Assembly (NCBI GenBank): GCA_020633675.1
Contig: JACKDE010000002.1
Span: forward strand, 624,644-688,643
DNA: 64,000 nt
From: Deferribacteres bacterium
GTDB lineage: Bacteria; Zhuqueibacterota; Zhuqueibacteria; Zhuqueibacterales; Geothermadaptataceae
Direction of reading: 5' to 3'
Shown here: one piece after another, positions 1 through 64,000 of the stretch
How positions within the stretch are numbered: position 1 is the first letter of the stretch
Layout of the letters: each line of letters begins with the position of its first letter
Program-made: the position numbers and the translations under genes
The notes under the pieces: generated by a model
Seen by the model: the letters and a program-made list of their open reading frames with translations, nothing else
Database searches by the model: none
Told to the model about the DNA's origin: nothing

Positions 1-143
1 GTAGCCAAATCCGCAGCAAGTTGAATATAAGCCCGACCTGTATATGTACAAACGGGGTAGAAATCACCTGGGCCTTCAAATGTGCAACAACGATTAACGA
101 AAGGCAGGGGCAACTGAGCGAGCGATTGGCTGTCTGTACGATT

Positions 144-662
144 TCAACCGACATCATGTGAGTGATCGAATTTTCTTCTGACCGAAAACAGTCTCAGCGA
201 AGTGAATAATGTCAGCAAGACTGACAAGGCAAAGCAATACAATCCATACTGCAAATCGATGCGGGCATTGATTTGAAATTTGATCGCATAAATGAGAATG
301 CCGACGAAAAGTGCGTCGAGCGCAAAATATTTCAAAAGCCTGGTAGTCAGGATCAATCTTTTTTTGATCTGCTCCAAGCCCGGAAGGTTGGCAGTCCAAA
401 CATGTGCAATTGTTGCCAATTTGGCTACTGGCAAGAGAATGCCAAACCCTAAAATAAATAGAAAGATAAGGTATTGTTTTTCAGAAATTAAATACAACAT
501 GATCGAGTAAAGGGATAGTGTTCTGCTGAAGAAGATGTATTTGTTAGCGGTAAACAGCGGCGCAAAAATCCCGACTAAAAACAATATCAGCGATGCTACA
601 ATGAAAACGCGACTGATTTTGTGCTCTTTCGGGTAGGTGTTTGCAAGAGAAATTTTGTTCAT
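144..662 (-). CDS. Integral membrane protein, possibly PqiA-like (paraquat-inducible protein A family, single repeat)
   Basis: 172-aa ORF with multiple hydrophobic helices. The segment FALDALFVGILIY resembles the PqiA SMLDVF motif. The downstream 1-143 region (same strand) may start an MCE/PqiB-like gene but is too short to call. Confidence 0.4.
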   Translation of the reverse strand: MNKISLANTYPKEHKISRVFIVASLILFLVGIFAPLFTANKYIFFSRTLSLYSIMLYLISEKQYLIFLFILGFGILLPVAKLATIAHVWTANLPGLEQIKKRLILTTRLLKYFALDALFVGILIYAIKFQINARIDLQYGLYCFALSVLLTLFTSLRLFSVRRKFDHSHDVG

Positions 663-892
663 GGTTTAGCAACAGAGTTTTTTTAATGAACAACGCGCGG
701 CTCGACGGGGCTGTGCGGCGAGTGGTAACCGGGCAACTACATATCGCAGCGTTGACTCTACACCTTATCCAAGCCTGCAGAACCGAAAATCGTGAAAATC
801 CGGCTTGAGCCGATGTTAGCTATCTAATGTAACATGGTCGTCTGCGAACATGCCTGATAGATTGTTAATCCAATTTCTGTATGCCTGCTTTT

Positions 893-2050
893 CTATCGAT
901 TGTTTCTATTTGTAGGTAGTACTAACCTTGACATTTTGTTCTTATAACGCACATATTGCATGGTGTGCATTGATTCTGGTGAATATGGATAAAACTGAGA
1001 CATATGTGTTCCTGAAATACCTCTCTCAAACTTAAAATTCATCATTTCGCGTTCAGATTCTGAAATATTCCTTGAGTCATTTTCATAAATGAATTCCAGA
1101 TTAGGATTAATGTTGAATCTAACAACAGTACTATCTTCATAGATATATGGATTTGTTGAAGGATAAAACATCCCAATGCCAAGTTCCCTGCTAAAGGCGA
1201 AAGACTTTCCGTGTATATTGGATAATCTACTTCTTGTTTTTGTACTATCCTTAATAAGATCAAGCCCGTCCAGCCACTTATGCAACTTTGTCGAGTCATT
1301 TGGGCTAATTGCTTTAATGCGGACAAAGTATTTGGCTAAGTAATCTACTTCGCCGTCACGGTTTATAAAATTTCCTTCGGGGACACAGATCCAGCCCAGC
1401 AATGATAAGCGACTTGATGAATTGGAACTCACTAAAGAGTGCCATTTTTTATCCAACTCGTAAAACTGAACCATAGATTCGTGAACATTATCTTGTATTT
1501 TAGCATGTTCAATAGATTTCCATAGCCTTTCATTCATGTGATACAAGTAAGTCAGTGACTGACTATTTGGGTAACGTTTTCTTTTTCTAATTTGATCAGG
1601 AAGCAAAGGCGCAAGTAACTCTCCCCAAATATTCAATTCCGCATTCGACTCTGAATAATCTGCAAGTGCATCGAATACTGCCATTCTCGCATCCACGGTC
1701 GAACTATCTGAGCTTGATAGGAAATGCCATAGCGCTCTGAAGCCTTCTTCTCGCTGGCTAGCCAATTTTTCAGCTGCGGAACCCGCAAGGCCGGGGATAA
1801 CGAGGTTTCGCTGCAATTGAACAGTTGATTCTGACCGCTTTTGAGATATCCAGTTGTTATACGTTATCATAGTTCCTACAAGCAGTCCAATGACGCCAAG
1901 TGATGTTGGTGTGATAAACTTATCTACGATTCTCCGCCATCCAGAGCTCCATTTTAGTTCATTCTCAATCTTTCTGCGTTCCAGAATCTCTTTGTCTTCC
2001 TGAGATTTCGGCTTTTCCCGCTTAGAACTTTTTCTATTTTTCATTTTCAT
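893..2050 (-). CDS. Hypothetical membrane-anchored protein (charged N-terminus, one TM helix, about 320-aa C-terminal domain of unknown family) in an AT-rich islet
   Basis: 385-aa ORF. The start MKMKNRKSS is preceded by an AT-rich promoter-like region. The K/E/R-rich N-terminus is followed by TM helix LGVIGLLVGTMITY. Local GC is clearly lower than the flanks. No recognisable catalytic motif. Confidence 0.6.
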   Translation of the reverse strand: MKMKNRKSSKREKPKSQEDKEILERRKIENELKWSSGWRRIVDKFITPTSLGVIGLLVGTMITYNNWISQKRSESTVQLQRNLVIPGLAGSAAEKLASQREEGFRALWHFLSSSDSSTVDARMAVFDALADYSESNAELNIWGELLAPLLPDQIRKRKRYPNSQSLTYLYHMNERLWKSIEHAKIQDNVHESMVQFYELDKKWHSLVSSNSSSRLSLLGWICVPEGNFINRDGEVDYLAKYFVRIKAISPNDSTKLHKWLDGLDLIKDSTKTRSRLSNIHGKSFAFSRELGIGMFYPSTNPYIYEDSTVVRFNINPNLEFIYENDSRNISESEREMMNFKFERGISGTHMSQFYPYSPESMHTMQYVRYKNKMSRLVLPTNRNNR

Positions 2051-2228
2051 CTATTTTGAGTATCCCAATCAAGTCGCACACTAAATATATATAAACTGAT
2101 CCGGTATAAAAGCTCGGACCTGAAATTATTGCCGAGGTAATACTGTAGTCATGGTTTATGGCAGCGTAAAGTAACTATTAGACTATAGTTTGTTGAAAAT
2201 TGAATTTGTAGCATGGAGTGACATGGAT

Positions 2229-2349
2229 TCCCCCTTCGAGAACCACATTTCCTGTGAACTATGGCAAAAATATTGGCAATTGCGGCAGGAATGTCAAGCA
2301 AAATGAGGCGGAAGCTATTAGGCCGTGCCCAAGGCTGTGAGTATTTCAT
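2229..2349. other. Copy A of a paralogous ~110-nt intergenic element; contains the minus-strand small ORF 2149-2349 (MKYSQPWARPNSFRLILLDIPAAIANIFAI...)
   Basis: Nucleotide similarity to 4942-5062. Shared blocks are cccc(t)ttcgagaa, aaaatattgGcaat/aaaatattgCcaat, gaatgtcaagc and ggcCgtg/ggcgtg. The minus-strand translation shares the peptide motif L-L-x-L-D-I-x-x-x-I-x-N-I-F-A. Confidence 0.35.
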
Positions 2350-2503
2350 TGAAGGGATTTTTATGAAGCCATTGTGATTGAACTTTCATCGTAATCCTTT
2401 GGAAGCAAGGTCTGAGTGTGCTCTGGAATTCTTCAATAGGCGGTTTGATTAATACATTGGCGATTTGTTGTACTTCTTCTGCCAACAAATTCCAAACTAT
2501 AGA

Positions 2504-3889
2504 CTACCTCGCTGCCTCCAAAAGAGCATCACATTTCATTCGCATCTCATTCAGCAGATCCTGAGAATCAGAGTTGGTGGCCAGGTTATATTGTTCGTGG
2601 GGGTCTGTTTGTAAATCATACAACTCTTCAAACATAGGCGTCGATTCAATATAGCGGAGATATTTGTAGCGTTGCGTCACCACGCCTTCTGATTTTGGAA
2701 TGGTTGGATACTCGAACAGGTGTTCATAGAAAAATTCATCCCGCCACGCAGGCGACTTCGCATCGATAAGTGATCGAAGGCTTCTGCCCTGCATTGTTGC
2801 TGGAATATCCGCGCCGGCAAGATCAAGCAAGGTTGGCGCAATATCGATATTCAGCGCCATCTCATCCCGCTTCTGCCCCCTTTTTGACTGCGGCAGACGG
2901 GGATCGTAGACGACCAATGGTACACGAATGGATTCTTCGTGACCGTACCATTTTCCAGCCATGCCGTGTTCACCGAGGTAAAAACCATTGTCACCCATCA
3001 AAATAATGACGGTGTTGTTGGCCTGACCTGATTTTTCCAATTCCTTGCGAATTTGGCCAATCACGACATCCACACCATAGATCAGGCGGTAGTACCCCTT
3101 CACGGATTCCTGGAATTTTTCTGGAGTGGAGAATCGAATATCCCATCGCCTGCGGGCTTCATTGTTGCTGGTAAAAAAATCAGGAAAAGCATCATAGAAA
3201 TAGCTGTCGTCAGCCGTATTGGGTATAGGAATCTCTACGTCATTGTACAGGTCTTTGTAGGCTGGATCGTAGATAAATTGCCTGGGATCGTTGTCCTGTA
3301 CATGTGGTGCCTTAAAGCTGATCGACAAGCAAAAAGGCTGGCCGGCCGTGGAGCTTTGCAAAAATTCGAGGGCGTTTTCACCGCACATTTGGGTGTAATG
3401 CTTATAGTTGCCGTTCTCATCTTTGTGCTCATAAGTGGGTTGGCCGGTCATTGCCTGCCAGTAATCATATTGATCAACTGGTGGATTGCCAACGCCGTAC
3501 TTGCCGATAAAGCCGATACGGTAGCCTGCTTTTTTGAGCAGCAGAGGATAGGTGTTGACATTCGCTGCATCAGGTAGTTCCCCAAATCCTGCCATACCAT
3601 GACGGCGGACATATTGGCCAGTCAGGATACTCGCACGGCTCGGTGCGCAAATCGCGGTGGTCACGAAGGCATTTTGAAAGAGAACACCTTCGTTTGCCAG
3701 CGCATCCATATTCGGCGTTTGAATGATCTGATTTCCCATGCTGCCCATCGCATCCCAGCGCTGATCATCTGTCAGCAAAAAGATGATGTTGGGTTGCTTT
3801 TGTGCTTGCTGACATCCTGCAGAATACAGGCAGGCGATTGCCGCGAAGAACCCCCAAATAAGCTTTTTCATCGTTTCACTTCGATTCAA
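2504..3889 (-). CDS. Sulfatase (arylsulfatase family), secreted lipoprotein
   Basis: Signal peptide with lipobox (YSAGC). Canonical formylglycine motif CAPSRASILTG. LLTDDQRWD metal-binding N-terminus. 461 aa. Confidence 0.9.
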   Translation of the reverse strand: MNRSETMKKLIWGFFAAIACLYSAGCQQAQKQPNIIFLLTDDQRWDAMGSMGNQIIQTPNMDALANEGVLFQNAFVTTAICAPSRASILTGQYVRRHGMAGFGELPDAANVNTYPLLLKKAGYRIGFIGKYGVGNPPVDQYDYWQAMTGQPTYEHKDENGNYKHYTQMCGENALEFLQSSTAGQPFCLSISFKAPHVQDNDPRQFIYDPAYKDLYNDVEIPIPNTADDSYFYDAFPDFFTSNNEARRRWDIRFSTPEKFQESVKGYYRLIYGVDVVIGQIRKELEKSGQANNTVIILMGDNGFYLGEHGMAGKWYGHEESIRVPLVVYDPRLPQSKRGQKRDEMALNIDIAPTLLDLAGADIPATMQGRSLRSLIDAKSPAWRDEFFYEHLFEYPTIPKSEGVVTQRYKYLRYIESTPMFEELYDLQTDPHEQYNLATNSDSQDLLNEMRMKCDALLEAAR

Positions 3890-3910
3890 AGTTTCTCCTC
3901 ATTGCGTTTT

Positions 3911-4705
3911 TTACTCTAACAATTCAAGAGTGACCAGATAGGCACAGTGATCTGAAGCTATGGCATTTTGAATGACCTGAGTTTCAACGACTTTCCATTT
4001 ATCCATTGGATAGAACATCACATAGTCAATTTTAACCTGAGGATTGTCAGATGGAAATGTTGGTTCGGGATCGGCTTTATCATAGGATGCTGCCCAGACT
4101 TCTTCAAGAATGCCAATGGGTGTGCTCTGTGGTTTTGCGTTTAAATCTCCCGCCAGGATAGTCGGATATTTATTCTTAGAGAAGACTTCATTAATCTTCT
4201 TCACCTGAGCGACTCTGTCTTTTTCATCTGGCAAGTGATCCAGGTGCGTTCCAATAAATGCAATCGTGTCTCCCGATGAAAGCACAGTCGTGATTTCGAT
4301 GGCCGCTCTGGGTTCATTCTCTGGCGAATGGGGGAGAGCAACATTTCTGAAGCTTAGAAATGTGTATTTTGAAAGTATCCCTTCACCGTATTCTCCACCG
4401 TCATAATACATCGCTCTGCCAAAGATTGAAGCCATTTTTGCACGCCAGCCAAGTTCGGTTGCCAGGTCATATTTCTTGGCTCGATTGGTTTTATAATCCA
4501 CTTCCTGCAAGGCAACAAAATCCGGCTCGGCATCGATAATGACATCTGCGATCGCGTCCAGATCAAAATCACCTTTTGTCGTTTCGCCATGAAGAATGTT
4601 AAACGATAGGACTTTTATCAATTTGCTATCATGACCAACTTCTTGTGACCAAAGCGAATTGTTGCCGATCAGGAGCATCAAGAGTATTGGTAGAGTCGGT
4701 TTCAT
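3911..4705 (-). CDS. Endonuclease/exonuclease/phosphatase (EEP) family protein, secreted
   Basis: Signal peptide. LSFNILHGETT...DFVALQEVD signature of the EEP fold. Immediately upstream of, and co-oriented with, the sulfatase gene. Confidence 0.8.
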   Translation of the reverse strand: MKPTLPILLMLLIGNNSLWSQEVGHDSKLIKVLSFNILHGETTKGDFDLDAIADVIIDAEPDFVALQEVDYKTNRAKKYDLATELGWRAKMASIFGRAMYYDGGEYGEGILSKYTFLSFRNVALPHSPENEPRAAIEITTVLSSGDTIAFIGTHLDHLPDEKDRVAQVKKINEVFSKNKYPTILAGDLNAKPQSTPIGILEEVWAASYDKADPEPTFPSDNPQVKIDYVMFYPMDKWKVVETQVIQNAIASDHCAYLVTLELLE

Positions 4706-4941
4706 GCATCTATCCTAAAATAATCAACTGGTTTTGTCTTCGGTACCAAGGGATAACATATGATTTGACCGTCTAAAATTGAATCTGCAGGCTGAGTAAA
4801 TTCTTTCGCGATTGGACTGTCAATACTTGCTGATCTCTTTGTATCTGCATATGCAAAAAAATGCCGCGCCATCACTATTTGCGGTAAGTATGAGATCGGT
4901 TTGGTTGCAAAATAGCTTTATTAAAAGGTGCGGGGTAGACT

Positions 4942-5062
4942 GCCCCTTTGAGAATAGTCATATTATAATCAGGGCGAAAATATTGCCAATCGTGGAAAGA
5001 ATGTCAAGCGAAAGAAGCTGAAGGCATTTGCGGCGTGACCTCCCCCCATAGGGCGTGCTCAT
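4942..5062. other. Copy B of the paralogous intergenic element; contains minus-strand 34-aa ORF 4958-5062 (MSTPYGGRSRRKCLQLLSLDILSTIGNIFALIII)
   Basis: See copy A. The small ORF starts 13 residues before the conserved hydrophobic motif, as in copy A, and ends directly after NIFALIII. It lies about 250 nt upstream (same strand) of the EEP gene start. Confidence 0.35.
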
Positions 5063-5096
5063 CGTAAAAAGCACCCCTTTGCACAATTCATCCAGG

Positions 5097-5972
5097 CTAA
5101 AAGATGGTCTCGCGGCCATCTTTGGCAATGCGCCGGAGGCGCGTTTTGTTGCTGCTGGAAAATTCCAGGATCCACAGCGCACCGTCGTCGGCGAGCAAGC
5201 CGCCCGCCGGTGACCACATGCCTTTGCTGCGCACAACAGCGCTCACCTGGCCATCTGCCGTGATTTTTTTCACCACCTGCCCGCGATAGACCGCCACATA
5301 CACCTCGCCAGCTTTGCCCGGCCAGAGCCCCATCAGCGCATGGCGGTCGTGCACGAATGCGAAGGGCAAACTGCGCTCAACCAGTCCATCAGCTACTTTT
5401 GAGACAGCCTTTGCATTTGGTGCTATTTTGAGCAATGCGTCTCCGACAGTGAAATAGGCAGTGCCGTCCGGTAGCGCCATCAGCCAGTGCGGAAAGCCTT
5501 CAAATTGACCATACCCGATGCTGCGAAGCAATTTGCCTTGCTCATCACGCACATCGATTTTTTTGTCAGCGTGACGCAAGATATAGGAATGCAATTCGGC
5601 ATCACGGGCAAACGCGTAGTCAGCCAACTCGGTGGGGTGGCCACTGCGCCAGGGAATCTCATCTTCGATGCGCCCGTCAGGATGCCGCTTCCACACACGG
5701 TGGCGATAGTTGTCACCACTATTGGTCACGTCTTCACCGAACAGCACATCTTCAGCTGACAGCCACAGTTCGTGGGTATGCACATTGGCTACGGCGATGG
5801 TTTTGCTGCCATCCGGCTGAATCATCCAGACATTTTTCAGGTCGCTGTAAAAGATATTGCCGCGACTGTCCATCACCAGGGAAACGGGCGGGTGCGCCAT
5901 TGCTGGTAAATCCCATGCTGCTGTAGTCAAACCAAGCCAGATAAAGATTCGCGAGAAACGTTTTCGATACAT
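5097..5972 (-). CDS. Secreted beta-propeller protein (NHL/SMP-30-like repeats)
   Basis: Signal peptide MYRKRFSRIFIWLGLTTAAWDLPAMA. Repeated hydrophobic/Gly/Asp beta-strand pattern (NIFYSD, GALWILEF) typical of 6-bladed propellers. 291 aa. Confidence 0.5.
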   Translation of the reverse strand: MYRKRFSRIFIWLGLTTAAWDLPAMAHPPVSLVMDSRGNIFYSDLKNVWMIQPDGSKTIAVANVHTHELWLSAEDVLFGEDVTNSGDNYRHRVWKRHPDGRIEDEIPWRSGHPTELADYAFARDAELHSYILRHADKKIDVRDEQGKLLRSIGYGQFEGFPHWLMALPDGTAYFTVGDALLKIAPNAKAVSKVADGLVERSLPFAFVHDRHALMGLWPGKAGEVYVAVYRGQVVKKITADGQVSAVVRSKGMWSPAGGLLADDGALWILEFSSSNKTRLRRIAKDGRETIF

Positions 5973-6168
5973 CTTTGGCCCCTAAAATTGCAATGAACGA
6001 ATGGCAAGGCATACTGGCTTGGCGCTGAAGAGTTGCATGACAGGAGATGAGCGTGCTGAAAACGCTGGCCAAAGTACGGCCACAAACAAAAAGAGCAAGA
6101 CACAGAACGCGTATCTTGCTCTTTGGCGTGAGTTCGACGTAGGCTATTTTCTATTGAAAATAGAATGA

Positions 6169-6204
6169 TCTTCATGGTGAGCGCAATCGAACCATGAAGA
6201 TTTT
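6169..6204. terminator. Bidirectional rho-independent terminator-like hairpin downstream of ferritin
   Basis: tcttcatggt-gagcgcaatcga-accatgaaga forms a 10-bp stem with a 12-nt loop, followed by tttt on the plus strand and a T-rich tract on the minus strand. Confidence 0.5.
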
Positions 6205-6315
6205 GAGCGCGTAGTGCAGGAACTTCTTATCGCCCTCGACTGCATTCGGGCTGAAGAATTCGATGTTTTAATTATATTGAACTCAAGTTCTTAAAAATCA
6301 GCGGAGCCTGCAAAT

Positions 6316-6825
6316 TTATTTGTCTTCGCTTTCGGGTGAGCGGCTGGCCAACTGTTGGTCCAGCACAATCAGGGCGGAGGTGTTGTCACCGATCATCTTA
6401 ACCTGGGCCAAAATATCGGAGGCGGTTTTTTCCTCTTCGACCTGCTCGTTGATGAACCATTGCAGCATGACTTGCGTCGGGTAGTCTTTTTCTTCCACCG
6501 CCAGCGCATACAGTTCGTTGATCATTTGGGAAATGGTTTTTTCGTGCTCGAGTGTTTCTTTGAAAACCTCCACCAGCGAACCATACTGGCTTTCAGGCTG
6601 GGGAATGGCTTTGAGAACCACATGGCCTTCGCGATCCTGAATATAATTGAAGATCTTCATCGCATGGCCGTATTCTTCCTGACTTTGCATGCGCAGCCAA
6701 TGTGCAAAGCCAGCCAAATTTTGCTCATCGCAATAAGCGGACATCGCCAGATAAACGAATGAAGATGAGAATTCATTTTTAATTTGCTCGTTGAGCGCAT
6801 TTTCCATTTTTGTGCTCAGCATCAT
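6316..6825 (-). CDS. Ferritin (non-heme, Ftn-like)
   Basis: Ferritin-like diiron residues (E...EExH pattern: NEQIKNEF, SQEEYGHAMK, NEQVEEE). The start is corrected to the internal MMLSTK, which has a GGAAAG RBS. The upstream part of the 208-aa ORF is not ferritin-like. Confidence 0.85.
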   Translation of the reverse strand: MMLSTKMENALNEQIKNEFSSSFVYLAMSAYCDEQNLAGFAHWLRMQSQEEYGHAMKIFNYIQDREGHVVLKAIPQPESQYGSLVEVFKETLEHEKTISQMINELYALAVEEKDYPTQVMLQWFINEQVEEEKTASDILAQVKMIGDNTSALIVLDQQLASRSPESEDK

Positions 6826-6992
6826 GTTTCCTTTCTCTGATAACAGGTTCGAATATTTTGAGATGCCGGTGTGCTTGCTGCTGGAGAGCGTCGGACATGT
6901 TCGCAAGCATCGACTCCATGATAATACGATAAAAGTGCACATAAAAAAAGGCCATTTCCTGTTTGCGAAATGGCCTTTTGAAAACAGATTTG

Positions 6993-7550
6993 CTAAAACA
7001 GCTTGAGTTTTTTAACCATCTTTTTCAAGCGTCTGCCAAATTTAACCGGTGTGATACGAATGTGGCGCTCTTCACCTTCGCCAAAAGAGTTGGTTTCGAC
7101 ACTCTCCACGGATTTGAGCGCATCGTGGATAAGGAAACGCTCGTAATTGCTCATCGGTGGCAGATCGATTTCGGCGCCAGTGTCCAACGCTTCCTGGGCC
7201 TTTTCCTCGGCATATTTTTTAATTTGGCCGACCGGGAAAACCCACAGCAGGTACTCTTCACCATTGCGGTAGGTTTTGGTCTCGAAGTCAGATTTGTTAT
7301 CAAAGAACTGATGAATGCGTTTGCGTTCGTAGGCATTGAGATCTTCTAAACAGATGGCTTGCGTGGAATGCTCGAGCATTTCCTGTGCATTCCGTATCAG
7401 GCTCTGGATTTTTTGATCATCCTGCCTGTTGCGTCCAAATCTTCCGCCATCCCGATCACGGCGAAATGACCTGCCGCCTCTGCCACCACCTCTGCGGTCG
7501 CGACGCTCGCCTCCGGAACGATCCGATGTTCTGGTATTCTGTTCCCTCAT
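6993..7550 (-). CDS. R3H-domain nucleic-acid-binding protein with Arg/Gly-rich N-terminus
   Basis: C-terminal ERFLIHDALKSVESVETNSFGEGEERHIRITP matches the R3H consensus (R-x3-H ... G ... R-x-I-x-I). N-terminal RGG/RDR-rich disordered segment. Confidence 0.5.
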   Translation of the reverse strand: MREQNTRTSDRSGGERRDRRGGGRGGRSFRRDRDGGRFGRNRQDDQKIQSLIRNAQEMLEHSTQAICLEDLNAYERKRIHQFFDNKSDFETKTYRNGEEYLLWVFPVGQIKKYAEEKAQEALDTGAEIDLPPMSNYERFLIHDALKSVESVETNSFGEGEERHIRITPVKFGRRLKKMVKKLKLF

Positions 7551-7560
7551 TTTCTACACC

Positions 7561-8979
7561 TCATTGTTGATGTATGTTAGACAGCGCCTCGACGAAGCGA
7601 CCAGGGATACCGTCAAAACTTCCATTGCTCATGAAAATGAAAACATCGCCGGGCCTGGCTTCCGTTGGAAGATAGCTCAGCAGATCCTCATTTTGTGAGA
7701 CTGAACGCGCAGAAATGCCACGTTCATGCAATGCATTTATAATATTCGGAATCGACATTCTTTCAGATTCCGGCACTTTGTCCGGTCTGTGCATTGCTGC
7801 AAAAATAACCTGATCCGCCTCGTCAAAGGCATGATAGTACGTTAATTCAAAAACTTTTCTTTTCGCTGAAGCGGTGCGCGGCTCAAAAATCGCCCAGATG
7901 CGACGATCCGGGAAGCGCAAACGCACACCTTCAAGCGTTTCTTTTACTGCTGTGGCATGATGTGCAAAATCTTCAAATACAAGCACATCGCCGATTTCGC
8001 CGAGCTTGTCCATCCGTCGCCGCACGCCTTGAAACGAATGCACTCCCGAAGCGATTTGATCCGGTGAAAGTCCAAGCAGGGTTGCGGAGATAAAGCTGGC
8101 CAGCACATTGCGGACATTGTGCATGCCCATCATCGGCGATTGAATGTGGCAGACTGGCTCGTGATTGTGCTCGATAGTGAACGCAGTGCCATTGCCATCG
8201 AACTGGATTTCACTCGCCCGCCAGGCAGCCTTTTCCGAAAGCCCGAACAGTTGCACGTTTGAAAAAGCTTTTTGCAGCAGCTCAGCCACTACCGCGTCGT
8301 CTGCGTTGGCAACAATGTGACCTTTCCCCGGCACAATGTTGATCAGCCGGCGAAATGCTGTTTTTATTTCTGTGAGATCCTTGTAAATGTCGGCATGATC
8401 AAATTCAATATTGTTTATTATAAGCAAATCCGGCCGATAATGCAAAAATTTTGGGCCTTTGTCAAAAAAAGCACTGTCGTATTCATCGCCTTCAGAAACG
8501 AAATGCCGGCCATCGCTGAGCTGAAATCCCTGTTTGAAATTTTCCGGAAGGCCACCGACAAAAAAACTCGGATTTTGACCGGCGGCTTCCAAAATCCACG
8601 CCAGTAAAGACGTGGTGGTTGTTTTGCCATGCGTCCCTGTTACGACGCATGAGTATTTTCCGCGGATAAAAAAGTCGCTGAGGGCAGCAGGCATGGAGAG
8701 AAAGTCAAGCTTGTGGTTGAGAATGTGCTCAACTTCGGGATTGCCTCGCGAAAGCGCATTGCCGATGATGACCAAATCCGGTTTTGCTGCCTCGATATTG
8801 GTTACGTTGAAGCCGGCATACACAGGAATGTTTTGGCTCGCGAGAAAGGTGCTCATCGGTGGGTAGGCGTTTTCATCCGAACCGGATACAATATAGCCCT
8901 GGCTTTTGAGCATGGCTGCAAGCGCTGCCATACCGGTGCCACAGATGCCGAGCAGGTATATGTTTTTAGCTGTATTCAA
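7561..8979 (-). CDS. mpl: UDP-N-acetylmuramate:L-alanyl-gamma-D-glutamyl-meso-DAP ligase (Mpl, murein peptide ligase)
   Basis: LLGICGTGMAALA...YPPMSTFL...GTHGKTTTTSLLAWIL, the Mpl-type variant of the Mur-ligase N-terminus and P-loop. The 339-nt N-terminal extension of the ORF-track call overlaps rodZ and is non-homologous. A TTG start at 8979 is proposed. Confidence 0.7.
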   Translation of the reverse strand: MNTAKNIYLLGICGTGMAALAAMLKSQGYIVSGSDENAYPPMSTFLASQNIPVYAGFNVTNIEAAKPDLVIIGNALSRGNPEVEHILNHKLDFLSMPAALSDFFIRGKYSCVVTGTHGKTTTTSLLAWILEAAGQNPSFFVGGLPENFKQGFQLSDGRHFVSEGDEYDSAFFDKGPKFLHYRPDLLIINNIEFDHADIYKDLTEIKTAFRRLINIVPGKGHIVANADDAVVAELLQKAFSNVQLFGLSEKAAWRASEIQFDGNGTAFTIEHNHEPVCHIQSPMMGMHNVRNVLASFISATLLGLSPDQIASGVHSFQGVRRRMDKLGEIGDVLVFEDFAHHATAVKETLEGVRLRFPDRRIWAIFEPRTASAKRKVFELTYYHAFDEADQVIFAAMHRPDKVPESERMSIPNIINALHERGISARSVSQNEDLLSYLPTEARPGDVFIFMSNGSFDGIPGRFVEALSNIHQQ

Positions 8980-8986
8980 ATGCTTC

Positions 8987-9832
8987 TCAGTTGATTTCTG
9001 TGCGTGTGATACGCAGTTGCCGAACCTGCCCACGCCGGCCAAGCGAGTCGAGTGGCACGCCGTCGCGGAAGATGTGGGTGGCGCCGGCATTGCCTGTGCG
9101 CAGGAAGAAATAATCTTGCGCCCGCCAGGTTCGCGAGTTGCCGGGCCTGAACATATACTCGCTGGAATCGACGCCATCCACGACAAGCCTGATCCAAACG
9201 GTATCGCTGGCTTCCAGCCGCAGACTAAACGGTTGATCCGCCGGCGTTTCTTGCTGTTGCGGCTTGGCCTGCGAAATATGCGAGGCGATCGAGTCGATAC
9301 GCGCCTCATTTTCGGCAATCATATTCTCGATAGAAAGCTCATTGGCTGACTGCACTGGAGTTGAAGTCTCTTCTTCCGGCACTTCAGCCGGTTGATTGGC
9401 GATGTAAAATACCAGCGCCAGAGCCGCGATGACTGCAGCGCCAATCCCGAATTCTTTGATGTGGCTATTGCCGCTTGATTTTGGCGCTGATTGAACAGTG
9501 CCTGCAGTTTCGATGACCGGTTTTGGCGTTTCTTGTGGTGGCGGTTTCTCATTCTGCTCCAGCCGTTCCGCTTCTGCCTGCGCTGCCGCTTTGGCTTTTG
9601 CCTCGGCATCTTGCCATTTTTGTACCAGCGCCTCGCCATCTATGCCAACGCGTGCGGCAAATGTTTTAATATAAGCAGTCACATAAGGCCTGGGCAAAAA
9701 TGTAAAATCGCCAAGCTCAATTTTTTTGAGGTACTCAACGCTGATGCGGGTTTCTTCAGAGATTTCTTTGATCTCAAGTTGCTTGCTGGTCCTGCTTTTT
9801 GCCAGTTCCGCACCAATCTCTTTGGCAATCAC
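8987..9832 (-). CDS. rodZ: RodZ-like cytoskeleton protein (HTH, TM, DUF4115)
   Basis: N-terminal XRE-type HTH (ISEETRISVEYLKKIELGDF). Charged linker, then a single TM (GIGAAVIAALALVFYIA). C-terminal beta-rich domain (WIRLVVDG...YFFLRTGNA) as in RodZ. Confidence 0.6.
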   Translation of the reverse strand: MIAKEIGAELAKSRTSKQLEIKEISEETRISVEYLKKIELGDFTFLPRPYVTAYIKTFAARVGIDGEALVQKWQDAEAKAKAAAQAEAERLEQNEKPPPQETPKPVIETAGTVQSAPKSSGNSHIKEFGIGAAVIAALALVFYIANQPAEVPEEETSTPVQSANELSIENMIAENEARIDSIASHISQAKPQQQETPADQPFSLRLEASDTVWIRLVVDGVDSSEYMFRPGNSRTWRAQDYFFLRTGNAGATHIFRDGVPLDSLGRRGQVRQLRITRTEIN

Positions 9833-9839
9833 GCTGCAC

Positions 9840-10445
9840 CTACCTTCCCTTTTTCTGCAAAAAAGTGCGGCATGTTTGATAGAAATGGGCCAATGGAAAG
9901 CCCATCACATTATAAAAACAGCCATCAATTTTTTTGACAAAAACCGCCCCAGCGTCCTGAATGCCATAGCTGCCTGCTTTGTCCAGTGGACTTTTTGTTG
10001 CAATATATGAACGAATTTCCTCGCGCGTTAACTGGTGAAAGGTCACAGATGTTTGTTCAAACTCGCTGAGATGTTTATCTTCCGGCTTGAGGTAAACGGT
10101 ATAGCCGGTAAAAACCTGATGCGTCTTGCCGCTGAGCTGCAATAGCATCTGTTCGGCATCGGCTTCGTGCTCGGGCTTGCCGAGAATGGTGTTGCCAAGC
10201 ACAACGATCGTGTCAGCACTGACGATACAGCCATGCTCAAACGCTTGTGCCACTGATTGGGCTTTCTGGAATGCCAGGCTGGTGACTATTTCATGCGGCG
10301 CCAAATCTGCTGAAAAAACCTCTTCAATATCATGCAGATATACACTGAAATCGAGACCGATAGCCCGAAACAGAGCCTGGCGGCGCGGCGAATTCGATGC
10401 TAAAATCAGCGGGTGATTGGCAAAAAGCTTTTTCAGAATGTCCAT
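9840..10445 (-). CDS. maf: Maf-like nucleoside triphosphate pyrophosphatase
   Basis: LILASNSPRRQALF N-terminus, SADTIV and GKP motifs of the Maf/Ham1 fold. 201 aa. Confidence 0.85.
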   Translation of the reverse strand: MDILKKLFANHPLILASNSPRRQALFRAIGLDFSVYLHDIEEVFSADLAPHEIVTSLAFQKAQSVAQAFEHGCIVSADTIVVLGNTILGKPEHEADAEQMLLQLSGKTHQVFTGYTVYLKPEDKHLSEFEQTSVTFHQLTREEIRSYIATKSPLDKAGSYGIQDAGAVFVKKIDGCFYNVMGFPLAHFYQTCRTFLQKKGR

Positions 10446-10491
10446 ATTATCGTCTGCAAAATCATCTCAGCAACAGGCTATCATATCGCCG

Positions 10492-10947
10492 CTAAACTTG
10501 ATTGGAAGATGTGCTTTCCAGCATCAGGGTGACAGGCCCATCATTGTGGATCTCGACCAGCATCATCGCACCAAATTTTCCAGTTGCAACCGGTATCTTC
10601 AGCGCGCGCACATATTCGATGAAGGTTTCGTAGAGCGGTTCGGAAGTTTCGGGATGTGCAGAATGAATGAAACTGGGGCGGCGTCCCTTTCGGGTATCGC
10701 CGTATAGTGTGAATTGCGAGATGATCAGGACTTCACCACCAACTTCCAAAACAGAACGGTTCATGTTGCCTTTATCGTCAGGGAAGATGCGAAGATGTGC
10801 ACACTTGGTTGCCAAATAAGCCGCATCCTTCTCGGTGTCATCAACACCAACTCCGAGCAATATGACCAAGCCGGCACTGATTTCGCCCACTTTTTTATCG
10901 TCTATTGTGACCGAGCCATATTTTACACGTTGTACAAGTGCTCGCAC
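10492..10947 (-). CDS. dtd: D-aminoacyl-tRNA deacylase
   Basis: SQFTLYGD motif, GLVILLGV, C-terminal NDGPVT. The start is corrected to GTG (VRALVQRV), which has a GGAG RBS 5 nt upstream. The ORF-track N-terminal extension overlaps the ubiA-family gene. Confidence 0.85.
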
Positions 10948-10958
10948 AAAATCTCCAG

Positions 10959-11768
10959 TTATCCGAGATAAATCGCAATCAGTCCAACCAGCATGTCCGC
11001 CTTCAGAACATTGCTGAGGGAGCTCAAATTCGCAATGTCTTTTTTGCGCCACAGAATCGCGAGCACGACAAGCAAAACAACGTCAACACCCAGCAGCACA
11101 GTGAGCAGATATGCGCGTCCGTAGTGGCCGATTACAAACGGCACTACCGTTAATGAAATCAAAACAAGATAGATGGCAGTGATCAGCGTCAAAGTCGGCA
11201 TCAATCCAAACCGGAGCGGAAAGGTCTGCGCGTCTGCGCTGGCATCGCCAATGCGATCTTCCAAATCCTTGAGAATCTCACGACCGAGATGAAAGAAAAA
11301 AGCGAATACTGCTGGAATCACACCATCCTGCCAACGGCCCGCTGCCAGCGCTCCATAAAGAAAAGCGATAGCTGTCATAAGACTGACTGAGATGTTCCCC
11401 CACAGCAGCATGCGCTTGAGATAGGCGCTGTAAGCAATTAATAAAACAGTGCTTAGTAGCGTGACCAAAATGGCATAAAAGTTTATAAATATACTAAAAA
11501 AAACACCACATCCAAATAAAAATATTGCCATACATCTGGCGGTTTTAGGCGATAATTCGCCGGCAGGCAAGGGTCGGTCAGGCCGGTTGATTCGGTCGAT
11601 ATCGATGTCGAAATAATCATTAATCGTGTTGGCGGCGGCGGTGATCAGCATCCCTGAGATGATCGCCAGCGCCACGGGCATACTGATGCGCTCGGCACCG
11701 GCAAGCACCGCCGCGATGCCAATACTGAGTCCGCCGATCAGGCAATTGACCGGCCGCACAATACGCAA
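10959..11768 (-). CDS. UbiA-family aromatic/isoprenoid prenyltransferase
   Basis: [15 protein letters not shown] (NxxxDxxxD) plus a second Asp-rich motif ([10 protein letters not shown]). About 8 TM helices. Confidence 0.75.
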
Positions 11769-11978
11769 GGCTGCGAAGGATTGGAGTATATTATTCTGGA
11801 TTGCTCACCTCTCGGACACGACGTTTTGCAAAGCAGTCAATTGAACGAATGGAATAATTTGATCTAAAAAGCCGGGAAACAATTGACAATTTTTCCTGAT
11901 CTTTTATAGAGTTCGGGCCTTGGTGGCAGAATGCATCAATTTTTTGAGTTCACTTTGTTCTTTAAAAGATCGAGATGG

Positions 11979-13340
11979 CTAAAATCGCAAAGTGAAAACA
12001 GTACCGACATTGGGCTCGGAATGCACGGTCAGCGCACCACGGTGCAGGCGCATGATTTGTCGTGACAAACTCAGGCCGATACCGGAGCCACCTTTTTTGG
12101 TGGTGAAAAAGGGAATAAAAATTTTTGACTGCACTTCTTTCAAGATGCCCGGGCCGTTGTCCTCAACCTGAATGAGCACTCTGCTGCGCTCATCGATGCG
12201 GGCACGCAATTGAATTTGTGGCTTGTTGCGGCCGTTAAGTGCCTGAATGGCATTGACCACCAGGTTAATCAGAATTTGCTCGATCAGTTCGGGATCGGCG
12301 GTGAGTTGCAGCGAAGCGGGCATAATATTGCGGCTGATTTTTACACCAGCCTCGTTGAGCTGACTTTGAAGCAAGCGCTCAATTTGCATGCAGAGTTCTT
12401 CAACGGAAAAGATTTTAAAAACAGGTTTTGGGATTTTAGTAAGATTGCGATAGGCGTTGACGAAACGCAACAAGCCTTCGCTGCGCCGTTCGATGATTTG
12501 CAAAGCACCGCGAATGTCGGTAATGGTTTCGCCTTCAACCGTCTTTTTGGTGTTGTCCTGTGGATCCAAATCCAGGTCTTCCAGCATGCCATTTGTGGTC
12601 GCAGCCAACGAAGAGATCGGCGTGACCGAATTCATAATTTCGTGGGTCAGCACCCGAATCAGGTTTTGCCAGGCTTCCATTTCCTTTTCTTCAAGCTCGC
12701 TTTGGATGTTTTGCAGCGAGACCAAAGTGAAATTTTGTTCGCGCATGCGAAATTCTGTGGCGTAAACCGCCAGCTGCAAGATTTCATCTTCTTCGCTCAA
12801 TTGTACCAACTTTTTTTCACCGGATTTCATCGCCAGCAGTGACTGCGCAAGCTCTTTGCTGCGGCGGCTCAGCGCATGGATGTTGCGCAAATAAGGGATT
12901 TTCAGCAAGCGCTTGGCAGCCGTGTTAATGAGCTCAACCTCGCCATCGCTGCGAAAGGCGATCAGGCCGATACCGACGTGCTGCACGACGGTCTGCAAAT
13001 AACGATAGTGTTCTTCTTTTTCGGCGCGCGCCATTCGAAATTTATCGAGAACGACAGTGAACGCGGATTTCAATTCATCGAAACTGGAGCCGAGGCCGGC
13101 ACCGCCGAAGGATTGTGAAAAATCGGAATGTTTGATGGCGTCGAGGAAGCGGGCGAGATCGCGATTGGTCTTCTCGACATAGTGGATGAGCGAGTAAATC
13201 TGATAGACCGACATCATGGTGATGATCATCGTTGCGGCGTAAAATTGGGTCTGTAGCAGCAGATAAAACAACAGATAAATGGATGCGCTGATCAGCAAAA
13301 CGCGCAGCACGCAATTGATGCGAAATCGCTTATAAACCAT
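11979..13340 (-). CDS. Sensor histidine kinase (2 TM, HisKA, HATPase_c)
   Basis: H-box LTHEIMNSVTPI. N, G1 and G2 boxes (LINLVVNAIQA, DNGPGI, GGSGIGL). Overlaps the upstream response-regulator gene by 11 nt. Confidence 0.85.
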   Translation of the reverse strand: MVYKRFRINCVLRVLLISASIYLLFYLLLQTQFYAATMIITMMSVYQIYSLIHYVEKTNRDLARFLDAIKHSDFSQSFGGAGLGSSFDELKSAFTVVLDKFRMARAEKEEHYRYLQTVVQHVGIGLIAFRSDGEVELINTAAKRLLKIPYLRNIHALSRRSKELAQSLLAMKSGEKKLVQLSEEDEILQLAVYATEFRMREQNFTLVSLQNIQSELEEKEMEAWQNLIRVLTHEIMNSVTPISSLAATTNGMLEDLDLDPQDNTKKTVEGETITDIRGALQIIERRSEGLLRFVNAYRNLTKIPKPVFKIFSVEELCMQIERLLQSQLNEAGVKISRNIMPASLQLTADPELIEQILINLVVNAIQALNGRNKPQIQLRARIDERSRVLIQVEDNGPGILKEVQSKIFIPFFTTKKGGSGIGLSLSRQIMRLHRGALTVHSEPNVGTVFTLRF

Positions 13341-14706
13341 ACTTTCCCAACCTGCGGTAGAGCGAAGTACGCGTCAATCCAAGTTCGCGCGCCGCCTGGC
13401 TGATGTTGCCGCCGTACTTGCTCATGGCCTTGCGGATCACCATTTTTTCAACATCTTCCAGATTGTAGTTATCGAAAATCATGCTGTCCTCACTGCTCTC
13501 CGGTGTGTTGAAATAGAAATCGCCGGGCTGGATCACCTGACTATCGCTTAAAATCACTGCCCGTTCAATCGAGTGCTGAATTTCGCGCACATTGCCCGGC
13601 CAGTGATATTTCAGCAGCTTTTTCATTCCTGCTGCACTGACGCGCTTGTTGGGACGGTTGTATTTTTTGGAATACATTGCCAGAAAATGGTCGGCCAGCA
13701 GTGGGATATCCTCCTGGCGCTCGCGCAAAGGTGGCAGCGAAATTTCGACGGTATTGATACGGTACAACAAATCCTGGCGGAATTCACGATTGCTCACCAT
13801 TTCCAAAATCGGCAAATTGGTGGCGCAAATTAGCCGGATGTCGATGTCGATCGCTTTGTTCGAGCCGATGCGAGTGATTTTGCGGTTTTGCAGAACAGTC
13901 AACAATTTGGCCTGCAACGGCAGCGGCAGGTTGCCGATCTCGTCCAGAAAAAGGGAGCCGCCCGAAGCGATTTCAAAACGCCCGGTTCGATCTTCCTTTG
14001 CATCTGTAAACGCGCCTTTAACGTGACCGAACAACTCACTTTCGAACAGCGTTTCGGTGAGTGCGCCCATGTCGACGCTGATAAACACCTCATTTGCACG
14101 CTTGGACTGCCGGTGCAGCTCGCGGGCGACCAGCTCTTTGCCGGTGCCGTTCTCACCCAAAATCAACACATTGGCATCGGTTTTCGCCACCTTGCTGATG
14201 GTGTCGAAGACTTTTTGCATCGCCGGGCACACACCGATAAAATCGGAAAAGGGCTGGTCGAGATCGGCGCTCAATGTTTTCTGTTTCGAGCGCAAACTGG
14301 CGGCTTCAATGCGTGACTGCCGCAGCCGCATTGCGGCAAAAATCGTCGCTAACAGCTTCTGGTTTTCCCACGGTTTCAGCACAAAATCGACCGCGCCTTC
14401 TTTGATGGCGCGCACGGCCATTTCAACATCACCATAGGCGGTAATCAACACCACCACCGCTGATGGATCGATATCGAGAATTTTTTCCAGCCACAGAAAG
14501 CCTTCGTAGCCGCTGCTGACATCGCGGGTGAAATTCATATCCAGCAAAATGACATCGTAGCTTTCGTTTTTGAGCAGCGTTGAAATCATCTCGGGATTGG
14601 TTTCTGTATCGATTCGCTCGAGATGCTGTTTGAGAAAGAGCTTCGCGGCTTGCAGCACATCGATGTCGTCATCGATAAAAAGAACTTTGCCGACTTTGGT
14701 ACTCAT
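13330..14706 (-). CDS. Sigma-54-dependent response regulator (REC, AAA+, Fis-type HTH; NtrC family)
   Basis: VLFIDDD receiver. Walker A GENGTGKE. GAFTDA (GAFTGA-like) sigma-54 contact motif. C-terminal HTH. The start is moved to MSTKVGKV, which has an AGGA RBS. Confidence 0.9.
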   Translation of the reverse strand: MSTKVGKVLFIDDDIDVLQAAKLFLKQHLERIDTETNPEMISTLLKNESYDVILLDMNFTRDVSSGYEGFLWLEKILDIDPSAVVVLITAYGDVEMAVRAIKEGAVDFVLKPWENQKLLATIFAAMRLRQSRIEAASLRSKQKTLSADLDQPFSDFIGVCPAMQKVFDTISKVAKTDANVLILGENGTGKELVARELHRQSKRANEVFISVDMGALTETLFESELFGHVKGAFTDAKEDRTGRFEIASGGSLFLDEIGNLPLPLQAKLLTVLQNRKITRIGSNKAIDIDIRLICATNLPILEMVSNREFRQDLLYRINTVEISLPPLRERQEDIPLLADHFLAMYSKKYNRPNKRVSAAGMKKLLKYHWPGNVREIQHSIERAVILSDSQVIQPGDFYFNTPESSEDSMIFDNYNLEDVEKMVIRKAMSKYGGNISQAARELGLTRTSLYRRLGKYGL

Positions 14707-14831
14707 GTTCTTTATCCTGTTTTCATTTGGACTGGAAATTGAATCATTGCGACAAGCTATTATGGAATTTGCCGGTTTGAAAAGTGTATTCAATATGGCA
14801 AAAAAAGTGCAAAAATCAAAATAGAACACGG

Positions 14832-14855
14832 CGGGCAAATGCCGCCGTTCCTATC
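14832..14855 (-). terminator. Candidate terminator hairpin in the permease/RR intergenic region
   Basis: acggcgg-gcaaat-gccgccgt stem-loop with a T-rich tract following on the minus strand. Confidence 0.3.
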
Positions 14856-15118
14856 AAAGCAAAATACATTCCGTGATGATAATGAATGCATGGCATTTAA
14901 ATACCTTGCATGAATTCCTGTTCAAATTATTCATTTTCGCGCAGGTCTTGCGCGGAATAAATGTGAACTGTGCAGTTGAATGGGCTGAAAAATAGCAGGG
15001 GTGTACGGAATCGAACGCTTTTTGTTTTGAAAACGGATAAGGCAAGAAGCGAATGGTCGCTGGCAAATCCGTGGGGCATCTTGCAATTGCAGGACACCCC
15101 ATGGGCAGAAAACTCTGT

Positions 15119-17539
15119 TTATTCGTAGCGCAACGCTTTGATCGGATTTGAAAATGCAGCTTTGATGGTCTGATAGCCCACCGTCAGCCAGGCAACACAC
15201 AAAGTAATGCCACCCGCCATCAGGAACGAAAGGCTACTCATAGAAGCGCGATAGGCAAACCCTTGCAACCAGTTTGACATGCCGAAGTAGGCGATCGGGG
15301 CAGCCAGCAGAAATGCCGCACCGACCAAAACCGTAAATTCTTTCGAGAGCAAAAAAACGATATTGCCAACATGCGCGCCCAAGACTTTGCGTACACCGAT
15401 TTCCTTTGTGCGTTGCTCCGCTGCAAAAGAGGCAAGCCCCAACAGTCCGAGGCAGGCGATGAAAACGCTGAAAAGCGTAAAGGTGCTCACGATAGATCCC
15501 GTTCGCTGCTCGGCACGGTATAGTTGATCAAAATCGTCATCGAGAAAAGTAAATTGAAAGGGCTGATCGGGCAGGCGCGTTTCCCAGGCTTGCCGGATAG
15601 CTTCAATGCTCTCGTTGACATTGCCCTTTTTAATGCGCACCAGCATAAAGTGCGGAGAATCTGCGATGGACAGTACCGCCGGCTCGATGGTGTGATGCAC
15701 CGATTCAAAGTGGAAATCTTTGACGACGCCGATCACCGGTCGAACAACCTCTTCGATCTCGCCGGGTTGTGCAAGCGTTTTTCCGACAGCATCGCTCCAG
15801 CCGAATTTGCGTACCGCCGCCTCGTTGATGATGAAACCCGAGCTATCCGTGCCAAAGCTGCTCGAGAAACTGCGCCCCGCAACCATCTCCATGCCAAGTG
15901 TTTCGATGAAATTGAAACCAACCTCCATGCTGCGCAGCAAATAGCCATCTTTTTCTGGTGTGCCCTCAGCACGATATAAATTGACATCATGATCATTGCC
16001 GGGCAAGTGGCGTGTGACGCTGGTAGATGAGACTTGATGCAGTTGCCGAAGCTCTTCTTCGAAGCTGGCTATGCCACTGCTAAGCGTGTTAGCGCGATGG
16101 ATGACCACAACCTGTTCTTTGTTGAATCCGAGGTTCATGCTATTGATAAACCGCATTTGATCGGAAATTACGAAGGCGCCGATAAGCAGGACAATAGAAA
16201 TCCCGAATTGAAAAACCACCAATCCACTCCGAAACCATCGGCTTTTCATGCCTGCTTTAAATTTGCCTTTTAACACCTCAACCGGTTGAAATGAAGCGAG
16301 AAAAAGTGCGGGGTAAAGCCCGGCCAGCACACCGACGATGACGGTAATGGCAAAAATCCCTGGCAGAAAAATGGCATTGCTGAAATAGTTGATTTCAATT
16401 TGCTTGCCAGCAAGCGTGTTGAAGAACGGCAAAGCAGCCTGTGCCAGAAGAATGGCCAGCACCATGGCTACGCTGCTCAATAAGAGTGACTCCCCTAAAA
16501 ATTGCCAGATCAATTGCGAACGGCTGGAGCCAATCGCTTTGCGCACGCCGACTTCCTTGGCGCGGTTGGCTGAGCGTGCTGTCGCTAAATTCATAAAATT
16601 GATACAAGCCAGCAGCAGGATAAAAAAGGCGATAAGGGAAAATATCGAAACATAAGCCATATCGCTGTTGGCCTCGAGTTCATCACCGATGTTGGAATGC
16701 AAGTGGATGTCTGTCATTTTTTGCAAACGGAATTCGTACAATCCACCGTTCGCAACAAATTCCTGAAAACTCTGTCCGGTGGCTTGCTGGATTTGCGGTT
16801 CCACGTACTTGCGGATGATCTCGGGCAGCTTGGCTTCGAGTGCCTGTGGCCGAACGCCTTTCTGCAAATAAAAATAGGTGATGTAGCTATTGTTGGTCCA
16901 ACGATCATTCACTGCGTAGGGCAACGTGTAGATTGAGGCGAGAAAATCAAAATGGAAATGCGATTGGTTCGGCAGCTTGTCGACAACGCCTGTGACAGTG
17001 AACGGACGTTCTGTGCCGCCACTGTTGATCGTGATTACCTGGTCGATCGGATTGGCATTGCCGAAGTATTTTTGCGCGATTTCATCGGTGATGACAATGG
17101 TGTTCGGCGCTGAGAGAGCTGTGTTGGGATTGCCTTGTAGCATTGGCTGTTGAAAAACCGCGAAAAACATCGAATCGGCATAAAGCAATTTGGTTTCAAT
17201 GAATTGCTGGTCTGCATAGCGTACCACCATGCGTTGACTGGGCTTGTCGATGCGGGTGGCAGCTTTTACTTCGGGGAATTCCGCCATCATCGCCGTTGCC
17301 ATTGGCGCGGCAGTATTGGTGACATGCACTTCATTGCCAGCAATGCGGGCGCGCAGGGTGACGCGATAAATTTGATCGGCATTTTGATAAAAGCGGTCAT
17401 AGCTCAGTTCGTCTTGCACATAAAGCAAGATTAGCAGGCAGCATGCCATGCCTACGGCCAAGCCGATAATATTGATCAGTGAGTAACCTTTGTGTTTAAG
17501 CAAATTTCGGAAGGCGATCTTGAGATTCTTTTTCAGCAT
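15119..17539 (-). CDS. ABC transporter permease, FtsX/MacB-like (duplicated FtsX with MacB periplasmic core domains)
   Basis: 806 aa. N-terminal LKHKGYSLINIIGLAVGMACCLLILLY, typical of DUF214/FtsX permeases. Two 4-TM FtsX modules. No cognate ATPase gene adjacent. Confidence 0.85.
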   Translation of the reverse strand: MLKKNLKIAFRNLLKHKGYSLINIIGLAVGMACCLLILLYVQDELSYDRFYQNADQIYRVTLRARIAGNEVHVTNTAAPMATAMMAEFPEVKAATRIDKPSQRMVVRYADQQFIETKLLYADSMFFAVFQQPMLQGNPNTALSAPNTIVITDEIAQKYFGNANPIDQVITINSGGTERPFTVTGVVDKLPNQSHFHFDFLASIYTLPYAVNDRWTNNSYITYFYLQKGVRPQALEAKLPEIIRKYVEPQIQQATGQSFQEFVANGGLYEFRLQKMTDIHLHSNIGDELEANSDMAYVSIFSLIAFFILLLACINFMNLATARSANRAKEVGVRKAIGSSRSQLIWQFLGESLLLSSVAMVLAILLAQAALPFFNTLAGKQIEINYFSNAIFLPGIFAITVIVGVLAGLYPALFLASFQPVEVLKGKFKAGMKSRWFRSGLVVFQFGISIVLLIGAFVISDQMRFINSMNLGFNKEQVVVIHRANTLSSGIASFEEELRQLHQVSSTSVTRHLPGNDHDVNLYRAEGTPEKDGYLLRSMEVGFNFIETLGMEMVAGRSFSSSFGTDSSGFIINEAAVRKFGWSDAVGKTLAQPGEIEEVVRPVIGVVKDFHFESVHHTIEPAVLSIADSPHFMLVRIKKGNVNESIEAIRQAWETRLPDQPFQFTFLDDDFDQLYRAEQRTGSIVSTFTLFSVFIACLGLLGLASFAAEQRTKEIGVRKVLGAHVGNIVFLLSKEFTVLVGAAFLLAAPIAYFGMSNWLQGFAYRASMSSLSFLMAGGITLCVAWLTVGYQTIKAAFSNPIKALRYE

Positions 17540-17959
17540 GAAGCACTCCTCCAGTCAAATAGGCAAGATTTGAGCACACGATAAGAGTCCGATTTGGGCA
17601 TGCTATCAATATGGCAAACATCGAAAAATGTTGCAGAAATTTTAAGGCTGAAGAAAAATAAGGATAACCCGTTGTGCGAATTAAATAAGCCGCTGATGAG
17701 CACAAAGTGGCCCAAATTGTCATGCCGGAGGCATCTATTTTGACGTTTCCGCGGAATATAGCGAAGTTTCCTCACGATGCCGAATGGATTCCTCCTGAAA
17801 GACAAGGGTACTATTGTTACATAAAAACAACAATTTACCCAAAAGGATTATCGCAAAAACAATTCGCACAACGAATAAGAACAGAAATATGCGATAATCG
17901 CAGAAGCCATTTGTCTGATTCATCCTGATGTGCGGGACATCGAAGCGTCGGGCGGCATT

Positions 17960-19348
17960 CTACGCCTGATGCGAAGAATCCATTTCCTTGCTGTCTTTGG
18001 GCTGGATGTCATATTCTTTCAACCTGCGGTACAGTGTGGTTTTGGAAAGGTCGAGAATTTTGCAGGCTTTTTTCTGGCTCCCATTGGTCTCGCGCAGCAC
18101 TTTGAGAATGTAATGCTTTTCAACTTCTGCCAGCGTTGCCGGGCGATCCTGTACCGGCGGCAAATAATCAAGACTCTGCAACAGGCGCGGTGGCAAATGC
18201 ACCGTGTCGACTTCGGCACTGCTGGACAGGGCAACACCGTGCTCGACAGCATTCATCAGCTCGCGCACGTTGCCTGGCCAGCGATAGCTGGTCAGGGTAT
18301 GCAGGGCAGCCTGGGAGAAGTGCAAATCAGACTTGCCCGATTTTTCGGCAAAGGTGCGCAGGAAGTGCTGTGCGAGCAACGAAATGTCATCATCCCGATC
18401 ACGTAGTGGCGGCAAATGCAACGGGATCACGGCAACCCGGTAAAAGAGATCCTCCCGAAACTCACCGCTGGCCATCATTTTGTGCAAATCTTTGTTGGTG
18501 GCAGCGATGATGCGTACAGACACACGCCGGAGTTCATTGTCTCCAACCCGGCGGATTTCGCCATTCTGGATGAAACGTAACAGTTTGACTTGCAAAGTCG
18601 GGCTCATTTCTGCAATTTCATCCAGAAAAAGTGTTCCGCCATCTGCTTCTTCGACCAGGCCGCGTTTGCTCGAAATTGCGCCGGTAAATGCCCCCTTCAC
18701 ATGTCCAAACAATTCGCTTTCCAACAGTTGCTCGGGCAACCCGCCACAATTAACCGGCACAAACGGTTTTTCCGCGTAGTGGCTGTAGTGATGGATCATG
18801 CCCGCGATCAGTTCCTTGCCTGTGCCGCTTTCTCCGGTAATCAGTACGCTGCTGTCAGTGCCGGATACCGCCAGGGCTTTCTTGATGATTTGTTGCATCA
18901 CCTGATTGACCGTGATAATATTTTTTACGCCGAACTGATCGCGCATGCTGCGTTCGAGATCGCGGATCCGTTTGCGCAAGGCATTGCGTTCCATGGCTTT
19001 CGCAACGGTTTTCGTGAGCGCCTCATCCTGCATGGGCTTGGTCAGGTATTCATAGGCGCCGCTGCGAATCGCTTCCACGGCCGTCTCGACAGCGCCGAAT
19101 GCCGTCATCATGATGACCTCGGTGTCAGGCAAAACGCTTTTGGCGTGCTTAAGCACATCCATGCCGTTGCCATCCTGCATCACGAGATCGCTGATCACCA
19201 CATCAAATATCTCGCGGTTGATTTTGCGTAGCGCATCCTTGCTACTCTGGGCTTCCTGGACCTCGTAGCCCTGCTTTTTGAGTGTAAGCACGAGCGTTCT
19301 GCGCACAGCGCGGTCATCGTCTACAACCAGAATTTGAGCCATATTCAC
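17960..19348 (-). CDS. Sigma-54-dependent response regulator (NtrC family)
   Basis: ILVVDDD receiver. GESGTGKE Walker A. GAFTGA motif present. C-terminal HTH. Confidence 0.9.
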   Translation of the reverse strand: MNMAQILVVDDDRAVRRTLVLTLKKQGYEVQEAQSSKDALRKINREIFDVVISDLVMQDGNGMDVLKHAKSVLPDTEVIMMTAFGAVETAVEAIRSGAYEYLTKPMQDEALTKTVAKAMERNALRKRIRDLERSMRDQFGVKNIITVNQVMQQIIKKALAVSGTDSSVLITGESGTGKELIAGMIHHYSHYAEKPFVPVNCGGLPEQLLESELFGHVKGAFTGAISSKRGLVEEADGGTLFLDEIAEMSPTLQVKLLRFIQNGEIRRVGDNELRRVSVRIIAATNKDLHKMMASGEFREDLFYRVAVIPLHLPPLRDRDDDISLLAQHFLRTFAEKSGKSDLHFSQAALHTLTSYRWPGNVRELMNAVEHGVALSSSAEVDTVHLPPRLLQSLDYLPPVQDRPATLAEVEKHYILKVLRETNGSQKKACKILDLSKTTLYRRLKEYDIQPKDSKEMDSSHQA

Positions 19349-19360
19349 GTCCTTTTCAGT

Positions 19361-19963
19361 TTATCGCGACGTACCGGAAGCAGTAGCTGGAAGAGCGGTC
19401 GGTTTTTGGGGAAAACAGTTTGGATAATAAGAAATTGCATGAGTACTTGAGAACAAATTCAAGATATGTTCTTGTACAAAATGCAAAACTTTATGTTTAA
19501 TAAAACTGCGATCTTTTGGGATTTGGTGCTTTGCGGCTTGTGAAAAAACGCATTCGAACAGATGACGAGCTCTGCAAAATCTCAAGACGGATTGTTTGAC
19601 AAACGAATTTGCCGCTTTGTGATTCCAAAAGACACGCATAAAAGTCTTGTCCACCGCCTTTACTGGAGAAAGATTGGCAATGAAGAAGATATTCTCGATT
19701 TTTCTTATCAGCAGGTCAATGTTGATTATGAAAGAGATGCGAATGGCAATCTTTCGAAAACAGTATCTATCGGGGGGGATGGTCTCAGAAATTTCTTTGC
19801 GGAGAGGCAACGGGGGGCGCGGCTCTGCTTCAAAGGCAGGATACTTCCAGGCCCAAAAGAAGAACGAGGCCAGGACATCAACGGTGCCTGGCCTAAAGGA
19901 ACTGTAAATTTGTTTGCTAAACAGATCGGCGAATTGGCTTTTCAGTTTTTCTTCTTTCCCCAA
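19361..19963 (-). CDS. Doubtful ORF (low-GC, low-complexity) in the TPR/RR intergenic region
   Basis: 200-aa ORF with no recognisable motif. An equally long opposite-strand ORF (19562-20065) also exists. The region has intergenic-like composition. Confidence 0.2.
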   Translation of the reverse strand: MGKEEKLKSQFADLFSKQIYSSFRPGTVDVLASFFFWAWKYPAFEAEPRPPLPLRKEISETIPPDRYCFRKIAIRISFIINIDLLIRKIENIFFIANLSPVKAVDKTFMRVFWNHKAANSFVKQSVLRFCRARHLFECVFSQAAKHQIPKDRSFIKHKVLHFVQEHILNLFSSTHAISYYPNCFPQKPTALPATASGTSR

Positions 19964-20892
19964 AATTTTTCCATCTTTTCCTTGCGATCGAGAAGGTATT
20001 TGATACGCTTTTTTGCTTTTTGTGCAAAATCGCTGTTCGGCTCGAGTTCAAGCACTTTTTCGTAGGTTTCGACACTCAACTTATAATCATCGCGATCCTT
20101 TTTTTCATAAGCCTGCGCCATAAAATAGACCGGTTCTGCGGACTCTGAACGCAGTGCTCCAGCATAGCCAAACTCGGTGATGGCATCCCATAAATCGGAA
20201 ACACTTCCTCTTTTGTAGAGCACATGTCCACGCGCCATGTGCAAAGCATATTTGGCATCTTTGTGGCTGGCATCGATGGCTACAGCCTGCTCAAGCGATT
20301 TCACTGCTTGATTCCAGCGCTTTTTTTGAAACAGGGCAAAACCTTCCTGAAAATATTTATCGGCCTGCTCAGTTTGGGATGCAAGCTCACCAAGCTGCGT
20401 TTTCACGCGCGGATCGTTCGGTGAAATCTGCGCTGCTTGTTCAAATTCGGCGTTGGCTTTTTCCAGCAGGTTGAATTTTTGGTAAGCAATACCACGTTCA
20501 TAAAAAACATCAAACGCTTGAGGCATGAGCTCTTCAGCATTTTCGTAGTTTTCAAGCGCAAGTCGCAGGCTGCCAGCTTCACGGGCGGCGCTTCCCCGAG
20601 CAATGTACAGTCGCGATAAGGAAGCGGTTGCCGTGCTGTTGGACGCATCGGTCGCAAGCACACGCTGATACATCGCCATCGCGCTGTCGGCACGTTCGGT
20701 TTTTTCATAGCATTCCGCCAGCAAAAGCATCGCTTCGCCGTTGGCAGGATTCTTGGAAATTTCAGCTTGCAGAGCAGTGATAGCACTTTCGTAGTTGCCT
20801 GCCGCAACATCCTTTTTTGCGACACCCAACTGGCTGGCGCCACATGCCAGCAACAGCAGTGAAAACGGGATAAGAATTCTCAAGATTTTCAA
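19942..20892 (-). CDS. TPR-repeat lipoprotein
   Basis: Signal peptide with lipobox (LLLACGAS). Repeated 34-aa TPR patterns (AxxxxxAxxxYEKxxRxDxA). Confidence 0.8.
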   Translation of the reverse strand: MKILRILIPFSLLLLACGASQLGVAKKDVAAGNYESAITALQAEISKNPANGEAMLLLAECYEKTERADSAMAMYQRVLATDASNSTATASLSRLYIARGSAAREAGSLRLALENYENAEELMPQAFDVFYERGIAYQKFNLLEKANAEFEQAAQISPNDPRVKTQLGELASQTEQADKYFQEGFALFQKKRWNQAVKSLEQAVAIDASHKDAKYALHMARGHVLYKRGSVSDLWDAITEFGYAGALRSESAEPVYFMAQAYEKKDRDDYKLSVETYEKVLELEPNSDFAQKAKKRIKYLLDRKEKMEKFWGKKKN

Positions 20893-20996
20893 AATAAGCA
20901 GTCCTTCCTGGGTTGTTTAAAGGTAACCGAAAAAATATCGAATCACCGCAAGAAAATCAAGCGGAAAGTCGGTACAACACACAACGATGCTGAGCA

Positions 20997-23945
20997 CTAT
21001 TCATTCGCCAGGCCAAAACCTCGCATGACAGCATCGTGCAAAACCGGACGGAAACGGTAAATTTTGCGGTTTTCTCGCGTAGGGTGTACGCGGTTGGAAA
21101 GCAGGATGACGAAAAGGTCTTTTTCCGGATCGACCCAGACCGAGTTGCCGGTGAAGCCTGTGTGCCCGAAGGCACGCATACTCATGAAATGGCCGCTGCT
21201 GCTATTGTGCTCGCTGCGGGTATCCCAACCGATCGCGCGAGTGCTGCCTTCCGTCAAATTTTGCCGCGTGATGAATTTGTCGATCACTTCAGTCGACAGC
21301 AATCGTACACCATCGTATTCGCCACCGTTCAGCAACATTTGCAGCAAAATTGCCAGATCGTAGGAGGTGCTGAATAAACCTGCATGCCCTGCCACACCGC
21401 CGAGGGCAAAAGCATTTTCATCATGGACCACGCCATGCACCATGCGGCCACGCCATGGATCATCTTCGGTTGGCGGAATACGATACCAATACGATTCCGG
21501 TGGATTGAACATCGTATCATGCATCCCCAATGGCGTGAAGATGTTTTCCTGACAAAAGACATTGAGCGGCTGACCTGTTATTTTCTCGATGATTTTTCCC
21601 GTCAGAATGATACCGAGATCGCTGTAGCGCGTTTCGGTACCGGGGGTATATTCCAGCGGTTCAATCAGAATGCGCGACACGATTTCACCGGGTTGTGTCG
21701 ATTCCAGAAAGTAGCGCTTAAATGGCGGCAAACCCGAATTATGCACCAAAAAATTCAGAACCGTCAAGCTGTCTTTGCCCTCGCCTTGAAAATCGGGCAG
21801 GTAGGACTGTACGGTCGCATGCAGGTCGAGCTTGCCCTGATCCACCAGCATCATGACAGCGGTGGTGGTGGCAATCACTTTGGTAACCGAGGCGAGATCG
21901 TACATAGCATTCTGTGGCACAGGTTTTTGATATTCTCCATAACCCATATTCCCGTACGATTTATGATGCACGATTTTGCCGTCTTTGGCGATCAGCAAAC
22001 TGGCGCCGGGGAAGGCCGAATCTGCAACAGCGTTTGCCATCAATCTGTCGATGGTTGCCACGCTATCCGGCGCAAAACCGGCTTCTTCGGGCAAGGCATA
22101 CTGCAGCATCGGCTCTTTTGCAACGGGCTTGATATTATCGATTGCATGCGTGGGCACCAATTCGATACCATCACCGCGCTGAAACAGGCTGGGAACGGTG
22201 ATGGGGATTTTGCCGGTAATCGCCTGCCGGCCCAGCAGGGCATCAGCTGAAACGTGTTGCATGAGCGGATCGTCATCGTAGGCACAAATGTACGTATCTA
22301 CGTCCGGCATTTGCTGGATCAAATAAGGATTGCCGAGCGAGACAGCAATCATCGGTTTGCCCAAAGCAATTATTTTTTGCACTTCTGCGATGACGTTCTC
22401 CGGAAGTTGCACGCTGCTGTTGCCGGAAGTCAGTGTGGCGTAAAGATGCAGGATGATGATGTCCGCTGCTTCTGCCCGGGCGTGTATTGCAGCCAGGGAA
22501 TCGGCACACATTCCCGGTTTGATGGCACCGCTGGTGGCGTTCGGCAGTGCCCTCTGCAGGCGCTCTGCAAAGGCGCGCGTGCGGTAGCGAACCGGATCGT
22601 CCTGTACTGCAATCACAGCAATGTTTTTCTCCCGGTCCGATGGCGATAACGGCAACACATCACTGTTATTTTTCAATAAAGTGATGGCTTGCCGGGCACA
22701 TTTGCGTGCTAAGGCGCTGGAGGAAGCGAGACCGAAATTGGCAGCAAGCGTGTCGCCGCTGAGCGTGTGCGCCTGATGCAAACCTGCTTTGGCTTTGGCG
22801 GCCAGGATGCGCCGCACGGATGCGTCAATGCGGGATTCCGGTACCCGGCCCTGCTGCACGGCGTTCACAATGGCATCCATTGCGACTTTAGGCTGCGGTG
22901 AAACCAGCAGAATGTCAACGCCTGCCTGTACCGCACTCACCGCCGCGAATCCATTGGTGAAGTTTTTTTGAATCGCCTGCATTTCCAGTGCGTCGGTGAT
23001 CACCAAACCGTCGAATTGCATTTCATCGCGCAATAAATTCGTCAAAATGTCCGGTGCGAGGCTGGCAGGCTTGTATGGATATGCACTCCTGTTTGGCAAT
23101 CGGATATGTGCCGACATGATTGCATCGACTCCGGCATCGATGGCCGATTTAAATGGTATCAACTCGAGGCTATTTAATCTGTCGGCATCGGCGGTGACAA
23201 CTGGCAGTGTCAGGTGGGTGTCCTGTTCAGTGTCGCCATGGCCGGGAAAATGCTTGGCCGCGGTAAGCAGACCGCCATCATGAGCGCCACGAATAAATGC
23301 ATCGGCATAGAGCGCGACCTGCTCGGCGGTTTCGCCGAAAGAACGCGTGTTGATAATAGGATTCATCGGATTGCTGTTGATGTCGACGACCGGGGAATAG
23401 CTAAGATGGATGCCGAGCGCTCGACCTTCCTGCGCGGTGAGGCGGCCAAGCTCGTAGGCAAAGCTGCTGTCGCCGGTGGCGGCAATGGCCATCGCTGGCG
23501 GAAAATAGGTGCCACCGCGAAAACGCGGTCCCATACCGTTTTCGAAATCGGCGCTGAAAAGCAGCGGCGTTTTGGCGATGCTCTGCATTCGATTGTAGAG
23601 CTGGATTTGTTCTGCCGGTGTGCCACCCCAGATATGCAAGCCACCGACACCCCAGTCCCGCACTGCGGCTTCAATGCGCAACAGTTCGCGATCATCGTTT
23701 GCATAATGCTGTGCAGTGGTTGCAACAAAAAAGAGTTGCCCGACTTTTTCCTGCAGGCTCATCGCGGCGATTTTCGAATCAATCCAGCGATTTGTCGACA
23801 TGGTATTCTCCGTGGAATGGGTGCCGCGCTGAGGACCGGCACAGGCAAAAAAGATGGCAACCAATGCAATACAGCACATTGCCAAGAAACAGAAACGGGT
23901 GGAAGCGGCAAAGCCAACTCCGGGGGCAGCATGAGGTCTTCGCAT
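20997..23945 (-). CDS. Fusion protein: GH3 beta-N-acetylhexosaminidase (NagZ-like) N-terminal region plus serine beta-lactamase-fold hydrolase (AmpH/AmiE-like) C-terminal region
   Basis: GH3 signature KHFPGHGDTEQDTH. The C-terminal domain carries S-V-T-K (SxxK), YSD and HTG (KTG-like) motifs of class-C-like beta-lactamase-fold enzymes. 982 aa. N-terminal signal/TM. Confidence 0.85.
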   Translation of the reverse strand: MRRPHAAPGVGFAASTRFCFLAMCCIALVAIFFACAGPQRGTHSTENTMSTNRWIDSKIAAMSLQEKVGQLFFVATTAQHYANDDRELLRIEAAVRDWGVGGLHIWGGTPAEQIQLYNRMQSIAKTPLLFSADFENGMGPRFRGGTYFPPAMAIAATGDSSFAYELGRLTAQEGRALGIHLSYSPVVDINSNPMNPIINTRSFGETAEQVALYADAFIRGAHDGGLLTAAKHFPGHGDTEQDTHLTLPVVTADADRLNSLELIPFKSAIDAGVDAIMSAHIRLPNRSAYPYKPASLAPDILTNLLRDEMQFDGLVITDALEMQAIQKNFTNGFAAVSAVQAGVDILLVSPQPKVAMDAIVNAVQQGRVPESRIDASVRRILAAKAKAGLHQAHTLSGDTLAANFGLASSSALARKCARQAITLLKNNSDVLPLSPSDREKNIAVIAVQDDPVRYRTRAFAERLQRALPNATSGAIKPGMCADSLAAIHARAEAADIIILHLYATLTSGNSSVQLPENVIAEVQKIIALGKPMIAVSLGNPYLIQQMPDVDTYICAYDDDPLMQHVSADALLGRQAITGKIPITVPSLFQRGDGIELVPTHAIDNIKPVAKEPMLQYALPEEAGFAPDSVATIDRLMANAVADSAFPGASLLIAKDGKIVHHKSYGNMGYGEYQKPVPQNAMYDLASVTKVIATTTAVMMLVDQGKLDLHATVQSYLPDFQGEGKDSLTVLNFLVHNSGLPPFKRYFLESTQPGEIVSRILIEPLEYTPGTETRYSDLGIILTGKIIEKITGQPLNVFCQENIFTPLGMHDTMFNPPESYWYRIPPTEDDPWRGRMVHGVVHDENAFALGGVAGHAGLFSTSYDLAILLQMLLNGGEYDGVRLLSTEVIDKFITRQNLTEGSTRAIGWDTRSEHNSSSGHFMSMRAFGHTGFTGNSVWVDPEKDLFVILLSNRVHPTRENRKIYRFRPVLHDAVMRGFGLANE

Positions 23946-24011
23946 GTTTACTTTGAATTTTATGGTGAATGGAAGCGTTGTCGCTGCACGCTCGGGGGTG
24001 CAACCTGTTGA

Positions 24012-24368
24012 CTATGCTTTTTGAGCATGGAGTCCTTGCAGCGCATCTTGCAGGTTTTCGAAATGCATGATGTATTTGGACAGGCCGACCATGTTGAAGA
24101 TTTTCTGAAAGTGCGGCGACAAGCCACATGCGCGTATTTCCTGCTGGATTTCCTGCGCACGGGTCAGCATGCTGATGATGATCGACATGCCGGCCGAGTT
24201 GATATATTCGACCTGACTGAAATCGAGTACAATATGCTTGGTTTTGGGCGTGGCGCATTTATCATAGGCATTGATGAGCCGTTGCTCGGCTGTATGGGTC
24301 AGATCGCCGTTCATTTTAAGGGTAGCGATAGCGCCGTCGAGTTCGAGATGGACCTGAAAGTTTTCCAA
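24012..24368 (-). CDS. STAS-domain anti-sigma-factor antagonist (RsbV/SpoIIAA-like)
   Basis: 118 aa. LDFSQVEYINSAGMSII with the conserved phosphorylatable Ser context. Confidence 0.85.
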   Translation of the reverse strand: MENFQVHLELDGAIATLKMNGDLTHTAEQRLINAYDKCATPKTKHIVLDFSQVEYINSAGMSIIISMLTRAQEIQQEIRACGLSPHFQKIFNMVGLSKYIMHFENLQDALQGLHAQKA

Positions 24369-24419
24369 TTTGTGCTCCGAAGATATGAGAATGTCAAAAG
24401 GCTAATATTCTTAAATAAA

Positions 24420-24881
24420 TCAAACCACTTCCGCAGGCTGCAATTTCATGATCAGCCGCGTGACATGGCCGTGCCGTGAGGAAATACCGAATTCCACCTG
24501 GTCGACCAGGTTTTCGATCAAAAAAATACCCCAGCCGCGCGGCGCATCTTTTTTCGAAAGCTTGCGCTCCAGCACCGGTTTTGGCGGATGTTTTTGAATG
24601 CCCGCACCATGGTCATAGATTTCAATTTCGAGCGTGTTGTCTTTAAGGTAATACAAAATATCCACCGAAGTGGTCGGTGACATTTTGTTGCCATGCTGCA
24701 TGGCATTGATACATGCCTCAGCGGTTGCGGTGCACAAATCCTGGCTGCGATCCGGTGGGATGCCGGCAATTTCAGCCAGTTCTGCCGCCGCGTTCATGGC
24801 GATTTTTTCATAACCAAAGGTGGAAGGGATCATCAATCGGACGATTTTCTCTTCGCTTTTGGCGGATGCGGTTTTTTTCAT
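24420..24881 (-). CDS. RsbW/SpoIIAB-like serine-protein kinase (anti-sigma regulatory factor, HATPase_c)
   Basis: EACINAMQHGN N-box. DHGAGI G1 box. 153 aa. Confidence 0.8.
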   Translation of the reverse strand: MKKTASAKSEEKIVRLMIPSTFGYEKIAMNAAAELAEIAGIPPDRSQDLCTATAEACINAMQHGNKMSPTTSVDILYYLKDNTLEIEIYDHGAGIQKHPPKPVLERKLSKKDAPRGWGIFLIENLVDQVEFGISSRHGHVTRLIMKLQPAEVV

Positions 24882-24894
24882 AGGACTGCTGGCG

Positions 24895-26406
24895 TTAACT
24901 GAACTTTAAAATGACGAGAGTGATGTCATCTGAATGATTAACGCTGCCGGCAAATTGTTCGGCACTGGAAATCAGGCCTTTCAGCATATCCGGCAGATTG
25001 CCGTTGGCGTTGTGCTCGATCGCATCTTTAAACCGATCGAAGCCGAAGGGCTGATAGCCGGTGCCATTTTTTTCATCGGCCAATTCGACGATGCCGTCGG
25101 TGTAGCAAATCAGCGTATCACCAGACTGAATGTCGAACGTTTGTTCCTGAAAACGGACATCCGGGCGAATACCGAGCGGAAAGCGGTCAGCGTCGGATTG
25201 CGCAAGAAATTCTGCCTTGGCCTTGCGCAATAAAATCGGCATCGTTTGACCGGCGTTGGTGTAGGAAAGTTTGCGCGCCCTGCGGTCATAAATGCCAAGA
25301 AAAACAGCCACAAACATGGTGCGTTGAATGTCGCGCACCAGCCGCCGGTTGGCGAGCTGCAGGATTTCGTCGGTTGTTTGCCGCATGTCGGCCGCGAAAC
25401 GTAAGGCGCTCATGGCGCTGCTCATGCCAATGGCGCCGGAGATGCCTTTCCCGGACACATCGCCGATGACGATAGCAAAACGATTTTCGTCCAGCGGGAT
25501 GATGTCGTAAAAATCGCCACCCACTTCATTTGCCGGAATCGATTGCGCCTCGATCACGGCGCCGGGCAGTTGTGGTTGGCGTTGTGGCAGCATTTCCCGC
25601 TGCAACCGGCGGGCGATTTCGAGCTCCTGCCACACTCGGGTGTTTTGCTTCAAGCCGGAAAGCATTTTGTTAAAATGGTCTGCCAGGCCGCTGATCTCAT
25701 CCCTGGTTGCATTCACCGGGATGGTTGCATCCAGATTGCCGGCAGCCACTTCTTTGGTAACGGAAATCAATTGCCGCATCGGCCGGAACATGCGGATCAC
25801 CGCAATATTGATCAACACTAATGATACAAAACCGACAATGCCGATCACTTCGATGACCCGTTGCCGAACGGATTCGGTGCTGCCGTATATATCGCTTTCA
25901 TAGCCGGAAGCCATCAATACCCATTTCCACGGCGCGAAATAGATATAGTAGCCGATTTTGCGCTCACCCTGGCGGCCTTTGGCATCAGTGCCCTGTGTAT
26001 AGGTGAGTAGATGTCCGTGGCGACTGACGCCTTTCTTGACTTCGATATCGATTTCGCCAAGTATCTGCTGGATGTGATGAAAATCTTCGATGTATTTGCC
26101 GACATCGGTGGGATGAATCACCAGTCGCGCTCGGCCCGGTTCTTCGGTGGAAAAAACGAAAATATAACCTTCCTTGCCGATCCGCACATCGTGGATGGCG
26201 CGGGCAAGCTCGTCGGTTGGCTCGCCGTTCAGCGCATGGAATTTTTCGCACAACGTATAGGCATAGTCGGTTTGCGCGTGCAGAAGTTCCCGTGCCAACT
26301 GCTCAAGCTCCTGCTTGGACTGCCGGAAGGATAGCACGCCAACCAGCACGGCAGTTGCGATAATATCGAAAATAATGACCAGGCTAAGCTTCGTTCGCAA
26401 AGTCAT
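24895..26406 (-). CDS. Membrane-bound PP2C-type serine phosphatase (RsbU/SpoIIE-like) with periplasmic Cache-like sensor and HAMP
   Basis: TM, then about 150-aa extracytoplasmic domain, then TM, HAMP (EISGLADHFNKML) and PP2C/SpoIIE (GDVSGKG, TDGIVE). Overlaps the upstream EBP gene by 23 nt. Confidence 0.85.
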   Translation of the reverse strand: MTLRTKLSLVIIFDIIATAVLVGVLSFRQSKQELEQLARELLHAQTDYAYTLCEKFHALNGEPTDELARAIHDVRIGKEGYIFVFSTEEPGRARLVIHPTDVGKYIEDFHHIQQILGEIDIEVKKGVSRHGHLLTYTQGTDAKGRQGERKIGYYIYFAPWKWVLMASGYESDIYGSTESVRQRVIEVIGIVGFVSLVLINIAVIRMFRPMRQLISVTKEVAAGNLDATIPVNATRDEISGLADHFNKMLSGLKQNTRVWQELEIARRLQREMLPQRQPQLPGAVIEAQSIPANEVGGDFYDIIPLDENRFAIVIGDVSGKGISGAIGMSSAMSALRFAADMRQTTDEILQLANRRLVRDIQRTMFVAVFLGIYDRRARKLSYTNAGQTMPILLRKAKAEFLAQSDADRFPLGIRPDVRFQEQTFDIQSGDTLICYTDGIVELADEKNGTGYQPFGFDRFKDAIEHNANGNLPDMLKGLISSAEQFAGSVNHSDDITLVILKFS

Positions 26407-27937
26407 CTGCGTGATCCCGATAGGTAATATTCAATCGTTCCATTTTTCGCTGCAAGCCAAGCCTGCTAAGACCAAGGCGGCGCGCCACCTCGCTTTTGTT
26501 GCCGCCCGCGTCTTCTAACGCCTTTTTGATCATTCGCGTTTCCAGTCGATCCACGGCTTCCCGCAGGTCTGCCGGTTCATCATCGGTTTCTGCCTCGGTT
26601 GTGTTGCTTGCGAAGAAGTGGCTGGAAAGGTGCTCAGGCCGGATCACATCGCCATCCTCGGCCAGGGTCACCAACCTTTCAACCTCATTTTCGAGTTCGC
26701 GAATGTTCCCGGGCCAACTGTATTTTTCAAAAACGTGCAGCGTTTCCGGCGCGAAACTGATATCCCGCCTGCTGATTTTCTGCTGGATTTTTTCGATAAA
26801 ATGATGCGAGAGAATCGCAATGTCTTCACGCCGTTGTCGCAATGCCGGCAATCGCAACTCCAGAACGCTCAGGCGATAGTATAAATCCTCCCTGAACCGT
26901 CCGGCTTTGATTTCGGCTTTCAAATCTTTGTTGGTGGCGGCCACTACCCGCACGTTGACACGGATTTCGCGCGTGCTGCCAACCCGCCGCAGGGTTTGCT
27001 CCTGCAAGGTGCGCAATAGCTTTGCCTGCGAGTTCAATGGCATATCACCGACTTCATCGATGAAAAGCGTGCCTGTGTCGGCTTGCTCGAAATAGCCGAT
27101 GTGCTGACTGACGCCAGTGGCGGTACCTGCTTCGATGCCAAAAAACTCCGATTCGACCAGGTTCTCAGGAATCGCTGTGCAATTGATCGCGACAAACGGA
27201 TTGTTGGCGCGCAGGCTGGCGTAGTGGATGGCGCGAGCAGCCAACTCTTTTCCCGTACCGGTCTCACCTACGATCAGCACGCTGGCATCGCTGCGGCCAA
27301 AGCTTTGAATGTTGCCGAGAATGGTCTGTAGTGCCCGGCTCGATCCGATGATTTTTTTGCTGGCATCTTCCTGCCGGACTTGTTGGCGCAGGGTCAGATT
27401 TTCGGCTGTCAGCTTTTCTTTTGCCGTGCTCAGTTCATCGTAGAGATTGATGTTTTCAAGCGCGCTGCCGGCATAGCTGGCGACGGCGTGCAACAGGCGC
27501 TCGTCATCGCGGCTGTAAGGCTCGATGAGGATCTTTTTGCCAAAAAAGAAGCCGCCGACGATTTGGTCGCGCACAATCACATGCTCCCACAGAGAGAAGG
27601 ACAGATCGTCCTGAGAGCGCTTTTCGGTGAGTTCGGTGAGAATTTCCTGTTGACGCCGGGCGGTAGCCTGACTGAATTCATTTCCAAGGTGCTGTTCAAG
27701 TTCTGCGCCCTGGCTTTCGGACAAGCCGCGCATTGCCGTGCAACGCCAGGAACCATTTTCATGCGCCAGCGCCAGTGCATTGCGCGCACCAAAAGTCCCT
27801 GCGATGGTTGCCAGAATTTGCGCATAGACTTCCTGCTGCTTGCGGGATCGGCTGATTGCCTGTGCGATTTCGAGCAGCGTTTTGAGTTGAAAAACCTGAC
27901 GTTCCAACTCCCAAATTGTTTTATCCTGTTCGCTCAT
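26384..27937 (-). CDS. Sigma-54-dependent transcriptional activator with N-terminal GAF domain (no receiver)
   Basis: GAF-like N-terminus. Walker A GETGTGKE. GIEAGTATG as a degenerate GAFTGA. C-terminal HTH (EVARRLGLSRLGLQRKM). Confidence 0.85.
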   Translation of the reverse strand: MSEQDKTIWELERQVFQLKTLLEIAQAISRSRKQQEVYAQILATIAGTFGARNALALAHENGSWRCTAMRGLSESQGAELEQHLGNEFSQATARRQQEILTELTEKRSQDDLSFSLWEHVIVRDQIVGGFFFGKKILIEPYSRDDERLLHAVASYAGSALENINLYDELSTAKEKLTAENLTLRQQVRQEDASKKIIGSSRALQTILGNIQSFGRSDASVLIVGETGTGKELAARAIHYASLRANNPFVAINCTAIPENLVESEFFGIEAGTATGVSQHIGYFEQADTGTLFIDEVGDMPLNSQAKLLRTLQEQTLRRVGSTREIRVNVRVVAATNKDLKAEIKAGRFREDLYYRLSVLELRLPALRQRREDIAILSHHFIEKIQQKISRRDISFAPETLHVFEKYSWPGNIRELENEVERLVTLAEDGDVIRPEHLSSHFFASNTTEAETDDEPADLREAVDRLETRMIKKALEDAGGNKSEVARRLGLSRLGLQRKMERLNITYRDHADDFANEA

Positions 27938-27975
27938 TGTTGCTAATGTGTTTTAGAAAATCGTAAAGAGCAAGC

Positions 27976-28002
27976 AAAAAAAAACCCCGAAATTGTTCGG
28001 GG
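27976..28002 (-). terminator. Rho-independent terminator after the wHTH gene, about 40 nt upstream of the EBP start
   Basis: ccccgaa-attg-ttcgggg stem preceded on the plus strand by a9, which is a T9 run on the minus strand. Confidence 0.6.
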
Positions 28003-28040
28003 TTTCGCTATCAAAAGATTTCGGTACGGATGCATATCCG

Positions 28041-28241
28041 CTATTTCAGGGAAGCTTTTACCGTGTTGCCTGATTTGGCCAGAGAGACTTTGTCCTCCCG
28101 CGCCAGCCAGCCAAGTGCTGCATTCAGGGTGAATGCATCGGTTTTCAGCTTGGTTTTCAATTTGGCAGCAGTCATTTCGCCATTCTCATTCAGCTCATGC
28201 CAAACTTTCCCTGCCATTTCGCCTATCGATTGATTTGTCAT
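28041..28241 (-). CDS. Small winged-helix (DUF2582-like) DNA-binding protein
   Basis: 66 aa from MTNQSIGEMAGKVWHELNENGEMTAAKLK. AGGAG RBS. Pattern typical of wHTH/DUF2582. The ORF-track N-terminal extension was discarded. Confidence 0.5.
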   Translation of the reverse strand: MTNQSIGEMAGKVWHELNENGEMTAAKLKTKLKTDAFTLNAALGWLAREDKVSLAKSGNTVKASLK

Positions 28242-28461
28242 TTTATCGCTCCTATTCCTAACAAACATCAAATATAAAAATAGTCCTATTAATAGGCTCA
28301 AAAAACGAAGGCGATTATACTAATCGACGAACTCAATGTCAAGTTTATTTTTTGTTGCGTTAGCTTCAAACTTCGATAACATTGTCGATTGTACCAAGTC
28401 AATGTTGCTTTTGCAAAAGTGAATCTTTACCTTTGCTGTTGGATTGAAAATCGGAGTCGTT

Positions 28462-29406
28462 ATGAATGCGGAATGCCCGGGGGTAGGAGAAAGCACTGCC
28501 TTTCAGGAAATTGTTCGACAGGCCACCATCTTTGCGCGGGTCAACCGACCATTGCTGATTCGTGGCGAACGAGGTACAGGCAAAGAGCTCGTTGCCCGCT
28601 TTATCCATTTGAAAAGCAGTCGAATCGAACAAAACTATGTAACGGTTAATTGTGCGGCATTTCAAGAAGAGCTATTTTTGTCCGATATGTTTGGACATGA
28701 AAAGGGTGCATTTACGGGTGCGGTGCAGAGTAAACCGGGAAAGTTGGAACTCGCGCATTGCGGCACCCTGTTTCTTGATGAAATCGCCAACATGACACGC
28801 ACCGCCCAGGAAAAGTTGCTGCGCGTGATCGAATATCAAAAATTCGAACGCATCGGTGGAACTGAATCGCTGCAAGTGGATGTCCGAATCATCGCGGCTA
28901 CAAATGCGCCGCTCGAAGAAATGATGCAAAATGGCGAATTCCTTCCTGATTTATATGACCGTTTGTGCTTTGCGGAGTTGACCTTGCCACCGCTCCGCAA
29001 GCGCCGCGAAGATATTCCAATGCTGATCGATCATATCGTCCAGCAATTGCATGCTGAAATTCCTGATTTGGAACGTAAGACCTTCACCCAATCTGCTGTC
29101 AAAGAGATGCAAGCGTACCACTGGCCCGGGAACATCCGCCAGCTTAAAAATGTGGTTGAGCGTCTCTATATCTTCGACGAAGACGGCGTCATTCATGCAT
29201 CGGAATTGCCGCTTGAAATTACGGCTGTTGAACCGCTGGGTAAAACCTTCCACGAACGTGTCACAGCATTTGAAAAGACACTGCTGACGAATGCACTCAA
29301 AGATTGTCAGGGCAACCAGCGTGCTGCCGCGCAAGTGCTTGGTATGTCCTACGACCAGTTCCGACATTACTTCAAAAAATATAAACTTGGGGAGTTGTTG
29401 GCGTAA
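28462..29406 (+). CDS. pspF: PspF-like sigma-54 activator (AAA+ and HTH only, no receiver)
   Basis: PLLIRGERGTGKE Walker A. Sigma-54 interaction domain. C-terminal HTH. About 315 aa, like PspF. ATG at 28462 with a GGAG RBS. Divergent from the wHTH gene and upstream of the pspA-like operon. Confidence 0.7.
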   Translation: MNAECPGVGESTAFQEIVRQATIFARVNRPLLIRGERGTGKELVARFIHLKSSRIEQNYVTVNCAAFQEELFLSDMFGHEKGAFTGAVQSKPGKLELAHCGTLFLDEIANMTRTAQEKLLRVIEYQKFERIGGTESLQVDVRIIAATNAPLEEMMQNGEFLPDLYDRLCFAELTLPPLRKRREDIPMLIDHIVQQLHAEIPDLERKTFTQSAVKEMQAYHWPGNIRQLKNVVERLYIFDEDGVIHASELPLEITAVEPLGKTFHERVTAFEKTLLTNALKDCQGNQRAAAQVLGMSYDQFRHYFKKYKLGELLA

Positions 29407-29474
29407 AACACCAACAGTTGGCGTTGTTTCCCACCTTTCTCCACCCTCCTGTCTCCTTTTTGAGCTCACCCGTA

Positions 29475-29492
29475 TTTGGTACGTCAGTTGCT
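29475..29492 (+). promoter_or_regulatory. Sigma-54 (-24/-12) promoter
   Basis: TTGGTACGTCAGTTGCTT has GG and GC exactly 10 nt apart (TGGTAC-N5-TTGCT versus consensus TGGCAC-N5-TTGCW). It lies about 85 nt upstream of the small membrane ORF and the pspA homolog. Confidence 0.6.
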
Positions 29493-29576
29493 TTAACAAG
29501 CGCGAACAACGAAAGTGAAACGAGACGTGAGCTTGCTGCAGATGCAAACAAGCCGCTGCTCACAGGAGGAGATCAA

Positions 29577-29774
29577 ATGACGGAACAAGCTTCAGAAGAT
29601 TCATCATCCACACCATTTTGGTATGTATTGGGCTTGATGATGTTTTTGGTGGCGCTTGTTTTTTTAGCTGCCTTTTTTGAAAAAACATTGGGCCTGTTTG
29701 AATTTTCAAGCGAAATCTGGAATATTCAGAAAATGCTATTCGGTGGAATTATGAGTTCGGTTTTGAACTTTTAA
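29577..29774 (+). CDS. Small single-TM membrane protein (LiaI/PspB-like position upstream of pspA)
   Basis: 65 aa. Strong RBS AGGAGG. Acidic N-terminus then TM WYVLGLMMFLVALVFLAAFF. First gene downstream of the sigma-54 promoter. Confidence 0.55.
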   Translation: MTEQASEDSSSTPFWYVLGLMMFLVALVFLAAFFEKTLGLFEFSSEIWNIQKMLFGGIMSSVLNF

Positions 29775-29835
29775 ACTTTGCAAAAATGTATAGAATAAGC
29801 GCCAACACATCACAATAAAATTCAGGAGTAAAAAA

Positions 29836-30537
29836 ATGAACCTGCTGAAAAGAATCTCAACCCTTGTTACAGCCAATATCAATAGTTTACTCGATATGGC
29901 TGAAGATCCGGAAGTGATGGTAAAGCAAATCATTCGGGATATGGAAGAGAGTATCATCGAATTGCGTCGTGAGACTGTGCGTGCTGTTGCACGTGAGAAA
30001 CAGCTCGAAAAACAAATCCTCAGCACAGAAGATCGCCTGAATGATTTCGACAAAAAAGCTGAAATTGCGCTCGGGAATGGTGACGAAGAGCTGGCAAAAA
30101 ACATGCTGGTGCAAAAGGTTGCCGCTGACAAGCGCAAGACTCTTTTGGAAAAAGAATTCGAAATGGCAAAGGCGACGTCGGCAGAGTTGAAGCAAGATTT
30201 GTCCAAACTCGAAGATCAAGTACAGGTTGCACGGCAGAAAAAGGAAGAGTTGATTCGACGCAAACGCGCTGCTGAGTCGAAGTTGCAGACGCAGAACATC
30301 CGTCGCAAATCGATTGAAGCCATGCAAACCATCGCGGCTTCAATAGCCAGCTTCGATGGCTCTGCAAAAAATCTCGAATCGTACGAGCAAGCCATTCAGC
30401 AGCTCGAAGCAGAAGCTGAAGCAACTCAGGAAATTCTGGATCTTGAGTCAAAAAATGATATCGATCTGGAAAAATTCGATAAAGAGAAAAAGGTCGAAGA
30501 TGAACTGGCAAAGCTGAAGCAGCGGTTGAAAAAATAG
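29836..30537 (+). CDS. pspA: Phage shock protein A (PspA/IM30/LiaH family)
   Basis: N-terminus ...NANINSLLDMAEDPEVMVKQIIRDMEESIIELR matches the PspA helix-1 signature. Coiled coil throughout. 233 aa. Confidence 0.9.
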   Translation: MNLLKRISTLVTANINSLLDMAEDPEVMVKQIIRDMEESIIELRRETVRAVAREKQLEKQILSTEDRLNDFDKKAEIALGNGDEELAKNMLVQKVAADKRKTLLEKEFEMAKATSAELKQDLSKLEDQVQVARQKKEELIRRKRAAESKLQTQNIRRKSIEAMQTIAASIASFDGSAKNLESYEQAIQQLEAEAEATQEILDLESKNDIDLEKFDKEKKVEDELAKLKQRLKK

Positions 30538-30701
30538 CCTTTGCTTCGTTGAGCTTTGGATTTATCAGCAAGCCGTCAATAGAAGTGCCTCTGTGCATCT
30601 TTCACTTGCAGTGAAGCCAGCGGGACTGAGGATAAATGTGCTCAGCAATGATGTATCTTTTTAAATTTTCGACACTCATTGCTGAACGAGGAGGGTTTTT
30701 C

Positions 30702-31274
30702 ATGGAAACAATATACCTGGTCTGTCTGATATTCGGAGGATTTTTCCTCGCTGTATCGATCTTTGCGGGTACCGAAGCGGATGCAGATTTCGGACTGGAG
30801 ACCGATGCTGATTTTAATACGGAATCAGCCGAACTTGGTGGAGAAGGCGTCACATCTGCGATCCAGTACCTGAGCTTTCGAAATATCGTCTTCTTTGTTG
30901 CCTTCTTTGGATTGACTGGATTCGCGCTTTCAAAACTGGAGACGCCGGCGATTGTGGCGTTTGCGATTGCCAGCGCACTTGGTTTCTTCGCCGCTTCGGT
31001 TGGCCATAAAGTGATGTCCTACCTGCGCGATTCGGAGGTCAGTGGCACAATGGATCTGCGTGATCTCGAAGGGCAGAGCGCTAAAGTGGTCGTGAATTTA
31101 ACGAAATCGAAACGGGGCAAAATATCGGTGAATTCCCGGGACCGGATTTTCCAGCTTCTTGCACTGGTCGCGGATGAAGCCAGCAAAGATGCATTCCAAT
31201 TTGGCGATTCGGTAACCATTATACGGGTTGAAAGCAATGTCGTTTATGTTGCCGAACCGGATTTCATTCAATAA
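30702..31274 (+). CDS. NfeD-like membrane protein with C-terminal OB-fold (YqiJ-like)
   Basis: Three TM helices, then a beta-rich OB domain (AKVVVNLTKSKRGKISV...VTIIRVESNVVYV). Positioned immediately upstream of flotillin, as for yqiJ-yqiK and nfeD-SPFH pairs. Confidence 0.7.
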   Translation: METIYLVCLIFGGFFLAVSIFAGTEADADFGLETDADFNTESAELGGEGVTSAIQYLSFRNIVFFVAFFGLTGFALSKLETPAIVAFAIASALGFFAASVGHKVMSYLRDSEVSGTMDLRDLEGQSAKVVVNLTKSKRGKISVNSRDRIFQLLALVADEASKDAFQFGDSVTIIRVESNVVYVAEPDFIQ

Positions 31275-31291
31275 ATATACCGAGGAGGTAG

Positions 31292-32707
31292 ATGATGCTA
31301 GAGAGTATTGTTGTAACTGTCGTGATGATTGTCGGCCTGGTGATTTTGACTGTGATGTTATTCATCAGCCGCTTTCTGCTGATCTGCCATCCAAATGAAG
31401 TGATTGTGCTTTCCGGGCGGCGCCGTCAGGTAGCCGACGGAGCGACTGTTGGATACCGCATTATTCGTGGCGGTCGGGCTCTGCGCATCCCGATTCTTGA
31501 AAAAGCCGCCCGCATGTCGCTTGAGACGATCCCGTTGGAACTGAGCGTGCAAAACGCATACTCGCGCGGAGGCATTCCCCTTAAAGTCGAGGCGATTGCC
31601 AACATTAAAATCGATTCAAGCGAACCTGCATTTGGGAACGCAGTCGAGCGGTTTCTCAATAAGCCACAGGGTGATATCCACGAAATCGCCAAGGATACCC
31701 TGGAAGGCAACTTGCGCGGCGTGCTGGCAACCTTGACACCAGAAGAAGTAAATGAAGACCGGCTGAAGTTTGCCGGCAGCCTGATCGATGAAGCCGATAG
31801 TGATTTGAAGCAATTGGGCTTGCAATTGGATACACTTAAAATACAAAATGTATCTGATGAAGCAGGCTACCTTGACTCGATCGGTCGCCGCAAAACTGCC
31901 GAAGTGATTTCAGCTGCACGCAAGGCTGAAGCTGAGAAAACTGCAGAAGCAGAAGAGGCGGAAGCCGCAGCCAAGCAACGCGCCGAAATTGCAAAAGCCC
32001 GCTCCGACCGTGAGATCCGTGCCGCACAAATCGAAGCCCAGCGTGATGTACAAACAACAGAAGCCGTCGCTCAGCAAAAAATAGAGGAAGAACGGAACAA
32101 CCTGCGTGTGAAAAAAGCTGAGCTTGAAAAAACCGCCGTCATTCGCGAGCAGGAAGCCAGCGTTGCCGGTGAGAAAGCCCGTGCTCAATACGAACAGGAG
32201 ATGGAACAGGAACGCATAATACTGCAACAGAAACGCCTGACAGCAGATGTGATTGAGCCTGCGCGTGCCAAGAAGGAAGCGATGGAACTGGAAGCCAAAG
32301 GTGCGGCTGCCAAGATTCTCGAAGACGGCCATGCCCGTTTGCAAGTGATGGCACAAACCATCAAAACCTATCAAAGCGCCAATGGCGAAGGTGAAAAAGT
32401 CTTCATGCTAAACATGCTGCCTGAAATTATCGCGCAACTGGTTGAAACCGTTTCCAAGGTCAATATCGAAAAGGTTAGCGTAATCGATTCCGGTTCCAGC
32501 AATGGCCATGGTCATGGAGTCAGTCGCTTTGTCAACCAACTGCCTGCTGCAGTGCTTTCACTAACGGAGCAAATCGAAAATGCAACCGGCATCAATATTC
32601 TGAGCCAGTTTCAAAAGCATGAACTGTCTGAACAACCGGAAAAAGCGACACCAAAAACAGGACGTTCCCGTAAAAACAACCAACACGATACTGCACAACC
32701 TGCGTAA
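31292..32707 (+). CDS. Flotillin-like SPFH/band-7 protein (YqiK/FloT-like)
   Basis: N-terminal TM. SPFH domain (VIVLSGRRR...GYRIIRGG). Long E/A/K-rich coiled-coil flotillin region. 471 aa. Confidence 0.85.
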   Translation: MMLESIVVTVVMIVGLVILTVMLFISRFLLICHPNEVIVLSGRRRQVADGATVGYRIIRGGRALRIPILEKAARMSLETIPLELSVQNAYSRGGIPLKVEAIANIKIDSSEPAFGNAVERFLNKPQGDIHEIAKDTLEGNLRGVLATLTPEEVNEDRLKFAGSLIDEADSDLKQLGLQLDTLKIQNVSDEAGYLDSIGRRKTAEVISAARKAEAEKTAEAEEAEAAAKQRAEIAKARSDREIRAAQIEAQRDVQTTEAVAQQKIEEERNNLRVKKAELEKTAVIREQEASVAGEKARAQYEQEMEQERIILQQKRLTADVIEPARAKKEAMELEAKGAAAKILEDGHARLQVMAQTIKTYQSANGEGEKVFMLNMLPEIIAQLVETVSKVNIEKVSVIDSGSSNGHGHGVSRFVNQLPAAVLSLTEQIENATGINILSQFQKHELSEQPEKATPKTGRSRKNNQHDTAQPA

Positions 32708-32716
32708 ATGTCCTCA

Positions 32717-32752
32717 GGGGCGGATGTCAAGCCAAATGATAGCCGCCCTTTT
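32717..32752 (+). terminator. Candidate rho-independent terminator after flotillin
   Basis: gggcgg ... ccgccc stem with a 19-nt loop, followed by ttttaattt. Confidence 0.4.
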
Positions 32753-32858
32753 AATTTCATCCATTCTCAAAGTGTCGGGAGAATAATCGAAATGAATAAT
32801 TATATGGCTGCGGTGTATGCTAAAGAAAGCCCGAGACTATGTTTAAAAGGAGATTCCC

Positions 32859-34301
32859 ATGCAATTCCGAAAGCTGAATTTATTGCTTGCCTGCCTTGTT
32901 GCCATGATTAGTTGGACGGCAAATACGCACGCCCAGCCTGTGACCTCAATGGAAGGCACCTGGCAGGGAAAACTCACTATTCCCGGCGGAATGAAACTGC
33001 GCATCGTGTTCCATATTTCACAGAACGATGAAGGCAACTACAGTGCGAAGATGGACAGCCCGGATCAGGGTGCAACCGGCTTGCCGGTTGGCGCGGTTAC
33101 TTTTGTTGAAAACAAGCTTACCATCGAGGTCCCGGCTGTGCGCGGAAATTTCGAAGGCACATGGACTGAAGAAAGTGGAAAAATTGATGGCAAATGGAAT
33201 CAAAGCGGAATGGCAATGCCGTTAATTTTAGAGCGGGTGGACAAAGTCGAAGCGCCTAAAAGACCACAAGCTCCCCAAAAGCCGTATCCCTATATCGAGG
33301 AAGAAGTGAACTACGAAAACGAAGCTGCAGGAATATCGCTGGCCGGTACGCTGACGATGCCGAAAACCGGCGCTCCATTTCCAGCTGTTGTGCTGATTAC
33401 CGGCTCTGGCCCACAGGATCGAAACGAAAGCTTGCTCGGGCACAAGCCATTTTTGGTGCTGGCCGATCATCTCACCCGCAACGGCATCGCTGTTTTGCGT
33501 TTTGATGACCGCGGTGTTGGCCAATCGACTGGTGATTTTGCCACCGCCACCAGTGAAGATTTTGCTGGTGATGTGAAAGCTGGCATTAAATATTTGCTCA
33601 GCCGTGATGAAATCGATGCAAAAAAAATCGGTTTGGTGGGTCATAGTGAAGGTGGTTTGATTGCACCGATGGTGGCCACTGAATCCCCGGATGTGGCATT
33701 TGTTGTACTGATGGCGGGACCGGGACTCAGCGGCGAAAAGATTTTGTTGCTGCAGAGCAATTTGATTGCCAAGGCAAATGGCGCGCCCGAGATCCTGATT
33801 GAACAGGGATTGATCGATGCAGCGGCCTACTATAAAATTCTGAAAGCCGAGCCGGATAATGCTGCTGCAGAGAAAAAGTTGCGCGCTTATCGGCAGGCAG
33901 CCTGGGACAAATCGAGCGAAGAAATGAAGGCTGAAGCGCGCAAACTGGGTGACCCGGAAAAGCTGTTTGAGGCTGGCTTGAAGCAAATGCTGACACCTTG
34001 GTTCCGCTATTTCATCAGCTATGATCCAGCGCCGACCCTGCAGAAGGTTAAAGTGCCGGTGCTGGCGATCAACGGCGAAAAAGATCTGCAAGTACCGCCA
34101 AAAGAAAATCTCGCAGCAATTGCAGAAGCCCTCACAGATGGCGGCAATGCCAATTTCAAAACGGTCGAAATGCCTGGCCTGAATCACCTTTTTCAAAAGT
34201 GCGAAACAGGTGCGCCGGGCGAATACAGCCAAATCGAAGAAACGATTTCGCCGACTGCTCTGCAAGCCATCAGCAACTGGATTTTGAGCGCGGCCAAGTG
34301 A
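32859..34301 (+). CDS. Secreted alpha/beta-hydrolase (S9/dienelactone-hydrolase-like) with N-terminal beta domain
   Basis: Signal peptide. Nucleophile elbow GHSEGG. C-terminal Asp/His region (NGEKDLQVP...LNHLF). Confidence 0.7.
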   Translation: MQFRKLNLLLACLVAMISWTANTHAQPVTSMEGTWQGKLTIPGGMKLRIVFHISQNDEGNYSAKMDSPDQGATGLPVGAVTFVENKLTIEVPAVRGNFEGTWTEESGKIDGKWNQSGMAMPLILERVDKVEAPKRPQAPQKPYPYIEEEVNYENEAAGISLAGTLTMPKTGAPFPAVVLITGSGPQDRNESLLGHKPFLVLADHLTRNGIAVLRFDDRGVGQSTGDFATATSEDFAGDVKAGIKYLLSRDEIDAKKIGLVGHSEGGLIAPMVATESPDVAFVVLMAGPGLSGEKILLLQSNLIAKANGAPEILIEQGLIDAAAYYKILKAEPDNAAAEKKLRAYRQAAWDKSSEEMKAEARKLGDPEKLFEAGLKQMLTPWFRYFISYDPAPTLQKVKVPVLAINGEKDLQVPPKENLAAIAEALTDGGNANFKTVEMPGLNHLFQKCETGAPGEYSQIEETISPTALQAISNWILSAAK

Positions 34302-34385
34302 TTGTCGGAACTGCAATTTCTGAAAAGATTGAAAAAGCCCCGTCATGGCAGTTGCCAGCGGGGCGTTTTTATTTGGCAATGACCG

Positions 34386-35828
34386 TCAAAATTTTATGCA
34401 AACATTCTTCGGCTCGGTGAAAAAGCGCAGCGCTTCGTCTCCGCCTTCCCTGCCAACGCCGGAAGATTTTGTGCCTCCGAATGGCGTACGCAAATCCCTT
34501 AACAGCCAGCAATTTACCCAAACCACACCAGCCTGCAACTCGCTGCCCAGCCTGTGCGCTCGCGACAAATTTTCCGTCCATACGGTCGCGGCCAGTCCAT
34601 ACTCTGTGCTGTTTGCGAGTTTCAGCGCTTCATCTTCACCTTCGAACGGCATGATCGTAACCACCGGCCCGAAAATCTCTTCCTGATTGGTGCGGCAATG
34701 CGCATCCAAACCCTCGATGACCGTGGGTGCGACAAAAAATCCATTTTTGCAGCGCCCGGTCAGTTGAACGCGTTCGCCACCGCACAAGATCGTTCCGCCC
34801 TCTTCTTTTGCTAATTCGATATAGGACAGGATTTTTTCTATATGCTGCTGCGAAACCACCGCACCAAGCCGACTCTCCGGCTCGAGCGGGTCGCAAACAG
34901 TAAGCTCGCGGGTGCGCGCCACAAAATCCTGCTTGAATTTGGCATAAACCGCACGCTCCACAAAAATACGCGATCCGCACAGGCAAATCTGCCCCTGGTT
35001 TGTAAATGATGAGCGCAGCGTGGTGTCCAGCATATCGTCGTATTGGCAATCGGCAAAAATGAGAGTGGGATTTTTGCCACCCAACTCCAGGCTGACTTTT
35101 TTAAACGTTGGAGCTGTTGTGCGAGCGATTTCTGCGCCGGTCCTGGTGCCTCCGGTAAAAGATATCACGCCAATGTCCGAATGTGCTGTGATCGCCGCCC
35201 CCACTTTGTGGCCTAAACCATGCACGATATTGAGCACCCCACCCGGAAATCCGGCTTCGATGCACAACTCGGACAGCAAGAATGCGGTCATCGGCGTGAT
35301 TTCGGACGGCTTGGCGATCACGCAATTGCCTGCTGCCAGCGCCGGTGCGATCTTCCAGCTAAACAAGTAGAGCGGTAAATTCCATGGCGAAATGCAGCCT
35401 GCAATGCCAATCGGCTTGCGCAATGTGTAATTGAGGACACGTTCCGATGTGGCGTGGCTTTCGCTGGCAAATTGTTCGATCGCTGAGGCAAAAAAGTGGA
35501 AATTTTGTGAGGCGCGCGGAATGTCAACTGCGAGAGCTAACGCAAGGGGCTTGCCGTTATCGACCGATTCAGCCAGTGCCAGTTTCTCGATATTGGCATC
35601 GATCAGCGAAGACAGGCGGTACAAATAGGCTGCGCGCTGGCCGGCAGTTTTAGCGGACCATACCGGAAAAGCCCGTTGGGCAGCTTGCACGGCCTGCCCG
35701 ATATCCCGTTCATCAGAATCGGGGGTATGCGAGTACACCTTACCAATGGCCGGATCGATATTATCGATATACTCGCCGGATGCTGGCGGCAGCAGTTTGC
35801 CAGCGATGTAATTGGCTATTTTTTGCAT
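34386..35828 (-). CDS. NAD(P)+-dependent aldehyde dehydrogenase
   Basis: ELGGKNP and catalytic Cys context GQICLCGSRIF. FTGGTRTG NAD-binding. 480 aa. Confidence 0.9.
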   Translation of the reverse strand: MQKIANYIAGKLLPPASGEYIDNIDPAIGKVYSHTPDSDERDIGQAVQAAQRAFPVWSAKTAGQRAAYLYRLSSLIDANIEKLALAESVDNGKPLALALAVDIPRASQNFHFFASAIEQFASESHATSERVLNYTLRKPIGIAGCISPWNLPLYLFSWKIAPALAAGNCVIAKPSEITPMTAFLLSELCIEAGFPGGVLNIVHGLGHKVGAAITAHSDIGVISFTGGTRTGAEIARTTAPTFKKVSLELGGKNPTLIFADCQYDDMLDTTLRSSFTNQGQICLCGSRIFVERAVYAKFKQDFVARTRELTVCDPLEPESRLGAVVSQQHIEKILSYIELAKEEGGTILCGGERVQLTGRCKNGFFVAPTVIEGLDAHCRTNQEEIFGPVVTIMPFEGEDEALKLANSTEYGLAATVWTENLSRAHRLGSELQAGVVWVNCWLLRDLRTPFGGTKSSGVGREGGDEALRFFTEPKNVCIKF

Positions 35829-35836
35829 TCCCTGAC

Positions 35837-36973
35837 CTAATTTTTCATCCTTGCTCTTTTATCAAATTGTAAAAACCAATTATATAATTCCTGTTTGGGA
35901 TATACCAACCAGTCTATCCAATGACCGGCCTCAGGTTCCACTGTGAATCTTAGATGTTTATTTTTCCCTCGCAATTTGTCGATCATCCAGTCTGTATCCT
36001 CAAATTGAACCACTTTATCAAGTTTCCCATGAAATGCCCAAATAGGAATATCGATCAGGCTGTCAACATTCTTCATAATGTAATCCATATGATGGGTAAA
36101 TCCGCTCATTGGAGCGATCGCTGCAAATTTATCCGGATATTTTATCGCTAAATACCAGGTCCCGGACCCTCCCAGACTGACTCCTGTCAGATATATTCTG
36201 TTTGTATCTATTCTGTATCTTGCTGTTATTTCTGTATAAAAATTCTCAAACCAATTGTTTGTCGACCACCTTTCGTTCAACGGGCATTGCGGAGCGATGA
36301 TAACGAATGGGAATTTTCTTCCCTTCCAAATTTGGTCTGGAATTCCACAACAGTACAATTTCAATGTATCTGCGCCTCTGCTTGAACCTCCATGCAGATA
36401 GATGATCAAAGGCCATTTTTTCGTGGTGCTTTCTTGATAACTTTTAGGCGTGTAAGCGATATAACGGTAGTTGGTCTCTTTTGGATTTTGATTTAAGCCC
36501 TTTTTGAAAATCAATTCCCGTTGTATTGTACCATCCTCATTCCACCAGGTACATGTTCCGTTTTGCTGACCATTTGAATAATGCTCTACAGACTCCCTTT
36601 TCCCATTCGAATACCAGTATTCAAACAGACCATGTCGCAATCCTTTTAAAAAATTTGTTCTACTGATTATTTGGCCGTTTTCCGACCACTCTCTGAATTG
36701 TCCTTCTTTGGTATTTGTTTTATAATTACACCAGAGATTTTCTTTGATTTCCTTATCAAATGAGCTATAGGTTCCTTCCATTTGCATTTGCCCATTTGGG
36801 TAATAATCCTGAACATGATACAAACTATCGCTCGCATCAAAGCGAATAATGCGTTTATAAATTATCGTATCATTTCGAGAAACTGGATGGGGTAGATAAT
36901 AGGTATCAAAGTCCTGAGCCTTTGCCGCTTCACAGCAAATTAACAGCGATAATATTAAGGCAATGCTTTTCAT
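35837..36973 (-). CDS. Secreted MORN/YwqK-type repeat protein fused to esterase (alpha/beta hydrolase, PHB-depolymerase/carboxylesterase-like)
   Basis: Signal peptide. N-terminal repeats (YYPNGQ..EGTY, WYSNGKRESVEHYSNGQQNG). C-terminal LTGVSLGGSG nucleophile elbow and HG..D. The gene is noticeably AT-rich relative to its neighbours. Confidence 0.6.
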   Translation of the reverse strand: MKSIALILSLLICCEAAKAQDFDTYYLPHPVSRNDTIIYKRIIRFDASDSLYHVQDYYPNGQMQMEGTYSSFDKEIKENLWCNYKTNTKEGQFREWSENGQIISRTNFLKGLRHGLFEYWYSNGKRESVEHYSNGQQNGTCTWWNEDGTIQRELIFKKGLNQNPKETNYRYIAYTPKSYQESTTKKWPLIIYLHGGSSRGADTLKLYCCGIPDQIWKGRKFPFVIIAPQCPLNERWSTNNWFENFYTEITARYRIDTNRIYLTGVSLGGSGTWYLAIKYPDKFAAIAPMSGFTHHMDYIMKNVDSLIDIPIWAFHGKLDKVVQFEDTDWMIDKLRGKNKHLRFTVEPEAGHWIDWLVYPKQELYNWFLQFDKRARMKN

Positions 36974-36986
36974 TTCCAGGGCTGTA

Positions 36987-38123
36987 TCAATATTTTTTCG
37001 AGGTCATCGAACGCACAACTTCACCATCAAGTGTCAAGTAATCGCCCATCAGATTGGCGGTCAGGCAGGAGTGCACCGGCAAAATGAGCAGCACATCGCC
37101 CACTTTGGTTTGCTGCAAAAACGCTGGATCAGCGCGCACGATGCCATGCTCCTGCGAAAGCGAAACCAGTTTCGCACCAGGCACCGGCTCACCCCAACTC
37201 TGCTCGTCTGCTCGCATCACTTGACCGAATAATGCCTGGCCTGCCGAGTCACTCAGCGTGTCCTTGGAAAAGTGCACCGCACCGCCGTATAGCAAGATTT
37301 CGTTGCGCGCGGGATGGATGGCGATCACCGGGCAGGCGACTGCCACTGCGACCTGTTCGAACGCGCAAACCTGTCCATGTACCTGCATCAAATCAAAAAA
37401 CACAAAATTGCCCGCACGGATTTCGTCGACCTCACTCAAATCATCAACTAGCGTGCAGGACGGTGTGTCGCCGATGGAAATTTCGATTTTCGCTCCGGTT
37501 GCGGCTGCGATTTCAGTGCGCACAGCCTGCATGCGGTCGAATGTCTGCCGGTAGATTTCAGCGACGCCGTCGGCAGATTTGGCTTTGTAGGTGTGGCCGG
37601 AGTGGGTAAGAATACCAGCGAGTTGTAACAATTCCGCCTGCTGCACTGCCTGCGCCATTGCGACGATTTCAGCAGTTTTACCATAATCGATCCCGGCACG
37701 GTGGTAGCCAATATCGATTTTGAACCAAATGTGTACTGATGCTTTGATATGTGTTATCAGAAAGTCGATACTGTGCTGTGATTCCACCACCAGGTGCAAA
37801 GTTACTTTCTGCGCAAGCTGGTTAATGGCGTCGATTTCGCGCAGATTGACCGGAATGGCGATGGTGATATCACGCCAGCCGTGCCGGGCAAAATACTGCG
37901 CCATCTCGACTGATGAAACGGTAATGGCGTCGATTTCGTGCTGGCGAAACCACTCGCCGATCTGCGCGGACTGGTGGGTTTTGAAATGTGGCCGCAAGCG
38001 CACGCCACAGCGCTGTGCTTTTTTTGCCATGAACTCAATGTTCGCAAATGCTTTGCTTTTGTCCAACAGCAACGTGGTTTTGGTGATGTTCAGCCGATCC
38101 AAAAATGTGCGCATTCCTTTCAC
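36987..38123 (-). CDS. PLP-dependent D-serine deaminase/D-threonine aldolase-like enzyme (alanine racemase N-terminal fold, DSD1 family)
   Basis: RPHFKTHQ PLP-lysine motif. TIM-barrel pattern, then a C-terminal beta domain with HG/Cys metal ligands. Confidence 0.65.
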   Translation of the reverse strand: MKGMRTFLDRLNITKTTLLLDKSKAFANIEFMAKKAQRCGVRLRPHFKTHQSAQIGEWFRQHEIDAITVSSVEMAQYFARHGWRDITIAIPVNLREIDAINQLAQKVTLHLVVESQHSIDFLITHIKASVHIWFKIDIGYHRAGIDYGKTAEIVAMAQAVQQAELLQLAGILTHSGHTYKAKSADGVAEIYRQTFDRMQAVRTEIAAATGAKIEISIGDTPSCTLVDDLSEVDEIRAGNFVFFDLMQVHGQVCAFEQVAVAVACPVIAIHPARNEILLYGGAVHFSKDTLSDSAGQALFGQVMRADEQSWGEPVPGAKLVSLSQEHGIVRADPAFLQQTKVGDVLLILPVHSCLTANLMGDYLTLDGEVVRSMTSKKY

Positions 38124-38298
38124 TCCGGTATTGATCTTGTTTTATAACTCGTTGGTTTGAGCCTATATAGCCGGTTTTGCTAAAATTTTTCTGAACAGAA
38201 ACAGAACTGTCATAAACAGCGCATTCGCGAATAATCGGCCCACTCATAACTAAAAATTTAGCCAGGTTATTTTTTATGCGTTGGATGAAATCTCACTC

Positions 38299-39435
38299 TT
38301 ACGACCTGTCAGAGCGGATTTGCCCATAAAGCTGCATGATTCTATCCGCAAGCGCTTCCCATGAATAAGTGTATGCATCTTTTTGCATTGCCTTGGCAAA
38401 TGGCGTTCTGCAGCGATTGTTGAAATAAAAGGCCATCTTTTCGGCAAGCTCGGCGCTGGAAAGTGAACGCACAACCAGACCCGACTCGCCATCACGGACG
38501 CTTTCGGCCAGGCTGCCAACATCGGTGACGATCATGGGTAGCGAAAAGTGATAGGCGATGTGCGCAACACCGCTCTGTGTTGCCGATTTGTAAGGCAAAA
38601 CCAGCACATCCGCTGCTGAAAAAAGTTGTGCCACCTCATCATCGTTGACATAGCGCACCAACAGTTTAATTTTGTGTCCCACTCCCGCAGTATCGATCAT
38701 TTTTTGGTATTCGGCAAAATCACCATACATCTCGCCTGCCACGACCAGCAAATGGTCATCCGGCAGGTGATGCATGGCCTCGATCAGCAAATCCAATCCT
38801 TTGTATTTTCGAATAAATCCGAAAAACAGCGAGACGTTTTTGTCCAATGGGATGCCAAGTTGTGCACGCGCTGTTTCAATTGGCAGCGGTGCGCCGAAAT
38901 GCTGATAGACGGGATGCGGTGTTTGCAGCGAAAGTGCATCTGGCTTGAGCGATAACAAATCTTGTTGCACAACATCGCTCAGAGCGATAAAGCCATCGTG
39001 ACGGTTGAAAAAATAGCGTAGCAATTGCAGGTCACCCGGTCTTTTCTCGTGCGGCACAACATTGTGCAAAATAGCGATGGCGGGTATGCCAGCCTTGCGC
39101 ACCTTGCCAGCCAAATAGCCTGTAGATGGTGCAAAAAAAGGCATCCAGAAATTGTTGATGAGCAGGTCGGGCTGCGCGGACAAAATGCGACTTGCTGTAC
39201 GATAATAACTGATCGGATTGATCGAATCGAGGCATTGCTCGGCAGAAATCGCATCCGCCTTGTCGCCATCGGTGACAAACTGTGTTTGTCCGGGGAAAAG
39301 CAGGCTGGGGTACTGGCGGGTGAAGGTGAAGCCGCTCACCTGGTGTTTTTTCTCAAGCTCGCGATAAAGTGCAGCGCCGAATTGTGCGATGCCGCCGCGA
39401 AATGGGTAGAGCGTCGAAAAAAGGGCAATACGCAT
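38299..39435 (-). CDS. Glycosyltransferase family 4 (GT-B, group 1)
   Basis: MRIALFSTLYPFRGG N-terminus. C-terminal sugar-nucleotide binding region (E..G..P). 378 aa. Confidence 0.75.
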   Translation of the reverse strand: MRIALFSTLYPFRGGIAQFGAALYRELEKKHQVSGFTFTRQYPSLLFPGQTQFVTDGDKADAISAEQCLDSINPISYYRTASRILSAQPDLLINNFWMPFFAPSTGYLAGKVRKAGIPAIAILHNVVPHEKRPGDLQLLRYFFNRHDGFIALSDVVQQDLLSLKPDALSLQTPHPVYQHFGAPLPIETARAQLGIPLDKNVSLFFGFIRKYKGLDLLIEAMHHLPDDHLLVVAGEMYGDFAEYQKMIDTAGVGHKIKLLVRYVNDDEVAQLFSAADVLVLPYKSATQSGVAHIAYHFSLPMIVTDVGSLAESVRDGESGLVVRSLSSAELAEKMAFYFNNRCRTPFAKAMQKDAYTYSWEALADRIMQLYGQIRSDRS

Positions 39436-39464
39436 GACTCGATTGAACTCGTGAATAGTAGTGG

Positions 39465-40427
39465 CTATGGCTCATTGGCGGGCTGCACACCGATGGTGTT
39501 GCGCAAGCTGTAACGCGTTTGAGTGGCCTGCGACTGCGTGATCATCTCGCCGAGCAGGCCAAGCGAAATAAATTGAATGCCGATAATCACCAGCAAAATG
39601 CCCAAAAACAGCAACGGGCGGTTGGTGAGATAGACTTTCAGGAATATGCGCTCGAAAGCCAGCATGGTGCACACAACCGATCCGGCGATGAACGACAGCA
39701 TGCCCAGCCCGCCAAAAAGATGCAGTGGCCGCCGCACATAGCGCGATAGAAAAATCAAGGTGATTAAGTCGAGGAAGCCGCTGAGAAAACGCGATGGGCC
39801 GAATTTGCTCTCTCCATATTTGCGTGGATGGTGCCGCACGATTTTCTCGCCAACGCGAAAGCCCTGCTGCGAAGCCAGTACAGGCAAAAAGCGATGCCGT
39901 TGCCCATAAACCTGAATCGAGGTGACCACCTCGCGACGGTAAATTTTGAGCCCGCAATTCATATCGTGCAAACGCACGCCGGTGGCTTTACCTGTAACCC
40001 CGTTGAAAATTTTTGAAGAGATGCGTTTGATGATCGGATCGAAGCGCTCTTTTTTCCAGCCGGAAATCAAATCGTAGCCTTCTTCCAACTTGGCAATCAA
40101 GGACGGGATTTCAGCGGGATCATCCTGCAGGTCGGCGTCCATGGTGACGACGTAATTTCCGCGAGCATGCGAGAAGCCCTCCGCCAAAGCCGCGGATTTG
40201 CCAAAGTTGCGGCGAAACTGCAGCACCACGACGCGCGGATCTTTTTTGTGCAAAGTGCGCAAAACTTCAAAAGAGTCGTCGGTTGAGCCGTCGTCAACAA
40301 AAATAAACTCGGCGGTCAGCTTTTGTTCGTTCACAACCGCTGAAAGCTGTTGATGCAACTCCGGCAAGGATTTGCTTTCGTTGAAAAGCGGGATGATGAC
40401 GGAAATGTCAAGCGCTTGTTGGGACAC
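39465..40427 (-). CDS. Glycosyltransferase family 2, polyprenyl-phosphate sugar transferase type (ArnC/DPM1-like) with C-terminal TM pair
   Basis: VIIPLFNE...FVDDGSTD...MDADLQDDP (DxD). Two C-terminal TM helices. Confidence 0.85.
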   Translation of the reverse strand: MSQQALDISVIIPLFNESKSLPELHQQLSAVVNEQKLTAEFIFVDDGSTDDSFEVLRTLHKKDPRVVVLQFRRNFGKSAALAEGFSHARGNYVVTMDADLQDDPAEIPSLIAKLEEGYDLISGWKKERFDPIIKRISSKIFNGVTGKATGVRLHDMNCGLKIYRREVVTSIQVYGQRHRFLPVLASQQGFRVGEKIVRHHPRKYGESKFGPSRFLSGFLDLITLIFLSRYVRRPLHLFGGLGMLSFIAGSVVCTMLAFERIFLKVYLTNRPLLFLGILLVIIGIQFISLGLLGEMITQSQATQTRYSLRNTIGVQPANEP

Positions 40428-40431
40428 GGGC

Positions 40432-41349
40432 TCAGTCTTCCTGTTTGCGAATCAGTCTTTTGCGTTTGGCATTTTCCGGTACATTGTAAGAAAACGCCTC
40501 CAGGGTCAGCCGCTGGTTAAGCGCAATTTGGGAATACCAGACCGTCAGCCGTTCTTTTCGCTGAGGACGCGTCAGCTGAATATGCTGCGGTACCCAAACG
40601 CCGTCGATTTTTCGAAAGCGGCGGAATACCTGCCGGAAAGTTTCGCGATTTTCCTGGTCAAAAAGCTGGATTCGGGTGATGACCAGCTTGTCGGGATCGA
40701 TTTCGTACACCAGGTTTTGGCCCTCGTGCGGCTGGGAAAACACGATCTTTTTGTCCTGCCGCTCAATGCGCGTATCGCTTTGCATAGGAAAACGCGCTGC
40801 ACCGAGAATGGAGTTCAGCAATTCCTGGTAGGCAATGCGCATGTTGAACAAAATCAGACTGCCGATTTGTTCGACATCGCCGATCAGGTAAGTGTTGTCG
40901 AGCGGTGAGTAGCTGTGAAAGGATTCGCCGTCCGCAAACAAAAAACCGACATCGACACCAAAAGCTGCCTCGGTCACAATGTACAAGGAGTCCGGCCGGG
41001 CGACGCGAATGGTGACTTCGCCACGAAACGGTGTTTCCGGCATTTCAATCACCAGATTGCCTTTGCCGGACAATGTGCGAATGCGCTGATTGTTTTGGTC
41101 CACTTTCTCCAGAATTTCAGCAGCAGTCAACTTCGATGCATCTATGGCAGCACCGCCACCGGCGCAACTATATACAAAAGCAGAGGCGAACAGAGTGAAA
41201 GCTGAAAGTAAAAAAGCGCACCTGTTGATTCTCTGCAAGGTTGATTGCAAGGCAGACGGAATAGAAATATTAGATTGTTGCAAAAGCGTTCTCGTTTGTC
41301 GGTTAAGATTGATATGATGCGGGGGTAGAGGGTGTCCCAAAGCATTCAT
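40432..41349 (-). CDS. Lipoprotein of unknown function (DUF4292/LolA-like candidate)
   Basis: Signal peptide with Cys (FVYSCAGG) after a probably untranslated N-terminal extension. Beta-rich. Sits in the GT/TPR envelope cluster. Confidence 0.4.
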   Translation of the reverse strand: MNALGHPLPPHHINLNRQTRTLLQQSNISIPSALQSTLQRINRCAFLLSAFTLFASAFVYSCAGGGAAIDASKLTAAEILEKVDQNNQRIRTLSGKGNLVIEMPETPFRGEVTIRVARPDSLYIVTEAAFGVDVGFLFADGESFHSYSPLDNTYLIGDVEQIGSLILFNMRIAYQELLNSILGAARFPMQSDTRIERQDKKIVFSQPHEGQNLVYEIDPDKLVITRIQLFDQENRETFRQVFRRFRKIDGVWVPQHIQLTRPQRKERLTVWYSQIALNQRLTLEAFSYNVPENAKRKRLIRKQED

Positions 41350-41439
41350 TTTTAAGTCATTCCCGCTTTCAAGGGAATGACGGTTCGTTTGTTTGCAGAC
41401 AGCCCCTAAAAAATTTTAGGCCATATATCGCTCAGATTA

Positions 41440-43308
41440 CTACTCTGGCTTGTTTTCGAGTTGTTCGAGCTTTTCGAGCAGCGTTTTGCGTGTGCCATCT
41501 ATCTGGTACGCTTTACGCCAGGCTCTGATGGCCTCTTCGTACTGGCCAAGCTTTTCGTGCACGTCGCCAAGGTGCTCCCAAACTTCCGCACTGCTGTCAC
41601 GCACCTGCAGCGACCGCTGGATATACTCCAGAGCACTCTGGTAATCGCCGAGCTGATACAATACCCAGCCTTTGGTGTCAAGATAGGAGCCATTTTCTGG
41701 CTCGACTTCCAGGGCGCGATCCACCAATTCATTTGCGTATTCGAGCCGGATGCCGCGCTCGGACAGGCTGTAGCCGTAGTTGTTGTTAAAAACGCTGTTT
41801 TTGGGTGACAATCGCAGCGCGCGCTCATACAGCGAATCGGAGATGGTGTAGTTACCCTTGCCGTCATAAATCGATGCCAAAATACCCATGGCGCGAAAAT
41901 CGTTGCCATCGACTTCGATGGCCTTCTCAAAGTACGGAACCGATTCGTCGGCACGTTGTTGCTGATACAAAATAAAACCAAGCATATAGTTGGCGTCTTT
42001 GTTGTCCGGTGCCAACTCCAGGGCGTTGCGTAAGGATCTCTCGGCACTCTCAAGGCTGTCGATGCGGATGTATGTTTCGCTTAACATCAGCCACAGCGCG
42101 GGCTCCTTGGGATTGACTTCTACGGCCTTCGATAAATACTTGATCGTATCCAGCCATTTCGAGCCAAAATAACTGAGTTGGCCACGGTTGTAATAGGAAC
42201 GCCAGTCATCCGGGCGCTGCTCGATGATTTGTTCGAAAAGCGTCTCGGCTTTGAGCGTGTCGCCGGCTTGCAAATAGAGAAAGCCAACCTGTCCGGGATC
42301 GGCCAAATCTGAACGCTCCAGCTTTGCCAGCATTTTTTTTGCGCTCAGTGTGTCGCCGGCTTCCAGGTAGAGCAGGGCGAGCTGGCCAATGCTGGTCACG
42401 GCTGATGAGTCTCTGGCAACGGCTTGTTCGTAGAGCGCGATGGCGGCATTCATATCTCCGGCTTCGAGAAAAAGCTGTTGCAGTTCCGAACGCACCACTT
42501 CAAATTCAGGATGTGCATCAAGCGTTTTTTCAAACCACTCAATCAGACCATCTTTGTCATTCTGCGCTTTAAAAACCTCGCCAACATCGATATAACCCTG
42601 CTCTTCGTCAGGCGATTCTTTGATCCAGCTTTGCAGCGTCTGCATGGCTTCATCAAAACGCTGTTCCTGAACATACAGCAGACCGAGGGGGCGCCAAATA
42701 TCGGGTGTGGCATAGCCCAGCTTGACAATATGTTCAAATTCCGCGATGGCCTTTTCATTTTCTTCACTGCGCAAGTAGAGTGAAGCCAGCCGCACACGAT
42801 AGTCGATATCGACTTGTGTAATGGAAATCAAGCGCTTATAGGTGCGGATGGCTGCTTCATTTTCCTGCTTTAGTTCATACAAAAAAGCCAGGTTTTCAAG
42901 CAGCTCAATGTGACTTGAATCGATCGCCGCACCCTGCTTGAGCATCTCCATCGCCGTGTCGAAGCGGTTCATTTTTTGGTAAACTTGCGCGATTGCCAGA
43001 AACAGGGCTGGAGCGTTGGGCGCATACACACGGGCTTCCTGATAAGCTTCCAGTGCATTGCGATAATCGCCAACCAGCTCGGCAACACTGCCTCGAATCA
43101 TCAAAGTTTCAACACGTGGATTGATTTCGACCCTGCCGGATTGGGCTTCGCTCGCTGGCGTGGTGGCAATTTGCATGCGAGATGAGCCACAACCGGTTGT
43201 CATCAAAATGAACAGAATGGCGAAAAGATATGTGGCCCGCTTAACGAACTTTATCGGAGTGGAGAAAAAATGCTTCAAATCAAAAAACGAGAAATTTATA
43301 TACAACAT
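41440..43308 (-). CDS. Large TPR-repeat lipoprotein
   Basis: Lipobox (LMTTGCG), then more than 12 TPR units (AL..Y....Y..A...Y.KAL..DP). 622 aa. Confidence 0.8.
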   Translation of the reverse strand: MLYINFSFFDLKHFFSTPIKFVKRATYLFAILFILMTTGCGSSRMQIATTPASEAQSGRVEINPRVETLMIRGSVAELVGDYRNALEAYQEARVYAPNAPALFLAIAQVYQKMNRFDTAMEMLKQGAAIDSSHIELLENLAFLYELKQENEAAIRTYKRLISITQVDIDYRVRLASLYLRSEENEKAIAEFEHIVKLGYATPDIWRPLGLLYVQEQRFDEAMQTLQSWIKESPDEEQGYIDVGEVFKAQNDKDGLIEWFEKTLDAHPEFEVVRSELQQLFLEAGDMNAAIALYEQAVARDSSAVTSIGQLALLYLEAGDTLSAKKMLAKLERSDLADPGQVGFLYLQAGDTLKAETLFEQIIEQRPDDWRSYYNRGQLSYFGSKWLDTIKYLSKAVEVNPKEPALWLMLSETYIRIDSLESAERSLRNALELAPDNKDANYMLGFILYQQQRADESVPYFEKAIEVDGNDFRAMGILASIYDGKGNYTISDSLYERALRLSPKNSVFNNNYGYSLSERGIRLEYANELVDRALEVEPENGSYLDTKGWVLYQLGDYQSALEYIQRSLQVRDSSAEVWEHLGDVHEKLGQYEEAIRAWRKAYQIDGTRKTLLEKLEQLENKPE

Positions 43309-43463
43309 CCGGTTATCTGCCTGGTCTTATTTGTGTTAAATCGCGAAAAAATATATGATTTCGCCTGCAGAATGACAAGCAAAATTTAGTGAATTATTTC
43401 TTGTCGGGAATGCATGCCGCATCTATATTAAGCACCAAAACCTCAATTTTAAGGAGCATCGAT

Positions 43464-44846
43464 ATGATGAATCGAATAATGAAATGGGTGGCGATTTTTC
43501 TATTTTGCCTGACAGCAGGCCAAACTGCGGAACTTTTTTCCGCAGATGCCAAAGAAGTCTATGCCGCGCGCAGACAAGCCTTTGTCGAGAAAATGGGAGC
43601 GAATAGCGTAGCGATCATCAAGGCCGCGCCCGAAGTCAATCGCAATGGTGATGTCGATTATTTTTATCGTCAGAATAGCGATTTTTATTATCTTACCGGA
43701 TTGGATGAACCGGAAGCGGTTTTGATTCTGAGCAAGCGCGGTGTTTTTTTGCGCGGCTCCTTTCAGCGTGCCAATGAACTTTTGCTGATGCGCGAACGCA
43801 ATCCGCACCGCGAAATGTGGGACGGCTATATGATCGGCGTCGAGCGCGCGCCGGACATGCTTGGTATCGAAGCAGCCCGGTCAATCGACGAGCTCGAAAC
43901 CTACATGACCTCTGTTGTCCGTGGCGCGGACACACTGTACTTGAAAGTCGAAAATGTCGGATTTGATCAGCCGTTAAACGCAGAACTGGATTTTATCAAA
44001 AAGGCCCGTCAGCGTTTGAACGATTTTGCCGTCGTGGATCCGGCCGGCATTTTGGTGCCAATGCGTCAGAAAAAAGATGCCCACGAACTTGAATTGCTCA
44101 AAAAAGCTATCGAAATTACCGGCAAAGGCCACCTTGATGTCATGCGCACTGCCAAGCCGGGTATGTATGAATATCAACTCGAAGCGACACTCGAGCATGC
44201 TTTCCAGTACAATGGCGCCGAGCGCGAAGGCTTTCCATCCATCGTCGGATCCGGGCCGAATTCCTGCATTTTGCACTATAACACCAATCGTCGCCAGACT
44301 GAAAAAGGCGACATGGTGGTGCTGGACATCGGCGCCGAGTATGGCATGTACACTGCTGACATCACCCGCACTATTCCGATCAGCGGCAAATTCACCAAAG
44401 AGCAAAAAGCGATTTACAGCATCGTTTTGGAAGCACAGGATGCCGGCATTGCTGCAGCGGTGGTTGGCGCAAGTTTCCGGGCACCGAACATGGCTGCATA
44501 TGCCAAAATTCAGGAAGGGCTGCAAAAGCTGGGGATTTTGAAAGAAGATGCCGGGCGCGGCGCAGTACGCGACTTTTTGCCGCACGGCGTCAGCCACTAC
44601 CTCGGCCTCGATGTGCATGACGTCGGGACCTACGGCAACCTGCAAGTGAATGATGTCATTACCGTTGAGCCCGGAATTTATATTTCGGAGTCGGTGGCAA
44701 AAAAATATGACCTGCCGAAAGCCTACTGGAACATCGGCGTGCGCATTGAGGATGATGTGTTGATTACCGATAACGGCCCGGAACTGCTGTCCTTCCACGC
44801 GCCGCGCAAGCCGGAAGAAATCGAAAAAGTCATGGCCGGGAAATAG
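43464..44846 (+). CDS. pepP: Xaa-Pro aminopeptidase (M24B, PepP-like), secreted
   Basis: HYNTNRRQ...VLDIGAEY...HGVSHYLGLDVHD...EPGIY...RIEDDV metal-ligand pattern of M24. The start is moved to MMNRIMKW, which has an AAGGAG RBS and a signal peptide. Confidence 0.85.
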   Translation: MMNRIMKWVAIFLFCLTAGQTAELFSADAKEVYAARRQAFVEKMGANSVAIIKAAPEVNRNGDVDYFYRQNSDFYYLTGLDEPEAVLILSKRGVFLRGSFQRANELLLMRERNPHREMWDGYMIGVERAPDMLGIEAARSIDELETYMTSVVRGADTLYLKVENVGFDQPLNAELDFIKKARQRLNDFAVVDPAGILVPMRQKKDAHELELLKKAIEITGKGHLDVMRTAKPGMYEYQLEATLEHAFQYNGAEREGFPSIVGSGPNSCILHYNTNRRQTEKGDMVVLDIGAEYGMYTADITRTIPISGKFTKEQKAIYSIVLEAQDAGIAAAVVGASFRAPNMAAYAKIQEGLQKLGILKEDAGRGAVRDFLPHGVSHYLGLDVHDVGTYGNLQVNDVITVEPGIYISESVAKKYDLPKAYWNIGVRIEDDVLITDNGPELLSFHAPRKPEEIEKVMAGK

Positions 44847-45000
44847 CTTTATTTTATGGATTAGCTGGAAAAATGATGCCATCTCACGCAAAGTCACAAA
44901 GACGCAAAACATTCGTAAAGTTGTTTCCTTTGCGAAAATTTTTGCTGCTTAGCGGCTCTGCGTGAACTCTTTTTCCATTAAAATGATCTGAAAAACGCGG

Positions 45001-45363
45001 GTGGCGACGATGGATGACAAACTCTATTTCTACCGCGCCAAAGTCATCAGTGTTTATGATGGCGATACCTGCACGGTTCACATCGATCTCGGCCTGAAAA
45101 TGTGGGTGCACAGCGAGAAAATCCGCCTCAGCCGCATCAATGCACCGGAAATGCGCGGGCCGGAAAAGGAGCAGGGCAGGCAATCGCGGGATTATTTGCG
45201 CGGACTGATTCTGGGCAAGAATATTTTGCTGCAAACCCAAAAAGATCAGCAAGGCAAGTACGGTCGCTATCTCGGCGAAATCTGGCTGGAGATCGATGGC
45301 CAGTGGCAGAATGTCAACGACATGCTGGTGCAGAACGGTTTTGCTGAATACAAGGACTATTGA
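45001..45363 (+). CDS. Staphylococcal-nuclease-like (thermonuclease/SNase fold) protein
   Basis: VYDGDTCTVHIDLG...IRLSRINAPEMRG...GRYLGEIW matches the SNase catalytic core. 120 aa, no signal peptide. Confidence 0.7.
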   Translation: MATMDDKLYFYRAKVISVYDGDTCTVHIDLGLKMWVHSEKIRLSRINAPEMRGPEKEQGRQSRDYLRGLILGKNILLQTQKDQQGKYGRYLGEIWLEIDGQWQNVNDMLVQNGFAEYKDY

Positions 45364-45487
45364 ACCTGCCTGGCTTTGCGCTACAATCCTGTTGACAGAA
45401 TTCACACGATTTTCAGGATAATAACGTGGCATGCTGCTCTTCGAATTTAATCCTGTTCATCCAGCCCAAATCCAATTTTGATCAAAT

Positions 45488-46369
45488 ATGAAAATCGCCA
45501 TTCTCGCTGACATTCATGGCAACATCCACAGCCTCGAAGCCGTGCTCGAAGATATCGAGCGGCAGCACGTCGAACAGGTGGTGGTGAATGGCGATTTGGT
45601 CAATCGCGGACCGAACAGCCTGGCCGTGCTGGAGCGCCTGTGGGGCAATAACTTCATTTTCACCCTCGGCAACCACGACGATCTGGTGCGGATGTGGGTC
45701 GAGCACGATCCGAAAATTCCGGCGGCATGGTACAGCGATCCGTTTTGGGCCGGCACTGCTGATCTCGCCAAGGAGCTTGCAGCAGCCGGTTGGATCGATC
45801 TGCTCCGCAGCTTCAACATGCGCCACGAAATCTGCCTGCCCGGCGCGCCCAGAGTGCTGATCGCGCACGGCAGCCCGCGCCACTATCGTGAAGGGCTGGC
45901 GCTGTACACGCCCGAAAAAATCCTGTACGAACTGGCCACGGAATTCGACGCTGATATTTTCATCGGATCGCACACCCATCGCCCGCTCGATCGCACCTTT
46001 CGCACGCACCGTTTCATCAATACCGGTGCGGTCGGCACACCGTTCAACCGCAATCCGCATGCGCAGTACCTGCTGATGCGCTACCACAAGCAAGACTGGC
46101 ACGCCGAGTTTCGCTCGGTGCCGTACGACCGCGATGCAGCGATTGCCGCTTTTGCGGATACCGGCTACCTTGAGAAGGGACTGCTCAGTGCACACATTTT
46201 CCGCGAAGAACTGATTCACGCCTCGCCGTTGTTCGATCCGTTTTGGCGCTGGACGGGCCACAACCAAAAGCCGCGCGACTGGGCATCGTGGACGGAATTT
46301 CGCGAAATGAATCAGGATCGATTCGCTCGAATCTGCGATAGGGGCGTTACAGTGAGGTCAGAAATGTGA
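45488..46369 (+). CDS. Calcineurin-like metallophosphoesterase
   Basis: ILADIHGN...NGDLVNRGP...GNHD motifs. 293 aa. Confidence 0.8.
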   Translation: MKIAILADIHGNIHSLEAVLEDIERQHVEQVVVNGDLVNRGPNSLAVLERLWGNNFIFTLGNHDDLVRMWVEHDPKIPAAWYSDPFWAGTADLAKELAAAGWIDLLRSFNMRHEICLPGAPRVLIAHGSPRHYREGLALYTPEKILYELATEFDADIFIGSHTHRPLDRTFRTHRFINTGAVGTPFNRNPHAQYLLMRYHKQDWHAEFRSVPYDRDAAIAAFADTGYLEKGLLSAHIFREELIHASPLFDPFWRWTGHNQKPRDWASWTEFREMNQDRFARICDRGVTVRSEM

Positions 46370-46528
46370 GCACCGTGATCATCAGCACGGCGATAAGGAG
46401 CGGTACAAGTTTGAGGTTAAACTCTGTTTCAGTCTGGTGTTTGGTTTCGATGTCTGTCATATATTTGCCTTGAAAAGAACGCGTTTGCATGGCCGATTAC
46501 AACACGGCACGTCGTGAACTGCAACACG

Positions 46529-47008
46529 TTACACTGTTTCATCTTCAGGGGAATCCGCAGCCGCGCCGGGCTTGTCAAAAGCGTCGGCGTATTTCGGATC
46601 CTTAAAGTCTTCCACCCGCATTTCAATCTGACGATTAAAAATCGGATAAAGTTTTTTCATCAACTCGCCGTCTGCATCGAGTTGCGTGACGATGGTCATC
46701 TGCGCAAACTCGACCAGCACAACGGCGGCATCTTCGCCTTTGCCGATTTTGGTTTTTTTCTGCTTCACGTTGAACGGCTTGATGGTGCCGGCTGGCAGCG
46801 TCACCGCCTCGCCGGTTTCCTGATGCACAAAATTGATCGTCACCAGGCCTTTGACCATGCTGGTAAACAGGTGCCCGACCTGCAGGCTGTTGTCGAGCTC
46901 AGCCTCGATTTGAATGTGCAGCAGCGGGATGATATCGCCATCGGGATTCTTGTCTTCCGCCGGCCAATATTTTTTAATGATCGCATTTTCAAAAGTCATC
47001 GCAGGCAC
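46529..47008 (-). CDS. Hypothetical protein
   Basis: 159-aa ORF, acidic C-terminus, no recognised motif. Confidence 0.45.
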   Translation of the reverse strand: MPAMTFENAIIKKYWPAEDKNPDGDIIPLLHIQIEAELDNSLQVGHLFTSMVKGLVTINFVHQETGEAVTLPAGTIKPFNVKQKKTKIGKGEDAAVVLVEFAQMTIVTQLDADGELMKKLYPIFNRQIEMRVEDFKDPKYADAFDKPGAAADSPEDETV

Positions 47009-47283
47009 GTCCTCGCAAAGCGGTGAATATCGTCAAAATAAACGGCCGCAATAATACACAGAAATTTTGCCGTTTGCAAGTGATTCTTTTGTGGGGAGAG
47101 CTTTTGAAAAAGGCAAATACGAAAAAAATTGAGGGTTGTGCTACAAGATAGTGGATAGATTTTTTGTGTATTTTTTAGGGATTTCAAGGTATTTTTGAAA
47201 GTGCTCACTCTCCTGTTGAGTCTGAGCATTTAATCCTTTCAAAATAGTGGCAAATGTTTTAAAACAGGATTTCGATTTCGATC

Positions 47284-47535
47284 CTAAATCGCACCTGCCT
47301 GATACGATTTGCCGAGCGGTTTGAAGGTCGATGTCTCTTGACGTTGTAATTTGGCTTCGATCTCTTCAAATTTTTTGATCAATTCGGGTGTGTACAATCT
47401 TTCGCCACAGTGCTGGCAAATGCCAACTTTTGCCTCCACGAAGGCTGTGTTAACGCCGCCAGAAAGTACTTCGGTTACCTGCTTCTCGACAATCTCTCCG
47501 CCGCAGCTTGGGCATTTTTCAAGAAATTTCGTCAT
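47284..47535 (-). CDS. YgiT-type zinc-ribbon protein
   Basis: CPSCGG ... CQHCGE four-Cys ribbon (MqsA N-domain-like). 83 aa. Confidence 0.55.
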   Translation of the reverse strand: MTKFLEKCPSCGGEIVEKQVTEVLSGGVNTAFVEAKVGICQHCGERLYTPELIKKFEEIEAKLQRQETSTFKPLGKSYQAGAI

Positions 47536-47704
47536 CGGAAACCACCCCTGCTCGCTTCATTTAATGGGCAAGAAACGATGCGCTTGCAGTCACATTTCAC
47601 TTCAACGGCAAGCGTCCCTCCGCAGGCAAGGTCAAAATCGAAAATCAGCTTCGAAAAGTCAAGCAGAATTTTGCTTGCATCAAGCTGCCCACGTCTCGTT
47701 TGCA

Positions 47705-47733
47705 TTGACAATGTGCAGAATATCTGCTATGCT
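47705..47733 (+). promoter_or_regulatory. Sigma-70-like promoter for the S9 peptidase gene
   Basis: TTGACA-17 nt-TATGCT. Confidence 0.4.
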
Positions 47734-47899
47734 GTTTCGTTGGCGAAAATGGTGGACAAGGTATGCGGGTTGAGCACTGCATTTGCAAGAGATTTGGCAT
47801 TTTTCTACGCTCAACACGGACGCTAGAAATTTTCAAGATATCAAGCGATTGGCCAATGAAAAGGCCGCGTATTTTCCAATCCAAATAAGAGAGGGTGTC

Positions 47900-49939
47900 A
47901 TGAAAACCAATACGCAGGCAAAAGTGTTGTGGCTGGTGTTGTTGATGTGGCCGGTGGGCATGCTGGCGCAGGAGCAGGCGGACAAATGGACGCCGGAGTT
48001 CAGCATGAAATTCAAAAATGTCGGCGGCACGGCGATTTCGCCGGATGGCAGCCTGATCGCCTACGTGGTGCGCGAACCACTGATGCAGGGCGAGAAATCC
48101 GAATATCTGAGTCACATCTGGCTGGCCAGCAGCGATGGCCAGCGCAATTTCCAGTTTACTCAGGGCGATAAATCGTGCAGCAATCCGTCGTTCTCCCCGG
48201 ATGGCGAGTGGCTGGCTTTCACTTCCGCGCGCGATGGCAAGAAAAACCAGGTTTGGCTGATGCGGGTCTACGGCGGCGAGGCCGTGCAGCTCACAAAAGC
48301 CAAAAACAGTGTCGGTGGCTATGCCTGGTCGCCGGATGGCAAGACCATCGCCTACACCATGTCTGATCCGGAAACCAAGGATGAAGAGAAGGCCAAAAAA
48401 GAAAAGCGCGACGTGATTTTAGTGGATCAGAATTTCAAGTACAACCATCTCTACACCATTACTGTGGCCAAGAATGACACAGGCGAGCACGATGGCAAGC
48501 GCCTGACCGCCGGCGAGTTTACCATTTCGAGTTTTGACTGGGCGCCGGATGGCAAGACCATCGCTTTCAGCCATGCCCCGGATCCGCGCATCAACACCGC
48601 CTTCAGCACCTCCGACATCGCGACTGTGCCATCGGACAGCGGCGCGGTGACGCAGTTGGTCACCTGGCCCGGCGCGGACAACAGCCCGATTTACTCGCCG
48701 GATGGCAAATGGCTGGCTTTTATCTCAGACGGCGGCAGCCCGCAGGAAATCGGCCTCGGCGATGTCTACCTCATTTCGAGCGCAGGCGGTGAACCCAAAA
48801 AGCTCGCCGACACCCATGACCGCAGCGCCAGCCTGATCGGTTGGGATCAAAAAGGTGCGAATATTTATTACTCGGAATTCTATCGCACGACACGTCCGAT
48901 CTTTGCCCTGCCTGCCAATGGTGGCGCTCCCAAAATGGTCGCCAACGCTGAGGGCCTGTTCGGCTCGCCTGCATTCAGCCAAAATGGTGAGCGCATGGCG
49001 TTCTCGTTCCAAAGCATCGACAAACCGGTGGAAATCTATACATCACCGATCTCGAAAATGCAAATGCAGCAGATCAGCTCGGTCAACAGCGACATCGCCC
49101 TGCCGCCGATGGGCAAAACCGAGGTGCTGACCTGGAAATCACCAGACGGGCTCGAAATCGAAGGCTTGCTGACCTATCCGGTCGGCTACGAAAAGGGCCG
49201 CACATACCCGCTGATTTTGAACGTGCACGGCGGTCCGGCTGGCGTGTACGCGCAAAACTTCACCGGCGGTCCGTCGATTTACATGTTGCAGTATTTTGCT
49301 CAGCAGGGCTATGCGATTTTGCGCGGCAATCCGCGCGGCAGCACCGGCTACGGCAAGGATTTCCGTTTCGCCAATTTCAAAGATTGGGGCTACGGCGATT
49401 TTGAAGATATTATGAGTGGTGTCGACAAGGTGATCGACATGGGCGTGGCGCACCCGGACAGTCTGTGCCTGATGGGTTGGAGCTACGGCGGCTACATGAC
49501 ATCGTTTGCAGTCACCAAAACCGAGCGCTTCAAAGCCGCCAGCATGGGCGCGGGCCTGCCCAATCTCATCAGCATGGTCACCACTACCGACATTCCAAAT
49601 TATTTGGTGGCGCACATGGGCGACGAGTTTTGGAACGATTACGAAACCTACGAAAAGCACTCGGCGATGTATCGCATCAAAAATGTCACCACGCCGACGC
49701 AGGTGATTCACGGAGCCAACGATTTGCGTGTGCCGTTTACGCAGGGGCAGGAGTTCTATGTCGCGCTCAAGCGCATGGGCGTGCCGACCGAGATGGTGGT
49801 CTATCCGCGCACCCCGCACGGCCCACGCGAGCCCAAATTCCTGATGGACGTTTCCGGCCGCATCATGACCTGGTTCGAAAAGCATCTCAATCGCACCAGG
49901 CCCGCCGCCCCCGAAGTGCCGGAGAAGACGATGGAGTGA
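47900..49939 (+). CDS. S9 family serine peptidase (acylaminoacyl-peptidase/DPP-like) with N-terminal beta-propeller
   Basis: Signal peptide. TolB-like propeller repeats (SPDG..LAF). Catalytic GWSYGGYMT, Asp and His (TPHG). The start is moved to MKTNTQ, which has a GAGAGGG RBS. Confidence 0.85.
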   Translation: MKTNTQAKVLWLVLLMWPVGMLAQEQADKWTPEFSMKFKNVGGTAISPDGSLIAYVVREPLMQGEKSEYLSHIWLASSDGQRNFQFTQGDKSCSNPSFSPDGEWLAFTSARDGKKNQVWLMRVYGGEAVQLTKAKNSVGGYAWSPDGKTIAYTMSDPETKDEEKAKKEKRDVILVDQNFKYNHLYTITVAKNDTGEHDGKRLTAGEFTISSFDWAPDGKTIAFSHAPDPRINTAFSTSDIATVPSDSGAVTQLVTWPGADNSPIYSPDGKWLAFISDGGSPQEIGLGDVYLISSAGGEPKKLADTHDRSASLIGWDQKGANIYYSEFYRTTRPIFALPANGGAPKMVANAEGLFGSPAFSQNGERMAFSFQSIDKPVEIYTSPISKMQMQQISSVNSDIALPPMGKTEVLTWKSPDGLEIEGLLTYPVGYEKGRTYPLILNVHGGPAGVYAQNFTGGPSIYMLQYFAQQGYAILRGNPRGSTGYGKDFRFANFKDWGYGDFEDIMSGVDKVIDMGVAHPDSLCLMGWSYGGYMTSFAVTKTERFKAASMGAGLPNLISMVTTTDIPNYLVAHMGDEFWNDYETYEKHSAMYRIKNVTTPTQVIHGANDLRVPFTQGQEFYVALKRMGVPTEMVVYPRTPHGPREPKFLMDVSGRIMTWFEKHLNRTRPAAPEVPEKTME

Positions 49940-50228
49940 TAAGAAAGCAAATCGTTTATTTTAGCCACGAATTTTCACAAATGTACACGAATTATTCTAA
50001 TCGATTCTTGTTCATGAGCATTTATGGGATTCGTGGCTAACTATTTATTTCTATTCAAAAACTTAGACGAAAATAAAGGCGAGCACTGGAATGTCTCGCC
50101 GATGCTGGTTTCGAAGGTGGAATCGAAATTTGCAAACAAGGCGGGGAATATCATCGATATTGAAAAGTGGAAAGAAATGTCCGCTCCGAGCAGACTTTGT
50201 CTTTTGGTCAATTGTTTTAGTTTACATT

Positions 50229-50465
50229 ATGAAAAAATCCCACCCTAAAGCACAGGGAAATCCGGACGAGATCGTTGCTGTAGCTCACTTCGACAACGAG
50301 CTGTCGGCGGAGATCGCACTTACCATTTTGGAGGCTCAGCGCATCGAAGCCTCGCTGGTGCGTGATGATCCGGCAGGCATGGGCCTGCACCGCGGCGCGC
50401 GCATCATGGTTTTCGTCCGCGACGCTGAAAAAGCTCGCACCGTGTTGCAGGCTGAGCATGATTGA
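50229..50465 (+). CDS. Small DUF2007-like protein
   Basis: 78 aa (MKKSHPKAQGNPDEIVAVAHFDNELSAEIALTILEAQ...). The upstream part of the ORF-track call was discarded. The stop overlaps the AEC transporter start by 8 nt. Confidence 0.45.
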   Translation: MKKSHPKAQGNPDEIVAVAHFDNELSAEIALTILEAQRIEASLVRDDPAGMGLHRGARIMVFVRDAEKARTVLQAEHD

Positions 50466-51396
50466 TCCGCAAATCCCGCTCGCCATCGCGCCGATTTTTT
50501 TGTTGATCGTGCTCGGCTTCGGCCTGTGGCGCATCAGCTTCCCCAGTGGCGACTTCTGGCAATTCAATAACAAACTCGTCTATTTTGTGCTCCTGCCTGC
50601 TTTGCTGTTTGCAAAAATTTCAACCATCAATTTTTCGCAGGTCAGCTTTGTTTCCGAAACGGTAATGCTGTACAGCGGCTTCGGCTCGGCTGTGTTATTC
50701 GCGCTTTACCTGAGCAGGCAGCGCGGCTATGATGGACCGGCCACCAGCTCGATTTTACAAGGCAGTTCGCGCCACAACTCTTTTCTCGCCCTGGCGATTG
50801 CGGAAAGGCTGCTCGGCAGCGCCGGGCTGGCGCAAGCTGCGCTTTATGCCGCCATGCTGATTCCGGTGACCAACATCGTAGTGGTGTCGCTGATGGTGGT
50901 GCTGGTGCAGAAGGCCGAACCGCGCGGTGTGGTAAGGGCCATTTTGCGCGATCTGGGCCGTAATCCTCTGCTGCTCGCGGTCATTCTCGGTTTGGTCACG
51001 AACAGCTTCGACATCACCCCCATTCCGGTTTTGAACGATATGGCAGATTTGCTCGGTAAAGCAGCGTTGCCGATGATGCTGGTCGGGGTTGGAGCAAGCA
51101 TTCGCGTTCGACAATTGGGCGAGATTGGGTTGCCAGTTATCGCTTCAATTTTTGGCAAAATGGTGCTGTTTCCGCTGGTCATCGTTGTGGCCGCTACAGC
51201 ACTTGGGGTTTCCGAGCTGGCGATGATGGTCGCTGTGGTCTATGGCGCCGTGCCGACCGCTGTTTCGGGCTATGCGCTGGCGCAACAAATGGGGGGTGAT
51301 ACGCACCTGATGTCTTCGATGATTACTGTGCAAACGGCCTTATCTTTTTTCACCCTGCCGCTGACCATTTCGCTAGCGCAGTACTTTTGGGGATGA
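50458..51396 (+). CDS. AEC-family (auxin efflux carrier-like) transporter
   Basis: MIDPQIPLAIAPIFLLIVLGF N-terminus and 10-TM organisation typical of AEC/MleP. Confidence 0.8.
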   Translation: MIDPQIPLAIAPIFLLIVLGFGLWRISFPSGDFWQFNNKLVYFVLLPALLFAKISTINFSQVSFVSETVMLYSGFGSAVLFALYLSRQRGYDGPATSSILQGSSRHNSFLALAIAERLLGSAGLAQAALYAAMLIPVTNIVVVSLMVVLVQKAEPRGVVRAILRDLGRNPLLLAVILGLVTNSFDITPIPVLNDMADLLGKAALPMMLVGVGASIRVRQLGEIGLPVIASIFGKMVLFPLVIVVAATALGVSELAMMVAVVYGAVPTAVSGYALAQQMGGDTHLMSSMITVQTALSFFTLPLTISLAQYFWG

Positions 51397-51539
51397 GGTG
51401 ATGGAGTCGATGATTGGGCTCGGGATTGTTGCAGCAGGGCGAGCGCGTGTTCGCGGTTGCGGGCGGCAGCCACGTGGTGAAGCCGGAGCCAGTCATCTGC
51501 GCAGGGATGGGACTCACGCCGCCGGAGGAGTAAAACTTT

Positions 51540-52922
51540 TTATTTCACACCGTATTTTTTCAGTTTGTAGCGCAGGTGTCGTTCGCTCATACCCAAAAGT
51601 TCCGCTGCTCGCGTCTGCACGCCTGCTGTTTGCTGCAGCGCCTTCCTGATGAGCATTTGTTCGAACGCTTCCACCCGCTCAGTGAATGTCCCTTGCGAAA
51701 AATCGCCAGCCACTTCGGCCTCAGCCCTGGGCTCACGAACATGGATTGGAAAATCATCAACGGTGAGCACTTCTGCGCGCGACAGCACCACTGCCTGTTG
51801 CACAATGTTTTCCAGCTCGCGCACATTGCCGGGGTATCGATATTTAATTAACAAATCGATCGCCTCACGCGAAATGCCGCTGATTTTTTTACCATTTTCT
51901 TCTGCAAAGCGGTTTACAAAACGGTCGATAAGCGGCGGGATGTCTTCACGGCGCTCGCGTAGGGGCGGAATGCGGATCGTGACGACATTGAGCCGATAGT
52001 AGAGATCATCACGGAACGTGCCGTCATTTGTCATCGCTTCCAGGTCGCGATTGGTAGCAGCGACCAGCCGAATGTCAGCGTGGATGGTCTCCGAACCGCC
52101 GATGCGTTCGAAGGTTTTTTCCTGAAGCACCCGCAGCAACTTGACCTGCACGGCAGGCGGAATTTCACCGATTTCATCGATGAAAAGCGTGCCGCCTTCG
52201 GCCAGCTCGAAGCGGCCTTTGCGCTGGCGATCCGCGCCAGTGAATGCGCCCTTTTCATGCCCGAACAGTTCGCTTTCAAGCAAATTTTCCGGCAGTGCTG
52301 CACAATTAACCGCAACGAATGGCTTGTCCTTGCGTGGGCTGGCGAAGTGAATCGCCCGCGCAACCAGCTCCTTGCCGGTGCCGGTATCGCCCATAATCAA
52401 TACGGACGCCTGGCTCGGTGCAACCCGGCCGGCCAAATTGAGTACCTGCTCCATCGCTGATGATTGCGAGATGATACTTTCGAAACGAAAGCGATGTTCG
52501 AGCTGATCGCGCAGCTGCCTGTTTTCCTGAATGAGTTGCCTGCGCTCCGTGGCTTTGCGGATAATGAGCAAAAGTTCCTGCAAGTCGATGGGTTTGGTGA
52601 GATAATCGAACGCACCGAGCTTCATGGCTTCCGTGGCTGATTCTATGCTGCCGAATGCGGTCATCAGCACAACGTCGATTTCCGGGCTGATTTTTTTGAG
52701 CTCACTCAGCAACTCAACACCGGTCATCCCCGGCATTTTGTAATCCGTCAACACAATATCGATGACGTTTTCTTTGGCGAGTTGAATGGCCCTGGCTGGC
52801 TGATTCGCCTGCAATACATGATATTTTTGTTTGATGAGAAAACCAGCCAGACTCTCCAGTTGGGCCGGCTCATCATCAACAACCAAAATGGTGAATTTCA
52901 TGATTTTTCCATGGTTTGTCAC
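51540..52922 (-). CDS. Sigma-54-dependent response regulator (NtrC/AtoC family)
   Basis: ILVVDDEP receiver. [15 protein letters not shown]-terminal HTH. A 4-nt overlap with the upstream histidine kinase. Confidence 0.9.
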
Positions 52923-54967
52923 ACATTCGTAAAGGGTAAAACGATCCTGAAGATGCTACCCTGGCCGATTTCGCTTTCTACTTCGATCACACCGCCATGT
53001 GCCTGGACGATTTGATTGGCAATGCTCAGTCCCATGCCGGTGCCATCATCTTTGGTGGTATAGTATAGATCGAAAATTTTCGACAGCTCATCTTCCGCTA
53101 TGCCGCTGCCGAAATCCTGGATTTCGAGCACGACATATGCGCCCTGCTCATAGCTGGAAAACTCGATCCGGCCGTTCGGGTTGGAGGCATCCGCCGCATT
53201 GCGGATCAGGTTGAGCAGCACCTGGGTCATCTGATCGGTGTCGATGTTGATGTGTGCGTCCGGCGCGGACTTGATCTCGATCTGAATGGATTTGGCTGCT
53301 GCTTCGCTCTGCAAAATCGTGGCGCTTCGTTGCAGGAAATCGTTTAGCTTGATGGCAGTTGCATTTAATTTGGGAGGGCGTGCAAATTTCAAAAAGCGCT
53401 GGATGATTTCGTTTACGCGACGCACTTCGGATACGATGGTCTTGACGAGTTTGCGATATTCGGGCTCGTCCTCTTTTGGATTGAATTCCAGGTCAAGTCT
53501 CTGGCCGAGCACACCGATGGCGTTGAGCGGATTGCGAATTTCGTGTGCCACACCGGATGCGAGTTTGCCCATGGCGCTGAGTTTTTCCCTTCGCTGCACC
53601 ACTTTTTCCAACGCCTTGCGCGCCGTCAAATCGCGCAGGACGATGACCGCACCATTCATCTGGCCATTTTCGTCATACAATAAGCTGCTTTTTGCCGCCA
53701 GATAAAGTTTTTTGCCGGAAACCTCGCAAGGAAATTCATCATCTTGAAATGCAACATCGCGCTTCCGCAGAACGCGCAGCAGAAAATCCGAACATTCGGG
53801 AAGATATTTTGCCGCTGCTTGCCCTTTTAGTGCTGCACTGGGCAAATTGAACAGGCGCACTGCCGCATCGTTGAGCAAGGTGATGCGCCCTGCGGTATCC
53901 ACCGCGATCACGGCATCGGCCATACTTTCGAGGATGGCCCCGGTGAATTTTTGTTCGCGTAGAAATGCCTTGGTCATCGCCGTTTCATTGCGGCGTGCGA
54001 TAAACAAGTTTAAAAAGATGAGCGCACCAATAACCAGCAGCCCGGTCAGGATAAAAAAACGCTGACGAATCCGCGCCAGAACGACATCGAGATGATCTGC
54101 CCACAAGCCGATCCGCAGCAATCCGACTTTGGTATTTTGAAAGGTAAATGACCTGACGGCTTCGAAAACCTGTACTTCGTCAAATGGAATCAGTCGGGTT
54201 GAAACCTGTTCACTATCAAGTGCTGCGACCAGGAAGGGGTCGGTCTGGATGGAATCCAGTTCGGTAATGTTTTCGGTAGCGGAGATGATTGCACTTGTGT
54301 CCTGCCAGACAATGTAGGCGATGCCTGTCGCATCCTTGCCGATATGCTGTATCAGTTGGCCGACACCAATTTTGCGGCGCAAGTCGACCAACTCCTCGGC
54401 AGCAATATTCGCGACAATGGCGCCACCTCGCGAGCGCCTGATCGCTACCGCAAACCGCATCCCTTGTTCGAATCGGCTGCGCTTGAAGCCTACCACCAAA
54501 GAGTCGGCCCCGCCAACAAGAATCGGCTGCAGTTCATCCTGTGGATCGTAAAGCGGCTCGATGCCTTCATGCACTTCGTCGTGGCTGCTCGCAACCTTCA
54601 CGCCATTTTTGTTGAATATGTTGATGCGGTAGAGCTGGTTCTGTTTGGAAATTTCGTTCAGCTCAGGCTGGGTGAGCGGCTGACGCACATCCAGCTGATC
54701 GAGCAGTCGCAGGTTGTTCATCAGTCGTTGCGCCAGCTGATCCTTGATTTCATTGTAGGCAAGAATGGCGTTTTCCGCGCCGAGGGAAAGGGATTCGATG
54801 AGCACGGTTGCTTCTTCATGCATGAGGTGTTCGACTTCCCGTTTCTGCCGGCTCAATTCATAAAATGCCGTTCCAAACAGCACAAGCAACAAAATAACCG
54901 AGAGCACGAGAAGCACTTGGGGTGGCAAAATCAGCATGCGCCATTTGCTGGTTTTGGCTTTTTTCAC
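52919..54967 (-). CDS. Sensor histidine kinase with large periplasmic domain, PAS, HisKA, HATPase_c
   Basis: TM1, about 260-aa periplasmic domain, TM2, PAS (ESMADAVIAVD). H-box SGVAHEIRNPLN. N/G boxes. A 4-nt overlap with the upstream cytochrome gene. Confidence 0.85.
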   Translation of the reverse strand: MKKAKTSKWRMLILPPQVLLVLSVILLLVLFGTAFYELSRQKREVEHLMHEEATVLIESLSLGAENAILAYNEIKDQLAQRLMNNLRLLDQLDVRQPLTQPELNEISKQNQLYRINIFNKNGVKVASSHDEVHEGIEPLYDPQDELQPILVGGADSLVVGFKRSRFEQGMRFAVAIRRSRGGAIVANIAAEELVDLRRKIGVGQLIQHIGKDATGIAYIVWQDTSAIISATENITELDSIQTDPFLVAALDSEQVSTRLIPFDEVQVFEAVRSFTFQNTKVGLLRIGLWADHLDVVLARIRQRFFILTGLLVIGALIFLNLFIARRNETAMTKAFLREQKFTGAILESMADAVIAVDTAGRITLLNDAAVRLFNLPSAALKGQAAAKYLPECSDFLLRVLRKRDVAFQDDEFPCEVSGKKLYLAAKSSLLYDENGQMNGAVIVLRDLTARKALEKVVQRREKLSAMGKLASGVAHEIRNPLNAIGVLGQRLDLEFNPKEDEPEYRKLVKTIVSEVRRVNEIIQRFLKFARPPKLNATAIKLNDFLQRSATILQSEAAAKSIQIEIKSAPDAHINIDTDQMTQVLLNLIRNAADASNPNGRIEFSSYEQGAYVVLEIQDFGSGIAEDELSKIFDLYYTTKDDGTGMGLSIANQIVQAHGGVIEVESEIGQGSIFRIVLPFTNV

Positions 54968-56598
54968 AGCGTCCCCGCCATGTGTGCGATCACTTCAGGC
55001 GCCTTCGACGCACCGTGGAAGTATTTCGAAAAACGAGCCACCGCCGGCGTATCGTGCATCAAAAGATCATCGACAAATGCCGGCTTGGCTGTTTGGTAGA
55101 GCAACTCGACCATAAATTTTAAATTTTTTGTGGTGGCAGGCACGGCAATTTGATACGTCACCAAATCTCTGCCGGTGCCTTCGTTTTTATCGTCGCGGTT
55201 AAAATTGGCATCGCCTGCTGCTGCGCCATGAATCGCAACGTCGGCAATGCGCTTGGCCGTACTGACAAATCCACGCGGCGGCAAACGGTTATCCTTTTTA
55301 TACTTTGCGGCGCGCAAGAGCGTAAAGGTAAGCTCATCGTTGACGTCGGTCATCACAGTCTCGTAGATTTGTGCCTGATTCTCGCTCGAAATAAAGTCGT
55401 AATGAGGCTCGAAAATGGAAGTTAGATTTTGAATGCGACCATTTTGATCGAATGCACCGGATTCAAAAATTTTTTCTCCGTTGTCATTTTGCACCAAAAC
55501 GTGCAGCCAGGCGCGGCGGCCCGGAAAGCCGGTCGGGAATTTGTGGCCGGTGCGATTTGCGATTTCCACTTCCAGAAGGAGTTGTCCGCCCTTGCGCGAA
55601 GGCTGAACATTGAGCGATGCGGTTTTTTCTCGCAGCTGCATGCGGGTCTGAGCAATGGTCTTGTCGAACTGGGCGGCTGTGGCAGTTGCGCCGATCTCGG
55701 CTGCATTGTCTCGAATAATTTGCAGCATGAAGGCATTGCCCCCCACGAATTGGTGCCGCCAAAAAGGCGATTGCGTGCCAATCCATGGCGGCATACTGGA
55801 AATTTTCACGGCCTCATCGATGCGCGGCATGTGGCAATCCTGACAATGAATTTCTTTTTGTGAAAAAATGCTGTTTTGCCATTCCAGATACGGCGTTTGT
55901 TCCGGAAACATACCTGCGATTTCACCCTCATCGTCGACGAAAGGTGTGAAAAGCGTGTGGCAGGTAGCGCAGAGCTCGGATTTATGGATGTGCTCGCCAT
56001 ATTGTGGTGTATAGCCGGTGTGATGCATCATTGGCATCGGCACAACATCCTGGTACGGGCCAAAAATCTGCCGGGTATCTTCGATTTGATACTTACCGGA
56101 AAAACTGGCATCGGTACCCAGGTTTTCCGGTTGAATTTGATGGCACGCCGTGCAGCTCACGCCATCCATCGCCAATGCGTTCGTGCGCATGGCTTCAATC
56201 GAGTAGCCGGAAGCGCCATCGTGGACAGCCTGAGTGCGGCCCATTGGCGCGTGGCAGGTGGTGCACTTGTCCTCTATCAGAGCCTTCAGCGCAGGGTTTT
56301 CCATGACTTCGCTTTCAACCTTGGCCTGCCATAAAGGATCCCTGGCGGAGTTGCCCATCATGGTTGCGCGCCAATCGGTTGAAATCGAGAGATCAATGCC
56401 CTTGCTGTCTGTTAATGCAACGCCATTTGAAGTATGACAAAATGCACAATTACCGGAGCCACTGAACAGCATCGATGTTTCAGTGGGGAGTGCTTCCGTT
56501 TGCGAGAATGCCATTGCTGGCACTATCGTCATGATGAGAGATAGACAGGTCGCAAGATAGAATTTTTGATTTGGTTTCATGAGCCAGTTTCCATCCAT
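54964..56598 (-). CDS. Periplasmic pentaheme c-type cytochrome
   Basis: Signal peptide. Five CxxCH motifs (CAFCH, CTTCH, CTACH, CATCH, CQDCH) in 544 aa. The start may be the second Met (MKPNQ, 56580). Confidence 0.8.
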   Translation of the reverse strand: MDGNWLMKPNQKFYLATCLSLIMTIVPAMAFSQTEALPTETSMLFSGSGNCAFCHTSNGVALTDSKGIDLSISTDWRATMMGNSARDPLWQAKVESEVMENPALKALIEDKCTTCHAPMGRTQAVHDGASGYSIEAMRTNALAMDGVSCTACHQIQPENLGTDASFSGKYQIEDTRQIFGPYQDVVPMPMMHHTGYTPQYGEHIHKSELCATCHTLFTPFVDDEGEIAGMFPEQTPYLEWQNSIFSQKEIHCQDCHMPRIDEAVKISSMPPWIGTQSPFWRHQFVGGNAFMLQIIRDNAAEIGATATAAQFDKTIAQTRMQLREKTASLNVQPSRKGGQLLLEVEIANRTGHKFPTGFPGRRAWLHVLVQNDNGEKIFESGAFDQNGRIQNLTSIFEPHYDFISSENQAQIYETVMTDVNDELTFTLLRAAKYKKDNRLPPRGFVSTAKRIADVAIHGAAAGDANFNRDDKNEGTGRDLVTYQIAVPATTKNLKFMVELLYQTAKPAFVDDLLMHDTPAVARFSKYFHGASKAPEVIAHMAGTL

Positions 56599-56605
56599 CG
56601 TTCAA

Positions 56606-57784
56606 TCAAAAGCTCACTTCCACGCCCAGCGTACCGACACCGGCAGAGAAATCGTAATAGAGATCATTTGACTTGTTTTGAATAAAAAGATACTCGAGAT
56701 AGAGTTTTAAATCTTTGCTAAACTGGCTGAGGCGAAAAGTCTTTTCAAGACTGCCCCAGGCTTGTTGACGGGTATCGACGCGGAGAACATCGCCAACCAG
56801 TGACTCGCCTTCAAGATCGAGCGCCAGGCGCTGGTAGTCTTTGCTGTAATGATCGTAGCCAAGTCGCAACATGATGCCTCGTGGTAGCAGCGTTGACAGC
56901 ATAGCGCCAGTCTCTATGCTCTCGTAGCCATACCGATCATCGTACAGTTCGTCTTCGGTAAAATAGCCGGTTTCCAGACCGGAGAGGAAACGTCCGTCGC
57001 CACCAAAATTGCTGCGATTGCGCAGGTAGCCGCTCAGTCCGATCTTTTCGAACAGCGATTGCGAAACGCGAACCGAATTGACCCATTGTTTTGCGCTTGG
57101 ATTGTCAATTTCAGTGTAGACAAAATAGCTGCCATTGCCTCGCAACCGGCCACCCCGGCTGCTATCATCGACCGGCGCTCTCTCTTCCGCAACAACCTGC
57201 GAAACATAATTTTTATAACCCAATTCGCTCGAGAAAATGAAGGTTGTTCGCGAAGGTAATGAAAAATTCAGCCGCGTAAAAACGATATGTTCCCAATTGC
57301 TGAGTTCCTGCAGATTGGTATAACTGCGGTTTCGTACCTGATAGCCGGCATAGAGAATACCAAGTCCGGAAACTGGCAGCTTCAGGTTTGAATAGGCTGC
57401 AAATTCTGAAAAATCATAAATCTCATAATCTGCACCATCGAGGCGAAAAGACATGAGAGCACCAAGACTTAAAAGCCCACTGCCGGAGCCCAGGCTGCGC
57501 TGGCTTGCCAGGCCAATTTGATGAAAGGAGAAGGTGCGCGAACTATTATCCGCAAAATGGTTTAAATAGCCGTCATAATAAAACTGGCCCGACCATTTGG
57601 ATGCCAGCCAGGCTTTGGATAGATCCAGATTCGCTTGCGAAATGACATCTGCGGTCTGGGCGTAATTTCGATAGGCATTTCCATCGAGACTGGTTGTGAG
57701 TGAAATTGTTGACTGCAACTGAGCTGATCCTATGGTTGGTAAAAGCATCCAGAACAAGGCCAGGACGCGTCGTTTGCTTCTCAT
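56606..57784 (-). CDS. Outer-membrane beta-barrel protein (porin-like)
   Basis: Signal peptide. Alternating amphipathic beta pattern. C-terminal ...GVEVSF ending in Phe. AGGAG RBS. Stop is 8 nt before the cytochrome start. Confidence 0.55.
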   Translation of the reverse strand: MRSKRRVLALFWMLLPTIGSAQLQSTISLTTSLDGNAYRNYAQTADVISQANLDLSKAWLASKWSGQFYYDGYLNHFADNSSRTFSFHQIGLASQRSLGSGSGLLSLGALMSFRLDGADYEIYDFSEFAAYSNLKLPVSGLGILYAGYQVRNRSYTNLQELSNWEHIVFTRLNFSLPSRTTFIFSSELGYKNYVSQVVAEERAPVDDSSRGGRLRGNGSYFVYTEIDNPSAKQWVNSVRVSQSLFEKIGLSGYLRNRSNFGGDGRFLSGLETGYFTEDELYDDRYGYESIETGAMLSTLLPRGIMLRLGYDHYSKDYQRLALDLEGESLVGDVLRVDTRQQAWGSLEKTFRLSQFSKDLKLYLEYLFIQNKSNDLYYDFSAGVGTLGVEVSF

Positions 57785-57965
57785 TGTATCATCTCCTTCT
57801 ATTGCAAATTGTTTTTTTGCGAAATGTTTATTTGAACTTATTCAATATGTATGCCAATATTTTTGTTTTGTTTTAAAGTATTGAATTTAATGAAATTGTA
57901 GTGAAAGCAAATTTTGCTGGATCATTATTGGCTCGACCAAATGGTCGGCTTTTCGACCTGTTCGT

Positions 57966-58000
57966 CGCAAAAAAAAGTGGGAGCCTTTTCAGACTCCCAC
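57966..58000 (-). terminator. Rho-independent terminator after the TSP3-repeat gene
   Basis: gtgggag-cctttt-cag-actcccac stem preceded on the plus strand by a8, which is a T8 run on the minus strand. Confidence 0.55.
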
Positions 58001-58039
58001 TTTCATGAAGCACCGCAGTCAAATGATCATCTTCTGAAC

Positions 58040-58819
58040 TTAACGATTGCGTCCACCTTGTTTGGCGCCTTTTGGTCCGCTGCCGTCGCAGGTGCCTGTG
58101 CCAGTGCCGGCTCCAGCGTTGCCGTTGCGCATGCCTTTGCCAGCAGCAGCCTTGCGACCAGTACCATCCTGAGGCCGGACGTAGTCGGCATCGCGTCCGT
58201 TCGGGATGCCATCGCCATCGTCGTCCCGTGCCAGATCGTTGATGCCGTCGCCATCTTCATCCACGAAGCCCATTTTGCCTTTGCCCTTGAGTGGATTTTG
58301 TTTCACATAATCTTCATCCTGACCATTCGGGATGCCATCGCCATCTGCGTCAGCGGCATTGTCATTGATACCGTCGCCATTCGCATCAACAAAGCCGCGC
58401 GTACCCTTGCCTTTATTGGCCTTGTTGCCGCCTTTTTGTGCGCGACCATTGGCATTCTTCTGGCCACTGCCATCTTGCGGTGGAACCCAGTCCGGGTCCT
58501 GGCCGTTGGGAATGCCATCGCCGTCTGCGTCCTGAGCATAATCATTGACACCGTCACCATCTGCATCAACAAAGCCTTTTCCTTTGCCGGCATTCGGATT
58601 CAATTTGAGGTAGTCGGGATCCTGCCCATTGGGAATGCCGTCGCCATCATGATCCTGGGCGTTGTCGTTGATGCCGTCTTTATTTGTATCGACAAAGCCT
58701 TTGTCGGCTGGTTTGCCCTTATTTTGTTGCTGTGCGTAGGAATCCGTCGGGAGAGCGAAAAACAGACCGATTGCCATCAGTAAAGTGGCTGTTGCGAAAA
58801 AAGATGCTATGCGTTTCAT
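58040..58819 (-). CDS. Secreted calcium-binding protein with thrombospondin-type-3-like repeats
   Basis: Signal peptide. At least 4 copies of GFVD.[ND].DG[IV]ND.A.D.DGDGIPNGQD.D[YW]. AGGAG RBS. Confidence 0.7.
   Translation of the reverse strand: MKRIASFFATATLLMAIGLFFALPTDSYAQQQNKGKPADKGFVDTNKDGINDNAQDHDGDGIPNGQDPDYLKLNPNAGKGKGFVDADGDGVNDYAQDADGDGIPNGQDPDWVPPQDGSGQKNANGRAQKGGNKANKGKGTRGFVDANGDGINDNAADADGDGIPNGQDEDYVKQNPLKGKGKMGFVDEDGDGINDLARDDDGDGIPNGRDADYVRPQDGTGRKAAAGKGMRNGNAGAGTGTGTCDGSGPKGAKQGGRNR
58175..58710. repeat. Intragenic tandem repeat (about 120 nt period) encoding the TSP3-like units
   Basis: Visible DNA-level repetition (ggaatgccatcgccatc..., gttgataccgtcgccat...). Confidence 0.5.
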
Positions 58820-59256
58820 GATAAATCTCCTTTGATTTTTGAGAAATGAGTTTGAAACATGCTTGCTTTATTTGCCAATTTCTTGACTTGTCTCAGTTTC
58901 GCGGCTGGATTAATCAACTTGCGTGCCAAAATTATCCGGATAGCATTTTATCGGATTTATACCCTTTTAAAACAAAAGGTTAAGATGTTCAATTTGATGT
59001 GATTGTTTTTCAGAGCTTGGAGAATCAATTCGACGTGACAGTCGAAGAATCGACGAATTGGTCGGAGAACCGTATTTGCAGACGGACGCAAGAAGCACAT
59101 AGGATGGTCTGGGTACCAAAGGATAATTTCGGATTCGGGAGAAAGTGTGACAAATCCGGCAAGGCGGTTTCATCTTCGGCTGAAATGTGTTGCTCACGAG
59201 CCTCAGATTCAACATTTTGCGATAAAAATTGAGTGGAATAGAATCGAGGAGAGGAA

Positions 59257-61701
59257 ATGCCGATGAAACGACTGGTGCATGTCTTGATGACTTGGGGAGT
59301 GCTGTTAGCCGCTGTTGTGTTAATGCAGAGTTGTACCGAATCATCAACCAACCAAACGCTTGCCGACATCGATACCGTCAACGAATTATGGTATGCGCAG
59401 CCGGCGGACAAATGGGAAAGTGCCCTGCCTGTCGGCAATGGCCGTTTGGGGGCGATGGTGTTTGGTCGCACCGACGTCGAAAAGATCCAATTTAATGAAG
59501 ATACCCATTGGTCGGGCGGCCCCTATAGCACAACCGTAAAGGGTGGCTATGCCTATTTGCCGGAAATCCAGAAACTGCTTTTTGAAGGTAATTATTATCA
59601 GGCGCACCGCTTGTTCGGCCGCAAGCTCATGGGCTACCCCGTCGAGCAGCAAAAATACCAGTCCACCGGCGATTTGCTGCTAAAATTCGCTTCGCAGAGC
59701 GAAGTGAACGACTACAGCCACCGCCTGGATTTGACACGAGCCATCTCGACCGTAAGCTACAAACAAGATGGTGTGCAATTCACTCGTGAGGTTTTTTCCA
59801 CCGCTGTCGACCAGGTGATTGTGGTCCGTTTGACGGCTGACCAGCCCGGAAAAATCTCCTTCGTCGCCAACCTCAACGGCTATCGAAACACCGCGCATTC
59901 CAATTATGGCACAGATTATTATTACAAAGATGGCTACGGTCAGGATGGACTGATTTTGAACGGCAAGTCTGATGACTACCTCAGCATTGAAGGCAAACTG
60001 CGCTATCAGGCCCGCGTCAAAGCCGTGCCTGAGGGCGGCTCCATGAGAGTGGATGACGTCAATTTGATCGTCGAAAACGCCAATGCCGCCACGCTTTTTA
60101 TTGCAGCCGCGACCAATTTTGTCAACTACAAAGACGTCTCCGGCAATCCGCAACAACGCATCGATGACGTTCTCGATGCGATCCAGGGCAAAAACTATGA
60201 GGCGATCAGGGAAGCCCACATCCGCGACCACCAGGCTTATTATAACCGCGTCAGCCTCGATTTTGGCAATGGCCCCAATTCCACCCTGCCGACCGACAAG
60301 CGCATCAAAGAATTTGATGGCAAAAACGATCCGAATCTGGCAGCGCTGGCTTTTCAATTTGGTCGCTATCTGCTGATCGGCTCATCACGGCCGGGCACGC
60401 AGCCGGCAAATTTGCAGGGCATTTGGAACGATAAAATGAATCCCAATTGGGACTCCAAATACACCACCAATATCAATACCGAGATGAATTACTGGCCATC
60501 GGAAGTCGCCAATTTGAGTGAACTGAACGCGCCGCTTTTCAAGATGATCGAAGAATTGACCGATCAGGGTACCGATGTGGCGCGTGAGCATTACGGCAAA
60601 AGCGGTTGGGTTTTTCATCAAAATACCGACTTGTGGCGTGTGGCTGCGCCGATGGATGGCGTGCAATGGGGCACCTTTACGACTGGCGGCGCCTGGCTGA
60701 CGACCCATTTATGGGAGCATTATCTTTTTAACGGCGACCGCGACTTTCTCACGGATGTCTACCCGATTATGCGTGGTAGCGCCGCCTTTTTTCTCGATTT
60801 TCTGGTCGAGCACCCTCGCTACGGTTGGTTGGTGACCGCACCGAGCACCTCGCCTGAGAATTTCCCCGGCCGCCCTGGTAATGACAGCTTTGAAGACGAA
60901 GTGCCGGATTACTACACCCCCGGCATCACCATTTGTGTCGGCTCGACCATAGACATGCAGCTGTTAAATGACCTGTTTAGCTATGTAGCCGAGGCATCGG
61001 AGATCCTGGGTGTCGATGCAGATTTTCGTGAGCGCGTGCTCGCTGCGCGCGCACGACTGGCGCCGATGCAAATCGGCAAAAATGGCGACCTGCAGGAGTG
61101 GCTGGAAGATTGGGATCAGAAAGAAAAGAGCCATCGCCATATTTCAAATTTGTATGGACTTTACCCGGGCAACCAGATTTCCGCGAATCATACACCTGAC
61201 TTCGCCGATGGAGCACGCGTGGTGTTGAACCAGCGCGGTCTGGTTGGCAACGGTTGGGCGTCCGCATGGAAAATGGCGTGCTGGGCGCGATTGTACGAAC
61301 CGGAGAAGGCCATGGAGAATTTTCGCTACTACGCCAATCATTATGCCACCAACAGCCTGTTCGCAATATGCTCCGGCGCGCTGCAAGTTGATGGTTCGTT
61401 TGGCGTGACGGCTGCGGTGGCGGAAATGCTTCTGCAGTCCCATGAGGGCGAATTGAATATTCTGTCAGCATTGCCTAAAAGCTGGCAGAATGGCGAAATT
61501 ATTGGCTTGCGCGCCCGCGGCGGATTCGAAGTGGATATGCAGTGGCAAAATGGCAATTTAACCTCGCTATCTGTTCTGTCGATCGGCGGCAATACGCTCA
61601 ATTTGCGCTACCGTGACATCGAGGCGGAGCTGCAAACAGAAGCAGGCGAGCGCTATGCTTTTAACGGAAAACTTCTAAAAGTTGAAAAAGCACAAAAATA
61701 A
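59257..61701 (+). CDS. Glycoside hydrolase family 95 (alpha-L-fucosidase-like)
   Basis: N-terminal WYAQPADKWESALPVGNGRLGAMVFG is the GH95 N-domain signature. (alpha/alpha)6 catalytic region. 814 aa. Lipoprotein-like signal. Confidence 0.75.
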   Translation: MPMKRLVHVLMTWGVLLAAVVLMQSCTESSTNQTLADIDTVNELWYAQPADKWESALPVGNGRLGAMVFGRTDVEKIQFNEDTHWSGGPYSTTVKGGYAYLPEIQKLLFEGNYYQAHRLFGRKLMGYPVEQQKYQSTGDLLLKFASQSEVNDYSHRLDLTRAISTVSYKQDGVQFTREVFSTAVDQVIVVRLTADQPGKISFVANLNGYRNTAHSNYGTDYYYKDGYGQDGLILNGKSDDYLSIEGKLRYQARVKAVPEGGSMRVDDVNLIVENANAATLFIAAATNFVNYKDVSGNPQQRIDDVLDAIQGKNYEAIREAHIRDHQAYYNRVSLDFGNGPNSTLPTDKRIKEFDGKNDPNLAALAFQFGRYLLIGSSRPGTQPANLQGIWNDKMNPNWDSKYTTNINTEMNYWPSEVANLSELNAPLFKMIEELTDQGTDVAREHYGKSGWVFHQNTDLWRVAAPMDGVQWGTFTTGGAWLTTHLWEHYLFNGDRDFLTDVYPIMRGSAAFFLDFLVEHPRYGWLVTAPSTSPENFPGRPGNDSFEDEVPDYYTPGITICVGSTIDMQLLNDLFSYVAEASEILGVDADFRERVLAARARLAPMQIGKNGDLQEWLEDWDQKEKSHRHISNLYGLYPGNQISANHTPDFADGARVVLNQRGLVGNGWASAWKMACWARLYEPEKAMENFRYYANHYATNSLFAICSGALQVDGSFGVTAAVAEMLLQSHEGELNILSALPKSWQNGEIIGLRARGGFEVDMQWQNGNLTSLSVLSIGGNTLNLRYRDIEAELQTEAGERYAFNGKLLKVEKAQK

Positions 61702-61871
61702 CACAGGTAAAGCATATATTGGTGAGATTTTTCGCAACAAAAACAGCAGTGTACCTGTCCTAAACTGCGTGCTCAATCTCACATTAACTAAATTTGTGCC
61801 AACGAATCGTCACCATGCTCTAAAAGCTATATGTTACCTTTCAAAATGATGACTTATTTACAGGAGATCTC

Positions 61872-63479
61872 ATGAAGAACAAACGCCTGAACATGCTTGC
61901 TGCAATGATGATGTTGTTGTTTGTCAGCAGTGCAGCGCTCGCGCAGTACGGCAGCGTCGAGAAGATCACGGCTGCCAATCTGAAAAACCACCTGACTTTT
62001 ATTGCGGCAGATGCGATGGAAGGCCGCGACACCGGCTCGCGCGGATTGAAAACCGCGGCGAATTACATCGCTGCGCATCTCGAACGCTGGGGTGTTAAAC
62101 CTGCCGGCGATGAAGGCAGCTACTTTCAGAAAATTACGCTGCTGAAACACACAGTCGATCTTGATCAAACCAGCGTGAAAATCAATGATCAGACTTTCAC
62201 GTTTGGTGATGACTACCTGGCACAGCCTGCTACTGCTTCAGCGAGCGGCAAAATGGTCTATGTTAGTCATGGTTGGGTCATTAAAGACAAAAACATCAAC
62301 CCGTACGAAGGGATTGATGTCAAGGGCAAAATCATGGTGGTCAGTGAATCGCTGCCGCCGGGCATGTCTTTTCGCGATTTGCGCGGCGCAGGCGAGATTG
62401 TGCGTCCGGATCAGTACGGTCGCGAGCATGGTGCACTCGGCGCGATCATTATCCCGGGCGGGCGTTCGCTGGGACGCTGGGAACGCAATCGCGAGCGCGC
62501 AACAGAGACAGGCGTGATCGAAGTCGAAAAATTCAAATCGGAAGAAGAAGCGGAAGAACTGCCGATCATTACTGCGGCAGAAAACCTGGTGAAGGTTCTT
62601 TTCGAAGACGAAAAACACAATGCTGAAGCCGTTTTGGCGGCTGCGAACGGCGGCGATGAAGTGCCGGCTTTTGAACTGGGTGCGGAAAAAACCGCCAGCC
62701 TGAATATTGTCTCCAGCACCGAAAATGGCTATACGCAAAATGTCGTCGGCATTGTCGAGGGCAAGGACAGCAAATTAAAGAACGAGTACGTTGCAATCGG
62801 CGCACACTATGATCACGTCGGTATTGGCAGAGCGATAGACGGCGACGATCTCTACAATGGGGCAGATGATGACGGCTCCGGCACCGTGTCTGTACTCAAT
62901 ATTGCCGAGGCGTTTGCTACCGGCGCGAAACCAAAACGTTCGATTCTGTTCGTTTGGCACACTGGCGAAGAGAAGGGTTTATGGGGCTCGCGCTACTTCA
63001 ACGAATTTCCGACCGTGCCGCACGAACAGATCGTCGCGCAACTCAACATCGATATGGTTGGCCGCAGCCGCGCGGAAGGCGACACCAATCCTGCCAACGA
63101 CGAACTCGCCGGTCCGAATGAAGTGTACGTCATCGGTTCGAAAATGATGAGCACTGAGCTGGGCGAGCTGAGTGAGAAAGTCAACAATAGCTATCTCAAA
63201 CTCGATTTCAACTATAAATATGATGATCCTAATGATCCGCAGCGTTTTTTCTATCGCAGCGATCATTTCAACTATGCACGCCATGGCATTCCGATCATTT
63301 TTTATTTCACGGGCGTTCATGAAGATTATCATCGCCCATCTGATACGATCGATAAAATCGATTTTGTCAAAATGGAGAAGATTGCCCGCACCATCTATGC
63401 TACTGGTTGGGAGCTGGCAAATCGCAACAAACGCCCCGAAGTGGACAAGCCTTTGCCGGAACAGTTGTCGGGCAGATAA
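61872..63479 (+). CDS. M28-family zinc aminopeptidase with PA domain, secreted
   Basis: Signal peptide. HYDHVG ... DDGSG ... EE ... H metal-ligand pattern of M28. Confidence 0.85.
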   Translation: MKNKRLNMLAAMMMLLFVSSAALAQYGSVEKITAANLKNHLTFIAADAMEGRDTGSRGLKTAANYIAAHLERWGVKPAGDEGSYFQKITLLKHTVDLDQTSVKINDQTFTFGDDYLAQPATASASGKMVYVSHGWVIKDKNINPYEGIDVKGKIMVVSESLPPGMSFRDLRGAGEIVRPDQYGREHGALGAIIIPGGRSLGRWERNRERATETGVIEVEKFKSEEEAEELPIITAAENLVKVLFEDEKHNAEAVLAAANGGDEVPAFELGAEKTASLNIVSSTENGYTQNVVGIVEGKDSKLKNEYVAIGAHYDHVGIGRAIDGDDLYNGADDDGSGTVSVLNIAEAFATGAKPKRSILFVWHTGEEKGLWGSRYFNEFPTVPHEQIVAQLNIDMVGRSRAEGDTNPANDELAGPNEVYVIGSKMMSTELGELSEKVNNSYLKLDFNYKYDDPNDPQRFFYRSDHFNYARHGIPIIFYFTGVHEDYHRPSDTIDKIDFVKMEKIARTIYATGWELANRNKRPEVDKPLPEQLSGR

Positions 63480-63501
63480 TTCGATTTAACCTGCTTTATG
63501 T

Positions 63502-63538
63502 ATGGGATTTGGTACTTGCCAAATCCCATTTTTTTTAT
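63502..63538 (+). terminator. Rho-independent terminator after the M28 peptidase
   Basis: atgggatttgg-tacttg-ccaaatcccat stem (11 bp) followed by T8. Confidence 0.7.
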
Positions 63539-63765
63539 CTGAAATAGCTACATTCCTACAGAGTGCGAGCGACAATTTCCGCTTTGCCCATATATTAGCG
63601 CATCCATTCTGTGGGGGAATTTTGCTTGACTTTGCGCACCTGTGTGTGCATTTTGAGGGTGTTTTCACTCAGCAAATGCGTTGTTGTCGCGTTTGTGTTT
63701 TAAGCGTCGAACCATCTCCTGCGCGCCACACCATTATGAATGCCATTTTTGAGTATCATACCACA

Positions 63766-64000
63766 TGAAATCAACACTTCTCTCCCTGTTTGCGATCAGC
63801 TTGATTGCCTGTTCAAGCCAAAATCAAATCGAAATTAACGTTATCGATGCTGACACCCGGCTGCCAATCGAAGGCGCGCGTATCTATGTCGATGATCCGC
63901 CATTTGCCGCCAGATCGGATGTGCACGGCAAGGCTTTATTGCCGGAAACGAGTGGTACGGCAAAGATTACCGTGCATGCTAAAAATCACCTTCCTGCGAA
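63766..64000 (+). CDS. Partial (5' end) lipoprotein with carboxypeptidase-regulatory-like beta-sandwich domain
   Basis: MKSTLLSLFAISLIACSS lipobox. IEINVIDADTRLPIEGARIYV pattern. Runs off the window end. Confidence 0.5.

Follow-up and report, generated by a model that had tools for sequence, protein, structure and literature searches.

Why a pentahaem cytochrome gene should lie between the gene of an outer-membrane beta-barrel and those of a sensor kinase and a sigma-54 activator, and whether the cytochrome informs the kinase or is made under its control, is the question raised by a locus in the 64,000-nt stretch of DNA analysed here (the window). The reading that we favour, with a probability of about 0.62, is that a conserved sigma-54 two-component regulon with positive autoregulation has taken a lineage-specific form at this locus, and that the cytochrome is one of its regulated outputs. 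This regulon, common to KSB1, Calditrichota and green sulfur bacteria, is undescribed.

Organization of the four genes

The gene identities given in the preliminary description were confirmed, all four minus-strand ORFs being present: an outer-membrane beta-barrel gene (56606..57784), a c-type cytochrome gene with five CxxCH motifs (54964..56598), a sensor histidine kinase gene (52919..54967) and a gene for an NtrC-family sigma-54-dependent response regulator (51540..52922), the last two also assigned by Pfam. Their arrangement is indeed operon-like. Of the junctions first reported as 8, 4 and 4 nt, the two of 4 nt stand, as overlaps, and the first is a 7-nt gap; when the start codons of database homologues are adopted (cytochrome ATG at 56580; Met8 of the regulator), gaps of 25 and 17 nt result, which are still tight. 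No prominent internal terminator was found in the four-gene unit and the upstream gene is closed by one, making a single transcript from upstream of 57784 plausible. Judging from these features, the four genes probably constitute one operon.

The barrel protein (392 aa) belongs to a family without a name and carries no haem motif; its moderately confident model (pLDDT 73, from an alignment of seven sequences) has about 18 strands. The kinase consists of a transmembrane segment, a periplasmic Cache-like domain, a second transmembrane segment, and PAS, HisKA and HATPase domains (Pfam); the two hydrophobic segments, at approximately residues 11-33 and 304-324, enclose a periplasmic stretch of about 270 aa. 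No haem motif was found in this sensor domain, whose orthologues matched sCache_3_2 in 15 of 15 cases (best E 6e-10) and dCache_3 in 12 of 15, identifying it at the profile level as a small-ligand domain of the Cache/PDC type. Full-length identity of the kinase to its orthologues is 59-66% in KSB1/Calditrichota and 44-49% in Chlorobiaceae. The regulator comprises REC (Response_reg, 6e-30), a sigma-54 AAA+ domain (Sigma54_activat, 1.5e-75) whose GAFTGA motif is at residue 225, and HTH_8 (9e-15); it does not reach the equivalog cut-off of AtoC, NtrC or ZraR.

Two sigma-54 type promoters and a fifth regulon member

Upstream of the barrel gene lies a minus-strand ORF (58040..58819) for a secreted acidic protein of 259 aa, here termed rep259. 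It contains four repeats, each with two DxDxDG calcium-loop-like motifs, adding up to eight D-x-[DN]-x-D-G by motif count; no match was found in Pfam, and the resemblance to dockerin calcium loops was weak and non-significant. In the related loci L008, L010 and L011 a homologue immediately precedes the barrel gene; in Chlorobiaceae the homologues are found 3' of the regulator gene. No other gene accompanies the barrel as constantly as rep259, the fifth member of the regulon, whose role was overlooked in the preliminary description. A hairpin followed by T8, read from the sequence as the intrinsic terminator of rep259 (57969..58000, minus strand), separates this gene from the barrel operon, and hairpin and T-run are both kept in L008, L010 and L011 (alignment A1).

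The regulatory DNA, which had also been omitted from that description, comprises two similar sets of elements. The candidate sigma-54 type promoter of the barrel operon, TGGCATacataTTGA, is located at 57842..57856 (minus strand; motif match and alignment A1), 57 nt from the barrel start codon, and that of rep259, a -24/-12 element reading TGGCACgcaagTTGA, at 58914..58928 (minus strand; motif match and alignment A2). A motif search of the 64 kb returned just these two, both correct in position and orientation. Each is preceded by a tandem pair of CGAC-N6-GTCG palindromes, detected by motif match and regarded as putative upstream activating sequences: 57934-57947 and 57954-57967 for the barrel operon, and 59031-59044 and 59051-59064, 20 bp apart, for rep259. 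These account for four of the six exact matches in the window, where 0.70 would be expected. In both alignments the flanks diverge and the promoter and palindrome elements are invariant: TGGCA and TTGA on the barrel side (A1), TGGCAC and TTG across the six upstream regions aligned on the rep259 side (A2). The rep259-side palindromes keep their position in every orthologous locus (A2), and at least one copy of the barrel-side palindrome is kept in L008, L010 and L011. Altogether, 35 promoter-plus-palindrome units were collected from 31 non-redundant loci, with the palindromes (consensus CGACcAnntGGTCG) located 91-137 nt upstream of the promoter with 20-bp phasing, in tandem in 24 of the 35. Co-localisation and conservation suggest that the palindromes are putative sites of the NtrC-type regulator. 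Counting against the sigma-54 promoter model, the -12 element reads TTGA, the canonical form being TTGC.

The pentahaem cytochrome

The cytochrome (544 aa, or 538 from the second ATG) carries a Sec signal peptide and the five CxxCH motifs, and its mature form contains no cysteine beyond them. It is a compact protein of two domains, a helical five-haem domain and an Ig-like domain. Its family is very large, mostly stand-alone and scattered, without conserved neighbours. Most of its closest members bear a type IX secretion tail, which probably takes them to the cell surface; this C-terminal domain is absent from the window cytochrome, which, having lost its sorting domain, should stay in the periplasm. 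The closest full-length homologue (65% identity, in locus L001) has the tail and directly follows a rep259 homologue with the same palindromes and promoter.

Profile matches of the cytochrome were weak: 37.3 bits for the MtrC/MtrF pentahaem domain PF22113, and E 1.4e-6 for the ExtKL profile NF040886 (27.2 bits, the cut-off being 250). MtrC was not significant as a fold match (Foldseek E 0.018, TM 0.17). The likeness to NrfA initially proposed fails. An ammonia-forming nitrite reductase of this type, with NrfH encoded elsewhere, would agree with the five haems, the similar length and short local matches near the fifth haem motif (PF02335 over 27 residues, E 1.2e-4; NF008339, E 0.005), but this explanation is refuted.

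Distribution of the regulon and its cargo

Approximately 30 loci of KSB1, Calditrichota and Chlorobiaceae contain the genes of the repeat protein, barrel, kinase and regulator as well as both DNA elements. Orthologous kinase and regulator genes adjoin those of the repeat protein and the barrel in KSB1, Calditrichota, 27 Chlorobiaceae loci and one JGI contig. What varies is the interval between barrel and kinase, which among the loci compared holds a pentahaem cytochrome only in the window genome; it is empty in L011, where the kinase directly follows the barrel, and contains a MacB-type ABC transporter set in L010/L013 and CLD2. The adjacency of pentahaem cytochrome and kinase is therefore not conserved in the closest relatives, and the arrangement, present in one genome only, may not be under selection.

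Nevertheless, the proposal that a cytochrome is genetically wired to the kinase/sigma-54 pair gained support from another phylum. Indeed, at least 16 of the 27 Chlorobiaceae loci have c-type cytochromes unrelated to the pentahaem protein as members of this regulon. Seven of these loci read [palindromes + sigma-54 promoter]-cytochrome c-DUF4405-kinase-regulator. In Chlorobiaceae "type B" operons a monohaem cytochrome gene is directly 3' of the regulatory elements and 5' of the kinase. DUF4405 or cytochrome-b membrane proteins were recruited in green sulfur bacteria as well. In "type A" loci the cytochromes follow the barrel. Across lineages the cytochromes are pentahaem, monohaem class I or dihaem, mutually unrelated, and the sensor domain is conserved.

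Role of the cytochrome in the regulon

According to the favoured model, the Cache-type domain, a fold assignment backed by the profile matches, would detect an extracytoplasmic ligand or ion, and the kinase, judging from its family, would phosphorylate the NtrC-type regulator. The latter would then bind the palindromes, CGACCA-N2-TGGTCG in tandem, that precede the two promoters by 90-140 bp; the sites are conserved and their assignment to this regulator is inferred. One promoter would drive the secreted acidic DxDxDG-repeat protein and the other the barrel, cytochrome, kinase and regulator, with the barrel-kinase interval serving as a cargo slot. The cytochrome would thus be produced when needed, along with the barrel and a cation-binding protein. 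It is most likely an output because it is a periplasmic copy, its tail lost, of a mostly stand-alone family, and it looks like an added, regulated passenger and not a sensor.

The original redox-sensing relay is partly supported: the link between cytochrome and signalling is real, but a role as the sensing input suits the cytochrome less well than one as a regulated output. In that relay the cytochrome would be an accessory redox co-sensor. An electron acceptor or donor, outside the cell or in the periplasm, would set its oxidation state, which the periplasmic domain of the kinase would convert into sigma-54-dependent transcription. This reading is considered unlikely. Accessory sensor proteins are often encoded beside their kinase, as in TorT/TorS and LuxP/LuxQ, and cytochromes directly ahead of the kinase, overlapping it here and in an autoregulated operon with a DUF4405 protein in the seven Chlorobiaceae loci, also fit this role. 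However, in L011, L014 and L042 the orthologous kinase has this sensor domain too (59-67% identity) but no cytochrome beside it, the type A cytochromes come last in the target operon, and the sensor has a small-ligand fold devoid of haem motifs. An obligatory co-sensor is disfavoured because the sensor domain is conserved while the cytochromes switch family or vanish, and a regulated output is the better reading.

It is distinctly improbable that barrel and cytochrome form an outer-membrane electron conduit of the MtrAB, Pcc or ExtHIJKL type merely regulated by the two-component system. The adjacency of their genes, the PF22113 and NF040886 matches, the probable surface export of most close relatives of the cytochrome, and the Chlorobiaceae order of barrel, small cytochromes and DUF4405 membrane protein are in keeping with a conduit. 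MtrB, however, has 26 strands, well above the number modelled here; barrel orthologues lack any multihaem partner in L008, L011, L042, L015, L016, L018 and L032, their constant partner being the acidic repeat protein; and the cytochrome, with its Ig-like stem and non-significant match to MtrC, is not an elongated MtrA-like wire, nor is an outer-membrane lipoprotein cytochrome encoded next door. Similarly small odds are given to a neutral passenger, a tail-less pentahaem gene rearranged between barrel and kinase and co-transcribed without functional tie. Occurrence in a single lineage and the scattered family would suit it, but the tight, translation-coupled junctions, the closest homologue adjoining a rep259 homologue in L001, and the repeated recruitment of cytochromes to the same regulon in another phylum argue against it.

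As to what this output serves, a weakly supported guess is that the regulon handles a redox-active cation from outside the cell, most likely a metal, which the acidic protein would bind, the barrel would pass through the outer membrane, and the cytochromes would supply with, or relieve of, electrons. The calcium-type motifs of the repeat protein count against a metal, and no metal-resistance genes adjoin the locus in the window.

Comparison with known systems

ZraPSR of Escherichia coli and Salmonella, which responds to envelope and zinc stress, pairs a kinase with an NtrC-family sigma-54 activator in an autoregulated operon, and a second sigma-54 promoter with regulator-binding palindromes drives a secreted periplasmic metal-binding accessory protein. 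The locus would share this scheme of an autoregulated pair and a second promoter for a secreted protein gene, and ZraS (218.6 bits) and ZraR (443.6 bits) are the second- and third-best NCBIfam matches of the window kinase and regulator. However, these scores fall well short of the 479 and 760 required as equivalog cut-offs, the window sensor is a Cache-type domain of about 270 aa, the secreted DxDxDG-repeat protein is unrelated to ZraP, the genes are co-directional and not divergent, and the regulon adds an outer-membrane barrel and cytochromes.

Among cytochromes, the low-potential pentahaem c552 of Thermochromatium tepidum (PDB 5ZE8) shows 15-23% identity, is about 110 residues shorter than the window protein and has no known link to a two-component system. 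A five-haem cap and an Ig-like stem are shared with MccSep/ExtKL, the multihaem selenoprotein polysulfide reductase of Geobacter sulfurreducens (bioRxiv 10.1101/2025.11.18.688581; PDB 9WT8), whose gene in Geobacter is clustered with that of a porin-like protein, ExtI (PMC5877670). The active-site loops are homologous (NHAGHSIPDGUP in MccSep, NRTGHKFPTGFP in the window cytochrome), but the selenocysteine position is occupied by Phe358 and nothing corresponds to the haem-ligating Cys239. Porin-cytochrome conduits (MtrCAB, PioAB/MtoAB, Geobacter Pcc and the fused Cyc2) likewise place a barrel gene beside that of a periplasmic multihaem cytochrome; they differ from the window locus in that its barrel has about 18 strands, no haem motif and orthologues without multihaem partners, its cytochrome fold is neither MtrA- nor MtrC-like, and a lipoprotein cytochrome is missing.

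Finally, in the CorSR/curA system of Myxococcus xanthus, a sigma-54 two-component system acting through several sigma-54 promoters controls a copper-tolerance envelope cluster, one gene of which encodes a secreted cytochrome c of the PF13442 type (PMC3707914). The window locus differs in its pentahaem cytochrome and in that P-type ATPase, multicopper oxidase and other copper genes do not adjoin it, whereas the Chlorobiaceae regulon cytochrome matches PF13442 too. CorSR provides a precedent for sigma-54 two-component control of a metal-tolerance cluster with a secreted cytochrome c.

Genes and control DNA of the locus

The best-supported reading of the locus is that it would form a conserved, autoregulated sigma-54 two-component regulon; the regulatory inferences behind it are all comparative. 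The preliminary description had proposed a minus-strand operon encoding an outer-membrane barrel, a pentahaem cytochrome, a sensor kinase and a sigma-54 response regulator. The four open reading frames were confirmed at 56606-57784 (barrel, 392 aa), 54964-56598 (cytochrome, 544 aa), 52919-54967 (kinase, 682 aa) and 51540-52922 (regulator, 460 aa), but that description had overlooked both the gene of a secreted repeat protein, rep259, and the control DNA upstream of the barrel gene. In ORF coordinates, the junctions of the block consist of a 7-nt gap followed by two 4-nt overlaps, and values of 25 nt and 17 nt are obtained with the start codons of database homologues. The start codon of the cytochrome is ambiguous: the ORF opens with the ATG at 56598, and an identical database protein of 538 aa begins at the second ATG (56580), which would leave 25 nt instead of 7 nt between barrel and cytochrome genes. 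No convincing terminator was found inside the four-gene block, where a simple scan gave nothing above chance. The same scan missed the terminator of rep259, a hairpin plus T8 read in the sequence at 57969-58000 (minus strand), probably since its 10-nt loop exceeds the 3-8 limit of the scan. The base composition of the locus is unremarkable. Its flanks (41440-49939 and 59257-63479) hold unrelated housekeeping or degradative genes, and the regulon is isolated in the region; the products of these genes are a TPR protein, an M24 aminopeptidase P, a metallophosphoesterase, an S9 peptidase with a beta-propeller, an auxin-efflux-carrier-type transporter, a GH95 glycosidase and an M28 peptidase.

The rep259 gene (58040-58819, minus strand) encodes a secreted protein of 259 aa and 15% Asp, with four repeats of the form GFVDxDGDGINDxAxDxDGDGIPNGQDxDY, each carrying two DxDxDG calcium-loop-like motifs (eight in all), and it gave no match in Pfam. 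No other gene accompanies that of the barrel as constantly, and rep259 has a putative sigma-54 promoter and a tandem pair of palindromes to itself. Upstream of both the rep259 and the barrel gene, alignments revealed an invariant TGGCA(C/T)-N5-TTG element together with 14-bp palindromes, CGAC-N6-GTCG. The 64-kb window contains two copies of the sigma-54-type promoter motif (0.47 expected), both on the minus strand, one belonging to the barrel gene (57842-57856) and the other to rep259 (58914-58928). Six palindromes were found in the window against 0.70 expected, four of them in two tandem pairs, 20 bp apart, upstream of the barrel (57934-57967) and of rep259 (59031-59064). An N7-spaced version gave zero matches, N6 being the right spacing. 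The remaining two, at 25086-25099 and 27556-27569, are isolated, lie far from sigma-54 motifs and apparently within coding regions, and are probably chance matches.

Across 31 non-redundant loci, 35 promoter-plus-palindrome units were identified, 24 of which are tandem. The palindrome consensus in these units is CGACcAnntGGTCG, located 91-137 nt upstream of the promoter, and TGGCA(C/T)-N5-TTG is unchanged in all 35 instances; the -12 element in the window reads TTGA rather than TTGC. Judged by its motifs, this arrangement would be that of a textbook NtrC-type enhancer with its sigma-54 promoter, from which the regulator is predicted to activate both the rep259 gene and its own operon.

A Cache-type kinase and an NtrC-type regulator

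The regulator comprises REC (PF00072, 6e-30), AAA+ (PF00158, 1.5e-75) and HTH_8 (PF02954, 9e-15) domains, with GAFTGA at residue 225, as in enhancer-binding proteins of the NtrC family. Scores against the NCBIfam equivalogs all fell below cut-off (AtoC 536.6/714, NtrC 453.3/558.6, ZraR 443.6/760), and so did those of the kinase (AtoS 316.6/646, ZraS 218.6/479). In the kinase, about 270 periplasmic residues between two membrane segments precede PAS, HisKA and HATPase domains. The large periplasmic domain noted in the preliminary description proved, in a profile search, to match Cache/PDC sensors of the DcuS/CitA-like kind. The single-Cache family sCache_3_2 was detected in all 15 kinase orthologues scanned (best E 6.1e-10) and dCache_3 in 12 of the 15; the sensor of the window kinase alone reaches only E 0.017 against the Cache profile. 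The periplasmic part of the kinase contains no haem motif.

A pentahaem cytochrome distinct from NrfA, MccSep and MtrC

The cytochrome has five CxxCH motifs and zero CxxCK. Ten of its 11 cysteines lie in these motifs and one in the signal peptide, leaving none elsewhere in the mature protein; likewise, no invariant Cys occurs outside CxxCH motifs across 115 homologues. The family exceeds 7,500 homologues and is covered by no dedicated Pfam or NCBIfam model. Among the best 120 of these homologues, 119 have five CxxCH motifs and 88 are at least 600 aa long, most of the latter with listed Pfam matches to FlgD-Ig and/or type IX secretion sorting domains. The C-terminal extension is absent in 30 of the same 120, as in the window protein; having lost its secretion tail, this protein should be retained in the periplasm. 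Outside the haem motifs, the residues invariant in the family include H282, H352, K353, H399 and M190, as well as a loop N-x-x-G-H-K-x-P-x-x-x-P-x-R, an indication of a conserved active site or of haems ligated partly by His/His and partly by His/Met.

The cytochrome had been described at first as NrfA-like. This likeness did not hold: all five motifs are CxxCH and the CxxCK of a lysine-ligated catalytic haem is missing, the NrfA profiles PF02335 (21.6 bits, cut-off 24.1, and limited to 27 residues) and NF008339 (15.5 bits, cut-off 595) remained below threshold, and the fold is not that of NrfA. Motif, profile and fold together rule out NrfA, Otr and c554 as its identity. The AlphaFold model, built haem-free (pLDDT 95.2), consists of a helical haem domain and a beta-sandwich, and the pentahaem fold of LPC c552 from T. 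tepidum (PDB 5ZE8) superposes globally on both domains. Profile searches linked the loop NRTGHKFPTGFPGRR of the Ig-like domain to 5ZE8 and, weakly, to Geobacter MccSep/ExtKL. The combination of five CxxCH motifs with a C-terminal Ig-like domain is a trait of MccSep/ExtKL, and the loop aligns with MccSep residues 306-348. MccSep is a polysulfide reductase whose activity needs the haem-ligating Cys239 and Sec325 in the homologous loop (bioRxiv 10.1101/2025.11.18.688581). The conserved Sec/Cys (U325) of the MccSep D-G-U-P loop is replaced by Phe358 (PTGFP), and the distal Cys ligand of haem 2 (C239) has no counterpart. With Phe358 at the Sec position and no spare Cys, the protein has the fold without the catalytic apparatus of MccSep, and membership of the MccSep family is ruled out; its score against the MccSep/ExtKL profile NF040886 was 27.2 bits (cut-off 250). 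The MtrC/OmcA pentahaem profile PF22113 gave 37.3 bits (cut-off 30), confined to residues 47-156, and comparison of the model with MtrC (6QYC) gave a Foldseek E of 0.018 and a TM of 0.17, so that the pairing of profile and four-domain fold that marks MtrC/OmcA is absent. The cytochrome is thus neither NrfA nor MccSep nor MtrC-like.

Conservation and variable cargo of the proposed regulon

Genes of the pentahaem family mostly stand alone: five of the seven cytochrome loci compared (L003-L007) have no neighbour in common with the window, and across all seven (L001-L007) no neighbour is conserved except a rep259 homologue in L001 and L002. Among full-length homologues, the closest (65% identity) carries FlgD-Ig and type IX secretion sorting domains and is found in the region L001 6898-9938, and likewise in L002. 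There it lies about 120 nt downstream of the rep259 homologue, which has the matching tandem palindromes and sigma-54 promoter motif, with only a conserved terminator hairpin in between.

Over the full length, kinase orthologues share 59-66% identity; for the regulators the figure is 75-82%. The gene order is repeat protein-barrel-kinase-regulator in L011, without a cytochrome, and repeat-repeat-barrel-ABC-FtsX-LolA-like-434 aa-kinase-regulator in L010 and L013; the Calditrichota genome CLD2 has the L010/L013 order, divided between two contig ends (L008 and L014). Since the pentahaem gene is missing from the slot between barrel and kinase in L011, L010/L013 and CLD2, its adjacency to the kinase is lineage-specific, and the constant partners are the barrel and rep259. 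In CLD2, an 814-aa protein with a SpoIIE/PP2C domain (L008 10350-12794) is inserted right after the barrel and before the ABC transporter genes, a further instance of variable slot cargo. In L013, from another KSB1 genome, the orthologous regulator is followed (13919-18099) by genes for an octahaem cytochrome (PF11783) and for a protein of 907 aa in which seven CxxCH are fused to a cytochrome b561/DUF4405 membrane domain; they were rejected as regulon members, having no upstream palindrome and merely a degenerate promoter-like motif. At the more distant locus L012 (10001-16529) the kinase occupies two ORFs (438 and 249 aa), a split that may reflect a frameshift or an assembly error, and a sigma-54-like motif at 14466, unaccompanied by an exact palindrome, precedes the gene of a 431-aa protein that shares 28% identity with the barrel.

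Scanning species-representative genomes with the sensor domain yielded 29 loci, 27 of them in Chlorobiaceae and one each in KSB1 and Calditrichota. The Chlorobiaceae carriers include Chlorobium ferrooxidans DSM 13031, Chlorobium sp. KB01, Pelodictyon luteolum and C. chlorochromatii. A metagenome scan with the barrel alignment gave zero loci, and one with the KSB1-type sensor a single locus (L042, JGI). Two layouts occur in Chlorobiaceae. In type A, kinase and regulator genes are followed by palindromes and promoter, small repeat proteins, the barrel, a monohaem cytochrome c, a dihaem cytochrome and a DUF4405 membrane protein. In type B (L019, L021, L024, L029, L034, L039 and L040), palindromes and promoter precede a monohaem cytochrome c, DUF4405, kinase and regulator. 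A monohaem cytochrome lies within or adjoining the regulated unit in at least 16 of the 27 Chlorobiaceae loci, and several others have repeat protein and barrel with no cytochrome; such cytochrome counts are lower bounds because several loci are cut by contig ends. The Chlorobiaceae protein is a class-I monohaem cytochrome c with a Gly/Met/Arg-rich tail, and the accompanying DUF4405 protein has a helical C-terminal domain. The pair is found, for example, at L021 8396-9950 and L033 7352-8867, and in L019, L024, L029, L034, L039 and L040; in some loci it stands directly behind the sigma-54 promoter, ahead of the kinase. Cytochromes often belong to the regulon, yet are optional and non-homologous between lineages. 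The core would unite the two signalling proteins, Cache-type kinase and regulator, with the acidic repeat protein and the barrel, accompanied by a variable cargo position that in the KSB1 genome of the window appears to be filled by a pentahaem cytochrome without secretion tail.

The outer-membrane barrel

Exhaustive profile searches place the barrel in an unnamed family of 715 representative clusters. Word-indexed protein searches understated both this family (7 homologues) and that of the sensor domain (4 homologues), for which the fuller counts come from the exhaustive profile search and the genome scan, respectively. The barrel model, derived from a seven-sequence alignment, has about 18 strands (pLDDT 73), compared with the 20-26 expected of a conduit that sheathes a cytochrome. 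A Cyc2-type N-terminal CxxCH is found neither in the window barrel, which has zero Cys, nor in 149 representatives of the family. A tie to the cyc2/c5 iron-oxidation genes of Chlorobia was dropped, the barrel having no haem motif and the cyc2 paper making no mention of a two-component system.

Possible roles of the cytochrome and of the regulon

A porin-cytochrome conduit across the outer membrane, of the Mtr/Pcc/Ext type, would make cytochrome and barrel parts of one electron path, as their adjacency in the window might invite. It is improbable, since barrel genes often lack a multihaem partner, as in L008, L011, L042 and several Chlorobiaceae loci; at the window locus, moreover, no outer-membrane lipoprotein cytochrome was found. 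The preliminary description had also suggested that the cytochrome is wired to the signalling pair as a redox input. The wiring stands, in that cytochromes do accompany the pair, but a direction from cytochrome to kinase is the less likely one. A co-sensing cytochrome would account for its position directly ahead of the kinase, both in the window and in type B operons. Yet the sensor domain is conserved with or without a cytochrome and whichever cytochrome family is present, and type A cytochromes are encoded distally in the target operon. On these comparisons, control of the cytochrome by the regulator, as an output, is more likely than its action as an input.

The weakest step of the reading concerns the purpose of the regulon. 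It might handle a redox-active extracellular cation, as suggested by its bringing together acidic cation-binding proteins and an outer-membrane channel with cytochromes and DUF4405/cytochrome-b proteins, and by CorSR, a copper-responsive precedent that has a secreted cytochrome c under its control (PMC3707914). A broader proposal is improbable when all its parts are taken jointly: that the kinase and regulator would be the master switch of a hitherto unrecognised, inducible envelope electron-transfer module spanning KSB1, Calditrichota and Chlorobiota, in which an acidic cation-binding protein and the barrel would combine with membrane proteins of the DUF4405/cytochrome-b type and with c-type cytochromes that substitute for one another, the cytochromes also informing the kinase whether an extracellular metal, for example Fe(II)/Fe(III), is oxidised or reduced. 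The regulon is carried by the photoferrotrophs Chlorobium ferrooxidans (L028) and Chlorobium sp. KB01 (L033), and so, if this proposal were true, the module could contribute to iron sensing or handling in green sulfur bacteria.

Comparison with known systems

Full-text literature searches turned up neither an account of this regulon nor, for KSB1, one of the pentahaem family. The regulon spans three mostly uncultured phyla and is also carried by culturable green sulfur bacteria, which allows direct tests, and a cargo slot filled by unrelated cytochromes or a transporter offers a testable handle on the purpose of envelope cytochromes. Attention is also drawn to a pentahaem family more than 7,500 strong, most of whose closest members bear a type IX secretion tail. 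Two-component systems that act through sigma-54 are a familiar kind. The present one belongs with the envelope regulons typified by ZraPSR or CorSR, and its mechanism is not categorically new; its own combination, for which the searches gave no earlier description, joins a Cache-type kinase to a defined 14-bp palindrome, to a secreted DxDxDG-repeat protein and to an unnamed family of outer-membrane barrels.
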